Part shown: positions 1 to 64,000 of the stretch, piece by piece | Layout of the letters: each line of letters begins with the position of its first letter | Position numbering within the stretch: position 1 is the first letter of the stretch | Source: Gammaproteobacteria bacterium | GTDB lineage: Bacteria; Pseudomonadota; Gammaproteobacteria; Steroidobacterales; Steroidobacteraceae | Length of the DNA: 64,000 nucleotides | Assembly (NCBI GenBank): GCA_027324195.1 | Contig: DAHVTM010000013.1 | Location: 6,950 to 70,949 of the forward strand | Reading direction: 5' to 3' | Position numbers and translations under genes: made by a program | The notes under the pieces: generated by a model | Told to the model about the DNA's origin: nothing | The model's database searches: none | What the model saw: only the letters and a program-made list of their open reading frames with translations

Positions 1-348
1 CTGCGCCGCCATCGAGCGCGTGCTCCATTGCGTGGCGTTGGCAGGCAAAGTCTGCGTCGTCAGTCGCACGATCTGCGCCGCGTCAACCTTCACCGGTCGC
101 CCACCGCGCGGCAAATCCTGCTCAATCGCCGCCAAGCCGCCCTCGATGTAGCGATTGCGCCAGCGTCCGACTTGAACACGACCAACGCCCACCTGGGCGG
201 CAATCGTATGGTTGTCCAACCCGTCCGCCGCACCCAGTACGATCTGCGCGCGGCGCGCCAATCGAACACTGACCGTCTTGGATCGAGCCAGCTGCAGCAA
301 CTTCGCTCGCTCCTCGTTCAACAACACAATCTCCGCCGCTTTGCGCAT
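1..348 (-). CDS. IS630-family transposase, N-terminal HTH part (ORF continues beyond left edge of window)
   Basis: Minus-strand translation from ATG 348-346 reads MRKAAEIVLLNEERAKLLQLARSKTVSVRLARRAQIVLGAADGLDNHTIAAQVGVGRVQVGRWRNRYIEGGLAAIEQDLPRGGRP..., the typical IS630-type double-HTH N-terminus. It is absent from the ORF track because there is no stop inside the window. The + ORFs 28..429 and 212..484 are its antisense shadows. Confidence 0.7.
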   Translation of the reverse strand, partial: MRKAAEIVLLNEERAKLLQLARSKTVSVRLARRAQIVLGAADGLDNHTIAAQVGVGRVQVGRWRNRYIEGGLAAIEQDLPRGGRPVKVDAAQIVRLTTQTLPANATQWSTRSMAAQ

Positions 349-486
349 CGCTCGTTCCCCATTGATCGCCTCAATGGTAAGACAGGAATTGCGCTCATCG
401 GTTCCGTTAATTATGAAGCACTACACTAGCGGTCTCTTGCCCGGTCGTATCGTCCGGAAAAATCGCGAGGGTAGAGTCCGGTGACG

Positions 487-510
487 GTTTCGCCGAATTT
501 TCGGCGAAAC
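487..510. repeat. Perfect 24-bp palindrome GTTTCGCCGAA-TT-TTCGGCGAAAC (copy 1 of 3)
   Basis: Read directly. The same palindrome recurs at 15947-15970 (perfect, centre TA) and at 11413-11436 (2 mismatches in the left arm). Confidence 0.9.
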
Positions 511-544
511 ACGATCTACCGGTTCAAGCCAGCCGCTGGCAAAA

Positions 545-589
545 TGGTGGAAAGGGAGGGACTCGAACCCTCGACCCCGGCATTATGAG
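545..589 (-). repeat. attL: 45-bp exact copy of the 3' end of tRNA-Met (CCA end to anticodon loop)
   Basis: tggtggaaagggagggactcgaaccctcgaccccggcattatgag is identical at 545-589 and 17537-17581. Identity ends at 590 (c) versus 17582 (t). Confidence 0.9.
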
Positions 590-630
590 CCGACTGCTTC
601 GCTCAAAATAGGCCTTATTTTCAATAACTT

Positions 631-715
631 ACCCGCGCGACGTTCGTTGCATTTGTCACGACTGAGCACAACCGAGCACGACTGATTCCCGCAAAGTTCC
701 CGCAAGACTCACAGG
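631..715. repeat. Imperfect direct repeat, copy A (contains TTGCATTTGTCACGAC and CCCGCAAAGTTCCCGCA)
   Basis: acccgcgcGACGTTCGTTGCATTTGTCACGAC...TGAGCAC...CCCGCAAAGTTCCCGCAAG aligns with 1278-1362 (caccgcggGACGTCCATTGCATTTGTCACGAC...TGAGCAC...CAAAATTCCCACAG). Confidence 0.55.
688..704 (+). repeat. CCCGCAAAGTTCCCGCA motif, candidate arm-type integrase/Xis site (attL arm)
   Basis: 15/17 identical to CCCGCAAATCTCCCGCA at 17473-17489 on the other side of the att core, in the same orientation. Confidence 0.35.
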
Positions 716-1277
716 CCATGAGGTCACCGAAGAGACCCCGCAGGGATTCGGTTACGAGCCGATGGGTGGGAAAGTAACTGGCACCGGCGGCAATCGGACG
801 AAGAGCAGCGGATCGTCAGAACGATGCTCATCTTTGCACCTAATAGCCGGTCGCGGATTCCGTGAATGAGCCTCGAACGGTCACTCATTTCCAACTCCGT
901 GCGCATTCGGACCTCGGGAAGAAACCGCGTGTTCACCCTCCGCATATTGCGACAGCCTTTCCAGGCGTACTTTCGAGTCCCTGCGCCGCACACACCACTC
1001 TTGGCCGCTTCGACGATTGGTGCCAGCGCATTAAAGCAGTGGCGCAGGGACAAGTCTAGGATCAGGAACCCGATGCACGACGCAACAAGGAGCCGTCGGC
1101 CCGTATGCCCGCCTAATGAACAGCTGATCGTCAGAACGGGAGTCGCGCGCACCAGCAGGCCAGTCGCCCGCGTGCGCGACCCATCGTTGGACCAGCGGTT
1201 TACAAATTTAGTCGGGCAGAAGGACTCCAAAATCGGACATTCATAATGCTTTGTTTCTATTGATGTTTCCGCAAACT

Positions 1278-1362
1278 CACCGCGGGACGTCCATTGCATT
1301 TGTCACGACAAAGCACTACTGAGCACCACGAATTGACACAAAATTCCCACAGACCAACGGTT
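1278..1362. repeat. Imperfect direct repeat, copy B
   Basis: See copy A (631-715). The shared 16-mer TTGCATTTGTCACGAC is exact. Confidence 0.55.
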
Positions 1363-1481
1363 CTCTTTTCACCGCTGCGAGCGGACGAGCCCATACCTTG
1401 ATCGGCTGCGAGAGCAGTTCCTGGACACCATCGGCCTTCCGCAAATCTGGCACCTCGCGACTCAGGCCAAGCGGGGGAAAT

Positions 1482-1559
1482 TGGGAGCGACGCCCGGAAT
1501 TGAACCGGGATTTCTCACGCTGTACCCTGATCATGTGGTGGATCTGGGCCAACGGCGCT
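1482..1559 (-). pseudogene. tRNA-like remnant (intact T-arm, acceptor end and CCA; D and anticodon arms do not fold)
   Basis: The minus strand reads ...CCCGG-TTCAATT-CCGGG-CGTCGCT-C-CCA, a 5-bp T stem with a 7-nt loop. The 5' strand AGCGCCG lies at the right distance (78 nt) and pairs 6/7 with the 3' acceptor strand. The middle part has no cloverleaf pairing. Confidence 0.3.
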
Positions 1560-1614
1560 CCGCGCGCCGTCTGGTCGTGAGCGTCTTGTCCGTTGGACGA
1601 CGCCGCTATTTGAC

Positions 1615-2097
1615 CTATGACTTCACGAGCTGCAGCTTGGGCTTGCCGGCGGCTTTCGCCTGGGCGTGTAGCTTCTTCTTGCGAATCTCCTCGAGCTCCT
1701 CCTCAGCAAACGGCTGGATCGCGTTTACGAGCCCCTGCAGGTTGTAACGGTTCGGTCGGCTGCCGTAAGCCTTGCGGTGCTCGATACGCGTCAGATAGCC
1801 GGCTTTTTCGAGCTTCTGCAGGCAGCGGCGAATGGTGCTGGGGTCCACGCCGATGGCTGCGCCCAGCGTCTTCTTGCTCGGCCGCGGCAGGTTAGGGGCG
1901 GTCCACCAGTAGGACAGAAGGTGCAGCAGCACATTTACGTCCAGCGGCTTCAGTTTCAGGCGCTGCTGGTATTTGATGATGACGTCCGGCACCGACGTGT
2001 AGCCGCTGGCGATGACCTTCTTGCCCCACTTGCCCTCAAGTTGGGACTTCTTCTCCGCCGCGGTCGACTTCACCGCCTCATCACTCGAATCTGCCAT
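1615..2097 (-). CDS. Winged-helix DNA-binding protein (MarR/replication-initiator-like HTH), function unknown
   Basis: 160 aa from ATG 2097 (MADSSDEAVK...). The central segment LGAAIGVDPSTIRRCLQKLEKAGYLTRIEHR is a classic wHTH. The track ORF 1615..2190 is N-terminally over-extended. Confidence 0.5.
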   Translation of the reverse strand: MADSSDEAVKSTAAEKKSQLEGKWGKKVIASGYTSVPDVIIKYQQRLKLKPLDVNVLLHLLSYWWTAPNLPRPSKKTLGAAIGVDPSTIRRCLQKLEKAGYLTRIEHRKAYGSRPNRYNLQGLVNAIQPFAEEELEEIRKKKLHAQAKAAGKPKLQLVKS

Positions 2098-2286
2098 GTC
2101 CGGTCTCCCTCGCGTTTTGATGAAAGGAAGTATGGCGATCTTTTGGATGGCGACAAGGAACCCCGGGGGACTTTCCTGCACCCCCCCCATTATCTCTGTA
2201 GCTCTGGCTTGCTTGGCGTCTGGTTACCTAAACGGTCTGGTTTGGGGGACTCCGCCGCCGCCCACCCCGGAGATCTTTTCGCCCAC

Positions 2287-2321
2287 CCGGGAGGGCATTG
2301 GCGCCCCCCGGTTTTTTTTTT
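2287..2321 (+). terminator. Strong intrinsic-terminator-like hairpin followed by T10, with no annotated upstream + strand gene
   Basis: CCGGG(A)GGGC attggc GCCCCCCGG forms 9 G:C-rich pairs with one bulge (2287-2311). It is followed by tttttttttt (2312-2321). Confidence 0.45.
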
Positions 2322-2488
2322 GATTTCGCGCTGTTCAACCGGGCGACGACAGCGGCGAAGCGTGAACCCTGGTGCCATCTCTCACCGCGATCTGCGCGAG
2401 CACGCGACTCTATCGGGCGGTCATCAATGATGCGTGTTCTGCGCCTCATACTGGTCCTCTATACAGTATGCCATTAGCGCCATATGTA

Positions 2489-2517
2489 TTCCACAAAATG
2501 CGTAATTTCTGTATAAT
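2489..2517 (+). promoter_or_regulatory. Putative sigma70 promoter of the TA/SPARTA gene string
   Basis: TATAAT at 2512-2517. TTCCAC lies 17 bp upstream (2489-2494). AGGA Shine-Dalgarno lies before ATG 2547. Confidence 0.35.
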
Positions 2518-2546
2518 TTACATTAGTCACCTCTTGAGGATCGACT

Positions 2547-2801
2547 ATGGCCCGAGTGCCTGCCAGTGAGTTTCAGCGCGAGTTTGGCCGCCTGCGAAGC
2601 GTGGCCCATCGAGAAGCAGTGATCGTCACCAGTCACGGTCGCGACGATGTGGTGCTGCTTTCCGCGGAAGAGTATCAGCGCTTGCGTAGCCTGGATCGAC
2701 GCGCCATGCACGTTTCCGAGCTAACCGACCATGAACTGGCTGGCCTTGATCGCGTGGAGATTCCCGCGGAGGCCGCCCGATACAACCACGAGATGACCTG
2801 A
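2547..2801 (+). CDS. Phd/YefM-family type II antitoxin
   Basis: 84 aa; MARVPASEFQREFGRLRSVAHREAVIVTSHGRDDVVLLSAEEYQRLRSL matches the Phd/YefM N-terminal fold signature. It lies 10 bp upstream of the toxin-like ORF. Confidence 0.75.
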   Translation: MARVPASEFQREFGRLRSVAHREAVIVTSHGRDDVVLLSAEEYQRLRSLDRRAMHVSELTDHELAGLDRVEIPAEAARYNHEMT

Positions 2802-2811
2802 CCGCCAGGGG

Positions 2812-3240
2812 ATGGCGCACCCTCCTCCACAACCTGGCCAGGTCATTCGGTATGCCTACCTCTGGTGGAATGAAGCGCGGACCGGTCGCGAGGAAGGCGC
2901 TAAAGATCGGCCTTGCGGCGTCGTCCTCACACAAATCGCCGAATCCGGTCACACCATTGTCTATGTGTTGCCCATTACGCATACACCGCCGATGAAGGAG
3001 GAAGACGGCATAGAAATCCCGCAGGCCACTAAGCGCCGCCTGGGTCTCGATGCCGAGCGGTCGTGGATCATCACAACCGAGTTCAATCGGTTCACTTGGC
3101 CGGGACCTGACGTCCGGCCCACGGCATCAGGCGACTACCTGTACGGCGTCTTGCCTGAAAAGTTGATGCGCTTGGTGCTGGATCAGGTGAAAAAGCGTGC
3201 CCGCGACAAATCGCTGAGGGCCGTACCTAGAACGGAGTGA
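2812..3240 (+). CDS. PemK/MazF-like (SH3-barrel) putative toxin
   Basis: 142 aa. The pattern PGQVIRYAYLW...GAKDRPCGVVL...VYVLPITHTPP...SWIITTEFN resembles the G-x-[IV]...K-x-RP-x-[LV]V...P-[IL]-T layout of PemK/MazF growth inhibitors. It is paired with a Phd antitoxin. Confidence 0.5.
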   Translation: MAHPPPQPGQVIRYAYLWWNEARTGREEGAKDRPCGVVLTQIAESGHTIVYVLPITHTPPMKEEDGIEIPQATKRRLGLDAERSWIITTEFNRFTWPGPDVRPTASGDYLYGVLPEKLMRLVLDQVKKRARDKSLRAVPRTE

Positions 3241-3259
3241 CGGACTGCAAACGGCGCGA

Positions 3260-4735
3260 GTGCACATGCCCAATACGAAAAAGAACACGGCGCCAAGTCC
3301 TGCCGACACGAATAACGCAGCCAGCAATGATGCGGGACGCCGCATCGTGTTCATCAGCCATTCGAATCCCGAAGACAATGATTTTACAACGTGGCTAGCC
3401 GCGCGTTTGGCGTCTGCCGGCTACGAGGTTTGGTCCGATATCACCAAGCTGATTGGAGGCGAGGTCTTCTGGAAGGACATCGAAGAGGCAATCCGGCGTC
3501 ACACGCTCAAGTTTGTGTCGGTTCTATCGGTTAGTGCGCCCACCAAGCGCGGATTTATGAAAGAGCTGAGCGTGGCGGACGCCATCGAGGGCAAAGGCAA
3601 GCTGGGTGATTTCATCATTCCTGTACGGATCGATAGCATTTCGTTCTCAGACATTCCAATTCAGATTCATAACAAGAACGTAATCGACTTTACGGTCGGC
3701 TGGAACGAGGGACTCGCTCGCCTACTCAAGAAGTTCGAACAAGACAAAGTCCCTCAGTCCGGCACCAATCTAGCTCCATCGTTATCCGATTGGGCCAAGG
3801 GCCACCTGGATTTGGAGCGAGGCGTACGATCCGAAGATCAGACGCTCATGTCGAATTGGCTGCCAATTGAATCTTTGCCCTCGACGGTCCGAATCTCATC
3901 CTTCACGCTCACGCCCTCGAACATAGAACCTCTGCAGGGCCAATGGCCCGCGCGCCTTGTCGGTAGCCGGATCGTTAGCTTCGCCCGCGCCCAGGATTTT
4001 GATTTGCCCGGTGAGTTTGCGAATTTGCGCAACGAGATCGAGATCGACACGGAGACGTTCTTGCGCTCAGGGACCTCGACGCTGCCGCAGCTCACATACA
4101 ACGATCGCAGTAACGTCTTAACCGACTTGCTCGGACAGGCGTGGCGAAGTTACGCCAAGGGACGAGGGCTGATCGCTTATTCGCTCGCCAACGGCAATCA
4201 GTGCTGGTTCTTACCGGCGCCCACCGCTACGCCAGAGCGGGTGGCCTATACCGACGCTCTGGGTAAGTCAGGCAAGCGCGTCCTTGTCGGAAGGAGCGAG
4301 AAACTCGGAGTGTACTGGCACCTCGCGGTGGAGTTTCAACCCTCGGTTGGCAAGCAGCACAGATTTACGGCGGTGACTCATGTTGTCTTCACCTCAGACG
4401 GTCAGACCGTGCTTCCCAGCGCGAGCCGGCAACACCGCCTGAGACGCACTTTTTGTAAACAATGGTGGCAAGACCGGTGGCGCGATCTCATCTCGGCGTA
4501 CCTCGCGAAATTGAGTGAACAAGAGGTAACTATCAACGTACCCATCGCACCGGATCGCACGGTCACCGTCTCTACATCACCACTGACATTCATCAGCCCC
4601 GTCAACGCATACTTCGAGGAGGCGGCGGCGTCGCTCGATGAACTACATGATGACGCGGATCTTCTGTACGACCCCGATGCGGATGACGATCTGCAAGACG
4701 ATGACGACCACGGGGACGCAGAATGCGCGAGTTGA
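3260..4735 (+). CDS. TIR-APAZ protein (SPARTA effector subunit)
   Basis: 491 aa (GTG 3260 or ATG 3266). The N-terminal TIR is RRIVFISHSNPEDNDFTTWLAARLASAGYEVWSD...FVSVLS...FMKELSVA, with candidate catalytic Glu102 at 3563-3565. A ~300-aa APAZ-like region follows, then a strongly acidic C-terminal tail (DELHDDADLLYDPDADDDLQDDDDHGDAE). It overlaps the pAgo start by 13 nt. Confidence 0.8.
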   Translation: MHMPNTKKNTAPSPADTNNAASNDAGRRIVFISHSNPEDNDFTTWLAARLASAGYEVWSDITKLIGGEVFWKDIEEAIRRHTLKFVSVLSVSAPTKRGFMKELSVADAIEGKGKLGDFIIPVRIDSISFSDIPIQIHNKNVIDFTVGWNEGLARLLKKFEQDKVPQSGTNLAPSLSDWAKGHLDLERGVRSEDQTLMSNWLPIESLPSTVRISSFTLTPSNIEPLQGQWPARLVGSRIVSFARAQDFDLPGEFANLRNEIEIDTETFLRSGTSTLPQLTYNDRSNVLTDLLGQAWRSYAKGRGLIAYSLANGNQCWFLPAPTATPERVAYTDALGKSGKRVLVGRSEKLGVYWHLAVEFQPSVGKQHRFTAVTHVVFTSDGQTVLPSASRQHRLRRTFCKQWWQDRWRDLISAYLAKLSEQEVTINVPIAPDRTVTVSTSPLTFISPVNAYFEEAAASLDELHDDADLLYDPDADDDLQDDDDHGDAECAS

Positions 4736-6249
4736 GACTGGACTACATAGCTGAGCCGAAACTCGTCTTCGGCAGCGGACAGCAGCTCGAATCGCCGAAA
4801 GATGGACTGTTCCTCTTCGGTCCAGAAAAGGTAATCAAGGAGCACGCCACGCTGCGCATTGGCGTCATCGGAACGAGGGCAGGAATCACTTTTTTCAATG
4901 AGTGGGTGTCTCGGGTAAAGGGTTTCGTGCAAGGAAAGGAGTCTTCCTCCGCGCAGCATCGATCTTTTCTAGGATTCAGCGCAGTCTACGGAGTGCGTTT
5001 GCCCGATAGCGCTGTTTGCGAGCTGCTCGTTAGTGATGAGGAGATCGACAAGGCGCTCATGGTCTCAGATCGGCACATTGCGATATTTAGAACAGTCGAT
5101 GTGTTCTCTGACCCGATCAAGCGTTATATCAACGAAGAAGAAGCGGTCGTCGATGTGTGGTTCGTTGTCATTCCTGAACGGATCTTCCTGTATGGCCGAC
5201 CGAAATCGATTGTACCCGTCGCCCTGCGCGTGGACTCCAACACGCACATGGACAAGAAACTAGCCAGAGAACTCATCGCCGAGCCTTCTCTATTCACTGA
5301 GGACAATGAAGCGGCCGAGCCGTACCTGTACGAAGTCAACTTTCACAACCAACTAAAGGCTCGCTTGCTGGAGAGCCCGCATCGCGCCGTCGTGCAAATC
5401 GTGCGCGAAACCGTTGTGGCGCCGGGCGCATTCCTGAAAAGCAATGGGAAGCCTTTGCGCGCCATTCAAGACCCCGCAACGGTAGCCTGGAACCTCTGCA
5501 CGACGGCCTATTTTAAGTCCGGTAGGCGACCTTGGCGCCTTGCCCGTGTCAGGGACAAAGTCTGCTATGTTGGACTGGTCTTCAAGCGTTTGCTCAATGA
5601 TGCCGAAGGCAGCGCCTGCTGCGGGGCGCAGATGTTTCTGGATTCGGGAGACGGGCTTGTTTTCAAAGGGGCAGTAGGTCCCTGGCGATCTGCAAACAAA
5701 GGCGAATATCACATTTCCCGAGAAGGTGCGCGCACTCTACTGGCCATGGTGGTCGAAGCATACAAGATCAAAGAAGGCTGCTACCCCTCGGAGCTATTCC
5801 TACATGGGCAGACCGCGTTCAACGACGACGAGTGGAGCGGCTTTACGGATGCGGTATCACCAGGGACCAATCTCGTGGGTGTTCGTATTCGATCTAGCCT
5901 CTCCATGAAGCTGTTCCGACCCGGCACCCATCCGATTCTTCGTGGCTCTGCGCTGCGGCTCTCGAGTCGCGCCGGATTTCTCTGGACGCGAGGCTTTATC
6001 CCATATCTGGGCACATATCCTGGTCGCGAAACCCCAAATCCCTTAAGAATCGATCTGCTGCGTGGAGAGGCCGACCTCCTGACGGTGATGGCGGACGTGA
6101 TGGCTTTGACGAAGCTCAACTTCAATGCGTGCATATACGGTGACGGACTTCCTGTCACTCTCCGCTTCGCAAGCGCGGTCGGCGAGATATTGACAGCAGG
6201 ACCGACGCCGGAAACTCAGCCGCCTCTTCCCTTCAAACATTATATTTAG
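4723..6249 (+). CDS. Short prokaryotic Argonaute (MID-PIWI only, apparently catalytically inactive), SPARTA sensor subunit
   Basis: 508 aa, too short for N/PAZ domains. The MID 5'-phosphate pocket HK-type motif is FHNQLK (H208/K212). PIWI-like blocks are ATVAWNLCTTAYFKSGRRPW, CYVGLVFK (no Asp at the first catalytic position), CCGAQMFLDSGDGLVFKG, LHGQTAF and KLNFNAC. The C-terminus is ...PFKHYI. Confidence 0.8.
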   Translation: MRELRLDYIAEPKLVFGSGQQLESPKDGLFLFGPEKVIKEHATLRIGVIGTRAGITFFNEWVSRVKGFVQGKESSSAQHRSFLGFSAVYGVRLPDSAVCELLVSDEEIDKALMVSDRHIAIFRTVDVFSDPIKRYINEEEAVVDVWFVVIPERIFLYGRPKSIVPVALRVDSNTHMDKKLARELIAEPSLFTEDNEAAEPYLYEVNFHNQLKARLLESPHRAVVQIVRETVVAPGAFLKSNGKPLRAIQDPATVAWNLCTTAYFKSGRRPWRLARVRDKVCYVGLVFKRLLNDAEGSACCGAQMFLDSGDGLVFKGAVGPWRSANKGEYHISREGARTLLAMVVEAYKIKEGCYPSELFLHGQTAFNDDEWSGFTDAVSPGTNLVGVRIRSSLSMKLFRPGTHPILRGSALRLSSRAGFLWTRGFIPYLGTYPGRETPNPLRIDLLRGEADLLTVMADVMALTKLNFNACIYGDGLPVTLRFASAVGEILTAGPTPETQPPLPFKHYI

Positions 6250-6280
6250 TGGATGTCGGGCCCAGCCACGCTACCACCCC

Positions 6281-7258
6281 TCACTCACGTTCAAGGCTCA
6301 GGCGCTCAAATTTCATCTTCGGGTAGAACTGGCGCGTCACGGCTTCCACGCTCTTGGCGATCCACAAGGGACAGAGCGGCGAGGTGCTCACCGAGGCGTT
6401 GCATCCCGTCAAATCCAGGCTCGCTCCGGCCGAATAGTAGCCCGGGTTCTCCGCGGTGAGTCTCACCGCGAAGCGAAACTCCTGGTCAAGGCGGAAGAAG
6501 CGATTCTTGCGGAATGCAGGATGTTGGACCGTGACGGTAGGCCCAGCCTCGTCGTCTACTTCGATTTCGAATTCAGGTGTTTCGTAGTCGACAAAGCCAT
6601 ACAGAAACTCGAAATTCTCCAGTCCTCGTTCCTTATCCATCAAATTCCGCTTGACCCAACTCGTGTCTTGTAATTGCTTGAGCAGTGCCGGCCCATCACA
6701 CGATATACAAACCCCTCCCTTGTGACCGCCGTAGGATCGCCACATCAGATCTGTCAGGGCTTCTCCCGCGTGCCAGCACGATACAAACCATCTCTCAGGT
6801 ACCTCGCCGGAAAACTCGTCGCCCAACTCCTCCGCCAGCAGATCTTCAGCCTTCTCAACCAACACCGAGTGGTCCACGTCCGCAGGGAGGGAGAACTCGG
6901 GCTCATTACACGAGTCGACTAGTGCCTGCTTGATGTCCTCACTCAAGGCATCGGGGAACGCGCAGTCGTAGGGGTCCTCGTATTCGGTGGCACGCGGGAT
7001 ATAGAGCTGTCGCGTGGTCAGAATCGACAGGTACTGCTCCAGCGGCATGAACCGAACCAACCGCGCTGGCGGCGCAGAGCTGGAGAACGGGCGCTCGATT
7101 TTGTAGTCCAGCCAATGTCCACTCGTATCGATGTACTCGCGGATATCGCCGCCACGGTCAACATCCTCCACGTCGTCCATATCATCCATTTCGTCGCTCA
7201 CCATCTGGTCCTCTCGCCATTCTGCTATCTTGAATTTGGTTGGCACGCAACGCGGCAC
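6281..7258 (-). CDS. DUF2971-like protein
   Basis: 325 aa (GTG 7258; alternative ATG 7204). Blocks LYIPRATEYEDPYDC, FVSCWHAGEALTDLMWRSYGGHKGGVCISCD and FRKNRFFRLDQEFRF match the DUF2971 layout as I recall it (LY.s....fNDp.E / mW..Y......GvcI / K...w..E.E.R). It has an acidic N-terminal stretch. It lies 13 bp downstream of the HEPN gene. Confidence 0.55.
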   Translation of the reverse strand: MPRCVPTKFKIAEWREDQMVSDEMDDMDDVEDVDRGGDIREYIDTSGHWLDYKIERPFSSSAPPARLVRFMPLEQYLSILTTRQLYIPRATEYEDPYDCAFPDALSEDIKQALVDSCNEPEFSLPADVDHSVLVEKAEDLLAEELGDEFSGEVPERWFVSCWHAGEALTDLMWRSYGGHKGGVCISCDGPALLKQLQDTSWVKRNLMDKERGLENFEFLYGFVDYETPEFEIEVDDEAGPTVTVQHPAFRKNRFFRLDQEFRFAVRLTAENPGYYSAGASLDLTGCNASVSTSPLCPLWIAKSVEAVTRQFYPKMKFERLSLERE

Positions 7259-7271
7259 GGACGCCGATGGT

Positions 7272-8813
7272 TTACCTGTCGTCCTTACGAGGCTCGGCCT
7301 GCGCCTTGGCGGCAGCCCGCGCCGCAGCGACGGCGGCCTCGGTCGCAGGATCCTTCAAGGCCTCTGGAGGCAGGAGGCCCACATCGACGAAGGAGGATTT
7401 TATCGAACGCGACCGCAATCCCCGACCGGCGATTGCGCGCAGACGCTCCTCATCGATACCGATCGTCCGAAGCAGAAGGAGGTGATAGAGATTTGATAGC
7501 GCCGCGCTCTTCTTGTGGAGATCTTCCAGCTCATTGTCGTAGTTGCCCTCGTGGCGCCGACCTCCGTAGTGGGAGATTTCGTTCCGTTTGTCGGCACACG
7601 CTTTCGCGAACGCACGCAACTTGGTTTGGTCTAGATCAAGCGGCAACGGCTCCAGGATCTCAAAAATGCGTTGCTCAAGCGAGGGCTCGCCGGCGTGTTG
7701 GAGCTGTCGTTTCAACCATTGCTTGTCTTTCCCCTTTTCCATCCGACCCAGAATTCGGTGGATTTTTTCTTGTAGCTTATCCGAGCCTCGCGCCGGTTCT
7801 GCGCGGCGGCGATGCAACGACTCGAGCCCCCACATGAGCATGATGAATCGGTGCTCTTCATAGAGCGAGACGCTGCGCCGTGTACCCAGGTACAGGTACA
7901 CGCCGGGACCCCACTCCTCCCGGCGACGCCGCCAAGTGGAAAAGAGTTCGCCGAATTTGTCTTGCGCGTGGGGAAAGTTAACCCACCATTTATGAGGCCC
8001 AGGAGGTTCTTTCTCGCGGCTCGGATGCCTCGCGAAGTAGAGCTGAAAGGTCTGAGCCTGGCCTCCCTTCCCACAGGTTAATGTCGGCCAATCCAAGTTG
8101 TAGTCGGATCCGGTCAACAAAATGAACAGATCAGCGAAGAGCACAAACTGTGCCTGCATTTCAGCCAGCGAAAGCGCGCGCTTTGGAGTCAACTCAATTT
8201 CAGCATATTCCGTCAATGTCAGGCTTGGGCCGCGGTGCTTACCGAGGTAAGGGCCCATCACGCCGAAGACGATTTGCAGTTCTCCATCCTCAAGCGGGTA
8301 GACGAGTCTATCCGGTACGCTATAGCCCGCAGTAATCGTTGATTCCGTCCGTTCGGTAGTTATACCGCGCAACCACAGCCACTCCTCGAACCCTTTCAGG
8401 TCCACGGTCAGCCGTTGGAATTCCAGGGGTTGCGGCAAGTCACGAAAGGGGCCCTGACCCAATAGACACTGGAGTGCCGAATATCGCTCAAAGGAGATGC
8501 CATTAGACTTGAACTGCCCGCCGGCGCGATTCACTCCCGACAGGCGCACTGTCTTGTTGCTGCCCTTCAAGATCCCATGGATGCCCTTGCCCTCCGGCAG
8601 GGGCGCGGAGTTTCCAAAGGCCGACAGAGGTCCAAGTTCACTGGGAAGCACTCCCTCAAGTTCGAGACGAGCATGGCCATCCTCATCTATGCTCAGTTTC
8701 CCCACGACAGCGGTCTCGGGTGCAAAGTGACCCGAAGGAACGGGAGTATCGCCCCACCAGAAGTAGCCCGTTTCCTCGACCAACCTTGGGTTTACGCGGT
8801 CGTCCTTGGCCAT
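7272..8813 (-). CDS. ApeA-like HEPN-domain protein (putative RNase defence effector)
   Basis: 513 aa from ATG 8813 (the track start 8828 is TTG). The C-terminal helical domain carries an Rx4H HEPN motif, ADKRNEISHYGG (R415..H420 in track numbering; nt 7569-7586), preceded by EHRFIMLMWGLESLH. The large N-terminal beta-rich domain (GYFWWGD...GKLSIDEDGHARLELEGVL) is arranged like the ApeA N-terminal domain. Confidence 0.6.
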   Translation of the reverse strand: MAKDDRVNPRLVEETGYFWWGDTPVPSGHFAPETAVVGKLSIDEDGHARLELEGVLPSELGPLSAFGNSAPLPEGKGIHGILKGSNKTVRLSGVNRAGGQFKSNGISFERYSALQCLLGQGPFRDLPQPLEFQRLTVDLKGFEEWLWLRGITTERTESTITAGYSVPDRLVYPLEDGELQIVFGVMGPYLGKHRGPSLTLTEYAEIELTPKRALSLAEMQAQFVLFADLFILLTGSDYNLDWPTLTCGKGGQAQTFQLYFARHPSREKEPPGPHKWWVNFPHAQDKFGELFSTWRRRREEWGPGVYLYLGTRRSVSLYEEHRFIMLMWGLESLHRRRAEPARGSDKLQEKIHRILGRMEKGKDKQWLKRQLQHAGEPSLEQRIFEILEPLPLDLDQTKLRAFAKACADKRNEISHYGGRRHEGNYDNELEDLHKKSAALSNLYHLLLLRTIGIDEERLRAIAGRGLRSRSIKSSFVDVGLLPPEALKDPATEAAVAAARAAAKAQAEPRKDDR

Positions 8814-8861
8814 CTCACAGGCCCGCAAGCGATTCGGCGGGATTCAATGGGCTGCCGCGGC

Positions 8862-9110
8862 TCACGGAATTTCGCGGACATTGAATCGGCGCCGCGCCTC
8901 TTCGAGCAGCGGCCGCAGGTGTTGGTTGACGAGTACGCTATCGCTGCGGCCGTAATTGATGATGAGGTCGCGCGACCAATTGCAGCCATCTTCGTCCGGC
9001 TCTAGCATTTCGTATTGCACCGTCGCCCGTGCCTCCTCGCATCCCTTGTGCTTATGAAGCTCCTGGTTGAGCCAATCGCTTATTTCCGCGCGCGTCTTGA
9101 ATTGCCGCAT
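8862..9110 (-). CDS. Small hypothetical protein (82 aa), first gene of the HEPN/DUF2971 cassette
   Basis: ATG 9110. Its stop lies 48 bp upstream of the HEPN ATG on the same strand. I recognise no family. Confidence 0.4.
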   Translation of the reverse strand: MRQFKTRAEISDWLNQELHKHKGCEEARATVQYEMLEPDEDGCNWSRDLIINYGRSDSVLVNQHLRPLLEEARRRFNVREIP

Positions 9111-9178
9111 GAAGTTTCCGCTTCGAAGCCTTTACCCTCGCGGAGGCCTGATCCCCACACTGCTACTATACTCCCTCG

Positions 9179-9769
9179 ATGGCAATCAGTCTTATGCGGC
9201 GGATGCTCTACATCCCCATCCTTCATACGGATACGAACCTGATCAATTCCCGTCAGAGGCTTCCGGCCGTGAATACTCTGGAGAAGTGGTGCGCCGATGG
9301 GGTCATCCTGGTTAACATGGCTGGGACCGCGCGCGCAGAAGCGCTCGCCGGAGGCGACACCAGACGGACACAGAAGGCCAATCGGCAAATTTTCACGATG
9401 ACGGCACCCGCCCCTACGGACACTCCTCGGTTCAAAGCTATCGAGTCGCTGCTATTCCCAGGCGGTGTGAGGGATGAGAATCAGCGGAACGATGTGCGGA
9501 TCGTATCCGACGCGATTCACTATGCGGCGATCCTGGTTACAAACGACGGAGGGTCGCGATCCCAGCCTGGCGGCATACTGGGAAATCGAGACGCACTGAC
9601 ACATCGATTCGGTGTCCGAATCTTATCCGCCGACGAGGCGGTCGATTTCGTGCGATCAAAGATAGGCAAACGAGACGACTTAAATCGCCAGGTTGTGCGG
9701 GAGTTCGGTGGCACACTGCCTTATTGGACGGCAACGGACTATGCGGAAGTGAACCCAGCGAGGAACTGA
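9179..9769 (+). CDS. PIN-like domain protein (putative nuclease), orphan
   Basis: 196 aa. The N-terminal ILHTDTNLIN and the late NDVRIVSDAIHYAAILVTNDGG resemble the first and last acidic motifs of PIN-fold proteins. No adjacent antitoxin-sized partner lies on the same strand. Confidence 0.35.
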   Translation: MAISLMRRMLYIPILHTDTNLINSRQRLPAVNTLEKWCADGVILVNMAGTARAEALAGGDTRRTQKANRQIFTMTAPAPTDTPRFKAIESLLFPGGVRDENQRNDVRIVSDAIHYAAILVTNDGGSRSQPGGILGNRDALTHRFGVRILSADEAVDFVRSKIGKRDDLNRQVVREFGGTLPYWTATDYAEVNPARN

Positions 9770-9839
9770 AAGCTGTGGTCCGGCCGGGGCCGGGACCCCT
9801 TCATTCACCTTGAGGCAAACGTCTCATCAGCCTGTTGGC

Positions 9840-10835
9840 CTACCGATGAATTGGTTCAGTGCATTGCCGCGCGTTGCGTGCTCCAGTTGTCAATGCGTTC
9901 GCGATCAGCTCACGTTCCGTGAGAGGCGGGGGAGCTCGACTAACAAACTGTTGGAGTTGCGCGGCCAGTTCGACTTGACCTTGTGCCGTGAGAATTTCGC
10001 TGGCCGCATGCCCTCCTCGTTCCACCTGCCTTCGTGTCTCGGTCAGTTTGCTCTTGCCCGGCTCACGACGGGGTCCACCCTTTAGCAGCTCCGCGGCAAC
10101 TGACTCAGTACGGGCTCGAAGAAAAGTTGATTTACCTCGGAGCCCTGCACGATAAATGCCATCCTTCTTCGCCTGACGGGTCTCTCCCCTTACCGCCCGT
10201 TCCGTCGCATTAGCCTCGACCCCGAGAGCTCGCAGGTTCTGTGCAAATTCTTGCCGCCAGTGGCGCAGTGTCTGTTTGCGGATGTGCAGGCGTACACCCT
10301 GCTCACTGACCGCCTTCAACACCATATGCACATGCGGGTGGGGCTCGTCGGTATGGAGAACCATGGCATAGCGGTGTTTGAGTCCGAACTCCTCCCTAGC
10401 GAGGTTCTTCACGGCGGCCAACACCTTGTCCGGCGGCGTTCCGGCTGGCATAGAGAAGAGCAGTTTATGTACGAGCTTCTTGGAGCCGCCTTGCCGGGCG
10501 CTAAGGTCCGATCGATTCCGACGTGCCTCCAGCTCGAGATCCCAATCCTCTATGAGTTCCTTAGTAGCGTTTTGACCCGATAGCTGTCTGCCGTCATCCG
10601 TCTCGACTTCCCGCTCACCATCGTCTCGGTCACGCAGGTAGTCGATATGCCGCCCCACGGCCTTCAGATCCTGACCGCCGCGGCTTAAGACCTTCACCAT
10701 GACTTCCGGGACCCGTCGGACCGTGCGGGAGATCTGCGCGATCTCCCCCGGCGACAGACGATCGCGACGACCCGGACCAAGGCGAGCGTAGCTGGCCAAG
10801 TCAAATAGCGGCTCGCCATATTGTGGGCTAGCCAT
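9840..10835 (-). CDS. Relaxase/mobilization nuclease (VirD2/MOBP-like)
   Basis: 331 aa. The histidine triad is VLHTDEPHPHVHMV. The N-terminal candidate catalytic Tyr is in GRHIDYLRDR. It overlaps the mobC stop by 8 nt. Confidence 0.75.
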   Translation of the reverse strand: MASPQYGEPLFDLASYARLGPGRRDRLSPGEIAQISRTVRRVPEVMVKVLSRGGQDLKAVGRHIDYLRDRDDGEREVETDDGRQLSGQNATKELIEDWDLELEARRNRSDLSARQGGSKKLVHKLLFSMPAGTPPDKVLAAVKNLAREEFGLKHRYAMVLHTDEPHPHVHMVLKAVSEQGVRLHIRKQTLRHWRQEFAQNLRALGVEANATERAVRGETRQAKKDGIYRAGLRGKSTFLRARTESVAAELLKGGPRREPGKSKLTETRRQVERGGHAASEILTAQGQVELAAQLQQFVSRAPPPLTERELIANALTTGARNARQCTEPIHR

Positions 10836-11367
10836 AGCCTTGCTCCCAGGACTTCAGATTCGCGGCGAGTAGGTTCCTTACATGGTCTCGAAGGCCCTCG
10901 CAGACCTTCAGGATTGCTCGTAGCTCATCGCGATTGGGCCCTGTCGCGCGTTCGCCGCGATTGGCGGCGTGGGCGATCTGGTTGACGTTACGGCCGATAG
11001 CTCCGAGTTCCGCCAGCGTTCTCTTGAGCGCCAGAAGCTCCTCCTTAGGCAGCGGGGCCAGGGTCCTTAGATGCGCTCGTGTCAACACTGACACATATGT
11101 CGCCGCTGGCATTCCGCGAGCGGCTGCCCGCTCGCGCAGGAGCGACTGATCAACCGGATGTAAGCGCACGGTTAGCCGTGAGTCCCGTGCAGGTCGACCC
11201 CCTCCGGGCAGTGGGGCCGTTTGACCGCCACTGGCGGTCTGCAACATGAGATCGACGAGCCGCTTCAGCAACGCGGAATCCGACAAACCCTGATGGCGCG
11301 CGACAGCCGCGAAACGCTCTTTCGTGTCGCGAGTAACCCAAGTCTTGAGTTGTGTGCCGTCGCTCAT
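10828..11367 (-). CDS. mobC: MobC-family relaxosome accessory protein
   Basis: 179 aa from ATG 11367 (the track start 11388 is TTG). RHH-like N-terminus KTWVTRDTKERFAAVARHQGLSDSALLKRLV. C-terminal MobC block LKRTLAELGAIGRNVNQIAHAANRG. Confidence 0.7.
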   Translation of the reverse strand: MSDGTQLKTWVTRDTKERFAAVARHQGLSDSALLKRLVDLMLQTASGGQTAPLPGGGRPARDSRLTVRLHPVDQSLLRERAAARGMPAATYVSVLTRAHLRTLAPLPKEELLALKRTLAELGAIGRNVNQIAHAANRGERATGPNRDELRAILKVCEGLRDHVRNLLAANLKSWEQGYG

Positions 11368-11404
11368 CGTGAGCGACAGTTGTACCAAAGAGCCGCCGCC
11401 AGGC

Positions 11405-11436
11405 TATCCTGCATTTCACCGAAAATTCGGCGAAAC
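11405..11436 (+). promoter_or_regulatory. Candidate oriT core: TATCCTG/C nic-like motif abutting palindrome copy 2 (ATTTCACCGAAAATTCGGCGAAAC)
   Basis: TATCCTGC at 11405-11412 matches the MOBP/VirD2 nick consensus YATCCTG|Y (RP4 oriT, T-DNA borders). The palindrome at 11413-11436 follows immediately. The location is just upstream of mobC-relaxase. Confidence 0.35.
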
Positions 11437-11915
11437 TGCGTTGTGCCCTGCGGTTATCGTAAGCCAGCTACGACCATTCTCGGCAACAGCACCGGGGTCT
11501 CACTCGCCATAGCGCCCGCCATGGCCTGCCTGCCCAGGTGGCGATCCGGACGTGGAAAGACGGAGGTCATGTGCGAGGTTGCTCAGCGCGGGCATCAATT
11601 CCGGGCTCTTTCCGTGGCGCTCAGGTCCGGTAGCACCTTTACCGCCGAGGACACGCTGTTCGTGCGGGACAGTCGGTCTAGCAAGTGGTGGATGAGTTCG
11701 CGAAGCGGCCCTATTACGCTGCCACGGCCCTGGCGGAGTTCAGGTCCGCTACCCAGGATTACCGCTGAGCATCAACTGGATAGGCAGCTCCAGTGACCGG
11801 CACCGCACGCTCCGCGGTGCCTCCGATATCCCCGAGTCGAACATCCCATGCGACCACATCGCCCGTCCAAGGTCATTTGGAAGCCCCAGGTGCCGTGGAT
11901 AGCAGCGAACCGCCA

Positions 11916-12143
11916 TCAGCCGTCCAGCGCGCCCTGGAACAGCTCCGCCGGGTCGGCGCCGAGCGCCTTCGCAATAGCAATGAATTCCGCCACATCCACA
12001 CGCCGTTCCAGAGATTCGATCCGCTGGATCCAGTTCGGCGGCTGCTGAAGCCTTTCCGAGAGCTGCCGCTGGGAAAGCCCCGCCCTTTCTCGCGCCTTGC
12101 GAACCGCGGCGGCGACTGCCCTTTGGCGGGCGGAATACTTCAT
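11916..12143 (-). CDS. XRE-family HTH transcriptional regulator
   Basis: 75 aa; RERAGLSQRQLSERLQQPPNWIQRIESLERRVDVAEFIAIAKALG is a Cro/C1-type HTH. Confidence 0.75.
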   Translation of the reverse strand: MKYSARQRAVAAAVRKARERAGLSQRQLSERLQQPPNWIQRIESLERRVDVAEFIAIAKALGADPAELFQGALDG

Positions 12144-12180
12144 AGCACCCTCGACGACCGAACGAGGTGCTCCTAATACC

Positions 12181-12249
12181 GTATCAACCCTATTGATACG
12201 AAATCCGTATCAGGGTATGGTCCTCTGCACTGATACTATTTTCGTATCA
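12181..12249. promoter_or_regulatory. Operator array: five GTATCA/TGATAC hexamers in the divergent XRE intergenic region
   Basis: GTATCAA-cccta-TTGATAC (12181-12199), GTATCA (12207-12212), TGATAC-tattttc-GTATCA (12231-12249). The region is AT-rich and lies between the XRE gene (-) and ORF 12264 (+). Confidence 0.55.
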
Positions 12250-12263
12250 CTGGGACGACGGTA

Positions 12264-12590
12264 ATGAGTACCGGCATCAAAGGCCAGATGACGCTGTCGA
12301 CGCCGAAGTCTCGGCGGCGAACTGCGCGGTCGCATCGCCTGCAAGAGGCGTACACCAAAGGTTCTGCGGGAACGGCTCATACGGCTCTATTGCGTCTTCT
12401 CGGCGAGCTGTCTGATGCGATTTCTCTGGTGACTGTCGTGCACCACTCGTTGGCAAGCCGCGATGCGTCCGGCGTCGGGGACGATGAAGTCGCTCTTCGC
12501 TACGCGCTCAATTTGCTTCGCGCTGCGTACACCGGTCTCGATTCAGCCTGCGACGACTCGAAACTCCGAAGCTCCTCTTCGATGCGATGA
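12264..12590 (+). CDS. Hypothetical protein (108 aa), translationally coupled to the ECF sigma gene
   Basis: ATG 12264. Its stop overlaps the sigma ATG (ATGA at 12587-12590). I recognise no family. Confidence 0.4.
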   Translation: MSTGIKGQMTLSTPKSRRRTARSHRLQEAYTKGSAGTAHTALLRLLGELSDAISLVTVVHHSLASRDASGVGDDEVALRYALNLLRAAYTGLDSACDDSKLRSSSSMR

Positions 12591-13219
12591 ACAGCACATC
12601 GGTCACAGAGCACTTTATGAGCTCAAACGGAGAACCCGGCCCCATGAGTGCACGCACAAGCAATCGGCGCGACGAAATTCCTGCACCAATCAGGCTCAAG
12701 GAGAAGCCGTCGATTTCACCAAACGGCAGCACCCGCTCTGGAGCGCTAGCGAACGTAGCACGTCGACAGCACGGACCCCTTCTGCGCTTTCTCGCGAGGC
12801 GCGCCGGTTCAATGAACGAAGCAGAAGACATCATCCAAGAAGCCTACGTTCGAATCCTCTCGGTTGAGCGTCGCGAGACAATCCAATCGCTGGACCGGTA
12901 CCTCTGGCGAAGTGCGATGAACGTCGCCGCAGATCGGGCACGCAGTCGACAAACGCGGCGCCGGCTTGCAGAGATTCATTCGGCCTTCCAGGAACAGTTC
13001 GCCCCATCTGCCGAAATCACGGCGGAAGCGCAAGAGGATCTGGCGCTCGTCTGCCGGACCGTGCAGCAAATGCCGCCAAAGTGCTACGAGGCATTCATGC
13101 TTCGCATCGTGCACGGCATGCCATTCGAGGATGTGGGACGCGAGATGAAAATAAGTTCGCGCATGGCCAAAATATACGTCTCGAGGACGCTCCGGTTTCT
13201 CCAGGAAAAGTTACATTAG
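12587..13219 (+). CDS. ECF (sigma-70 family, group 4) RNA polymerase sigma factor
   Basis: Region 2 reads AEDIIQEAYVRIL...LDRYLWRSAMNVAADRAR. Region 4 HTH reads MPPKCYEAFMLRIVHGMPFEDVGREMKISSRMAKIYVSRTLRFL. A ~60-aa N-terminal extension makes the start uncertain. Confidence 0.75.
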   Translation: MNSTSVTEHFMSSNGEPGPMSARTSNRRDEIPAPIRLKEKPSISPNGSTRSGALANVARRQHGPLLRFLARRAGSMNEAEDIIQEAYVRILSVERRETIQSLDRYLWRSAMNVAADRARSRQTRRRLAEIHSAFQEQFAPSAEITAEAQEDLALVCRTVQQMPPKCYEAFMLRIVHGMPFEDVGREMKISSRMAKIYVSRTLRFLQEKLH

Positions 13220-13823
13220 CCGTCAATTCGACGACCAAAGGCATACGTCCATGGCGGACGCCGCGAGAGTAGTCATATCTCACCCATTTGTTACAGGCAA
13301 TGGTCGGTACTCGATTCCGCTGCGGTAGACGGCACGACGGATGATTGAGATTGACCAAGACTGCAAGATGAACATTACGCGGTCATGTCCCGACTGCATA
13401 TCCGCGCTTCCACTGTGTGACACCTGGTTTCAATTGCGATTGAATCGACAAATGTACAGGGCGTAGCCACGGATAGGGATCGCGGCAGACTTATCTTCGA
13501 TCACGCATTGGCCACAGCTGACGGCCGGCTGGTTACCGAGAGTCAGCATGCACGGAAGATGAGCGCTGGCTGTCCGGATTGCCCCTTGTCGCCGTGAATG
13601 TCCTGTTTGACCTCAAACGGGCGGCCAGAAGGATCCAGTCCCGGCGCGACTGCGGAAGCACCTAATCCGGTGCTCGCGAGAATACAGATGCTCATGGAAC
13701 CCTCTAGATCCCACGGACTCGTGGTCACGGACGGCTCACCTATTCTTACAGCCATACTCGTGCTATCGTTCCTGCGAGCTGATAGCGTCAGCTCGTCGCG
13801 CCCAATCGGAAAACAATAACTCT

Positions 13824-14354
13824 GTGACCACGATCACCGTTCGCTATAAGACATCGGACTTTCTGCGCTTAGCGTTGCGCACGGCACCGCGCAGTGCCGC
13901 TCTAAAGTGGGCGATGCTTGGGGTTGCAGCAGTGGTTTTCGCAACGAATTGCTATCAAAGCAAAGCGCCCTGGGAACCGGCTACGTTGATCTCGAACCTC
14001 ATCACAACAGCCTTGTTTTCGATTGTGTACTTGCCGATTATGGCGGGACTGGCTGTACTAATTTGGGCACTTAGGAATCGCAGGAGCGCCTTCGGAACAG
14101 AACCCCAATGCTATTCGATTACTGACGGCGGCTTGACGCGACAATCGCCGTCATCGGAGACGCTGATTAAATGGAGCGCAATGCGGTCCTTGCGCAAGAG
14201 CAGAAAGTCTATCTATGTGGAGACTTATCCATTGTGTTATGTAGTTCTGCCGCGCCGCTCATTTGCAAGCGCTGAAGAATACGAATCTGCCTGGAATAGC
14301 TTACAGGAGCATGTACTTTCCAGCCGCTCCTTGAGCGGTCAGGAGCGGTCGTGA
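13824..14354 (+). CDS. YcxB-like membrane protein
   Basis: 176 aa, GTG start. It has two central TM helices followed by CYSITDGGL...IKWSAMRSL...YVVLPRRSFASAEEYESAW, the YcxB-type C-terminal pattern. Confidence 0.45.
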   Translation: MTTITVRYKTSDFLRLALRTAPRSAALKWAMLGVAAVVFATNCYQSKAPWEPATLISNLITTALFSIVYLPIMAGLAVLIWALRNRRSAFGTEPQCYSITDGGLTRQSPSSETLIKWSAMRSLRKSRKSIYVETYPLCYVVLPRRSFASAEEYESAWNSLQEHVLSSRSLSGQERS

Positions 14355-15277
14355 ATCACGCACCGATTGCCTGGCCGATTGGCGTCGTTGCCGGATTGCT
14401 TGCCGTCGCATTCACCAACCCCGTATTGGCTGCGACAGATACGGCGGCAGCTCATTGCTTTCCCGTAATCCATGGGCGAGTCCGCTATACGTCGAGTCTT
14501 GTGCCGGGCTGGTCCCGCGATGCAAAACAGTCGCACACACTCGGAATCGCCGCGCTCTTTCATCGCACAGGCGATGAGCGCCGCAATCAGTCGATGATCA
14601 CCTTGGATGCCGCACAGCACTTTCCATGGCTCAACGTTTCGACGTTGGTTTCGCAGAATGTTGCCGGAGTTCGCAAGACACACCCAGATGCGCGAATTGA
14701 GGCAATGTCATTACCGCCTGGATTATCGGCGCGGGGCGTCATTGTGTCGTATCGCGGACTCTGGCAGACGCTGGTGGCTCGTCAACTGGGCAAGATCATC
14801 GTGCTGACGACGCTCCAGTGCGGGAACTCCGCTCAGTGTGCACCTCTGGTCCGGTATTTTTTGAGTTTTCTGTCGAGCATGAAGTACACATCACCGAGTC
14901 CAGATGCTCGGACTGCGGAAGCGAAACAGAACGCCGTTCATTCCGGAATTGTCTACGGCCAGCACTGGAAAATATTGTTTTCGAAGATGCCGTGGATGCC
15001 AGACACTACCCTTGCGAATCGGCTTGGCGTCAACGAGATCTTTTACCCGTCGGACTGGGACCCCCACGCGCTCGCTCCGTTCATTAGCCTCGCGTACGAT
15101 AAGAAGACCAGCAGATGGAATCTCAGGCGTGCGATTGCGTGGGACGTGGCCCGCTCACGGAAGCATGGAGACGTCGTGACTTCGGTGCCTCCGCTGAGCT
15201 GGCATGGAGGACACGCTGCGTTGAGGATATTCAGCTACAAGGGCGGGTGGGACGAGGTCGTCTACTCCGATGGCTGA
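14351..15277 (+). CDS. Secreted hypothetical protein (signal peptide)
   Basis: 308 aa. The GTG start overlaps the upstream stop (GTGA). The N-terminal segment IAWPIGVVAGLLAVAFTNPVLAA is signal-peptide-like. I recognise no family. Confidence 0.45.
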   Translation: MNHAPIAWPIGVVAGLLAVAFTNPVLAATDTAAAHCFPVIHGRVRYTSSLVPGWSRDAKQSHTLGIAALFHRTGDERRNQSMITLDAAQHFPWLNVSTLVSQNVAGVRKTHPDARIEAMSLPPGLSARGVIVSYRGLWQTLVARQLGKIIVLTTLQCGNSAQCAPLVRYFLSFLSSMKYTSPSPDARTAEAKQNAVHSGIVYGQHWKILFSKMPWMPDTTLANRLGVNEIFYPSDWDPHALAPFISLAYDKKTSRWNLRRAIAWDVARSRKHGDVVTSVPPLSWHGGHAALRIFSYKGGWDEVVYSDG

Positions 15278-15488
15278 AAAGTGATTTTCTACGTTACCCT
15301 GCACTGCAATGATGCCAGTCAGTGCAAGGCATATCAGCCGCTCTTGAAGCCCTTCGTGCAGAGCCTGAGCTTTGTGCACGCGTCAGTCACGATCGAGAGC
15401 CCCAGCCAACGGTAGGATCGTCCGAGACTCTGTTAGGCCATTGCGCTCGCGGGAGAGCGCAAGTGAGCAGCGACTCCCCGGCAGCTCG

Positions 15489-15797
15489 TTAGCGCGCTAT
15501 GACGCCAAGAAGGGCGTGGTACGCAGACAGGAGCAATAGAACGCCAATTGAGAAGCCCAGCATACTCCAGAAGGGAAGCTGGGACAGGGCGCCTGAGAAT
15601 CTGAGGATCATCGCCGCCGCGATGCCGAGAATTCCGACGGCGGTTAGAACAAAGCTCACAACCGACTCGAGTGCGAGCAGGACGACCAGAATCGGCATGC
15701 GGACGAACAGCCAGAGGACTCGCAGGACACTCGCTGCACACCTTGGACGAGACGCTCGCGCGCGGTAATTCTCGAGGGGCAAGATCGCGGATTTCAT
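15489..15797 (-). CDS. Small membrane protein (about 3 TM)
   Basis: 102 aa from ATG 15797 (MKSAILPLENY...). It has three hydrophobic segments. The track ORF 15489..15911 is over-extended. Confidence 0.4.
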   Translation of the reverse strand: MKSAILPLENYRARASRPRCAASVLRVLWLFVRMPILVVLLALESVVSFVLTAVGILGIAAAMILRFSGALSQLPFWSMLGFSIGVLLLLSAYHALLGVIAR

Positions 15798-15946
15798 GGT
15801 CTTCCCTCTCAGACGACTGGCCACCAGAATCGTGAAACGGAAGTTGATCTGTGATGATCGAGTTGACCTGCGTTGAAGCGGTGATCCAGGACGTCCGGGT
15901 CTTCCTCTCATCTCTTTAACGCGGAATGTCCGCTCTCGCTCGCCGA

Positions 15947-15970
15947 GTTTCGCCGAATATTCGGCGAAAC
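15947..15970. repeat. Perfect 24-bp palindrome GTTTCGCCGAA-TA-TTCGGCGAAAC (copy 3)
   Basis: Read directly. It lies in the divergent intergenic region between the membrane-protein gene (-) and the excisionase-like gene (+). Confidence 0.9.
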
Positions 15971-16146
15971 CAGCTCTCCCGCGCCTTGCGTTTCCATGTA
16001 ACGATCGCGCCTGGGTGACAACGCATCTCTAAACGGCGACAACCACAGGCTGTCAGTCACTCGTGCCACCCACGGATTCGCTCACCAGATCGCCCGCAGG
16101 CAGGCAATCGTCGCTCCATACAGCACGGGACTGCCCGGATGCCTGT

Positions 16147-16500
16147 ATGGCAGCGGTGTCGCCCTGCGTTGCAATTCCCCGCTTCATCCGGCTTCGCGAC
16201 GCGCCAGCGTATCTCGGGATGGACAAGAACCGCTTCAATCGCGATGTCCGTGTCCGTCTGGTCGCCATCCCGATCGGCACGCAGGGCATTGCCTTCGATC
16301 GCCTTGACCTCGATGCATGGGCCGACGACCATAAGCGGCGCAACGGGCGTCCCGCGGCTCAATCCGAAAGGAGGACGTCATGGGACTGCAAAAGCCGCCC
16401 GGCCTCACCCTGCGAGGCGAGGTCTGGCACATCGACAAAGACATCTACGGAACTCGCATTTGCGAAAGCACTGGCACAGGCGATCTCAGGGAGGCGGTAG
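16147..16500 (+). CDS. Excisionase-like / AlpA-type small DNA-binding protein
   Basis: From ATG 16147: ...RFIRLRDAPAYLGMDKNRFNRDVRVRLVAIPIGTQGIAFDRLDLDAWADDHKRRNGRP. This type of ORF commonly precedes this integrase family. The 3' end overlaps the int start, so its end is uncertain. Confidence 0.5.
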   Translation: MAAVSPCVAIPRFIRLRDAPAYLGMDKNRFNRDVRVRLVAIPIGTQGIAFDRLDLDAWADDHKRRNGRPAAQSERRTSWDCKSRPASPCEARSGTSTKTSTELAFAKALAQAISGRR

Positions 16501-17594
16501 CGATTCTGTCGCGACGGCTCGAGGAGGTTCGGGCCAGCAGGTTCTTCGGAGTTCGCAAGACAAGGACGTTCCGGGAAGCGGCGACCCGGTATCTGGAGGA
16601 ACACCCGCACAAACGAAGTCTCTAGCGGGATGCCCGGTCACTGGCCGCGTTCGATCCGTACATCGGCGCGATGACGCTCCAGCAGGTGCACTTCGGCAGC
16701 CTGCAGACATACATCCGAGACAAGTTGAAGGCGGGGAAGAGTCCAGGAACGGTCAACCGCGACCTCGCAGTCGTGCGGCGGATCCTGAACTTGTGTGCGC
16801 GCTTGTGGCGAGATGAGGAGGACCGGCCCTGGTTGGACACGGCGCCCTTGATACAGATGCAACGCCATCCGGACAAACGCACGCCTTATCCTCTTTCGAT
16901 GGAGGAGCAGCGGCTATTGTTCTCGGAGTTGACGGCGCATCTGTCCCGAATGGCGCTATTCAAGGTCAATACCGGCACGCGGGAGCACGAAGTCTGTGGG
17001 TTGCGATGGAGCTGGGAGGTCCGGGTTCCGGAACTCGACACGTCCGTCTTCATCATCCCGCGGGATCACGTGAAGAACGGACTCGAGCGGTTCGTGGTCT
17101 TGAACCGCATCGCCCAATCGGTGATCGAGGGCTGTCGCGGCGAGCACGAGGAATTCGTGTTCACGACGAAGGAGCGCGACGGCTCGCGGCATCCACAGTG
17201 CCGGATGAACAACTCAGGCTGGAAGGCGGCACGTAGGCGCGCGGCGGTGCGATACCCCCGTGAGTTGGGGTTACCGTGTCCGGCTGGATTTCGGTCCATC
17301 CGGGTGCATGACCTCAAGCACACGTTCGGGTATCGGCTGCGAGCGGCCGGCGTGGCGTTCGAGGATCGTCAGAGTTTGCTCGGCCACAAGGCGGCGCACA
17401 TCACGACCCACTACTCCGCAGCGGACATCAGCAACCTGATTTCCTGCGCAGAGCGCGTCTGTGATCTCGCCTCCCGCAAATCTCCCGCACTGTCGATCGT
17501 GCGATCCGCGGGGCGATTGCAAGTGGCTGAAAATGCTGGTGGAAAGGGAGGGACTCGAACCCTCGACCCCGGCATTATGAGTGCCGTGCTCTAA
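16380..17594 (+). pseudogene. int: Tyrosine recombinase/integrase interrupted by an in-frame TAG (16623-16625)
   Basis: ORFs 16380..16625 and 16671..17594 are in the same frame and read ...EEHPHKRSL*RDARSLAAFDPYIGAMTLQQVH.... The catalytic region has NTGTREHEV (R), HDLKHTFGYRLRAAGV (H-x-x-R) and LLGHK..HITTHY (H, Y). The 3' end runs 58 nt into tRNA-Met. Confidence 0.7.
17473..17489 (+). repeat. CCCGCAAATCTCCCGCA motif, candidate arm-type site (attR arm, inside int 3' end)
   Basis: See 688-704. Confidence 0.35.
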
Positions 17595-17613
17595 CCAGCT
17601 GAGCTACCTTTCC
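17537..17613 (-). tRNA. tRNA-Met (anticodon CAT), elongator-like
   Basis: Minus strand: GGAAAGG-TA-GCTC-AGCTGGTTA-GAGC-A-CGGCA-CTCATAA-TGCCG-GGGTC-GAGGG-TTCGAGT-CCCTC-CCTTTCC-A-CCA, a 77-nt clean cloverleaf. It lacks initiator features (no C1:A72 mismatch, no GGG/CCC anticodon stem). I cannot exclude Ile2 (lysidine). Confidence 0.9.
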
Positions 17614-17704
17614 ACGGGTCCCATGACGTCGCCCCGGGTGCCGCTGCGACCGTCCTGCTGAAGGGGGGCGCATTGTCGGCGGGGGATGGCGGCAGTGTCA
17701 ACCG

Positions 17705-18799
17705 CTAGACATTGAAGCGGAAGTGGACCACGTCCCCTTCATGCATCACGTAATCCTTGCCTTCCAAGCGCAATTTGCCTGCTTCACGGGCTCCGGCCTC
17801 TCCCCGGCAAGCAATGAAATCAGCATATCCGATGACCTCAGCTCGTATAAATCCGCGCTCGAAATCCGTGTGGATGACTCCCGCGGCCTGCGGTGCGGTT
17901 GCCCCGACCGATACCGTCCAGGCCCGGACCTCTTTCTCGCCCGCCGTAAAGTAGGTCTGTAGTCCGAGCAATCGGTAGCCAGCGCGAATCACCCGATCGA
18001 GTCCCGGCTCCTGAAGGCCAAGTTCCGCCAGAAAGCCGGCCCGGTCGGCCGCATCCAGCTGCGCGATCTCCGCTTCGATGGCCGCGCAGACCGCCACCGT
18101 AACCGCCCCTTCAGCCTCCGCGCGCTGCTCCACCGCCGTGAGCAAACGGTTGTGTGCGAAGCCCCCTTCAGCTACGTTCGCGACGTACATCACGGGCTTC
18201 GCCGTCAGCAACTGCAGTTCGCGCAGATCGCGCGCCTCCTCAGGGGAGAGGGGCATCGCCCGTACCGGCTTAACCTGATCGAGGTGCGCCTTCACCCGCT
18301 CGAGCAGCGCCTTCTTGCGTAGCGCTTCCTTGTCGCCGCTCTTGGCCGCTTTTGCAGCCCGATCCAGGCCCTTGTCCACCGTCGCGAGATCTGCAAGCGC
18401 CAGCTCGGTATCAATCACCTCGATGTCGCTCAGGGGATCGACCTTGCCGGCAACGTGCACGATGTCCGAACTCTCAAAGCACCGAACCACGTGTGCAATC
18501 GCATCGACTTCGCGAATGTGCGAGAGAAACTGATTTCCGAGCCCCTCGCCCTTGGAGGCGCCAGCCACGAGCCCCGCAATATCCACGAATTCGACGGTGG
18601 CCGGTACGATACGCTCGGGATGGACGATTTCCGACAATGCAGCGAGGCGCACATCCGGCACCGGCACCATGCCCACATTCGGATCAATAGTGCAGAACGG
18701 ATAATTGGCCGCCGCAGCGTTCTGCGCCTGGGTAAGCGCATTGAACAGCGTCGACTTGCCAACATTCGGCAATCCCACGATGCCGCAGCGGATAGCCAT
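17705..18799 (-). CDS. ychF: Redox-regulated ribosome-binding ATPase YchF
   Basis: 364 aa; P-loop [18 protein letters not shown]; conserved ychF-pth-rplY-prs neighbourhood. Confidence 0.95.
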
Positions 18800-18825
18800 G
18801 TCTCAAACTCCTGAGGTATCGTGGA

Positions 18826-19434
18826 TCAAGCAGGCCGGCCGGCCGATGCCGGAGCGGTCCGTGAATGCAGCTGATTCATCGCCTTCTGTGCGCCCTCGGT
18901 CAGCATCACCGGCAACACATCGGCGGCCGCGCTGAGCGCATCCTCGATCAGACCTGACTCGGCTGCCATCGGCCGGCCGAGCACGTAATTCAACACGGCG
19001 TCGCGCTCACCCGGGTGCCCAATCCCGATGCGCAGGCGCCAGAATGACTCGCCGATCTTGGCCATGATGTCGCGCAGGCCATTGTGGCCCCCGGCCCCGC
19101 CGCCGTGCTTCAGACGGACCAGACCTGGCGGGAAATCGAGTTCATCGTGCGCCACCAACACCGCTTCGGCCGAGATCTTGTAGAACGATGCCAAGCTCTG
19201 CACCGCGGTGCCGCTCAGGTTCATGTAGGTCATGGGCTTGAGCAACCACAGTTCCTGCTCGGCGATGCGCGCGCGCGCCAGTTCGCCCTGGTGGCGGGAT
19301 TCCGCGCGCAGGCTCGCGCCAGCCCGACGGGCCAGTTCGTCGATGAACCCAAAGCCGGCGTTGTGCCGGGTGCGGGCATAGGTGGGGCCCGGATTACCGA
19401 GCCCCACCACGAGCCTGATCGGCGTTCCCGACAT
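18826..19434 (-). CDS. pth: Peptidyl-tRNA hydrolase
   Basis: 202 aa; LVVGLGNPGPTYARTRHNAGF. Confidence 0.95.
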   Translation of the reverse strand: MSGTPIRLVVGLGNPGPTYARTRHNAGFGFIDELARRAGASLRAESRHQGELARARIAEQELWLLKPMTYMNLSGTAVQSLASFYKISAEAVLVAHDELDFPPGLVRLKHGGGAGGHNGLRDIMAKIGESFWRLRIGIGHPGERDAVLNYVLGRPMAAESGLIEDALSAAADVLPVMLTEGAQKAMNQLHSRTAPASAGRPA

Positions 19435-19443
19435 CGCGGGCGG

Positions 19444-20154
19444 TTACTTCTTGCCGCCTTCCTTTTTCGCTTCGCCCTTGCCAGCTTCCGCTGCGGCAGG
19501 AGCCGCACCGGCGGCACCCGCTGGCGCAGCACCCTCGGCCGGTGTCGCAGCCGCGGCCTCGGCCGTCGGCTCGGGCTCGGCAACGCGTGGGCTGTGGATC
19601 GAGACGACCGGCGCATTGCGATGTGCCAGATGCGGGATGGTCACACCGGAGGGCAGGGGAATGTCCGCCAGGAACTTCGTCTCGTTGATGTTCATCTCCG
19701 AGAGGTCGAGTTCCAGGAACTCCGGCAGATCCTTCGGCAGGCAGGTGATTTCCACGTCGGCCATCATGTGGGATACCACCCCGCCTTGAGTCTTCACGCC
19801 GGGACTCGCGGCCTCGCCCTTGAAGTGGATCGGCAAGTGCAGCCGGATCGGCTCATTTTCCACCACACGCTGCAGATCGAGATGCACCACTTGGTTCTTG
19901 GCCGGATGCATCTGCACGTCCTTGACGATCGCCGGTTGCGCGCGATCACCGATCTGCAGCTGCACAATCGAGGAATAGAACCGCTCGTCTTCGATCACGA
20001 GAAGCAGTTTGTGATGCTCGACTGCAAGCGATTCGGCCTCGTTATGACCGCCGTACAAAATGGCGGGAACCTTGCCAGTGCGACGCAGGCGGCGGCTCGC
20101 ACCTTTGCCTTGCATCTCACGCGGCTCCGCGCTGAAGTTGAATCCAATACGCAT
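19444..20154 (-). CDS. rplY: 50S ribosomal protein L25/general stress protein Ctc
   Basis: Start set at ATG 20154 (MRIGFNFSAEPREMQGKGASRRLRRTGKVPAILYGG). It has an Ala/Pro/Lys-rich C-terminal tail. The track ORF is over-extended to 20349. Confidence 0.9.
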   Translation of the reverse strand: MRIGFNFSAEPREMQGKGASRRLRRTGKVPAILYGGHNEAESLAVEHHKLLLVIEDERFYSSIVQLQIGDRAQPAIVKDVQMHPAKNQVVHLDLQRVVENEPIRLHLPIHFKGEAASPGVKTQGGVVSHMMADVEITCLPKDLPEFLELDLSEMNINETKFLADIPLPSGVTIPHLAHRNAPVVSIHSPRVAEPEPTAEAAAATPAEGAAPAGAAGAAPAAAEAGKGEAKKEGGKK

Positions 20155-20249
20155 GATACTCTCCAAGCTACGATGACAACGCGCCCTGACCCGCGACCAG
20201 GCCAAGACGCACCGGAAAAAAGCAGCACGTCGCCCGCACGGGCGACGCG

Positions 20250-21206
20250 TCAATCCACATACAGCGAGCTGACCGACTCCTCGTCGCGAATGCGGCGGAT
20301 CGTCTCGGCGAGCAGCGCAGCAACCGACAGCTGACGGATGCGCTTGCATGCACGTGCAGCGTCCGACAATGGAATGGTGTCTGTGACGACCAACTCATCA
20401 AGTACCGAGGTCGAGATGCGATTCACCGCCTCACCCGAAAGCACGGCGTGGGTGATGTAGGCCACCACTTTGACCGCACCCTCCTCCTTCAGTGCCTTGG
20501 CGGCCTGACAAAGGGTGCCAGCCGTGTCGATCATGTCGTCGACCAGCACGCACACCTTGCCGCGGATGTCGCCGATGATGTTCATTACCTTCGACTCGTT
20601 CGGGCGAGGCCGGCGCTTGTCGATGATGGCGAGGTCCGCATCGTCGAGACGTTTGGCGAACGCGCGCGCGCGCACGACGCCACCGACGTCAGGAGATACG
20701 ATCACCGCGTTATGGTAGGCCTGCTTCCAGGCGTCACCCAGCAAAACCGGCGAGGCGTACACGTTGTCGACCGGGATGTCAAAGAATCCCTGAATCTGAT
20801 CCGCGTGCAGATCGATCGTCAGCAGCCGGTTGACCCCCGCGATCGACAACATGTTGGCGACCAGCCGGGCGGTGATCGCCGAACGGGTGGCGCGTGGCCG
20901 TCGGTCCTGACGCGCATAGCCGAAATACGGCACCACCGCAGTGATGCGAGCCGCCGAGGCGCGCCGGCAGGCGTCTACCATCACCAACAGCTCCATGAGC
21001 ATGTCGTTGGTCGGCGGACAGGTCGGCTGCAGGATGAACACGTCGCGGCCGCGCACATTCTCCATCAGCTCGACGTTGATTTCCCCGTCGCTGAATCGGC
21101 CGACATAGGCTCGCCCAAGCCGCGTCTGCAAATGGCGCGCGATGTCGGTCGCGAGCCCCGGATTGGCATTGCCGGCAAACAGAGCCAGCACATCGCTCGT
21201 GCTCAT
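20250..21206 (-). CDS. prs: Ribose-phosphate pyrophosphokinase
   Basis: 318 aa; [17 protein letters not shown] and [13 protein letters not shown]. Confidence 0.95.
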
Positions 21207-21265
21207 GAATACGCTACATTAGATACAAGTCACAGCGCCGCGGCTCACTGCCGTCCACAAGGATC

Positions 21266-21340
21266 TGGCTGGGGTGGAAGGATTCGAACCTCCGAATGGC
21301 GGGATCAAAACCCGCTGCCTTACCACTTGGCGACACCCCA
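21266..21340 (-). tRNA. tRNA-Gln (anticodon TTG)
   Basis: Minus strand: TGGGGTGTCGCCAAGTGGTAAGGCAGCGGGTTTTGATCCCGCCATTCGGAGGTTCGAATCCTTCCACCCCAGCCA, 75 nt, close to the E. coli tRNA-Gln layout. Confidence 0.9.
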
Positions 21341-21460
21341 GCAAAACAAACACCATCTCACCGCTCGCGCGCACCATTGAGTGCGTGCTGCGCCCTCCGT
21401 GCGGCTGACCAGACTGCGATCCGGCCATCCCGCCGCGTATGCCGGCGCCGTCGCGCCACC

Positions 21461-22309
21461 TCAATTTTGCGCGAGCAGCGCATGCAGCGGGGAGACGTTC
21501 ACTCCCCGAGCGACGAGACTGCGCCACCTCGACGGAACGCGCGCCGCAATCTGCTCGGCCTCACCACGGCTCGCCACAGAAGCGAACAGACACGAGCCGG
21601 TCCCGGTCAGGCGAGCCGGCGCATAGTGCGCCAGCCAGTCGAGCGCCTCGGCCACTTCCGGCCATCTGGCGCGCACCACTGGCTCACAGTCATTGCGTCC
21701 ACCCGACTCGAAAAAGGCGCGTATTGTGATGACGGGGGAATTTCGTGTCAATTCAGGGCTCTGGAACACGTCCCGAGTCGGCACGCTGACGCCCGGCCGC
21801 AGCACGACGAACCAGCGCTCCGGCAACGTGACCGGCTCCAGCCGTTCGCCCACGCCCTCCGCCCATGCCGTAAAACCTCTAACGAATACAGGCACATCCG
21901 CGCCGAGCGGCAACCCGAGCTCGGCGAGTGCATCGAGTGGCAGCCCGCAACCCCACAGGCGGTTGAGCGCAAGCAGGGTCGTGGCCGCGTCGGTGCTTCC
22001 TCCGCCCAGGCCCCCGCCGATGGGGATACGCTTGACGACCCGGATCGAGGCCCCAAGCCGCACCCCGGTAGCCGACTGCAGCGCCCGCGCGGCGCGTACC
22101 GTCAGGTCCTGCTCGGCGGGCACCTCGGGCGGACCGGCCGGTCGATCGATCTGCCCATCCGCGCGCACCGCGATCGCCACCGTATCGCACAAGTCGATGA
22201 TTTGGAACAGCGTTTGCAGCTCGTGGTAGCCATCGGCCCGCCGGCCGGTCACGTGCAGGAACAGATTGAGCTTCGCGGGGGCCGGCCAGAGGCTCTCTGG
22301 CGAACTCAT
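21461..22309 (-). CDS. ispE: 4-diphosphocytidyl-2-C-methyl-D-erythritol kinase
   Basis: PAPAKLNLFLHVTGRRADGYHEL and GHMP motif PIGGGLGGGSTDAA. The start is placed at ATG 22309, which forms ATGA with the lolB stop (alternative ATG 22321). Confidence 0.9.
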   Translation of the reverse strand: MSSPESLWPAPAKLNLFLHVTGRRADGYHELQTLFQIIDLCDTVAIAVRADGQIDRPAGPPEVPAEQDLTVRAARALQSATGVRLGASIRVVKRIPIGGGLGGGSTDAATTLLALNRLWGCGLPLDALAELGLPLGADVPVFVRGFTAWAEGVGERLEPVTLPERWFVVLRPGVSVPTRDVFQSPELTRNSPVITIRAFFESGGRNDCEPVVRARWPEVAEALDWLAHYAPARLTGTGSCLFASVASRGEAEQIAARVPSRWRSLVARGVNVSPLHALLAQN

Positions 22310-22938
22310 TGCAGATGCCATGCGTCCACCACCATGCGCAGTCGCACTGCCGCCCGCTTCACGGTGAGCAGCCTCGGCAGCCACTCGGCCCCGACCGGAG
22401 TGTAGGCGCGATACTCAATCGACCACCCCGCCTGCTTGAGCCGCGAGAGACGCTGGCTCGCATCGACCGTGAGGCTCGCCGGCAGTGACGGATCAGGCAC
22501 TCCAAGGATCCAGTAGCGCAGGCTCGCGAGTGGCGGATCGAACCCGAGCTGTCGCTCGAGCACCGCACGCGCAGCGGTATTGCCAAGGTGCTGACCTCTT
22601 GCGGTGAGAACGCTGAGGGCTCCGCCCGCGTCGCTCACCTCGGTCGCACCCGCGCCGAACGGCCCGCTCAGCACCATCCGGGTTCGCGTGCCGCGCTGCG
22701 CCCAGCGCAGGTCGGCATTGAATCCCTGCTGACCGACTGCAACGGCTACCCGGCCGCTCAGCTGAAATCGCTGCAGTGCCTGCAGCAGCGGGCGCCTGAC
22801 GCTCCATGCGGTGATCGGCGCCGGCGGCACCGGAACGCTCTGGCAGGCGCTGAGCGCAAGGGCGGTGAGGACAGCGAGCGCGCCAGGCGCAGCGATATGG
22901 CGTACGGCTCGCGCCCTGGAGGCGGCATGGGTCGGCAT
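22306..22938 (-). CDS. lolB: Outer-membrane lipoprotein LolB
   Basis: 210 aa from ATG 22938. Lipobox LTALALSAC. The upstream 233 codons of track ORF 22306..23637 are antisense to prfA and are an artefact. Confidence 0.8.
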   Translation of the reverse strand: MPTHAASRARAVRHIAAPGALAVLTALALSACQSVPVPPAPITAWSVRRPLLQALQRFQLSGRVAVAVGQQGFNADLRWAQRGTRTRMVLSGPFGAGATEVSDAGGALSVLTARGQHLGNTAARAVLERQLGFDPPLASLRYWILGVPDPSLPASLTVDASQRLSRLKQAGWSIEYRAYTPVGAEWLPRLLTVKRAAVRLRMVVDAWHLQ

Positions 22939-23040
22939 GGGCGGCACTATATCGCAGCTCGGCCTGCCGACTGCGTCGAGGGCGCCTTGTCGGGCAGGCG
23001 GCGATCCCGGAGAATGCCGCGCCCCGACAGATCCTGAACC

Positions 23041-24123
23041 ATGAAGGACTCCATCCGCCAACGGCTTGAGAAGCTTCACGACCGCTTCGAGGAAGTCGGA
23101 CGGCTGCTCGCCTCCCCCGACCTCGACGGCGGCTCGGTGCAATTCCGGGAGCTGTCGGTCGAATATGCCCGACTGCAGCCGCTGGCGCAGCAGCTGGATG
23201 CCTACCGCGCGCTCGAGCACGACCTGGCGGCTGCGCGCGAGATGCTCGCGGATGCCGAGGCGGACATGCGTGCCCTCGGCGCGGAGGAGCAGAGCCGCCT
23301 GAGCGCGGCACTGACGGCAAGCGAAGCGGGCCTGAACGCACTGCTGCTGCCGGAAGATCCGCGCGACGAGAAGAACATCTTCCTCGAGATCCGCGCCGGC
23401 ACCGGTGGCGACGAGGCGGCGCTGTTCGCCGGAGACTTGTTCCGGATGTACGCGCGCTATGCAGAGGCCAAGGGCTTTGCGGTCGAGGTGCTCAGCGACA
23501 ATCCGGGCGAGCACGGGGGCTACAAGGAGATCATCAGTCGCATCGTCGGGCGCGGCGCCTTCTCGCGCCTGAAGTTCGAGTCTGGCACGCACCGGGTGCA
23601 ACGCGTACCGGCCACCGAGGCGCAGGGACGCATTCACACCTCGGCCTGCACGGTGGCCATTCTGCCCGAGCTCGACGCCATCTCGAGCATTGAGATCAAT
23701 CCGGCGGACCTGCGCATCGACACCTACCGCTCCTCAGGTGCCGGCGGCCAGCACGTGAACAAGACCGACTCGGCGGTACGCATTACGCATCTGCCGAGCG
23801 GAATCGTGGTGGAGTGCCAGGATGAGCGCTCGCAGCACAAGAACCGCTCACGCGCGCTCGCCCTGCTGCAGGCGCGACTGCTCGCCGCGGAACAGGAAAA
23901 GCAGGCGAGCGCCCAAGCACAATCCCGCCGCCTGCAGGTCGGCAGCGGCGATCGCTCCGAGCGGATCCGCACGTACAACTTTCCGCAAGGCCGGGTCACC
24001 GATCACCGCATCAATCTCACGCTGTACAAGCTGGCACAGATCATGAACGGCGAACTCGACGAACTGCTCGATGCACTCGCGCACGAGCACCAGGCCGAAC
24101 TGCTCGCCGAAATCGAGGCCTGA
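23041..24123 (+). CDS. prfA: Peptide chain release factor 1
   Basis: 360 aa; GGQ loop [24 protein letters not shown]; PxT-type RVPATE. Confidence 0.95.
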
Positions 24124-24132
24124 GCGGAGCAC

Positions 24133-24855
24133 TTAGCGCGGCGGGGTGCGCGCTTTCAGGTACGCCGGCCCGCCGAGGTCCTGCATCTGATGCAGCAGCC
24201 AACTCTGCCGCCAGCGCACGAACCGCGAGGGATCGGCCACGTGCCAGTGCACCGGATCGGGCAGCACCGCGGCGAGCAGCGCCGCCTGCGGGGCGCTCAG
24301 GCGCACCGCAGGCTCATGAAAATACCGCTCCGAGGCAGCTTGCACGCCGAAAATGCCGTGCCCGAACTGCGCGATGTTGAGGTAGACCTCGAGCACTCGC
24401 TGTTTCGGCCACAACACATCGATCAGCACCGTCAAATACGCTTCGATCCCCTTGCGGATCCAGCTCCGTCCGTCCCACAGAAACAAGTTCTTCGCCACCT
24501 GCTGCGTGATGGTGCTCGCCCCGCGCAGCCGCCCGCCGCGCTCGGCGGTGCGGATGGCCTGATCGATGGCGCGAAAATCAAAGCCGTGGTTGAACGGGAA
24601 GGTCTGATCCTCGGAGGCGACCGCGGCAAGACCCGCCAGCGGTGAGATCCGCCCATAGGCCACCCAGCGGTAGTCGGTCCGGTAGGCCCGCTGTCCGGCG
24701 TGCAGCGCGCGCCACTTCGCCTCGAGCATGAAGGCGCTGGTGAGCGGCGGCACCCAGCGCAACGCCAGCACCGGCAGCACGGTGAGCGCGAGCCAGGCCA
24801 GCGCCGCCCTGAGCAGCATCCGGCGCAACCAAGATCCCCACCGGCTCTTTGCCAT
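24133..24855 (-). CDS. mtgA: Monofunctional biosynthetic peptidoglycan transglycosylase
   Basis: 240 aa; GT51 motifs EDQTFPFNHGFD and ASTITQQVAKNLFL; N-terminal TM segment. Confidence 0.9.
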   Translation of the reverse strand: MAKSRWGSWLRRMLLRAALAWLALTVLPVLALRWVPPLTSAFMLEAKWRALHAGQRAYRTDYRWVAYGRISPLAGLAAVASEDQTFPFNHGFDFRAIDQAIRTAERGGRLRGASTITQQVAKNLFLWDGRSWIRKGIEAYLTVLIDVLWPKQRVLEVYLNIAQFGHGIFGVQAASERYFHEPAVRLSAPQAALLAAVLPDPVHWHVADPSRFVRWRQSWLLHQMQDLGGPAYLKARTPPR

Positions 24856-25048
24856 GGTCCGCTATCGATCAGTCCGGGGCGAGGCCGCAGCGCCGCGCGG
24901 TGAGCCGCCCTGGCGTGCGCGGGGCGGATCGGCCCGCGCACGCCCGACTGCGCGCAGCGCGGCTGCGCACCGGCTCGGCGCGTCTGCACGGCAAATTGCT
25001 CAAGCGCGTCTGACGATCACGGCGCGTGCAAGTACTTTGCCGCGCCGC

Positions 25049-25546
25049 TCACAGCCGCCGCGCCGAGACGATCACCACGTCCTCCAGGGGCGCATCCTGG
25101 TAGCCCTTACGTCGCCCGGTAGCGACCCCAGCAATGGCATCGATCGTCGGCATGCCTTCGCTCACCCGGCCGAATACTGCGTAGCCGAAGTCGCGCGCGC
25201 TGTGATCGAGGAAGGCATTATCGGCAAGGTTGACGAAGAACTGCGAGGTGGCGCTGTCGATGACGCTGGTGCGGGCCATCGACAATGTGCCGCGCAAGTT
25301 CTTCAGGCCATTCTTCGCCTCGTTGCGAATCGGCTCGCGCGTCTGCCGGTTGCGGAATTCCGCATCGAGCCCGCCGCCTTGAATCACGAACCCCGGCACG
25401 ATGCGATGGAAGATCGTGCCGTCGAAGAATTCCTCATCCACGTAGGTGAGAAAATTCTCCACGGTCAGCGGCGCCTCCTCAGGATAAAGCTCCACCGTGA
25501 AGCCGCCATGAGAGGTCTCGAATCGAATCAGCGATTTGTCGGCCAT
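25049..25546 (-). CDS. ppiB: Cyclophilin-type peptidyl-prolyl cis-trans isomerase
   Basis: 165 aa; FHRIVPGFVIQGGG and GTLSMAR. Confidence 0.9.
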   Translation of the reverse strand: MADKSLIRFETSHGGFTVELYPEEAPLTVENFLTYVDEEFFDGTIFHRIVPGFVIQGGGLDAEFRNRQTREPIRNEAKNGLKNLRGTLSMARTSVIDSATSQFFVNLADNAFLDHSARDFGYAVFGRVSEGMPTIDAIAGVATGRRKGYQDAPLEDVVIVSARRL

Positions 25547-26403
25547 TGGCCCTCCGTCATGCGCGCACGCCCCGCCAGATCGCGGTGCGTGCGCACTGTA
25601 ACAAAGCCCCGCTCGGCAAGCTCGCCCGCCACCGCCGGTCCCTGTGTCGCGCCGTGCTCGAGCAGCAGCCAGCCGCCGGGCGCCAGATGTGCGGGCGCGG
25701 CGTGAATGATCGTGCGCAGGCAGGCGAGCGCATCGGCGCCGGGCGTCAGTGCCAGGCGAGGCTCATGGCCGAGCGCCTCGAGGGCCGGATCGTTCGCAGC
25801 AACGTACGGTGGATTGCTGATCAGCAGGTCGAACGGACCGGCGGGCAGCGCCTCGCACCAGCTGCCAAGCGCAAAAGCGATGCGCCCGCCGGCGAGCGCC
25901 GCGGCGTTGGCCCGGGCGACGGCGAGGGCCTCGGCAGACAGATCCGTGGCGACAATCTGCCAGCTCGGGCGTTCGGTGGCGAGCGCGATTGCAATCGCTC
26001 CCGAACCGGTACCGAGATCTGCAATCCGCCCCTGCGCAGCGCCGCGCAGCAGCAATGCGCGCTCGATCAGCAGTTCGGTCTCGGGGCGCGGCACGAGCAC
26101 CGCCGGACTCACCGCCAGCTCGAGTGTCCAGAACCCTTTGCGACCGAGCAGATAGGCAACCGGCTCACCGCTGGCTCGCCGTTCGATCAATTCGAGGAAG
26201 CGGCCGGCGCGCTCGGCATCCACGCCATCCTCGGGGTGGGAACGGATGCGCGCGCGCGTCACGCCCAGCGCCTCGGCGAGCAGCACTTCGGCGTCGAGCT
26301 GCGGACTGGCGTCACGCAGCGCAGCGGCGCGCAGGCGCTGCGCTGCCGCATCGCACAGTGCACCAAGGGTCTTCGCAGCGGACTGAATGGCGATTCGAGT
26401 CAT
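25528..26403 (-). CDS. prmC: Release-factor glutamine N5-methyltransferase PrmC (HemK)
   Basis: Start ATG 26403; SAM motif DLGTGSGAIAIAL and NPPY motif LLISNPPYV. Confidence 0.9.
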   Translation of the reverse strand: MTRIAIQSAAKTLGALCDAAAQRLRAAALRDASPQLDAEVLLAEALGVTRARIRSHPEDGVDAERAGRFLELIERRASGEPVAYLLGRKGFWTLELAVSPAVLVPRPETELLIERALLLRGAAQGRIADLGTGSGAIAIALATERPSWQIVATDLSAEALAVARANAAALAGGRIAFALGSWCEALPAGPFDLLISNPPYVAANDPALEALGHEPRLALTPGADALACLRTIIHAAPAHLAPGGWLLLEHGATQGPAVAGELAERGFVTVRTHRDLAGRARMTEGQWPTNR

Positions 26404-26423
26404 GAGACAGTTATGATTGGCTG

Positions 26424-27218
26424 ATGGCCACGACACTCTATCCGCCCGCACGTCCGCGCACTTTCGCAGAATTGCTCGATGCGAGCTTGAAGATCTTCCG
26501 GATCACCCTGCCGAAATGCCTGCCCTACGCCTCCATGGCCATCCTCTTCGGCCAGCTCTCCACCCTCTATGATCTGGCTCGCGGTCAGCTGCCCGCACCC
26601 CGCGACCTCAATGACCCGGTATGGGTCACCCTCTACACGGTCGGCTCCCTGCTGTTCGTCGTCCTGTGGATGGCGATGCTCCTGCGCCAAGCGTCCGTGG
26701 CCGCCGGCCGACCTCCCGGAGTGAGCGATCTGCTCGAGGCATTGAAGCAGACCCCGGCAATTGCTGCGATCTGCCTGATCGTCGGAGCGCTGCTGCTGGT
26801 GCTGATCGCCCCGCCCCTCACCCTGGCCGAACCCTACCGCTCCATCGGCTTGGGCGTGATGCTGTTGCCGACGGTCTATCTGTCCGTCGGACTCTCGCTC
26901 GCCCTGCCCGCCCGCATGCTCGCCGGCAAGGGGGTACTGGAGAGTCTCGCGTACAGCCTGCGCCTGATTCGCGGCCACTGGGGACGCACCGCGCTGCTCT
27001 ACGCAGTCGGCTCCTGCATCATCATCGCCGTTTATCTGTTCACGGCGGTCATGGTGGCAATGATACTGCCCGATGCCGGCCGCGCCCAGGCGGCTGCGCG
27101 CGCGGTCATGGCTGCCGTCGTGCTGGCCGACGGCGCGATGGCATTGATTTTCTCCACGGCCATGCTGCTCACCGTGTTCGCCGATCTGGAGTTGCGCCAG
27201 CTCGCGCGCGGCGACTGA
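26424..27218 (+). CDS. Polytopic inner-membrane protein, unknown function
   Basis: 264 aa with about 6 hydrophobic segments. I recognise no family. Confidence 0.5.
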   Translation: MATTLYPPARPRTFAELLDASLKIFRITLPKCLPYASMAILFGQLSTLYDLARGQLPAPRDLNDPVWVTLYTVGSLLFVVLWMAMLLRQASVAAGRPPGVSDLLEALKQTPAIAAICLIVGALLLVLIAPPLTLAEPYRSIGLGVMLLPTVYLSVGLSLALPARMLAGKGVLESLAYSLRLIRGHWGRTALLYAVGSCIIIAVYLFTAVMVAMILPDAGRAQAAARAVMAAVVLADGAMALIFSTAMLLTVFADLELRQLARGD

Positions 27219-27239
27219 AGCGCCGCGCCGCCGGCACGC

Positions 27240-31048
<3,809 letters not shown>

Positions 31049-31052
<4 letters not shown>

Positions 31053-31996
31053 TGCAACTCCCCAGCCGCATGCGCGCGGTCCGCGCAGGAGCGCACCGGC
31101 GCGGCGGGCCGCAGTCCGAGCGTACGGCAAATCGCGTAGGTGAGTTCCGCGCGATTGAGCGTGTAGAAATGAAAGTCGCATACGCCGTGGCGTTCGAGCA
31201 TTTTGACCTGCTCGATGGCGACGCTCGCGGCGATCAGGCGGCGCGTTTCCGGATCGTCCTCAAGGTCGGCGAAGCGCTCGTGCAGCCATGGCGGGATGCT
31301 CGTCCCGCAGCGCGCCGCGAAGCGCCGCACCTGCTCGAAGCGGGTGATCGGCAGGATACCGGGCACGATGGGCACGCCGATTCCGGCCGACGCGCAGCGG
31401 TCGCGAAAACGCAAGAAGACCGAGGTGTCGAAGAAGAATTGCGTGATCGCACGGCTCGCGCCCGCATCGACTTTGCGCTTGAGATTGTCCAGATCGAACT
31501 GCGGCGATGGCGCCTCGGGATGCGTCTCGGGATAGGCGGCCACGGAGAGCTCGAAATCCCCGACCCGGCGCAGCCCCGCCACCAGATCGGCCGCATAGGG
31601 GAAGCCATCGGGGTGCGGCGCGTAGCCTGCCGCACCCTGCGGAGGATCCCCGCGCAGCGCGACGATGTGGCGAATGCCCTGCTGCCAGTATTGCCGAGCG
31701 AGATCGAGGATTTCCCCGCGGCTCGCGCCGACGCAGGTCAGATGCGGTGCACCGATGAGGGCGCTATCGCGCCGGATGCGGCTGACCAACTGTTGGGTGA
31801 GCGAGCGGGTCGAACCATCCGCCCCATAGGTCACGGACACAAACCGAGGCTGCAGCGGAGCGAGACGCTCGATGGAGCGCCACAGCGTCGCTTCCATGGC
31901 CGCTTCGGCCGGCGGGAAGAATTCGAATGAAACGTTGATCACAGTCTGTTCCCTCTGGCGTGCGCGGCAAACCGCCGCAACGGGTATCACCCTCAA
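31049..31996 (-). CDS. metF: 5,10-methylenetetrahydrofolate reductase
   Basis: [10 protein letters not shown]... The start is ambiguous: TTG 31996 (TTGA overlap with the upstream stop) or GTG 31942. Confidence 0.9.
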
Positions 31997-32901
31997 CCGG
32001 TACGGCTCAGGGGCAGGCTGCCGTGGCGCAGCACGGCCGAAGCGGCCAGCACATGCTGGCCATCGGCCTCTATGGGCCGGATGCGCTGGCAGTCAAAGCC
32101 CGCCTCGGCCAGACGGCGGCGCAACCGTGCGATCGGATGCTCGACGACGCGCTCGGCTTGACTGGTCTGGTAACGCTCGAGCAGCCACAGCCGCCCGTCA
32201 GGATGCAGGGCCTCGCGCACCGTCACGAGCGCCGTCGGCCCGATCGGGTCTGCCGCCGCGAGATGATCGATGAGCACCGCCTCAAATGGGCCCGCCAGGC
32301 GTTGCAGGTCCACCGCAGCCAACCGCTCGCTGCTCGCGGCCTGCACGATCCGGCAGTTCAAGCGGTCCCGCTCGAGCAGCGCGCGAGCCGCCTGTGCGGC
32401 GCGCCGCGAATGCGCGATCGCCGTACACGCGATACCGAGCCTAGCCACGCTCCACAGCAGCTCCGGATGCTCGAGACCGACCCACAGCATCGACGCCGGT
32501 CGCTTGGCAAGTTCTGCCTCGCACACGGCGCGCAGCTCGCGAACCAGGCGCGAGGCCGTCTGTCCAGCCGCAGCAACGGTGGAGCCGCCAGCACGCTGCA
32601 GATCCTGCGTCAACGCCTGATCGGCACGATCAAGCTGCGCGAGCAGTCCTTGTGCGAACTCGGCCGCCGCGGTGGCACGTGTCAGGCGGTAGTGCACCCA
32701 TTGCCCCTGGCGCAGACGCTCGACCAAGCCAGCCTCGGTCAAGATGCGCAGATGTCGGGAAACCCGTGGCTCGCTCTGGCCCAAGACGTGCGCCAGATCC
32801 GAAACGCTCAGGTCCCGCGCTGCGCACAAGGCCAGCAGCCGCAGTCGCGTCGGCTCTGCCGTAGCCCGCAACCAGAGCAGGACATTCGGAAGTGAAGACA
32901 T
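31993..32901 (-). CDS. sahR: ArsR-family HTH fused to a SAM-methyltransferase-like domain (SahR-type regulator of methionine/SAM cycle)
   Basis: N-terminal LRATAEPTRLRLLALCAARDLSVSDLAHVLGQSEPRVSRHLRILTEAGLVERLRQGQWVHYRL (ArsR/SmtB wHTH). C-terminal MTase-like LHPDGRLWLLE. It lies immediately upstream of metF-metH in the same orientation. Confidence 0.6.
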   Translation of the reverse strand: MSSLPNVLLWLRATAEPTRLRLLALCAARDLSVSDLAHVLGQSEPRVSRHLRILTEAGLVERLRQGQWVHYRLTRATAAAEFAQGLLAQLDRADQALTQDLQRAGGSTVAAAGQTASRLVRELRAVCEAELAKRPASMLWVGLEHPELLWSVARLGIACTAIAHSRRAAQAARALLERDRLNCRIVQAASSERLAAVDLQRLAGPFEAVLIDHLAAADPIGPTALVTVREALHPDGRLWLLERYQTSQAERVVEHPIARLRRRLAEAGFDCQRIRPIEADGQHVLAASAVLRHGSLPLSRTG

Positions 32902-33069
32902 CTATTTTTTAAGAATTGCACAAATCTTTAAACGTAGGATAGCAGAGCGGCTGCTTCAGTACCAGCCTTGAAGATGGGAAGTCCTTTACCGGACGGTCTG
33001 TCGACTGCCGAGCCAGCGCCCCAGTATGGCCGGGAGGGAGGGCTGACGAATCGCTCCGCTCGCGCGGCC

Positions 33070-34008
33070 TCAGTGAATCAGCGGCGAGACGTCACTCGCG
33101 CCGCTGTCGGTGAACAGCGCCTCGACTGCCTCGGCATCGAAACGATAGGGACGACGGCAGAATTCGCAGGTCACCGTGACCGCCCCTTCTTCGGCCAGAA
33201 TTTCTTTCACCTCGGCGGCGCCCAACGCACGCAGCAGCGATGTGACCCGCCCCTCGCCGCAGCGACATTCGAACGCTACCGGCGCGCCGCGAAACAGGCG
33301 CACATCGTACTCGGGAAGCACCGTCCCGACCTGCGCCTCGATGCTCTCACGCAGCAACGCCTCGGGGCTGATCCGCCCCATCCCGAGCTGCACCGAGCGC
33401 CACAATGCATCGGTGTCCGCATGCTGCGCGGTCTGCGGCAATTTCTGCAGGAGCAGGCCGGCGCACCCCTCGGCATCCGCGGCCAGCTGCACGCGGGTGG
33501 GCAGCTGCTCCGAGGCATTGAAGTACTCCTCCAGCGACTGCGCCAGCGAGTCGCCGGCAACCGGCACGATGCCCTGATAGCGCAGGTTGCGCTCATCCGC
33601 TTCGATGGTGACCGTGAACCGGCCGCCCTCACCGGCAAGCGCCCGAAACGCCTCGCCCACGCAGGCCTCGCCACCGATCGTCGCCGCCAGGGACTCATCG
33701 TAGTGCGCAACCGCCCGGACCCCGAAGTCGTGCGTGCACTGGGCCACCAGCAGCTTCACCGCACCGGAGCCCTGAATCTGCAGTGTCAGGCGCCCCCGGA
33801 ACTTCAGTGCCGCAGCGAGCAGCACGGAGGCCGCGACCGCTTCGCCGAGCAGGGCCCGCACTGGCGGCGGGTACTCGCCGTTGGCGCGCAGCTCGCGCCA
33901 CGCGCTGCCGAGGCGCACCCAGTGCCCTCGCACCGGCTGCGCATCGACCAGAAAGCGACGAACCGTATCGTGTCCGAGATCAGCATCCATGGGCGCAGCA
34001 TGGGGCAT
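33070..34008 (-). CDS. hslO: Hsp33 redox-regulated chaperone
   Basis: 312 aa (alternative ATG 33990). C-terminal zinc centre FECRCGEGRV...VTCEFCRRPYRF. Confidence 0.9.
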   Translation of the reverse strand: MPHAAPMDADLGHDTVRRFLVDAQPVRGHWVRLGSAWRELRANGEYPPPVRALLGEAVAASVLLAAALKFRGRLTLQIQGSGAVKLLVAQCTHDFGVRAVAHYDESLAATIGGEACVGEAFRALAGEGGRFTVTIEADERNLRYQGIVPVAGDSLAQSLEEYFNASEQLPTRVQLAADAEGCAGLLLQKLPQTAQHADTDALWRSVQLGMGRISPEALLRESIEAQVGTVLPEYDVRLFRGAPVAFECRCGEGRVTSLLRALGAAEVKEILAEEGAVTVTCEFCRRPYRFDAEAVEALFTDSGASDVSPLIH

Positions 34009-34021
34009 TCGCCCCTGCGAC

Positions 34022-35461
34022 TCAACCGGAGAGCTTGCGCTTCAACAGTTCGTTCAACTGTGCCGGATTCGCCTTGCCCTGAGTCGCCTTCATGACCTGA
34101 CCGACGAAAAAGCCGAAGAGCTTGTCCTTGCCGGCGCGGTACTCGGCGAGCTGGGCCGGATTCTTGGCCATGACGGCCTCGATCGCCTGCTCGATGGCCG
34201 AGGTGTCGGTGATCTGCTTCAGTCCCTTCGCCTCGATGATGGCATCGGCGCTCTCTGCGCTCGCCCACATCGACTCGAACACCTCTTTGGCGAGCTTACC
34301 CGAGAGGGTCTGATCGGCAATACGCACCAGCAGGCCAGCGAGGCGCTCGGCCGGCATTCTCCCCGAGCCGATTTCGAGCGCTTCCTTGTTGAGCACGGCC
34401 GCCAGATCGCCCATGACCCAGTTGGCGGCGAGCTTCGGCTGCTGCGGAGCGGCACGCACCACCGCTTCGTAGTAATCGGCCAGATCGCGGCTCGCCGTCA
34501 ACACCCCGGCGTCATACGCCGACAAGCCATACTGACTGACGAACCGGCTCGCCTTGGCATCGGGCAATTCCGGCAGTCCCGCCCGGATCGCCTCGATCTC
34601 GGCCTCATCGAGCTGAAGTGGCAGCAAGTCCGGATCCGGGAAGTAGCGATAGTCGTTCGCCTCCTCCTTCGAGCGCATCGAGCGCGTCTCGCCCTTCTCG
34701 GGGTCGTACAGGCGCGTCTCCTGAATCACCTTGCCCCCGGACTCGATGAGCTCGATCTGGCGGGCCGCCTCGTACTGGATCGCCTTTTCGACGTAGCGGA
34801 AGGAGTTGATATTCTTGATCTCGGCACGCGTGCCGAACTGGTCCGATCCCACCGGCCGCACCGAGACGTTCGCATCGCAGCGAAAGGAGCCTTCCTGCAT
34901 GTTGCCGTCGCAGATCTCCAGGTAGCGCACCAGGGTGTGCACCTTCTTCATGTAGGCGACCGCCTCTTTCGCCGAGCGCATCTCCGGCTCCGAGACGATC
35001 TCGATCAGCGGCGTGCCGGCGCGGTTCAGATCGATGCCGGTCAGTGCCCCGAGCCCTTCGTGCAACGACTTGCCCGCATCCTCTTCCAGATGTGCGCGGG
35101 TCACACCGATCCGCTTGACCGAGCCGTCCTCGAGCACGATGTCGATCGACCCGGCCGCCACGATCGGCAACTCGTACTGGCTGATCTGATAGCCCTTGGG
35201 CAGATCCGGATAAAAGTAGTTTTTGCGTGCGAAGACCGACTGGCGCGCGATGCGCGCGCCGATCGCGAGCCCGAAGCGCACGGCCATGCGCACCGCCTCG
35301 GCGTTCAGCACCGGCAGCACCCCCGGATAGCCGAGATCGACGAGACAGGCCTGCGTGTTCGGTGCCGCCCCGTAGGCGGTCGCCGCCCCGGAAAAGATCT
35401 TCGAACGCGTGGCGAGTTGGGCGTGGATCTCCAGCCCGATGACCGTTTCCCAAGCGCTCAT
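34022..35461 (-). CDS. gatB: Asp/Glu-tRNA(Asn/Gln) amidotransferase subunit B
   Basis: 479 aa; [16 protein letters not shown]; ATGA overlap with the gatA stop. Confidence 0.95.
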
Positions 35462-36915
35462 GCGTACTGCTCCGGGATGCGCAGATGCCAGTCCGTCTCG
35501 AGCTGGTAGCGGTGTGCCGCATGCAGCAGCCGCTGTTCGGCAAAGTGCGGCCCGATGATCTGCAACCCGGCCGGCAGCCCGCCGGCGAACCCACAGGGGA
35601 TGGACATCGCCGGCAGGCCGGCCAGATTCGCGCTGATGGTGTAGATGTCGTTCAGATACATGGTGATCGGATCGGCGGTCTTCGCCCCGAGCGCGAAGGC
35701 CACCGTGGGCGTGGTCGGTCCCACCAGCAGATCGACCTCGCCGAAGCCGCGCTCGAAATCGGCGCTGATGAGCCGGCGCACACGCTGCGCCTTGAGGTAG
35801 TACGCATCGTAGTAGCCGGCCGACAGCACATAAGTGCCCGTCATGATGCGCCGCTTGACCTCGACGCCAAAGCCCTCGGAGCGCGAGCGCTTGTACAGAT
35901 CTTGCAGATCACGGGCCTCGGCGCAGCGATGTCCGAAGCGCACCCCGTCGTAGCGGGCGAGATTCGAGGAGCACTCCGCCGGCGCCACGACGTAATAGAC
36001 GGGGACCGAGAGCGGAATGTTCGGCAAACTGACCTCGCGCAGCGTTGCGCCGAGCCGCTCGTACACCGCCAGCGCCTCACGCACGCACCGCTCATACTCG
36101 GGCTCGAGTCCCGTATCGAAGAATTCCTTCAGCAGCCCGATCTTCACGCCCGCGAGCGGCGCGTCGAGCCCGGCCGGGTAGTCGGGCACCGGCGTATCGA
36201 CGCTGGTCGAGTCACGCGGGTCAAAGCCCGCCATCTCGCGCAGCAGCCGCGCCGCATCTTCGGCACTCGCGGCGAGCACTCCGCCCTGATCGAGACTCGA
36301 GGCAAACGCGATCATGCCGTAACGCGAGACCCGGCCGTACGTCGGCTTGATGCCCGTGATGCCGCAAAACGCAGCGGGCTGACGGATCGAGCCACCCGTG
36401 TCGGTGGCCGTGGCGGCGGGCACCAGCCGGGCGGCGACCGCCGCGGCCGACCCGCCTGAGGAGCCCCCCGGCACGAGCGCGGCGTTCCAGGGATTGCGCA
36501 CCGGCCCGAAGTAGCTCGTCTCGTTCGAGGAGCCCATCGCAAACTCGTCCATATTGAGCTTGCCCAGCATCACCGCGCCGGCCGAACGCAGCCGCGCCAC
36601 CACGGTCGCATCGTAAGGCGAGATGAAATTCTCGAGCATTCGCGAGCCACACGTGGTGCGCACGCCGGCGGTGCAAAAGAGGTCCTTGTGACCGATCGGC
36701 ACGCCCTCGAGCGGGCCGCCGCGACCGGCCGCGAGCGCCCGGTCGGCGGCCTCGGCCTGCGCGAGCGCCTGCTCGGCGGTGATCGAGACGAAGGCGTTGA
36801 GCGCCGGCTGGCTCGCCTCGATGCGCGCCAGAAACGCGCGCACCAGCTCGACACTGGAGACCTTGCGGGCCCGCAGCGCGGCGGCGAGCTGACTCAGGGT
36901 TTGGCGGTGAATCAC
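35458..36915 (-). CDS. gatA: Glutamyl-tRNA(Gln) amidotransferase subunit A
   Basis: Amidase signature [12 protein letters not shown]. The start is set at GTG 36915, just downstream of the gatC stop. The track ORF is over-extended into gatC. Confidence 0.92.
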
Positions 36916-36928
36916 GGGTTCGGGGGCC

Positions 36929-37219
36929 TCATTCAATGACCTTGGGCACCAGGTAGAGCCCGGAGGCGACCTGCGGCGCATTCCTCTGGTAGAGCTCGTG
37001 CTCGTCCCGCTCGGTGACCTCATCGGGACGCAGCCGCTGGGTGAGGCCCGGCAGCGGATGGGCCATGGGCGCCACGCCCGCGGTGTCGGCCCGCTCGAGT
37101 TCGCCGATGAAATCGACGATGCGTGAGAGGCTCTGCTGGAACTGCGGGATCTCGCCCGCCTCGAGCTCGAGGCGGGCGAGATGGGCGATGTTTTCGACTT
37201 GCTTGCGGGTGAGGGCCAT
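36929..37219 (-). CDS. gatC: Amidotransferase subunit C
   Basis: 96 aa from ATG 37219: [23 protein letters not shown]... Confidence 0.9.
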
Positions 37220-37294
37220 CGGTAGTTCGGGCGCAGCGGGAATACGGCCCGAAATCATACATGTTGCCTTGCTCAATGTGCTATCGGTTGCTAG

Positions 37295-38413
<1,119 letters not shown>

Positions 38414-38424
38414 CCGCGCGCGCC

Positions 38425-39531
38425 GTGGCCGGTTTCGGCACCCGGAGCGGATCGGCGCACGGCCGCGGGGGAGCCCCGGGGTTCCGGTTCACACTCTACG
38501 CGCTGGTCTCCATCGTCATCATGGTGCTCGACCAGCGGACAGATCTGTTGGAGCGGGCACGCTACCTGCTGCAGGCGCTCACCTATCCAGTCGAGGTGAC
38601 GGTCAACGCCCCGCTTGCCGCCTGGCACTGGCTCGAGCACACCTTCACCTCGCGCACGACGCTCGAGGCGCAGAACCGGCAACTGCGCACCCGCATGCGG
38701 GATCTGGAGGTGCGCACGCTGCGCTTCGATGCACTCGCCCGCGAGAATGCCGCACTGCTCGGCCTGAAGCGCGCCGTGCCACCGGTGGCCAAGCGCTGGC
38801 TGCCGGCGGACATCGTCGACATCGAACTGAGCCGGCTGCGCCAGCGGGTGCTCATCGACCGCGGCACTCGCAACGGGGTCTACCGCAACCAGGCGGTCCT
38901 CGATGACTACGGAGTGGTCGGACAGACCATGCACGTCGGACCGTGGAGCGCCGTGGTTCTGCTCATCACCGATCCAGAGCATGACCTGCCGGTGCAGATC
39001 GCGCGCACGGGGTTTCGTACCCTCGCCGTCGGCACCGGTGATCCGAACGCGCTCGCCCTGCCGTACCTGCCGGCCAACGCAGATGTGCGCGTGGGCGATG
39101 TGCTGGTCACCTCCGGACTCGGCGGAGTCTTCCCCTCCGGTTATCCGGTGGCGCGCATCACGCAGATTCACCGGGGCGCAATCCAACCGATGAACCAGGT
39201 GCTGGCCAAGCCGTTCGCGCACCTGCAGACCGATCGGGCAGTCATGCTGCTGTGGTTCCGCCCCGACAGTCCCGCAGCACCGGTGCAAACACAGGCGGGG
39301 CAGCTGCTCTCGGGCAACCCTGCCGCCCAGCCGCTTGCTCCACCGCCTGCGCCGACGCCGGCTCCGGCGGCGTGCACCCCGGCGAGCGGCGCGGCGGCCG
39401 GAGCCGCGCAGCCGGCGGTCCCGGGCACACCGGCGCCGTCTCCCGCCGGTCACGCCGCCCGGACTCCGGCGGCCACGGTGAAGCCTACGTCTGTTGCGCC
39501 GCCCCGTGGCACGCCACCACACCACCCATGA
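38425..39531 (+). CDS. mreC: Rod-shape-determining protein MreC
   Basis: Start proposed at GTG 38425, after the mreB stop. TM segment LYALVSIVIMVLD, then coiled coil, then beta domains. Pro/Ala-rich C-terminal tail. Confidence 0.85.
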   Translation: MAGFGTRSGSAHGRGGAPGFRFTLYALVSIVIMVLDQRTDLLERARYLLQALTYPVEVTVNAPLAAWHWLEHTFTSRTTLEAQNRQLRTRMRDLEVRTLRFDALARENAALLGLKRAVPPVAKRWLPADIVDIELSRLRQRVLIDRGTRNGVYRNQAVLDDYGVVGQTMHVGPWSAVVLLITDPEHDLPVQIARTGFRTLAVGTGDPNALALPYLPANADVRVGDVLVTSGLGGVFPSGYPVARITQIHRGAIQPMNQVLAKPFAHLQTDRAVMLLWFRPDSPAAPVQTQAGQLLSGNPAAQPLAPPPAPTPAPAACTPASGAAAGAAQPAVPGTPAPSPAGHAARTPAATVKPTSVAPPRGTPPHHP

Positions 39532-40001
39532 GCACCTCGCCCCGCGGAGCCATCTGGACCTCAGCGATCGTCGCGCTGGTGCTGACGCTCGTCCCGCTGC
39601 CGACCTGGCTGGCTATCCTGCGTCCCGATTTCCTCGTGCTCGTGGTGTTTTACTGGTCAGTGCAGACCCCGCGCAGCGTCGGCATCGGATTTGGCTGGAT
39701 CTGCGGCATGCTGCTCGATGCGTTTCAGGGTCCGGTGCTCGGCGAGCACGCACTCGCCGTCGCGCTGGTGGCTTATCTGGGCGTGCGCGAGCATCAGCGC
39801 ATTCGCACCAAACCGCTGCTACAGCAGGGACTGGTGTTGCTGGCGGTGCTGGTGCTCTACGAATTCGTGTTGTGGGCCATCGACGGTTGGAGCGGCCATC
39901 CGCTCACGACGCCGCTGCGCTGGGTGCCGGCCCTCACCGGGGCGCTGCTGTGGCCCTTGGTCGCCGGCGTGCTCGCCCAAAGCTACCGGCCACGCGCCTG
40001 A
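39528..40001 (+). CDS. mreD: Rod-shape-determining protein MreD
   Basis: 157 aa; ATG 39528 forms ATGA with the mreC stop; multi-TM. Confidence 0.85.
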   Translation: MSTSPRGAIWTSAIVALVLTLVPLPTWLAILRPDFLVLVVFYWSVQTPRSVGIGFGWICGMLLDAFQGPVLGEHALAVALVAYLGVREHQRIRTKPLLQQGLVLLAVLVLYEFVLWAIDGWSGHPLTTPLRWVPALTGALLWPLVAGVLAQSYRPRA

Positions 40002-40019
40002 TCGCTAGCGCCCGCAGAC

Positions 40020-42029
40020 ATGCCCCCCGTCCGCATTAAGGACCATTGGCGCGAACAGCGCATGTTCAACCGACGCGCGTGGTTCGCCGGCGCGCTGATG
40101 GTGCTGGCCGCGTGCGCGGTACTCGGCCGGTTGTACTACCTGCAGGTCATCCGCCAGCACTACTATGAAGTGCTGTCCCTCGACAACGGCGTGCGCACGG
40201 TGCCGATCCCCGCTGCCCGCGGACTGATCCTCGATCGCAACGGCGAGGTGATTGCCTCGAACCGCCCGACCTTCGACCTCGACCTCACGCGCGACGCAAC
40301 GCCCGATCTGCACGATGAACTCGAGCATCTGGTCCGGCTCGGACTGCTGCAGCAGAGCGACCTGCCGGAACTGATCCGCACCATACGCTCGCACGAGCCG
40401 TTCGATACCGTGCCGATCCGCCTGGATTTATCCGCGCAGGAAGTGGCGCGCTTTGCGGTGCGCCGCTACGAATTCCCGGGCATCGACGTCAGCTCGCGAC
40501 AGGCCCGCTGGTACCCGTTCGGCAAGCTCGCGGTCGATGCGATCGGCTACGTCGGCACCATCAGCGCCGGGGAGCTCGCGCACCTCAATCAGGCCGCCTA
40601 CGCCGGCACCGCGGTGATCGGCCAGACCGGCGTTGAAGCGACCTACGAGAAAGACCTCCACGGGACCAACGGCTACCGGCAGACGCTCGTCGATGCGCTC
40701 GGCCGCCCGGTACGCCGTCCCGGGGCACTCGGCCACGAACTGCACTTCAAGGCGCCGGTCCCCGGCGATGACATCGTGCTTTCGCTCGACCTGAAGCTGC
40801 AGCGGCTCGCCGAGCAGCTGCTGAAGGGCCAGGACGGGGCAGTGGTCGCCATCGACCCCTGGAACGGCGATGTGATCGCCATGGCGAGCTCCCCTTCCTT
40901 TGATCCGAACCTGTTCGCCCGCGGCATCACGGAGAAAGAGTACCGGGCGCTCACCGACGACCCGCGCCGCCCGATGTTCAACCGGGCGCTGCGCGCCCAA
41001 CTGCCCTCCGGCTCGACCATCAAGCCGGCGCTCGCACTCGGCGCGCTCACCGACGGGGTGATCAACGCCGATCACAAGATCTACGCAGCGGAGGCGTACC
41101 ACCTGCCCGGCAGCGCCCATCTGTACCACAATGCCATGCACGAGACCTGCGGCTGGGTCGGCTTGCGCATGGCGATCATCATGTCCTGCGATGTGTACTT
41201 CTACCGCCTCGCGCACGAGATGGGCATCGACCGACTGTCCGCATGGCTGCCGAATTTCGGCTTCGGCCGCCGCACCGGCATCGACATCCCCGGCGAGAAT
41301 CGCGGTCTGGTGCCCTCGCGAGCCTGGAAGCGGCGCCAATTCAGCAATCCGGCCCAGGGCGAGTGGTTCCCCGGCGATACGGTCATTCTGGGCATCGGCC
41401 AGGGTTATTTCCTGGTCACACCCCTGCAAATGGCGCATTACACGGCCATGCTGGCCACGCGTGGCCTGAGCTACGAGCCCCGCCTGGTGACCGGCGTGCG
41501 CAACCCGGGCACCGGCAAGCTCCACTGGAAGCGGCCGGTGCTCAACGCCAATCTCACCATGATCAGCCCGGCGTCATGGAAGGTGGTGGTCAAGGCCATG
41601 GTCGGGGTCACCACCAATCCGCGCGGTACCGCGTACTGGCAGTTGCACACCAGCTCCTATCCCATCGCGGGCAAGACCGGCACGGCGCAGCTGGTGCGCG
41701 AGGGCGCCAAAGGCGCCTCGAACGAAGGGTCGTATCATGCCGACAAGACCCTGAAGCAGCTGCGTGACGACGCCTGGTTCATCGCGTTCGCGCCGGCGAA
41801 TGCGCCGCGCATCGCAATTGCCGTGCTGGTCGAGCATGCCGGGTGGGGCTCATCAGGCGCAGCCCCCATTGCCCACAAGCTGTTGGATGCGTACCTCCTC
41901 GGTCCGGACGGCAAGCTGCTGGCGCACCCCGGACGGGGGCCATACTCCGAGCCGGCGGGCATCCGGACGCGCGTTGCCCCTGGCGTCGACCCACACATGA
42001 CTGCACTGCAGCAAGCCGCCGCGCCATGA
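40020..42029 (+). CDS. mrdA: Penicillin-binding protein 2 (elongasome transpeptidase)
   Basis: 669 aa; SxxK SGSTIKPA; KTG AGKTGTAQ. Confidence 0.93.
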   Translation: MPPVRIKDHWREQRMFNRRAWFAGALMVLAACAVLGRLYYLQVIRQHYYEVLSLDNGVRTVPIPAARGLILDRNGEVIASNRPTFDLDLTRDATPDLHDELEHLVRLGLLQQSDLPELIRTIRSHEPFDTVPIRLDLSAQEVARFAVRRYEFPGIDVSSRQARWYPFGKLAVDAIGYVGTISAGELAHLNQAAYAGTAVIGQTGVEATYEKDLHGTNGYRQTLVDALGRPVRRPGALGHELHFKAPVPGDDIVLSLDLKLQRLAEQLLKGQDGAVVAIDPWNGDVIAMASSPSFDPNLFARGITEKEYRALTDDPRRPMFNRALRAQLPSGSTIKPALALGALTDGVINADHKIYAAEAYHLPGSAHLYHNAMHETCGWVGLRMAIIMSCDVYFYRLAHEMGIDRLSAWLPNFGFGRRTGIDIPGENRGLVPSRAWKRRQFSNPAQGEWFPGDTVILGIGQGYFLVTPLQMAHYTAMLATRGLSYEPRLVTGVRNPGTGKLHWKRPVLNANLTMISPASWKVVVKAMVGVTTNPRGTAYWQLHTSSYPIAGKTGTAQLVREGAKGASNEGSYHADKTLKQLRDDAWFIAFAPANAPRIAIAVLVEHAGWGSSGAAPIAHKLLDAYLLGPDGKLLAHPGRGPYSEPAGIRTRVAPGVDPHMTALQQAAAP

Positions 42030-43162
42030 TCCACGAAGAGTTCTCGACCGACTCGCGAACCCGCCGCACCTTGAGCGGCGCAGCACGTGTGCTGCTCGCG
42101 CTGAAGGTCGACGGACCGCTGGCCGTGGGCCTGGCACTGACGGCCGCGTACGGCCTGGTGGTGCTCTACAGCGCCTCGGCGGAAAACACGCCGATGCTCA
42201 TGCGCACCGGGCTGCGCCTGGTGCTCGGGACCGTGATCATGCTTGCCGTGGCGCGCATCAGCCCCAATCTGCTTCGCCGGCTCTCCCCCTGGCTCTATGG
42301 ACTGGGCATCTTCCTGTTGCTCGCCGTCGCCGCGGTCGGCCACGTGCACCTCGGAGCCAAGCGCTGGCTCGATCTGGGCCCCATCCATTTCCAGCCCTCT
42401 GAGCTGATGAAGCTCGCGGTGCCGATGATGTGCGCCTGGTACCTCGATGAACGTCCGCTGCCACCGCGCTGGAGCGATCTGGGCATGCTCGCGCTCATTA
42501 TCCTCGCGCCGGTGGCACTGGTGGCCAAAGAGCCCGATCTGGGCACCGCCGCGCTCATTGCCGCCGGCGGCGCGGTGGTGATCTTCCTCTCCGGCCTGCG
42601 CGCCCGCGTGCTGCTCGCGCTGCTGCTGGCGGCGGTGCTTGCCGGCGCGGTGGGGCTGCGCTTTATGCACGGTTATCAGCGCGAGCGGCTGCTCACCTTC
42701 CTCAATCCCGAAGCGCACCCGCTCAGCGCCGGCTACCACATCATCCAGTCGCAGATTGCGGTCGGATCGGGGGGAATTTTCGGCAAGGGCTGGATGGCCG
42801 GCAGCCAGGCGCAGCTGAACTTCCTGCCCGAGCGCACCACGGATTTCATCTTCGCGGTGATTGGCGAGGAATTCGGATTGCTCGGGCTCGCGGTGCTGCT
42901 GCTGCTCTACGCGTTCGTGATCGGACGGTCGATCTATTTGGCCATGCTCTGCCCGGACACGTTCTCGCGCCTGCTGAGCGGCAGCATCGCCCTGACATTC
43001 TTCGTGTACGTGTTCATCAATGCCGGCATGGTCACCGGACTGGTCCCGGTGGTCGGGGTGCCGCTGCCGCTGGTGAGCTATGGGGGCAGCTCGGTGGTGA
43101 CGGTATTGTCAGGTTTCGGTATTCTGATGGCGTTGTTTTCGCATCGGAAGCTGATGGGCTAA
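42026..43162 (+). CDS. rodA: SEDS peptidoglycan polymerase RodA
   Basis: 378 aa from ATG 42026 (ATGA with the mrdA stop); 10-TM SEDS pattern; ...VSYGGSS.... Confidence 0.9.
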   Translation: MIHEEFSTDSRTRRTLSGAARVLLALKVDGPLAVGLALTAAYGLVVLYSASAENTPMLMRTGLRLVLGTVIMLAVARISPNLLRRLSPWLYGLGIFLLLAVAAVGHVHLGAKRWLDLGPIHFQPSELMKLAVPMMCAWYLDERPLPPRWSDLGMLALIILAPVALVAKEPDLGTAALIAAGGAVVIFLSGLRARVLLALLLAAVLAGAVGLRFMHGYQRERLLTFLNPEAHPLSAGYHIIQSQIAVGSGGIFGKGWMAGSQAQLNFLPERTTDFIFAVIGEEFGLLGLAVLLLLYAFVIGRSIYLAMLCPDTFSRLLSGSIALTFFVYVFINAGMVTGLVPVVGVPLPLVSYGGSSVVTVLSGFGILMALFSHRKLMG

Positions 43163-43173
43163 GGAGCGCTTGA

Positions 43174-44241
43174 GTGCTGCGTTCGATCTGCTTCGCCCTG
43201 CTCGCCCTCACCGTGATGGTGCGGCCGGCGAGCGCCACCTCTGAGCTCGGCCGGCATTTTCCGCCCCAGCAGCTGCAGCGCTTTGCCGCCCGCCTGGCGC
43301 GCCGCGACGGCCTCAACCGCGCCCGGGTGTTGTGGATCCTGCGCCAGGCGAAGCCGCAGCCCGACATCATCGCGATGATGAACCGTCCCGCCGAGCAAGT
43401 GCTGAAGTGGTGGCAGTACCGTCGCATCTTCATGACTCCGGCGCGAATCGAGGCCGGGGTCGCCTTCTGGCGGGCCCATCAGCACGCACTCGAGCGCATC
43501 GGCCGCGAGCAGGGCGTCGATCCGAGCTACATCGTGGCGATCCTCGGCGTGGAGACTTACTATGGCCGGCTCACCGGCTCGATCCGCGTGCTGGATGCGC
43601 TGAGCACCCTGGCTTTCGATTATCCGGCGCGCAGCCGCTTCTTCGCCCACCAGCTCGAGCGCTTCCTCGTGCTCGCCGAGCGCGACCGGCTCGACCCGCT
43701 CACTGTCAAGGGCTCGTATGCCGGTGCCATGGGACCGCTGCAATTCATGCCCTCGACGTATCTGCGTTACGCCGTCGGCCATGGCGATGCGCCGCCGAAT
43801 CTGTTCAGCAACTGGGATGACATCTTCGCCAGCGTCGCGCACTACCTGCGCGCGCATGGTTGGCAACCCGATGCGCCGGTCCTCTCGCGGGTGCGCATCG
43901 AGCCGGGCGCGCGCTTTCACGTCGATCCGGACAGTCTCGCCCTCAATCGAACGGTGGAGACCCTCGAGCTGCATGGGGTCGAGATCGAAACGCATGCGCC
44001 ACCCGACACGCACGTCGTGCTGCTGCTCGCGCACACTCGTCGTGGCCCGATCTATCGCGCCGGGTTCAACAACTTCCACGCGCTGCTGACCTACAATTAC
44101 AGCAAGCTCTATGCGATGGCTGTCAATGATCTGGCGCACGCGATCGCCCGAGGCATGCACGCCGCGAGCGCCCCAGCCGTCAGCGCCGCTGCGCTGATCC
44201 GTCCGCACCGGACGCCGGGCGGAGCGGGCGAGCCGCGGTGA
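43174..44241 (+). CDS. mltB: Lytic murein transglycosylase B
   Basis: 355 aa; GTG start; ILGVETYYG and GAMGPLQFMPSTY. Confidence 0.85.
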   Translation: MLRSICFALLALTVMVRPASATSELGRHFPPQQLQRFAARLARRDGLNRARVLWILRQAKPQPDIIAMMNRPAEQVLKWWQYRRIFMTPARIEAGVAFWRAHQHALERIGREQGVDPSYIVAILGVETYYGRLTGSIRVLDALSTLAFDYPARSRFFAHQLERFLVLAERDRLDPLTVKGSYAGAMGPLQFMPSTYLRYAVGHGDAPPNLFSNWDDIFASVAHYLRAHGWQPDAPVLSRVRIEPGARFHVDPDSLALNRTVETLELHGVEIETHAPPDTHVVLLLAHTRRGPIYRAGFNNFHALLTYNYSKLYAMAVNDLAHAIARGMHAASAPAVSAAALIRPHRTPGGAGEPR

Positions 44242-45050
44242 ACAGCGCCCGGCGCGCGCACTACGCCCTCGGCGGGGCGTGCCTGCTCTTGATCGCGCTC
44301 GCCGGCTGCGCCACGACCGCTCGGCGCACGGCCAACACCGCGCCCGGACTGCCGGCGCTACCGGCGAACTGGCAAGCCATCCCCAACCCGGTGCCGCACT
44401 ATCTGCCCCCGGCGCCGCACGGCAATCCGCCTTTCTACGACATCAACGGCCACCGGTATTACGTGCTCGCCAGCGCGGCCGGCTACAATCAGATCGGCGT
44501 GGCGTCCTGGTACGGCGCGCACTCCCAAGGCAAGCACACCGCCGACGGCGATCGCTACGACATGTATGCCATGACCGCGGCCAACAAAGTGCTGCCGCTG
44601 CCGACTTACGTACGCGTCACCGACATCAGCAACGGCCGCAGCGTCATAGTGAAGGTCAACGACCGCGGCCCGTTCGTGGCGCACCGCCTGATCGATCTGT
44701 CGTATCTGGCGGCGGCCAAGCTCGGTATGCTCGGTACCGGCACTGCGTTGGTCGACGTGCAGGCCATCACCCCCGGCAGCCCCGCCCGAGTCGCGAGCGT
44801 CATGCAGCCGATCGGCGCGTTCCTCTACGTGCAGGTCGGCGCGTTCGCCGTACCGGGCAATGCCGAGCGGGTGCTCACGCGGCTGCAGGCCGCGGGCATG
44901 TCCGATGCCTTCATTCTCTCGCCCGCGGTGACCGGCGGCACGCTCTACCGCGTGCGGGTCGGTCCGATCCACGATGTGGCGCAGTTCGATACGCTCGCAG
45001 CGCGCCTGACGGCCCTCGGTTACCCGGGCGCCGTGCTGGTGAAGCCATGA
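44238..45050 (+). CDS. rlpA: Septal-ring lytic transglycosylase RlpA (DPBB + SPOR)
   Basis: Lipobox LIALAGC; DPBB segment GVASWYGAHSQGKHTADGDRYDMYAMTAANKVLPLPTYVRVT; C-terminal SPOR segment LYVQVGAFAVPGNAERVL. Confidence 0.88.
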   Translation: MNSARRAHYALGGACLLLIALAGCATTARRTANTAPGLPALPANWQAIPNPVPHYLPPAPHGNPPFYDINGHRYYVLASAAGYNQIGVASWYGAHSQGKHTADGDRYDMYAMTAANKVLPLPTYVRVTDISNGRSVIVKVNDRGPFVAHRLIDLSYLAAAKLGMLGTGTALVDVQAITPGSPARVASVMQPIGAFLYVQVGAFAVPGNAERVLTRLQAAGMSDAFILSPAVTGGTLYRVRVGPIHDVAQFDTLAARLTALGYPGAVLVKP

Positions 45051-45144
45051 GCGAACCGATGCTTCTGCCCGAAGAACTATCCGGCGCGAACGTGATCTTA
45101 TCCAGCGCCCCGCCGCAGCACTCACCCGAGGAGGAACTTCCCCC

Positions 45145-46329
45145 ATGTCCCGCACGTCTGCCCTGACCACCCTGCTGGCCGCGGCGCTGCCGGCCCTGGC
45201 CGCGCTCGCGCCGGCCGCGACCGCCGCAGTGGCCGCTCCGTCTGCGATCGCACCGGTGCCGGTTCCCCCACCGCCTGCACTGAATGCCCAGGAGTACATC
45301 CTGGTCGATTTCAATACCGGTAAGGTGCTGGCGGCGAAGAATGCCGAGGACAAAGTGCCGATGGCGAGTCTCACCAAGTTGATGACCGCCTATATCGTGT
45401 TCTCGGCGCTGAAGAGTGGGCAGCTCACGCTCGACACTCCGGTGACCATCAGCAATGCGGCATGGCGCACCGGCGGCTCACGGATGTTTCTCAACCCCGG
45501 CACGCAGGTGACCGTGCTGAACCTGCTGAAAGGCATGATCGTGGAATCGGGCAACGATGCCACTGTCGCGCTCGCGCAAAAGGTCGGCGGCACGCAGGCG
45601 GGATTCGTCACGCTGATGAACGATTTCGCCCGGCGGCTCGGGCTGAACTCGACACACTACGAAGACGTCGATGGGCTGCCGAAGCCGGATCACTACACGA
45701 CCGCGCGCGATCTGGCCACGCTCGCCTCGGACATCATCCGGGACTTTCCGCAGTACTACTTCATTTTCAAGATCAAGCAGTTCACCTGGGACCACATCAC
45801 CCAGCGCAACCGCGTCTCGCTGCTGTGGACCGACCCGTCAGTCGATGGCATGAAGACCGGCTACACCGATGCGGCCGGCTACTGCATGGTCACCTCCGCC
45901 GATCGGCACGGCATGCGGCTGGTCTCGGTGGTGCTCGGTGCGCCCAGTTGGAACGGGCGGGTTTCCGACAGTGAGGCGCTGCTCAACTACGGATTCAACT
46001 TCTACACGAACGAGGACGTCGAATCGGCACGCGCCGTCGTCGCCCGACCGCGGGTATACAAGTCGGCCTCCGGAGAGGCCGCAGTCGGTCCGGCGCAGCC
46101 GGTCGTACTGACCGTGCCTCGCGGTCCCGACGCGACGCTCAGCACGCGGATCGTCTGGAGCCACTGGCCGCTCGTGGCGCCACTCGCCGCCGGCGCACCC
46201 GTGGGCACGCTCATCGTCACCAACGGCGCGGGAGAGCAGGTGCAAAGCACGCCTCTGGTCACGCTCGAGTCGGTACCCACCGGCGGCCTGTTCACGCAGC
46301 TTGCCGACGACATCCGGCTCTGGTTCTGA
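45145..46329 (+). CDS. dacA: D-alanyl-D-alanine carboxypeptidase (PBP5/6 class)
   Basis: SxxK MASLTKLMT, SxN ESGNDA, KTG MKTGYT; signal peptide. Confidence 0.88.
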   Translation: MSRTSALTTLLAAALPALAALAPAATAAVAAPSAIAPVPVPPPPALNAQEYILVDFNTGKVLAAKNAEDKVPMASLTKLMTAYIVFSALKSGQLTLDTPVTISNAAWRTGGSRMFLNPGTQVTVLNLLKGMIVESGNDATVALAQKVGGTQAGFVTLMNDFARRLGLNSTHYEDVDGLPKPDHYTTARDLATLASDIIRDFPQYYFIFKIKQFTWDHITQRNRVSLLWTDPSVDGMKTGYTDAAGYCMVTSADRHGMRLVSVVLGAPSWNGRVSDSEALLNYGFNFYTNEDVESARAVVARPRVYKSASGEAAVGPAQPVVLTVPRGPDATLSTRIVWSHWPLVAPLAAGAPVGTLIVTNGAGEQVQSTPLVTLESVPTGGLFTQLADDIRLWF

Positions 46330-46360
46330 CCGCCTTGCCGTTTGCGACCGGGGTGATCTC

Positions 46361-47233
46361 ATGGCCGAACCCTTCCCGACCTGCTACCTCAACGGTGTCT
46401 TCCTGCCGCTCGATCAGGCGCGTATCTCGCCCCTCGATCGGGGTTTTCTGTTTGGCGATGGCGCCTACGAGGTCATGCCGGTCTACGGCGGCCGTCCCTT
46501 TCGGCTCGAGGCGCACTGCGCGCGGCTTACCCACAGCCTCAACGAGCTGCGCATGCACGACCCGCTCTCCCGCGAGCAATGGCGGGCCGTGTTCGCCCGG
46601 CTCATCGCGGCGGGCGGCGGGAGCGATCAGTACCTGTACTGGCAGGTGAGCCGCGGGGCGGAGCGGGGGCGCAACCATGCCCCGCTCCCGGACATCCCGC
46701 GCACCGTATTCGCGTTCGGTGCGCCATGGCCGACGCCACCGGCGGGCTCACTCGAGCGGGGAGTCGCCTGCATAACCGCCGAGGACACGCGTTGGGCACG
46801 CTGCGACATCAAATCCACCGCACTGCTCGCCAACGTTCTGCTGCGCCAGCTGGCGGTCGATGACTCGGCCGCCGAGACGATCCTGCTACGCGAGGGCCGG
46901 CTGACCGATGCGTCCGCCTCGGCGGTGCACGTGGTGATCGGCGGGGAATTGCGCACGCCTCCGAACTCGCGCGAGATCCTACCCAGCACCACGCGCACGG
47001 TGATCGAGGAGCTCGCCAGCCGGGCGGCAGTTCCCTGGCGATCCGCGCCGGTGAGTGATGCCGAGCTGCGCGCCGCGGAGGAGATCTGGATCTCGGCCGC
47101 CACGCGCGAGGTACAGCCGGTGACCCGGCTCGACGGCCGCCCGGTGGGCACTGGCCGGCCCGGGCCGCTCTGGCAGCGGGTGCACGCGGCATTCCAACAC
47201 TGGAAACGCGAATTGCAGGACCAGCCGTGGTGA
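46361..47233 (+). CDS. dat: Class IV (D-amino-acid) aminotransferase
   Basis: Start ATG 46361; RGFLFGDGAYEVMPVYGGRPF and YLYWQVSRG. Confidence 0.8.
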   Translation: MAEPFPTCYLNGVFLPLDQARISPLDRGFLFGDGAYEVMPVYGGRPFRLEAHCARLTHSLNELRMHDPLSREQWRAVFARLIAAGGGSDQYLYWQVSRGAERGRNHAPLPDIPRTVFAFGAPWPTPPAGSLERGVACITAEDTRWARCDIKSTALLANVLLRQLAVDDSAAETILLREGRLTDASASAVHVVIGGELRTPPNSREILPSTTRTVIEELASRAAVPWRSAPVSDAELRAAEEIWISAATREVQPVTRLDGRPVGTGRPGPLWQRVHAAFQHWKRELQDQPW

Positions 47234-47490
47234 GTAAGCCGATCCTTCAATTTCCGACCGACTATCCGATCAAGATCATCGGGCGGCCCTCCGATGAGTT
47301 CCGCGCACGAGTGCACGCCGTCGTACTGCGCCACGCTCCCGCACTCGAGGCCGAGCGGGTGAGCGAGCGGCTGAGTGGCAACGGCAACTTTCTCTCCATC
47401 TCCTATAACCTGCTCGCCGAGAGCCGCGAGCAGATCGAGGCGCTCACCGCGGAGTTGCGCGAGTGCGACGGGGTCATGATGCTGTTGTGA
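47227..47490 (+). CDS. ybeD: YbeD-family (DUF493) protein
   Basis: 87 aa; LQFPTDYPIKIIG; conserved position before lipB-lipA. Confidence 0.85.
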   Translation: MVSKPILQFPTDYPIKIIGRPSDEFRARVHAVVLRHAPALEAERVSERLSGNGNFLSISYNLLAESREQIEALTAELRECDGVMMLL

Positions 47491-48181
47491 GCCGATCCGC
47501 TGCGGGCGCGCTGCGCATCCGCGGTGCATAGAGGTGCCGCAGCAGATGCGGCAGCACTCCCGCGGCGGCCTCCTCCACCGACTCGAGCGCGCACCAGTCG
47601 GCGAGCCGCGTCATCTCGAGATCGGCGTAGCCGCACGGATTGATCCTGCGGAATGGCTCGAGGTCGTTGCACACATTGAGCGCAATGCCGTGATAGCTCG
47701 CACCGCGCCGCACGCGGATGCCGACGCTGGCAAGCTTGCGGCCCTGCACATACACCCCGGGGGCGGTCCGCCGCGATTCGGCCGCAATGCCGAGGCTCGC
47801 CGCATAATCGATGACCGCGCCCTCGAGCGCGCTCACCAGGTCACGCACGCCGAGTTGCGCGCGGCGCAGGTCCACCAAGGGATACACGACCAGTTGGCCC
47901 GGTCCGTGGTAGGTCACCTGTCCGCCGCGGTCGATGCGCACCACCGGAATCTGCCCGGCGGCCAGCACGTGCGACGGGTCGGCATTCATGCCTAGGGTGA
48001 ATACCGGGGGGTGCTCGAGCAACCAGATCTCATCAGGCGTCTCGGCCGCCCGCGCATCGGTGAAGCGCTGCATGGCCCGCCACGTCGCCTCGTACGGCGC
48101 GAGCGCAAGCCGGCGCACCTGCGGGGTGGGCTGGGCCATCGGCGGCGTTTGCGGCACGCCATCGACGGCACTGAGGCTCAT
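47474..48181 (-). CDS. lipB: Octanoyltransferase LipB
   Basis: Start ATG 48181 forms ATGA with the lipA stop; [13 protein letters not shown] and [12 protein letters not shown]. Confidence 0.9.
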
Positions 48182-49209
48182 TGGGACTGCGCTGCCAGGC
48201 GCGCGTTGTCGAGTCCCGCGTTGTTGCGATTCAGCGCCTGCTCGGCCCGATAGCTCGAGCGCACCAGCGGCCCGGAGACGCACTCGAGAAAGCCCAGCTC
48301 GAGCGCAGTGCGCCGATAGGCGTCAAACTGCTCCGGGGTGACGAAGCGCCTCACCGGCAGATGATTTGCGGTCGGACGCAGGTACTGCCCGAGCGTGACG
48401 ATGTCGACCCCGGCGTCGCGCAGATCGCGCAGCGTCGCCTCGATCTCCTCGTCCGTCTCGCCGAGACCGAGCATCAGACTGCTCTTGGTGAGCACCGCGG
48501 GACGGTGGCGCTTGGCATGCTGCAACACCTCCAACGTCCGCTCGTATCCGGCGCGCGGGTCACGGACCGGATGCGTCAGGCGACGGACCGTCTCGATGTT
48601 CTGCGCGAAGACCTGCAACCCCGACTCGACGACCGTCTCGACGTCGCCGAGCACGCCCTGAAAGTCCGGCGTCAGCGCTTCGATGGCGGTGGTGGGGTTG
48701 CGCCGCTGGATGGCGCGGATACAGGCGGCGTAATGACCGGCGCCACCGTCCGGCAGATCGTCGCGATCGACCGAGGTCAGCACCACGTACTTGAGTTTCA
48801 TCAACTCGACGGTCCGCGCACTATTGTCCGGCTCGAGCGGATCGAGCCAACCGTGCGGGTTGCCGGTGTCGACCGAGCAGAAACGGCAGGCGCGCGTGCA
48901 GACCGCCCCCATCAGCATGATGGTGGCCGTGCCGGCATTCCAGCACTCCCCGATGTTCGGACACTTGGCCTCTTCGCAGACCGTCGCCAACCGGTGCTCT
49001 TTGACGATGCCCTTGACGGCCTGAAAGCCGGTGCCCGCAGGCATGCGGGCGCGCAACCACGCCGGCTTGCGGCCGAGTGCCTGGGGCGCCGCCATGCTCG
49101 CCTTGATGCCGTCGCGAATCGCGCTAAAGCCTTGCGGTGTCTGGTATTTCTCGCCGCTGCGCACCGGGGTCGGCTCGGCGACGACCGGAATGTCTTTGAG
49201 ACTCGCCAT
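48178..49209 (-). CDS. lipA: Lipoyl synthase
   Basis: Start ATG 49209; radical-SAM cluster [10 protein letters not shown] plus N-terminal [12 protein letters not shown]. Confidence 0.95.
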
Positions 49210-49241
49210 GGCGCTATTGTACGGCGAGTGCGCCGCGGCCC

Positions 49242-49919
49242 CTAATCGGCGCCGAGTGCACGCACATGCGCATCCAGCCAGGCCAGCCGCTCGGGAGTGC
49301 CGACGTCGAACCATTCCCCGCAATGCAGCCGGCCCTGCAGGCGTGAGCCAGCAATGGCCCGTTGCAGCAGGGGCAGTAGCGGGAAGCGCCCGGGCGGACA
49401 GGCGGCAAAGAATTCGGGCCGGTACAGCCCGATGCCTGTATAGGTCAGGCGCTCACCGGCCTGCCCCACCACCATCCCGTCGCGCAGCGCGAAATCCCCC
49501 TCCGGGTGGTGAGCCGGATTAGCAGCGAGCACGATGCGCGCGTCGGCATCGGCCGGTAGCGTCCCGAGCGTGGCGAAATCGAGGTCGGTCCACACATCGG
49601 CATTGACGACGAGAAACGGCGCTGGTCCGAGTAGCGGCAACGCGCGCGCGATACCACCGCCCGTTTCGAGTGGTACCGGCCCCTCCTCGCTGTAGTGGAT
49701 GCGCAGCCCGTAGCGCCCCCCGGCGCCGAGCGCCGTGCGGATCTGCTGGCCGAGCCAGGAGAGGTTGATCACCACCTCGTCGATGCCAGCCCGGGCGAGC
49801 TTCTCGAGGTGATAGTCGATCAGCGGCCGCCCGGCGATCTGCACCAACGGCTTCGGCAGCACATCGGTGATCGGCCGTAGCCGCTCGCCGCGTCCGGCCG
49901 CGAGCACCATCGCCCTCAT
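49242..49919 (-). CDS. murU: N-acetylmuramate alpha-1-phosphate uridylyltransferase-like nucleotidyltransferase
   Basis: 225 aa from ATG 49919 (ATGA with the amgK stop); [25 protein letters not shown]. The rest of track ORF 49242..50915 is an artefact. Confidence 0.75.
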
Positions 49920-50953
49920 GCACCCGCCTCGGCTGCCGCACGTGCGTTGGCGCGCGGCAACTGCGGGGCAATGCGCCGCTCGAGCAGCTCCCCAAGCGGA
50001 GCGAGCTCGGCGTAGTCGCGGCAAGTGTCCTGCACGTACTGCAGCGTCAGCGGCAGGTCGCGCAGGTAGCCGCTCTTGCCGTCGCGATGCCACAGGCGCG
50101 CGAAGATGCCGAGCACCTTCAGGTGTCGCTGCACCCCGATCAGATCGAACCAGCGCAGAAACTGCGCCGCATCCTCCCCGACCGGCCCGCCACGCTCGGC
50201 AAGCATCCGACGATACTCTGCGACCCAGGCGCGCACCCGCTCGCGCGGCCACGCGATATAACAGTCCTTCAACAGCGAGACGAGGTCGTAGCCAAGCGGC
50301 CCGCGCAGCGCGTCCTGGAAATCGAGCACCCCGGGATTGCCCGTGGCCGTGACCATCAGATTGCGCGAGTGAAAGTCGCGATGCACGAACACCTGGGGTT
50401 GCGCCACTGCCGCCTCGATCAGCCAGTCGAACGCCGCCTCGAGCACGGCGCGCTCTGCGCTGCTCGAGGCGAGACCGAGGTGGCGCTGCATGAACCACTC
50501 GGGCATCAGCTGCATCTCGCGCCGCAGCGCCGCGCGGTCGTAGGGCGCGAGCTCGGCGGCGGCCTCGCCACCAAGCAGCTGCATGCGCGCGAGGACCTCG
50601 AGCGCATCGGCATAGAGTCGCTCGGCCGCATCGGGCTCGGCCAGGCGGGTCAAATATGGCGTCCGGCCGAGGTCCTCGAGCAGCAGCAAGCCGCGCTGCA
50701 CATCCGCCTCGTGCACGTGCGGCACGTGAATGCCGAGCGGCTCGAGCAATTTCGTCACGCGCAGGTAGGGCCGGACGTCCTCGCGGCCGGGCGGAGCATC
50801 CATGACGATGTAAGTGCGCTCGCCACAGAACGCTCGGAAATAACGTCTGAAGCTCGCATCGCTCGAGGCCGGCTCGATACGCTGCGGCCGCACGTGCAGC
50901 TCGCGCGTCAGCCAATCCTGCAGCAGCGCGAGCCGCGCGTCTTGTTCAACCAT
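49916..50953 (-). CDS. amgK: Aminoglycoside-phosphotransferase-fold kinase (anomeric MurNAc/GlcNAc kinase AmgK-like)
   Basis: APH-fold motifs FVHRDFHSRNLMV and LDFQDA. It is paired with murU and divergent from lptD, as in pseudomonads. Start is ATG 50953 or GTG 50977. Confidence 0.75.
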   Translation of the reverse strand: MVEQDARLALLQDWLTRELHVRPQRIEPASSDASFRRYFRAFCGERTYIVMDAPPGREDVRPYLRVTKLLEPLGIHVPHVHEADVQRGLLLLEDLGRTPYLTRLAEPDAAERLYADALEVLARMQLLGGEAAAELAPYDRAALRREMQLMPEWFMQRHLGLASSSAERAVLEAAFDWLIEAAVAQPQVFVHRDFHSRNLMVTATGNPGVLDFQDALRGPLGYDLVSLLKDCYIAWPRERVRAWVAEYRRMLAERGGPVGEDAAQFLRWFDLIGVQRHLKVLGIFARLWHRDGKSGYLRDLPLTLQYVQDTCRDYAELAPLGELLERRIAPQLPRANARAAAEAGA

Positions 50954-50994
50954 GGAGTTCTTTGGGCCCACGGACACTCTGGCCTACCATTATA

Positions 50995-53370
50995 ATGCGC
51001 TCCCTCATGCCGCGTTGGAGACCACTCTGGACCGCCCTGCTGTCGTTCGGCGGCATGGCATCCCATTGCCTGTGGGCGGCCGAGACGCCGCGCCCGGCGC
51101 CGCCGGCCACGCTGCCGAACGCGCACCGCGCAGTGAATCGGCGCATGGCGCGCGCGCGCCTCGCCTCCGGCGGTGAAGTGCATGCCGCCGCCGATCGGGC
51201 GGTCCTCGGCAAGAACGGTCAGATGACCCTCGACGGACACGTGGTGCTGCGCCAGGGCGAGCGCGAGATCCACGCCGGCCATCTACAGTACGACAGCCGC
51301 AGCGGCGCGATCAGCACCCGCGGCGGCATCGAGTACAGCGATCCGCGCGTGCAAGTCACCGGCAAGGGCGGCAGCTACTCCCCTGCGAGCGGCGCGCTGT
51401 TCGACTCAGCGCACTTTGCGCTGCGTGAGCGCTCGGCGCACGGCACGGCCCGGCTGATGCGTCTGACACCTCAGGGCATGCTGTACCTGCACGGGGTGAG
51501 CTTCACCACCTGTCCGCAAGTCAAACCGTCCTGGGTGCTGCGTGCCGGTTCGATCACCCTCGATACACGCAAGCGCATCGGCTACGGTAAAAACGCGCGT
51601 GTCGATCTGCACGGCATACCCATCATGTACCTGCCGTGGGTGTCGTTCCCGCTCGGCAATGTCCGCAAGAGCGGCTTCCTGTTCCCGACGTTCGGCAACA
51701 CCTCGCGTGGCGGCCTGCAAATCTCGGCACCGTTTTACTGGAACATCGCACCGAACGCCGACCTCACGCTGGTACCGACCGAATACCAGCACCGCGGCAT
51801 CGATGCCGGCGGGGAGCTGCGTTGGCTGAGCCGCCACCAGTACACCGACGTGCAGTGGGACTACCTGCCGAGCGACTCGAGCTATCCGGGCGGGCGCAGC
51901 CGCAGTCGCATCCAGCTCAACACGGTGATGAGTCTGCCGCGCGGTCTGCGCCTGACGCTGAACGGGGAGAACGTGAGCGACAGCGCGTACTTCGAGGATT
52001 TTGCCACCGGCCCTGAGGGCACCAGCACCGCCTTTCTCGACCGGCGCGCCGCGCTGACCTACCGCAGCGTGCACTGGAACATCCGCGGCATGGCGCAGCA
52101 GTTCCAGACCGTCGACAGCACGCTGCCGTTCAACCAGCGCCCTTATGCTCGCGTCCCGGACATCACCGTCGCCGCCGATTACGGCTGGGGCCCGGGCGAC
52201 CTGCTGCGCTACGGGTTCAAATCCGAGCTGGTCGACTTCCAACGCTCGGATCACTCGACGGCGGTGAGCGGCTGGCGACTCGATGCCATGCCGCGGGTGT
52301 CGCTCAATTTCGACGGCCCCGGCTATTTCATACGGCCGGGGATTGCCTGGCGCGCAACCCAATACGAGCTGCGCCACACCGGCCCGGGGATACCCGATGC
52401 CCCCTCGCGCACCGTGCCCATCGCCAGTCTCGACACGGGCATGACCCTGGAGCGCACGGCCGGCCGCGACGGTCAGCGGCTGATCACGATCGAGCCGCGG
52501 GTGATGTACCTGTACGTCCCGTACCGCAATCAGAACGCCCTGCCGATCTTCGATACCGGGTTGCCCGATCTGCAGCCGGTGGAGCTGTTCCGCACCAACC
52601 GTTACGTGGGCGCCGATCGCGTCGGGGACGCCAACCAGGTGAGCGCTGCACTCACGACGCGACTGCTCGGCTCGGCGAGCGGCCGGCAGTACCTGTCCGC
52701 GACCATCGGCGAGGCGTTCGACTTCCAGACGCCGCGGGTGCTGCTGCCCGGGGAAGTGGTGCGCACCGACCGCCGCTCGGACATCGTCGCCGAGCTGTCG
52801 CTGACGGCATTTCGGCACTGGAGTGCCCGGGCCGGCCTGCAGTGGAACCCGCAGGCTTCCCAGGCGCAGCGTGCCCAGGTATCGCTGCAGTACCGGCCCG
52901 CGCCGAATCGGGTGATCAATCTCGACTATCGCTACGAGCGCGACACGATCGAGCAGACCGGCACCAATGCGCTGCTCTGCAGCAGCTCCCCGGGGGTCGC
53001 CGCGGGCAGCTCATGCGGCATCGATCAGGCGGAAATCTCCGCCGCCTGGCCGATCGGGCGGCACTGGAGCCTTTTTGCCCGCGGAATCTATTCGCTGCAG
53101 GATCACGAAGCACTGGAGAGATTCGTCGGCTTCGAGTACCGTGCGTGCTGCTGGAGCGTGCGCCTCGGCGCGCGGCGCTACGTGGCGGTACGACCGGCGG
53201 TGCTGCCCGTGGGCACGGTGGCCCGCACCGGCGCGCAGGACACGGGCATCTACCTGCAGGTGGAACTCACCGGCCTCGCCAGTGTCGGATCAGCGCCGGA
53301 TGCTTTCCTCTCCGAAGCCATCCCCGGCTACACTCCGGGGGCTCTGAGCACCCCGGCCCACCATCCTTAG
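50995..53370 (+). CDS. lptD: LPS-assembly outer-membrane protein LptD
   Basis: About 790 aa. N-terminal signal, OstA-like domain, large beta-barrel. The lptD-surA-pdxA-rsmA-apaG-apaH synteny is conserved. The track start 50962 is TTG; ATG 50995 is preferred. Confidence 0.9.
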   Translation: MRSLMPRWRPLWTALLSFGGMASHCLWAAETPRPAPPATLPNAHRAVNRRMARARLASGGEVHAAADRAVLGKNGQMTLDGHVVLRQGEREIHAGHLQYDSRSGAISTRGGIEYSDPRVQVTGKGGSYSPASGALFDSAHFALRERSAHGTARLMRLTPQGMLYLHGVSFTTCPQVKPSWVLRAGSITLDTRKRIGYGKNARVDLHGIPIMYLPWVSFPLGNVRKSGFLFPTFGNTSRGGLQISAPFYWNIAPNADLTLVPTEYQHRGIDAGGELRWLSRHQYTDVQWDYLPSDSSYPGGRSRSRIQLNTVMSLPRGLRLTLNGENVSDSAYFEDFATGPEGTSTAFLDRRAALTYRSVHWNIRGMAQQFQTVDSTLPFNQRPYARVPDITVAADYGWGPGDLLRYGFKSELVDFQRSDHSTAVSGWRLDAMPRVSLNFDGPGYFIRPGIAWRATQYELRHTGPGIPDAPSRTVPIASLDTGMTLERTAGRDGQRLITIEPRVMYLYVPYRNQNALPIFDTGLPDLQPVELFRTNRYVGADRVGDANQVSAALTTRLLGSASGRQYLSATIGEAFDFQTPRVLLPGEVVRTDRRSDIVAELSLTAFRHWSARAGLQWNPQASQAQRAQVSLQYRPAPNRVINLDYRYERDTIEQTGTNALLCSSSPGVAAGSSCGIDQAEISAAWPIGRHWSLFARGIYSLQDHEALERFVGFEYRACCWSVRLGARRYVAVRPAVLPVGTVARTGAQDTGIYLQVELTGLASVGSAPDAFLSEAIPGYTPGALSTPAHHP

Positions 53371-53394
53371 AAGAGCGATTGAGGACTGAAGCGC

Positions 53395-54774
53395 ATGCGG
53401 CGGCATTTTTACTTCTTCACCCCGAATGATCGGGATGTCCGCCCGGCGGGCCTGCGGGCCATCGGCTGGTTCTGCGCCCTGGGCGCGATGGCTGTGCTGG
53501 CGCTAGTGCCCGCACGAGCCTTCGCCCAGACCCGCAATCTGTCCACCCAGGGCCAGCTGCTCGACCGGATCGCCGCGATCGTCAACAACGGCGTAGTGCT
53601 GCAGAGCCAGCTCGATGAGCGGGTGCGCCAGGTCGTCGCGCAGCTGAAGGCACAGGGCCTGACGCCGCCACCGCAGAGCGTTCTGCGCAAGCAGGTGCTC
53701 AACAGCCTGATCCTCGAGCAGGTGCAGTTGCAGCAGGCGCACCAGGACGGCATCACCATCTCAGACGATACGTTGAACGCTGCACTGCAAAGCGTAGCGG
53801 CGCGCAACGGCATCCCGTTCGCGGACCTGCCCACCGCGCTCGCGCAGCAGGGCATCAACTACGCCAACTACCGCGACGAGATGCGCGATCAGCTGATTAT
53901 CGGCCTGCTGCGCGAGCGCGACGTGCTGCAGCGCATCGTGGTCACGCCGCGGCAGATCGATCAGTTCCTCGCGCGCGAGGCCAAACAGCCCTCCGCCGGG
54001 GAGGAGTACAACGTCTCGCACATCCTGATCGCCGTCCCGCCCAATGCCACGCCGGCCGAGCTCACGGCGGCGCGCAAGCTGGCCGACAAAGTCGACGCGC
54101 TCGCCCGTGAGGGGAAGAACTTCGCCAAGCTCGCGGTCACTTACTCCAATAGCGGCGATGCCCTCAAGGGCGGCAAGCTCGGCTGGCGCAAGGGCGTCGA
54201 TCTGCCGACGTTCCTCACCAACGTCGTACCGAAACTGCAGCCCGGGCAGGTGAGCGCACCGATCCGCACGCCCTCTGGCTTTCACATCGTCAAGCTGAAC
54301 CAGGTACGTCGCCAGCAGCACCAAGACATCGTCAATCAGGTACACGTGCGGCACATCCTGCTCATTCCGAACGCGCTGCAGGACAACGCCACCGTACGGC
54401 AGCGCCTGGAGAAGATTCGCAAGGAAATCCTCGCCGGCAAGGTGAAATTCTCCGTGATCGCCGCGTCGGTCTCGCAGGACCCGGGCTCGGCCTCGCGCGG
54501 CGGCAATCTCGGCTGGCAGAGCCCGAGCGAGTTCACGCACCGCTTTGCCGCGGCGATCACCAAACTCAAGGTCGGCCAGATCAGTCAGCCGTTCCAGACC
54601 CGCTATGGCTGGCACATCGTGCAACTGCTCGGCCGGCGCAAATTTGACGAGACCCAGGAGATGAAGCGCCTGCACGCCATGGAGGCGATCCGCGCCAGCC
54701 GGGCCGATGAGGATGCCGAGCTGTGGCTGCAGCGGCTGCGCGACGATGCGTACGTGAAGATTCTGAGCGACTGA
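53395..54774 (+). CDS. surA: Periplasmic chaperone SurA (two parvulin domains)
   Basis: 459 aa. Signal peptide. Two PPIase blocks: HILIAV...GFHIVKL and HILLIP...GWHIVQLL. Confidence 0.92.
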
Positions 54775-54787
54775 CCGGGCCGCGCCC

Positions 54788-55762
54788 ATGCCGCCGCGGA
54801 TCGTGCTGACCTCGGGTGAGCCGGCGGGTGTCGGCCCGGAGCTGTGCCTGGCCATTGCGGCACGGCCGCTCGAGTGCGAACTGGTGTGTCTGGCCGACCG
54901 GACGCTGCTCGCCGAGCGCGCCGAAGCGCTGGCGCTGCGCGTGCGGCTGCGCGAGTACCGCGCGCAGGGGCCATGCCCGCATGAGCCCGGCTCACTCACC
55001 GTCGAGCATCATGCGCTGGCAGTGCCGAGCGTGCCGGGCCGGCTCGATGTGCGCAATGCGCGCTACGTGACCGCCCTGCTCGAGCGCGCCTGTGCGGGCG
55101 CGCGGGCCGGAGAGTTCGCCGCCATAGTGACCGCCCCGGTACACAAAGGCGTCATCAACGATGCCGGCATGCCCTTTACTGGTCATACGGAATTCTTTGC
55201 CGAGCGCACTGACGCCTCGCCCGTCATGATGCTCACCACCGGCACGCTGCGCGTCGCGCTCGCCACGACCCACCTGCCGCTGGCTCGGGTGAGCGGTGCG
55301 ATCACGCGCGACTCGCTGTGCCAAACGACAACGATTCTCGATCGGGACCTGAAGCGCTGGTGGGGCATCACGCACCCGCGTATCGCCCTGTGCGGCCTCA
55401 ACCCCCACGCGGGCGAGGGCGGACATCTCGGCGATGAGGAAATCCGCGTCATCGCACCGGCGATTCAGATGCTGCGCGCGCGCGGCGTTGATGTCACCGG
55501 ACCGCTGCCGGCCGACACGGTCTTCGTCCCCCGCGTGCTTGCCGGCTTCGATGCGGTGCTCGCGATGTATCACGACCAGGGTCTGCCGGTGGTCAAGCAC
55601 GCCGGGTTCGATAGCGCGGTCAACGTGACCCTCGGCCTGCCGATTCTGCGCACTTCGGTCGATCACGGCACGGCCCTCGAGCTGGCCGGCACGGGCCGCG
55701 CCGAGTCCGGCAGTCTGCTCGCGGCGCTCGAGCTGGCCCTCACCCTCGCCCGCCGCGCGTGA
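54788..55762 (+). CDS. pdxA: 4-hydroxythreonine-4-phosphate dehydrogenase
   Basis: 324 aa; [13 protein letters not shown] and [11 protein letters not shown]. Confidence 0.93.
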
Positions 55763-56580
55763 GGGACCGCTCGGGGCAAGCGCACGATCGTGCCACGCCG
55801 CTGCCGCGTGCCCGCAAACGGTTCGGACAGCATTTCCTACACGATCCGGCGGTCCTCGAGCGGATCCTCGCCGCCCTCGCGCCGCGCCCCGAGGATGCGC
55901 TGCTCGAGATCGGTCCAGGGCGCGGGGCACTCAGCGAGTATCTGCTGCAGTCGGCGTGTCGGACGCTCGATGCCGTGGAGATCGACCGCACCCTCGCCGG
56001 GTGGCTGCGCGAGCGCTTCGCCGCCGAGCCGCGCTTCACGCTGCACGAGGCAGACGCACTGCGCTTTGACGTTGCGGCATTGGCCGCTGCGCGCGGGCGG
56101 CTGCGCGTGATCGGCAATCTGCCCTACAACATCTCCACGCCGCTGCTCTTTCACTTACTCGAGAGCGCCGCCGCCATCATCGACATGCACGTGATGCTGC
56201 AGCGCGAGGTGATCGAGCGGATGGCGGCGGCGCCAGGGGAGTCCGCCTACGGACGCTTGACCGTGATGCTCGCCCCGTGGGTTAGCGTCGAGCCGCTGTT
56301 CGAGGTCGGGCCCGGGGCATTCCAGCCGCCCCCGCGGGTCTGGTCCGCCGTGGCCCGCCTCACGGTGCTGCCGGTGCCGCGCTTTGCAGTGCATCCGCGC
56401 TATGGCGCTGTGGTCAGCGCAGCCTTTTCCCATCGGCGCAAGACCGTCCGCAATGCGCTGCGCGGGCTGGTCACGACAGCGCAGTTGCAGCAGTGCGGTG
56501 TCGATCCGGGGGCCCGGCCCGAGACACTGGCCCCACAGACCTTCAATGCTCTCGCCGAGCTGTCGAACGGCGCGGATTGA
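55759..56580 (+). CDS. rsmA: 16S rRNA (adenine1518/1519-N6)-dimethyltransferase
   Basis: [10 protein letters not shown] and [12 protein letters not shown]. The GTG start forms GTGA with the pdxA stop. Confidence 0.93.
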
Positions 56581-56594
56581 GCTAGGCTGTGAAT

Positions 56595-57056
56595 ATGAAC
56601 GGCGACGCCTACCAGCGCATCCTTGCGGTGCTTGACCTCAGTGCGGACAGCCTGCAGATCGGACAGCAGGCGGCCAGCCTCGCCCGGCGGCTGGGCGCGG
56701 AAATCGAACTGCTGCACGTGGTGGAGTTTCTGCCCGTCGAACCGATGGCCGAGACGCTCATGGCCGCGGTGCGCATCGAGGACGAGCTGCTCGAGCAGGC
56801 GCGCACGCGCCTGGCGGAGCTCGCCGGGCGACTCGGACTCGCTGCGGCCCCCTGCTGGGTCGAAACCGGCAACGTCAAGGCCGAAATCGTGCGCATCGCC
56901 CGCAAGCGCCAGGCGGATCTGATCGTGCTCGGCAGCCGTGAACGACACGGCATGTCGATTCTGGTGAACCTCACCGAAGATACGGTGCTGCACGCTGCGC
57001 CCTGCGACGTACTCGCCGTGCGCGTGCGGCGCGGCAACGCTGCGCCGCAGGACTGA
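56595..57056 (+). CDS. Universal stress protein (UspA family)
   Basis: ILAVLDLS...ADLIVLGSRERHG...LGSTAE-like end (TEDTVLHAAPCDVLAV). Confidence 0.8.
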   Translation: MNGDAYQRILAVLDLSADSLQIGQQAASLARRLGAEIELLHVVEFLPVEPMAETLMAAVRIEDELLEQARTRLAELAGRLGLAAAPCWVETGNVKAEIVRIARKRQADLIVLGSRERHGMSILVNLTEDTVLHAAPCDVLAVRVRRGNAAPQD

Positions 57057-57108
57057 ATCTGCGCCGAGGCGCGTCGCCGGGTCGGCCGCGTCCCGGTAAA
57101 ATGTCCCC

Positions 57109-57486
57109 ATGAGCGTGTCGCACAAAATCCGCATCGAGGTCGAAACCAGCTACCTAGGTGAGCAATCCGAGCCGCGCGAGCAGCGCTACGTATTCGCTTA
57201 CACGATCACGATTCGCAACGAAGGCGGGCTGCCGGCCACGCTCCTCACCCGGCACTGGATCATCACGGACGCCAATGGCGGCGTGAAGGAGGTCCGCGGC
57301 GACGGCGTCGTCGGCGAGCAGCCGCGGCTCGAACCCGGGCAAGGCTTCCGCTACTCGAGCGGCGCGGTGCTCGAAACCCCGGTCGGCACGATGCAGGGCA
57401 GCTACCAGATGATCGACGCCGATGGGCAGCGCTTCGATGCGCCCATTGCGCCGTTTCGCCTCGCCATGCCCGGGATCCTGCATTGA
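57109..57486 (+). CDS. apaG: ApaG (DUF525) protein
   Basis: 125 aa; [13 protein letters not shown]...[13 protein letters not shown]...G.GVVGEQP. Confidence 0.93.
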
Positions 57487-58304
57487 GCCGCTTCGCCATC
57501 GGCGATGTGCAGGGCTGTTATGAGGAACTGCGCGCGCTGCTGAAGCGCCTGCGGTTCTCGGCCGATCGGGACCGGCTCTGGTTCGTCGGCGATCTGGTCA
57601 ATCGCGGTCCGCGCTCACTCGAGGTGCTGCGCCTCGTGCGCGACCTCGGAGCGAACGCCGAGACGGTGCTCGGCAACCACGATCTGCACCTGCTCGCGGT
57701 GGCGAGCGGTCACCGCGCGGCGCGCCGGTCAGACACGCTGGATGCGGTGCTCGCGGCAAAGGACCGCGAGCGCCTGATCGAGTGGCTGAGCGGACGGCCG
57801 CTGGCGCACTTCGAAGCCGGCGATCTGATGGTGCATGCCGGCATCGTGCCGCAGTGGAGTGCCGCTGCGACGCTCGCGCATGCCCGCGAAGTCGAGTCGC
57901 AGCTCGCCACCGGCCGAGCCGAGCTGTTCGAGCACATGTACGGCGACCAGCCCGATCGCTGGTCAGAGCAGCTCACCGGCATGGACCGCCTTCGCTTCAC
58001 GATCAACGTGCTCACTCGCATGCGCCTGTGCACGCGCGACGGACGGATCAACCTCGCACTCAAGGGCAAGCCGCCGGCCGAGCCGGACTCGCCCTGGCGG
58101 CCCTGGTTCGAGGCCGACGAGCGCCTCAGCGCCGAGGTGCGCGTCGTGTTCGGACACTGGTCTGCACTCGGTCTGGTGCTGCGCGAGCGACTCGCCGGAC
58201 TCGATACCGGTTGTGTCTGGGGCGGGGCATTGAGTGCGCTCGATCTGGATACCGGCCTCATCACCGCGGTGCCCTCGCGCGGCTATCAGTCCCTGGATAC
58301 CTGA
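57483..58304 (+). CDS. apaH: Bis(5'-nucleosyl)-tetraphosphatase, symmetrical
   Basis: [13 protein letters not shown] and [11 protein letters not shown] start overlapping the apaG stop (TTGA). Confidence 0.92.
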
Positions 58305-58315
58305 GGAGATCCGCC

Positions 58316-58825
58316 ATGGATGCCCTGCAAGCGCTCAATTTCCAACAGTGGATCGACCGCAACCGACACCTGCTGAAGCCGCCGGTCGGCAACCGACGCG
58401 TATTCGCCGACGGCGATTTCATCATCATGGTCGTCGGCGGCCCCAACACCCGCCAGGACTACCACGTCGATCCGGGTCAGGAATTGTTCTATCAACTCGA
58501 GGGAGACATCGTGCTGAAGACCATGCAGGACGGCCGCCCGGTCGAGATCCCGATCCGGGCCGGCGAGATGCTGCTGCTGCCGGCGCTGCTGCCGCATTCC
58601 CCACAGCGGCCGGCCGAAACGCTCGGACTGGTCATCGAGCGCCAACGCCGTCCCGGCGAGCGTGACGGGTTCCAGTGGTATTGCCCGAGCTGCGCCGCGC
58701 TGCTGCACGAGACATTCATCGAACTGACCGACATCGAGGCGCAGTTGCCGCCGGTGTTCGAGCGCTTCTATGCCAACCGCGCGGCGCGCACCTGCAAACG
58801 CTGCGGCACGGTGCTCGAGCGCTGA
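58316..58825 (+). CDS. nbaC: 3-hydroxyanthranilate 3,4-dioxygenase (cupin)
   Basis: 169 aa from ATG 58316. NFQQWIDRNRHLLKPPVGN...RQDYHVDPGQELFYQLEGD...LLLPALLPHSPQR. C-terminal rubredoxin-like CPSC...CKRC. Confidence 0.8.
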   Translation: MDALQALNFQQWIDRNRHLLKPPVGNRRVFADGDFIIMVVGGPNTRQDYHVDPGQELFYQLEGDIVLKTMQDGRPVEIPIRAGEMLLLPALLPHSPQRPAETLGLVIERQRRPGERDGFQWYCPSCAALLHETFIELTDIEAQLPPVFERFYANRAARTCKRCGTVLER

Positions 58826-58916
58826 GGGCGCCGAGCGGTCCAACTTCCATCGCCACCGCCAATTCCTTACACTGCGCAACGGGCGGCCGCACCGGCCGCA
58901 TGCGGCGGAGACTCCG

Positions 58917-60680
58917 ATGGCCCGCGCCTTTGTACTGCGGCTCGTGCTCACCGCACTGGCCTTCGGTTGCGCCGTGTCGTCCGCATTGCAGGTGTCCGGC
59001 GTAATCGCCGGCAGCCATTTTCCGCTCCAGCTCACCCATCGCCGCACCGAGCTCTATCAGGTCAAGCCGCTGGCGCAACGGCCCCTGCCGGCGCCGCTGC
59101 ACGCCGGGGACCTCATCGACGTGCGGCAACTGTCGCCCGCCGCCCGTGCGGTACTGTTCAGCGGACATGACGTGCCACCCGGCACGCGGTTGAGCATTCC
59201 GGTGCTGCGCGCGGGCCGGCCACTCACGCTGTCGGTCCCAGCCGTGCCGGACAGCGCGAGCACGCTGGCTCGCCTGCAATCGGTGTTCTTTTTGTTGGCC
59301 ACACTGCTGATCTCGCTGCTGACGCTGTGGCGCGGCCGGGACTGGGCCGCCTGGGGGCTTGCGGCGCTGTTCCTGGCGCTGTTCGTCAAATGGGGCATCC
59401 TCGACGTGCCGGCGGCCCCGCCGCAGGTGCTCTGGATGAATCAGCTGAGCGTGCTGCTGCGGATCGTCGTCGATTTTCCGGCGCTCTTCGTGGTCGCAGA
59501 CGCCCTGGTGGGCGCGAGCCTGCCCGCCCGCTGGCGGCGCCGCTCGCGGCTCACGATGAGTGCCGTGACCCTCGGCATTCTGGTGCTGGTCGAGTTGCAG
59601 ATCATCCCGCTGTTCAACCTGGGCCGCGATCTGATCGGCAGCGGCGCAACGGTCGTGATCAAAATGCTGTTCGTGTGCGGCATGCTCACCATCCTGTTGA
59701 TGTTGGGCGCAGGCTATCGCCATGCGCCGCACGAGCAGCGGCTGCGCGTGCGTTGGGTGCTCTGGAGCACCGCGGTTCTGATTGCGAGCAACATCCTGCT
59801 GCTGGCGCTGCCGTCGGCTCGCTATCCGTACGTGACGCAGCTCTCCACGGCGCTGCAGACGCTGGCCTTGATAGGCTATCTGTATGCGGTCCTGCGCACT
59901 CGGCTGATCGATGTCGGGTTCGTCATTGATCGGGCACTCGTGTTCGGTCTGCTCACGGCTCTGGTGTTCGGTACGTTCTCGATTCTCGAGCAGGCGCTCC
60001 ACCAGTTTGCGATCAGCGACCGGGTCGGCTGGGCGCTGCAGGCCGTGGCGGCGCTGGTGCTCGCGCTGGTGCTGAGCCCGCTGCACCGCCGCCTGGAAAG
60101 CTGGATCGAGCGGGCGTTCTTCCGTGCCCAGCGCCTGGCGCTGCTCGCCCTGGAGCGCTTCGCGCGTGAATGCCCGTATGTCGAGCACGAGACGCACCTG
60201 CTCGAGATGGCGATCGAGCAGCTGCATCGCCAATGCGGCGCCGTCTCGCTCTACGAGCGCGTCGGGGACGGCTATCGCCGGCGCGCCGCGAGCGATGAGT
60301 CCTGGCCGGCCGGAATCGACGTGGACGATCCGGTATTCGTCGCGCTGCGCGCCACGCATGCGCCGGTGGCGCTCGCGGCACAGGGCAATCGCGTCGGCAC
60401 CGAAGGGATGGCGTTCCCCATGACCGTGGCGGAGTCATTGCTCGGGGCGCTCATCTGCCGTCCGCGCGACGGCGAGCAGTTCGCGCCGGAGGTGCGCGAG
60501 GCGCTCGCCAACGTGGCACACCATCTGGGCATGGCCATCACCGGTTTGCGCCATCGCGAGCACGCACGCCTGGTGGCAGACGTCGCTGCCGGCCGCATTG
60601 ACCCCGAGGCGGCCCGCAGCCGGGCCATCGCCCTGGTGGGCGGGGAGCCGTCGGCCGTAAGCCTCGGCGCCGCGCGGTGA
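58917..60680 (+). CDS. Membrane protein: signal/periplasmic segment, about 8 TM, C-terminal GAF-like domain (putative sensor)
   Basis: 587 aa from ATG 58917. It has multiple hydrophobic helices between aa ~130 and ~400. The cytoplasmic C-terminal ~180 aa look GAF-like (weak, by eye). Confidence 0.5.
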   Translation: MARAFVLRLVLTALAFGCAVSSALQVSGVIAGSHFPLQLTHRRTELYQVKPLAQRPLPAPLHAGDLIDVRQLSPAARAVLFSGHDVPPGTRLSIPVLRAGRPLTLSVPAVPDSASTLARLQSVFFLLATLLISLLTLWRGRDWAAWGLAALFLALFVKWGILDVPAAPPQVLWMNQLSVLLRIVVDFPALFVVADALVGASLPARWRRRSRLTMSAVTLGILVLVELQIIPLFNLGRDLIGSGATVVIKMLFVCGMLTILLMLGAGYRHAPHEQRLRVRWVLWSTAVLIASNILLLALPSARYPYVTQLSTALQTLALIGYLYAVLRTRLIDVGFVIDRALVFGLLTALVFGTFSILEQALHQFAISDRVGWALQAVAALVLALVLSPLHRRLESWIERAFFRAQRLALLALERFARECPYVEHETHLLEMAIEQLHRQCGAVSLYERVGDGYRRRAASDESWPAGIDVDDPVFVALRATHAPVALAAQGNRVGTEGMAFPMTVAESLLGALICRPRDGEQFAPEVREALANVAHHLGMAITGLRHREHARLVADVAAGRIDPEAARSRAIALVGGEPSAVSLGAAR

Positions 60681-60699
60681 GGCTCGCCCGAGCGCCGGT

Positions 60700-61100
60700 C
60701 CGGCCAACGAAAACTCGAATCGCTCGCACCGCGCGCCAGCGGCCCGCACCCACGAGACATGACGGGCATCGATCGTGAGAAACCCTGTCTGCCGCTGAGG
60801 TAGCCCCCGCCGACAAATGCCCCGCAGTCGAGCGCCGCCACGCAGCCGCAGTGCTCGGGATCGCGCACTGAGGCGTAGCGGATCATCTGCACGCTGGCCT
60901 GCCGCGTGCTACGGGCGAGGCGCTGATACGCACGGTACTCGTCAGGATCACTCCAGAGCACGCGGTCGCGTACGAACGGCGCCAGAGGCAGATCCAGCGC
61001 GTCGCCCGCGACCCGAGCCTGAAACACCGTATGGGGCACTGCATCGAGCCGGGTCAGGCCGCAGCTGTCACGCACGAAACGCCAGCGCCCGTAACCGAGC
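60700..61100 (-). pseudogene. RES-domain toxin remnant (N-terminal third missing, frameshifted near 3' end, no proper stop)
   Basis: The minus frame reads AELGYGRWRFVRDSCGLTRLDAVPHTVFQARVAGDALDLPLAPFVRDRVLWSDPDEYRAYQRLARSTRQASVQMIRYASVRDPEHCGCVAAL. That is the C-terminal two thirds of DUF2384-associated RES toxins. Homology then continues in another frame (LTIDARHVSWVRAAG..ERFEF). Both frames read on into the convergent gene. Confidence 0.5.
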
Positions 61101-61394
61101 TCTGCACAACGGGTGCGCCTCGAGCGCAGCGCTGACCGCGTGCAGCCAGGCACGCATCGCTCCGGTGATCGCCGCCAGCAAACGGTGCAAGCGCACGAAG
61201 GCCACCGCGAGCTCCCAGGTCCTGCCGCCTTCGGCAAGCGGCCCGCTGCCGCAGGGCCATGGTGCGACGGTCGCGCCACTCACCCCCAGTACCCGCGCCA
61301 GCTGGCGCTGGGGCAGATCGAGCTGCTCGGCGGCACGGCGAGTCGCTCGGGGAAGCACTGCCGCGGCGCGCGGATGTCGAATGGCCTGAGCCAC
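61068..61394 (-). pseudogene. Xre/MbcA/ParS-type (DUF2384) antitoxin, C-terminally disrupted
   Basis: GTG 61394. AAEQLDLPQRQLARVLGVSGATV...ELAVAFVRLHRLLAAITG..AMRAWLHAV. The usual ending (N.ALGG.P..L....GL..V..YL) is missing, and the sequence runs straight into mid-toxin sequence. Confidence 0.5.
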
Positions 61395-61477
61395 AGGGGC
61401 GATTTTCCTGGGGAGACTCTATTAGCGCAGTGCATTTCTATTGCAATTCATCTGCGGCAGGCCGCGGCGGTCGGCGC

Positions 61478-62002
61478 TCAGCGCGCCGGCGCCTCTGCGG
61501 CCGGTGTCGTATCGGGGATGCCGATCCGATGCGTCGACTTCACTTCCTCCATGACGAAATAACTGTGCGTCTGTTGCACGCCACGGATGCCGGCAATGGT
61601 TTCTCCGAGCAGCGTGCGGTAACGCTCCATGTCCCTGACGCGCACCTTCAGCAGGTAATCGAACCCGCCGGCCACCATGTGGCATTCCATGATCTCGTCG
61701 CGGTCGGCCACCATCGCCTTGAAGCGCTCGAACGCCTCCGGCGTCGTCCGGTCGAGCGTCACTTCCACGTAAACCAGCAACCCCAGACCCAGCCGGCGTG
61801 CGTTCAGGTGCGCGAAATACCCGTTGATGAACCCCGCGGCCTCGAGGCGTCGAATGCGTTCGAGGGTTGGCGTAACCGTGAGGTTGACCTCGCGCGCGAG
61901 CTGGGAGACCGCAATGCGCCCGTCCTGCTGCAGTCGGAACAGCAACTTCCGGTCGATCCGGTCGAGGGATCGCGGCCCCGTGGAAGCGGTTTTTTGTCTC
62001 AT
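61478..62002 (-). CDS. putR: Lrp/AsnC-family transcriptional regulator (PutR-like, divergent from putA)
   Basis: 174 aa; LDRIDRKLLFRLQQDGRIAVSQLAREVNLTVTPTLERIRRLEAAGFI, then a RAM domain. Confidence 0.8.
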   Translation of the reverse strand: MRQKTASTGPRSLDRIDRKLLFRLQQDGRIAVSQLAREVNLTVTPTLERIRRLEAAGFINGYFAHLNARRLGLGLLVYVEVTLDRTTPEAFERFKAMVADRDEIMECHMVAGGFDYLLKVRVRDMERYRTLLGETIAGIRGVQQTHSYFVMEEVKSTHRIGIPDTTPAAEAPAR

Positions 62003-62051
62003 ATGCAGTTAATTTTACTTCTATTACGCCAAAAATATAAAAATATTCTCT

Positions 62052-62065
62052 GTATCCGCGGATAC
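62052..62065. promoter_or_regulatory. Perfect 14-bp palindrome GTATCCGCGGATAC in the AT-rich putR-putA intergenic region (candidate operator)
   Basis: Read directly. It is flanked by an A/T-rich promoter-like sequence. Confidence 0.35.
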
Positions 62066-62102
62066 GATAAGAACATTCATCTATCTCCGTGTGTATGCAC
62101 CC

Positions 62103-64000
62103 ATGACCGCAATGCCCGCCCATCGGGCCCCGCCTCCCCGCCCGGACGACCTGCAGCGCCTGCGCGAGCGCATGCGTGAGGACACGCTGCGCACGGAAGG
62201 AGCGGCGATTGCCGAGCTGCGCGAAGAACTGTCTGCGGTGCAGGCGCCGCTGCACGGCGCACGCGAGCAGGCGATGCACTGGGTGGGTGCGGCGCGCGCG
62301 CAGGCGCGTGCCGGCTCGCTGGTCGAGTCGTTGCTCGGTCAGTTCGCGCTCGACAGCGCCGAGGGCAAGGCGCTGATGAGCCTCGCCGAGGCCCTGCTGC
62401 GCACGCCGGATGCGCTGAGCGCTGACCGATTGATTGCCGAGCGCCTCGCGGCTCTGCGCAGCGGTGGCGAGACGGCCAACCTGCAGGTGCGGCTCGGTCT
62501 GGCGCTGCTGCGCACGGCCGGGCGCGTGCTGCCGGATGCACACACACTGCTCACCCGCACGCCCGCCCCACGCAATCCGCTCGCGCCGGCGACCCGCCGC
62601 ATCATGCGCCGGGCGATGCGCTTGATGGGGCACGCGTTCATCGTCGGGGAGTCGATCGAAGCGGCGTTGGCACGCGGCGCCCGCCAGCCGCAGCTCGCGC
62701 TGTGCTCGTTCGACATGCTCGGGGAAGGGGCGCGCACCGACGCCGATGCCGAGCGCTATTTCGAAGCCTACCGCAGCGCCATTGAGGCGCTCGGTCGCCA
62801 ATCCGCCGGCGCCGTGCATGCCCGCTCGGGGATCTCTGTGAAACTCTCGGCGCTCGAGCCGCGCTACCAGTTGACCCAACGCACCCGCGTGCTCGAGCGG
62901 CTGGTGCCACGCTCGATCGAGCTGGCGCGTGCGGCCTGCCGCGCTGGTATCGGGCTCACCATCGACGCCGAGGAGGCCGATCGGCTCGATCTGTCGCTCG
63001 ATGTCATCGAAGCGCTGGCCCGGGATCCGCAGACCCGTGCTTGGGACGGTCTCGGACTGGCTGTGCAGGCCTATGGCCGGCGCGCCCCGCTGGTCATCGA
63101 GTGGGTCGCGGCTCTGGCGCGCGCGAGCGGGCGGCGCATGAGCATGCGGCTGGTCAAAGGCGCGTACTGGGACGCGGAAATCAAGCGCGCGCAGGAACGC
63201 GGGCTCGAGAGCTTTCCGGTCTACACCAGCAAGGCGGTGACCGATGCGAGCTACCTCGTGTGCGTGCGCCGGCTGTTCGCCGCCGCCGATGTCATTTATC
63301 CGCAGTTCGCCACGCACAACGCACTGACGGTCGCGGCGGTGGCGGCACTCGCCCCGCCCGAGGCGCGGTACGAGTTCCAGAGGCTGCACGGCATGGGCCA
63401 GGCGCTGTACGCAGTGGTGCGCGCCGAGCGGCCGCAGCTGCCGCCCGTGCGGGTGTATGCGCCGGTCGGAACCCACCAGGATCTGCTGCCGTACCTCGTC
63501 CGCCGTCTGCTCGAAAACGGCGCCAACACCTCCTTCGTCCACCATTTCCTCAACAAACGCATTCCCGTGGAGCACGTCGTGGGACAGATCCTTCCCGAGG
63601 CCACCCAGCACCCCGGCGGCGTGCGCGAGCCACCGCATCTCTACGGTTCGCGTCGTAACTCACGCGGCGCGGATTTCGGCAATCCGCAGGAACTCACCGC
63701 CTTGCTCGCGAGCCTGAAGGCGGCACGCAGCCGGCGTTATACCGGCGGACCGATCCTCGCGCGAAGCGAAGGTGAGGCGCCCCAGACTCCCGTGCGCTCG
63801 CCAGCTGACGGACAGCTCGTCGGGATCAGTCGCGATGCGAGCGAAGCGGAGATCATCGCCGCCATGGACGCGGCCGCGCAGGCCCAGCCGGCGTGGGACC
63901 AAACTCCTGCGTCGCAACGCGCCGAGTGTCTCGAGCGCGCTGCGGATCTGCTCGAGAGCCGTCGCGACGCCTTCCTGCACCTGCTGGTGCGCGAGGCGGG
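62103..64000 (+). CDS. putA: Bifunctional proline dehydrogenase / P5C dehydrogenase PutA (5' part; ORF runs off right edge)
   Basis: From ATG 62103: ...LLGQFALDSAEGKALMSLAEALLRTPD..., the PRODH barrel (SVKLSALEPRY, LTIDAEEADRL, RLVKGAYWD) and the start of the ALDH domain (LLVREAG). It has no stop in the window, so it is absent from the ORF track. There is no N-terminal RHH domain. Confidence 0.9.
   Translation, partial: MTAMPAHRAPPPRPDDLQRLRERMREDTLRTEGAAIAELREELSAVQAPLHGAREQAMHWVGAARAQARAGSLVESLLGQFALDSAEGKALMSLAEALLRTPDALSADRLIAERLAALRSGGETANLQVRLGLALLRTAGRVLPDAHTLLTRTPAPRNPLAPATRRIMRRAMRLMGHAFIVGESIEAALARGARQPQLALCSFDMLGEGARTDADAERYFEAYRSAIEALGRQSAGAVHARSGISVKLSALEPRYQLTQRTRVLERLVPRSIELARAACRAGIGLTIDAEEADRLDLSLDVIEALARDPQTRAWDGLGLAVQAYGRRAPLVIEWVAALARASGRRMSMRLVKGAYWDAEIKRAQERGLESFPVYTSKAVTDASYLVCVRRLFAAADVIYPQFATHNALTVAAVAALAPPEARYEFQRLHGMGQALYAVVRAERPQLPPVRVYAPVGTHQDLLPYLVRRLLENGANTSFVHHFLNKRIPVEHVVGQILPEATQHPGGVREPPHLYGSRRNSRGADFGNPQELTALLASLKAARSRRYTGGPILARSEGEAPQTPVRSPADGQLVGISRDASEAEIIAAMDAAAQAQPAWDQTPASQRAECLERAADLLESRRDAFLHLLVREA

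Follow-up and report, generated by a model that had tools for sequence, protein, structure and literature searches.

ApeA (Gao et al. 2020; Ec1ApeA and Ec2ApeA) consists of a single protein that has its own sensor pocket, and its E. coli homologues form a ring-shaped oligomer of HEPN dimers with a ligand-binding pocket and cleave tRNA anticodon loops or phage RNA (bioRxiv 10.64898/2026.01.26.701840, 10.64898/2026.03.20.713152). Aristaios is a lactococcal single-gene DUF2971 antiphage system (PMC11381338). DUF2971 itself has been described as DarT-like, and sequence analysis puts it beside DarT (HYE ART clade; PMC12522546).

Within the window, i.e., the whole stretch of 64,000 nucleotides that was analysed, an earlier note had singled out three closely packed minus-strand genes, encoding an 82-residue protein (here termed small82), an ApeA-like HEPN protein and a DUF2971-like protein (Table 1), and had proposed that they form one composite defence system. 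Our main reading, to which we assign a probability of about 80%, is that they are separate modules which a mobile defence island carries next to one another. The trio is an ordinary juxtaposition of genes whose kinds are known; of modest interest, as a by-product, is a module of small82 and a divergent gene, orf196, with variable downstream cargo.

Table 1. Features of the island, by position in the window
Feature	Position	Strand	Basis or remark
SPARTA operon	3260..6249	+	PADLOC, Pfam TIR_2
TIR-APAZ gene of SPARTA	3260-4735	+	PADLOC Aga_TIR-PNTD1-PNTD2 9.9e-131, Pfam TIR_2
Short pAgo of SPARTA	4723-6249	+	PADLOC pAgo_I 6.2e-197
DUF2971-family protein, 307 aa, acidic N-terminus	6281..7204	-	Pfam DUF2971, PDC-S31
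ApeA-family protein, 513 aa	7272..8813	-	Pfam, PADLOC PDC-S58
HEPN motif RNEISH, R410-H415 (Rx4H)	7569..7586	-	Read from sequence
small82, 82-aa alpha/beta protein, ATG start, invariant GCNWS motif	8862..9110	-	43 homologues
orf196, 196 aa, divergent from small82	9179..9769	+	PIN-like conserved acidic residues
Mobilisation genes	9840..11388	-	Pfam
MobA/VirD2-type relaxase	9840-10835	-	Pfam Relaxase 6.7e-13
NikA/MobC	10828-11388	-	Pfam NikA-like 8.8e-10, MobC 7.1e-6
Island end: integrase and tRNA-Met	16380..17613		G+C step located here
Tyrosine integrase	16380-17594	+	Overlaps tRNA-Met
tRNA-Met	17537-17613	-	Island end

The three genes and their island

The three ORFs had been placed at 9110-8862, 8813-7272 and 7258-6281, and all are present as conserved genes, the 82-aa, ApeA-like and DUF2971-like proteins having 43, 128 and 54 database homologues, respectively. 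Of the two gaps given between them, the one of 48 bp stands and the one of 13 bp does not: the most probable start of the third gene is the ATG at 7204, so that the gap between the ApeA and DUF2971 genes becomes 67 bp. This ATG is preceded by GAGAGGA, and translation from it yields a protein of 307 aa that matches database protein P0121 from end to end with 100% identity; the homologues are ~299 aa long. The length of the ApeA-family protein is counted from its ATG, and the reading frame reaches back to a TTG at 8828.

The setting in a mobile defence island was borne out by low G+C, a relaxase, an integrase and tRNA-Met. The G+C content is ~57% from 1 to 16 kb, vs ~67% in the remaining window, and an Rfam scan of the island found nothing except the tRNA-Met. 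In this window the integrase carries an in-frame stop at codon 82, and the order of the mobilisation genes is the same in four identical copies of the island (L071-L074). Positions 6281-9110 are part of the cargo region of a mobilisable genomic island integrated at tRNA-Met. The neighbouring SPARTA operon, recognised by PADLOC, converges on the DUF2971 gene with a gap of 31 bp from the stop codon of the short pAgo, as the earlier note had described, and is a further independent cargo module.

Two putative single-gene defence modules

All of the Pfam matches that had been expected (HEPN_Apea, ApeA_NTD1 and DUF2971) were obtained, and PADLOC, run on the locus, returned PDC-S58 for the ApeA gene and PDC-S31 for the DUF2971 gene, together with SPARTA. 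The 513-aa protein matched ApeA_NTD1 (PF18862) at 5.6e-21 (75.7 bits against a cut-off of 25.5, profile positions 2-271 of 271) and HEPN_Apea (PF18739) at 9.1e-15 (55.7 bits against a cut-off of 24.4), in agreement with the ApeA-like architecture and RNEISH motif that had been read from the letters alone; the HEPN_Apea domain is present in all ApeA homologues among the matches listed (128 homologues). In an alignment of 38 homologues at 30-80% identity, R410, N411 and H415 (numbered from the ATG at 8813) are invariant. The best PADLOC model was PDC-S58, a single-gene candidate (1.6e-34), followed by Cas13-ApeA (7.6e-22), with nothing further at E<=0.1; a search of PDB chains with the ApeA profile gave no match.

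The protein resembles ApeA in its combination of ApeA_NTD1 and HEPN_Apea, its conserved Rx4H motif and its length of ~500 aa, and also in being encoded by a single gene without a conserved partner that is found in defence islands and mobile elements. It differs from the tested E. coli proteins in that it is only distantly related to them and has a candidate, PDC-S58, as its best PADLOC model. The gene is best regarded as a stand-alone ApeA-family defence gene of the PDC-S58 type. As in the characterised ApeA proteins, its HEPN dimers would assemble into rings and the protein would itself sense infection, through a ligand pocket lying between its N-terminal and HEPN domains, after which the Rx4H site (R410/H415) would cut tRNA anticodon loops or phage RNA.

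The 307-aa protein, which had been described as DUF2971-like with an acidic N-terminus, was confirmed as such by matches to Pfam DUF2971 (PF11185; 4.8e-5) and to PDC-S31 models of PADLOC (4e-8 and 1.3e-7). The Pfam match is partial (profile positions 1-60 of 89) and, at 25.1 bits against a cut-off of 22, just 3 bits above threshold. An AF2 model of moderate quality (pLDDT 65) was compared with the PDB using Foldseek, and DarT occupied ranks 1-4, 6 and 7 of the resulting list (8baq, 7omv, 7omx, 7yk3 and 7omw), the best DarT match being 8baq (E 7.9e-4, probability 0.99). Three residues, Y158, D240 and E242, are invariant or nearly so in the subfamily and are possible counterparts of the catalytic motif II Tyr and motif III ExE of ADP-ribosyltransferases; a sequence profile searched against the PDB gave nothing significant. 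The model predicts a DarT-like ADP-ribosyltransferase fold, although identity to DarT is 7-11% and the TM-scores are 0.27-0.45; ADP-ribosylation of DNA is a putative activity. Unlike DarTG, the gene has neither a DarG-like macrodomain antitoxin nor any other conserved neighbour.

It resembles Aristaios in being a single gene of mobile elements and defence islands whose product, of ~300 aa, contains a DUF2971 domain and is predicted to adopt an ADP-ribosyltransferase fold. However, the matches to Pfam and PDC-S31 are weak and partial (25 bits; 4e-8), and the subfamily to which the 307-aa protein belongs carries an acidic tail at its N-terminus and long inserts modelled with low confidence. We regard the gene as a candidate stand-alone defence gene of the PDC-S31 type, like Aristaios; its product would form a second, unrelated single-gene module and is predicted to be an abortive-infection toxin like Aristaios. 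The domain identities, the lack of co-occurrence and the linkage and fusion of small82 with orf196 come from the analysis itself; the biochemical activities suggested here for all proteins of the locus are drawn from the literature or from analogy.

Gene neighbourhoods of the ApeA and DUF2971 homologues

The composite system was envisaged with small82 as a regulator or immunity protein, the HEPN domain of ApeA as the effector and the DUF2971 protein as a sensor or second effector, i.e., a sensor-effector or toxin-immunity arrangement, and the earlier note had suggested that the neighbourhoods of the genes be compared across genomes, a lack of co-occurrence elsewhere counting against the idea. 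The genes do lie on the same strand, separated by 48 and 67 bp, with no internal terminator detected, and the arrangement is kept in five near-identical copies of the island from different samples. However, the trio was found only in these copies of the same tRNA-Met island (L051 and L071-L074), which are 91-100% identical, and is absent from all non-identical relatives examined. That is the outcome named beforehand as refuting the composite system, and the idea is therefore not borne out.

No DUF2971 partner and no recurrent neighbour was present at 59 distinct loci encoding ApeA homologues of 28-80% identity (58 plus L076; L075 and L076 carry one protein, P0003). At the 50 of these from genomes (28-74% identity), neither the DUF2971 subfamily nor small82 was found within 10 kb by tblastn, nor by HMM searches at E<=10, and an iterated profile built from three DUF2971 subfamilies also gave no match over the same distance. 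When the neighbours of ApeA were clustered all against all, the largest family covered 4 of the 50 loci, and Pfam searches of 79 same-strand ORFs lying <500 bp from ApeA returned no family more than twice. The DUF2971 gene is already missing beside homologues at 80%, 75% and 74% identity, and the closest of these stands alone in a defence island. Both partners were missing from five ApeA homologues on viral contigs, and searches of viral contigs with small82 and the DUF2971 protein gave no match; among plasmids, no record held both ApeA and this DUF2971 subfamily. As to small82, it was absent beside ApeA in 58 of the 59 non-identical loci, the exception being L077, and beside all DUF2971 homologues outside this island.

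The same picture emerged from the side of the DUF2971 protein. Eleven other contexts of homologues at 67-83% identity, including those at 83%, 82% and 79%, lacked both ApeA and small82; clustering of the neighbours at nine metagenome loci revealed none that was shared, and three further contexts had different neighbours in each. These homologues adjoin other defence candidates (PDC-S11, a TIR effector, PDC-M63A and a type I R-M system). Further arguments against a composite system are that ApeA, and likewise a DUF2971 protein, has been shown by experiment to act without a partner, that small82 is conserved and fused with another gene (see below), and that in one copy of the island (L051) the ApeA gene carries two frameshifting indels while its neighbours are intact. 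Taken together, these observations leave the composite system barely credible.

A narrower proposal is that ApeA and the DUF2971 gene form a recent, lineage-specific pair whose synergy has been selected in this island only, for example an RNase and an ADP-ribosyltransferase that back each other up, or one that guards the other. Every copy of the island has the two genes next to each other in one orientation, and an unrelated ApeA and DUF2971 pair lies 3.1 kb apart on a Methylocella plasmid. The members of that pair, however, are on opposite strands with an IS5 element and another gene between them, no other ApeA locus has a detectable DUF2971 gene within 10 kb, and defence genes cluster non-specifically in islands, so that we consider such synergy highly improbable.

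The reading that we prefer, of separate modules, leaves room for shared transcription. A promoter and terminator scan of positions 6100-9400 gave counts no better than those in shuffled sequence, and no recognisable promoter or terminator was seen inside the three-gene run. The three genes are on a common strand, with 48 and 67 bp between them, and cargo was inserted directly behind small82, so that they may share a transcript in this island and may interact functionally in this particular element; any co-transcription would be linkage by juxtaposition and not a conserved system. Tight spacing of defence-like genes in a mobile island should not be taken as evidence for one multi-gene system; comparing neighbourhoods answers such a question quickly. 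What the locus adds is a soil-proteobacterial clade of ApeA and a DUF2971 subfamily, candidate single-gene defences that travel with SPARTA on a mobilisable island.

small82 and its divergent neighbour orf196

The 82-aa ORF had been described as a small ORF of no recognisable family preceding ApeA; it proved instead to be the partner of the divergent gene orf196, and in relatives it is a domain of one fused protein. Linkage of the two was seen in 7 of 9 contexts (the window, L077, L078, L079, L086-89, L099 and a Robbsia plasmid), and on the Robbsia plasmid (NZ_CP139169) their homologues lie in tandem, with 34% and 50% identity. In 10 of 150 family representatives listed, a small82 domain is fused N-terminally to the orf196 domain; in P0221, for example, residues 4-84 are 34% identical to small82 and residues 94-279 are 56% identical to orf196. 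On the strength of these linkages and fusions, small82 and orf196 constitute a separate module, and small82 is not an accessory of ApeA.

Neither protein had a meaningful match in Pfam, NCBIfam, PHROGs or PADLOC. The orf196 family comprises 397 cluster representatives at E<=1e-3 (clusters at 50% identity), with D18, E54, D105 and T121-x-D123 as conserved residues, whose acidic members form a PIN-like pattern. One relative matched Pfam PIN at 3.3e-4, and the window protein and 45 of the 46 relatives tested had no Pfam match; a search of the PDB with the family profile returned nothing significant, the PIN domain of 1o4w being a weak match (E 1.2). For small82, AF2 gave a confident fold (pLDDT 91), and a Foldseek search of the PDB with this model found no fold match and no HTH or DNA-binding fold. 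A fold like a ring-building motif was considered for small82 and rejected, the matches being non-significant (E>0.2). In our main reading, the protein is the split-off N-terminal domain of a two-domain family whose C-terminal, PIN-like domain is encoded here by orf196, and it does not serve ApeA or the DUF2971 protein as regulator or immunity protein.

It has also been considered that small82, often together with a tightly coupled protein of 157-162 aa with an HExxH motif, is a conserved leader or regulatory unit whose promoter drives interchangeable defence cargo downstream; ApeA and the DUF2971 gene would then be cargo under regulation in a hotspot and not wholly autonomous. A TATAAT-like element is conserved upstream of small82, homology between loci ends exactly at its stop codon, and the defence-like genes downstream vary (ApeA, two different DUF2971/PDC-S31 proteins, an LmuA-like serine protease and a PDC-M58A-like REase); at several loci there is an overlap of 4 bp between the 157-aa gene and the stop codon of small82. 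Against this, small82 has nothing co-directional downstream of it in L099 and L097 and lies downstream of the cargo in L079, orf196 accompanies it more constantly than any other gene and is fused to it in relatives, it has no match to an HTH or other DNA-binding fold, and the window lacks the 157-aa gene. We therefore think a leader function unlikely. The gene beside small82 on the Robbsia plasmid, taken at one point for the 157-aa HExxH protein, is the orf196 homologue, and a CapH/CapP-like regulation by small82 and the HExxH protein was unsupported, there being no HTH fold in the one and no gene for the other in the window.

In P2 and P4 prophage hotspots and in integrative elements, variable defence cargo is flanked by conserved genes. 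Judged from ~9 contexts, the present locus is similar in that orf196 and small82 form a framework beside which unrelated defence genes replace one another; it differs from hotspots of the P2/P4 type in that the framework pair is uncharacterised, has PIN-like motifs and could be a defence or toxin module in its own right. We suggest tentatively, as a possibility that falls short of even odds, that small82 and orf196 are an undescribed defence-island module, split at this locus and a single two-domain protein elsewhere, in which a PIN-like nuclease domain is combined with interchangeable N-terminal domains, the site behind small82 being a promoter-driven cargo hotspot. The cargo named for this hotspot consists of ApeA, DUF2971/PDC-S31 proteins, an LmuA-like protease and restriction-like enzymes. 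The widespread PIN-like family of 397 clusters, from which small82 is sometimes split off with variable defence cargo behind it, is a possible marker for mining new defence genes.

The sequence contexts of small82 may point to a less strict functional link with the defence cargo downstream. Apart from this island, there is a second context, L077, in which an ApeA homologue (75% identity) follows small82, and in L080-85 small82 is followed by a different DUF2971 protein.

Three genes in a mobilisable island

All three minus-strand reading frames described in the earlier note, encoding an 82-aa protein (small82), a 513-aa ApeA-family protein and a DUF2971 protein, are present, and because each has many database homologues (43, 128 and 54, respectively) they represent genes rather than chance reading frames. 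The DUF2971 gene most likely starts at the ATG at 7204, which has GAGAGGA in front of it; the 307 aa encoded from this codon match a database protein (P0121) at 100% identity from end to end, and its relatives have lengths of about 299 aa. With the start moved to this position, the gap between the ApeA and DUF2971 genes becomes 67 bp rather than 13 bp.

The window opens with 16-17 kb that can be described as a tRNA-integrated mobilisable island, on the basis of a step in G+C content (about 57%, against about 67% elsewhere), an integrase gene that abuts a tRNA-Met gene at the end of this stretch, and the presence of relaxase and NikA/MobC genes in the low-G+C stretch. The setting of the trio in such an island had been recognized correctly, as had the 31-bp convergent spacing between the DUF2971 gene and the SPARTA operon (TIR-APAZ plus short pAgo), the identity of which is confirmed by PADLOC matches of 9.9e-131 and 6.2e-197. 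In an otherwise identical copy of the island (L071), the integrase gene is intact and encodes 404 aa. A Phd plus PemK/MazF-like pair (2547-3240) immediately precedes the SPARTA TIR-APAZ gene.

Features of the island (window coordinates)
Feature	Position	Strand	Remarks
Phd-family antitoxin gene	2547-2801		TIGR01552, 1.2e-10
142-aa gene	2812-3240		follows Phd gene; weak PemK/MazF-like match
DUF2971 gene	6281-7204	-	
ApeA-family gene	7272-8813	-	
RNEISH motif of ApeA-family gene	7569-7586	-	R410-H415, numbered from ATG 8813
Junction behind small82	8814-8861		
small82 gene	8862-9110	-	
orf196 gene (196 aa)	9179-9769	+	divergent from small82
Further island genes	11221-15800		ECF-type sigma-70 gene, HTH_31 regulator, YcxB-domain gene and several genes without family match; read via annotated identical copies L071 and L074
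Tyrosine integrase gene	16380-17594		in-frame stop at codon 82 in the window
tRNA-Met gene	17537-17613	-	overlapped by 3' end of integrase gene; likely attachment site

Distribution of the three genes

The proposal that the three genes form one composite defence system was not supported, since they were not found together outside copies of this island. We sampled 50 genomic loci with ApeA homologues of 28-74% identity, taking up to 10 kb of flank for each. Relatives of DUF2971 or small82 were found near ApeA in none of these loci, whether by tblastn, with a subfamily HMM (E≤10), or with an iterated profile made from three DUF2971 subfamilies. Clustering of the neighbours within 3 kb of ApeA in the same 50 loci gave no family present in more than four, and a Pfam scan of the 79 same-strand ORFs within 500 bp of ApeA gave no family more than twice. 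An ApeA homologue with 80% identity (P0003) stands alone amid other defence genes (Mrr_cat, DUF4238), and the five homologues on viral contigs were all without both partners. Results from the DUF2971 side were similar: homologues with 67-83% identity occurred in 11 distinct contexts (L052-L059, L090, L091-93, L094-95), none of which contained ApeA or small82. These DUF2971 loci had no neighbour in common, and the genes beside them were other defence candidates or integrases, i.e., PDC-S11, a TIR effector, PDC-M63A and type I restriction-modification.

The trio was found only in L071-L074 and L051, all of them copies of this island, and absence of co-occurrence elsewhere is what the earlier note had named as counting against its proposal. 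In L071-L074 the ApeA protein is 100% identical and the island gene order is unchanged from the integrase to the Phd/PemK pair, while L051 is an island copy with 91-95% identity, SPARTA included. The ApeA gene of L051 (5721-7263; JGI Ga0105240_10004390) carries +2 and -1 indels about 95 nt apart, which point either to a pseudogene or to faulty assembly; small82, DUF2971 and SPARTA are intact there despite the broken ApeA gene.

The only other place where ApeA and any DUF2971 protein lie close together is plasmid p2 of Methylocella tundrae (NZ_CP139087, 106596-118041), which carries an ApeA homologue of 43% identity and, on the opposite strand at a distance of 3.1 kb, a DUF2971 gene of another subfamily. 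An IS5 transposase gene and a gene for a HEPN/Toprim-associated protein separate the two. This arrangement is what clustering in defence islands would produce. Two known kinds of single-gene defence protein each have a new member at the locus in the window, where they adjoin SPARTA.

small82, orf196 and the junction behind small82

The most constant neighbour of small82 is the divergent gene orf196, and the pair was seen again in L077, L078, L079, L086-89 and L099. Judged from sequence, small82 is the N-terminal domain of a two-domain protein, split off as a gene of its own, and its partner is orf196. This reading rests on the recurrent pairing, on a Robbsia plasmid (NZ_CP139169) in which a small82 homologue (34% identity) is followed in tandem by an orf196 homologue (50%), and on fusion proteins. 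An exhaustive HMMER search placed the orf196 family in 397 clusters at 50% identity; among the best 150 of the 397 representatives, ten carried a fused small82-like N-terminal domain (HMM E 7e-17 to 4e-7). In one such fusion (P0221), residues 4-84 align to small82 (34% identity, 3e-16) and residues 94-279 to orf196 (56% identity, 4e-71). Other family members have unrelated N-terminal regions.

The AF2 model of small82 is confident (pLDDT 91), and neither family libraries nor a fold search gave a significant match to the protein. The orf196 family matched no Pfam, NCBIfam or PADLOC model. A PIN-like residue set is kept in orf196 (D18, E54, D105 and T121-x-D123), with weak profile support (one orf196 relative at 3.3e-4 to Pfam PIN; PDB 1o4w at E 1.2).

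In an alignment of three loci, a TATAAT-like element upstream of small82 was conserved, and homology between loci stopped at the small82 stop codon. What follows small82 differs: in the window ApeA and DUF2971, in L077 a 162-aa HExxH protein and ApeA, in L078 an LmuA-like serine protease, in L080-85 a 157-aa protein and a different DUF2971/PDC-S31 protein of 483 aa, in L086-89 a 157-aa protein followed by proteins of 327 and 177 aa, and in L099 nothing co-directional. In several loci the gene for the 157-162-aa HExxH protein, which is not in the window, overlaps the small82 stop codon by 4 bp. The abrupt end of homology, together with the differing defence-like genes beyond it, suggests that the site behind small82 is a hotspot for cargo insertion. 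In L079, a restriction-like gene lies between orf196 and small82. Within the window, transcription of ApeA and DUF2971 may start at the small82 promoter; a scan of the trio, itself uninformative, found no internal promoter or terminator signal. The small82/orf196 pair is an uncharacterised module with variable defence cargo at its downstream junction.

Predicted activities of the ApeA-family and DUF2971 proteins

The ApeA-like assignment of the middle protein was borne out by matches to Pfam ApeA_NTD1 (5.6e-21) and HEPN_Apea (9.1e-15), its best PADLOC model being the single-gene candidate PDC-S58 (1.6e-34). R410, N411 and H415 were invariant in an alignment of 38 homologues with 30-80% identity. 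E. coli ApeA homologues act as single proteins, their HEPN dimers assembling into decameric or dodecameric rings, and an infection-derived ligand (5'-phosphorylated deoxydinucleotides for Ec2ApeA) binds in a pocket that lies between the N-terminal domain and the HEPN domain, after which the HEPN site cleaves tRNA anticodon loops (bioRxiv 10.64898/2026.01.26.701840). The pocket residues of Ec2ApeA are E74, S40, R148, Y159, H487, R490 and Q494. With RNA phages, ApeA cleaves the phage genome instead of tRNA (bioRxiv 10.64898/2026.03.20.713152). Because the window protein has both domains and the catalytic motif in common with E. coli ApeA, it would be expected to act in the same manner.

The third protein also proved to be DUF2971-like as claimed, although the Pfam match was barely over threshold (25.1 versus 22 bits); it matched the PADLOC single-gene candidate PDC-S31 at 4e-8. 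Its AF2 model was of moderate quality (pLDDT 65), and with this model DarT occupied ranks 1-4, 6 and 7 of the Foldseek PDB list (best 8baq, E 7.9e-4), in agreement with a published analysis that sets DUF2971 next to DarT in the ART superfamily (PMC12522546). The single gene for Aristaios, a DUF2971 protein of 316 aa, is enough to protect lactococci, and the phenotype is abortive (PMC11381338). The window protein may be regarded as a putative DarT-like ADP-ribosylating toxin, and its acidic N-terminal tail, more speculatively, as a candidate auto-inhibitory element. A further case of a DUF2971 protein in defence-type company was seen in L066 (3755-4765): the homologue there is distant, with 27% identity, and the gene beside it gives a weak, TIR-like match to the SPARTA TIR-APAZ protein.
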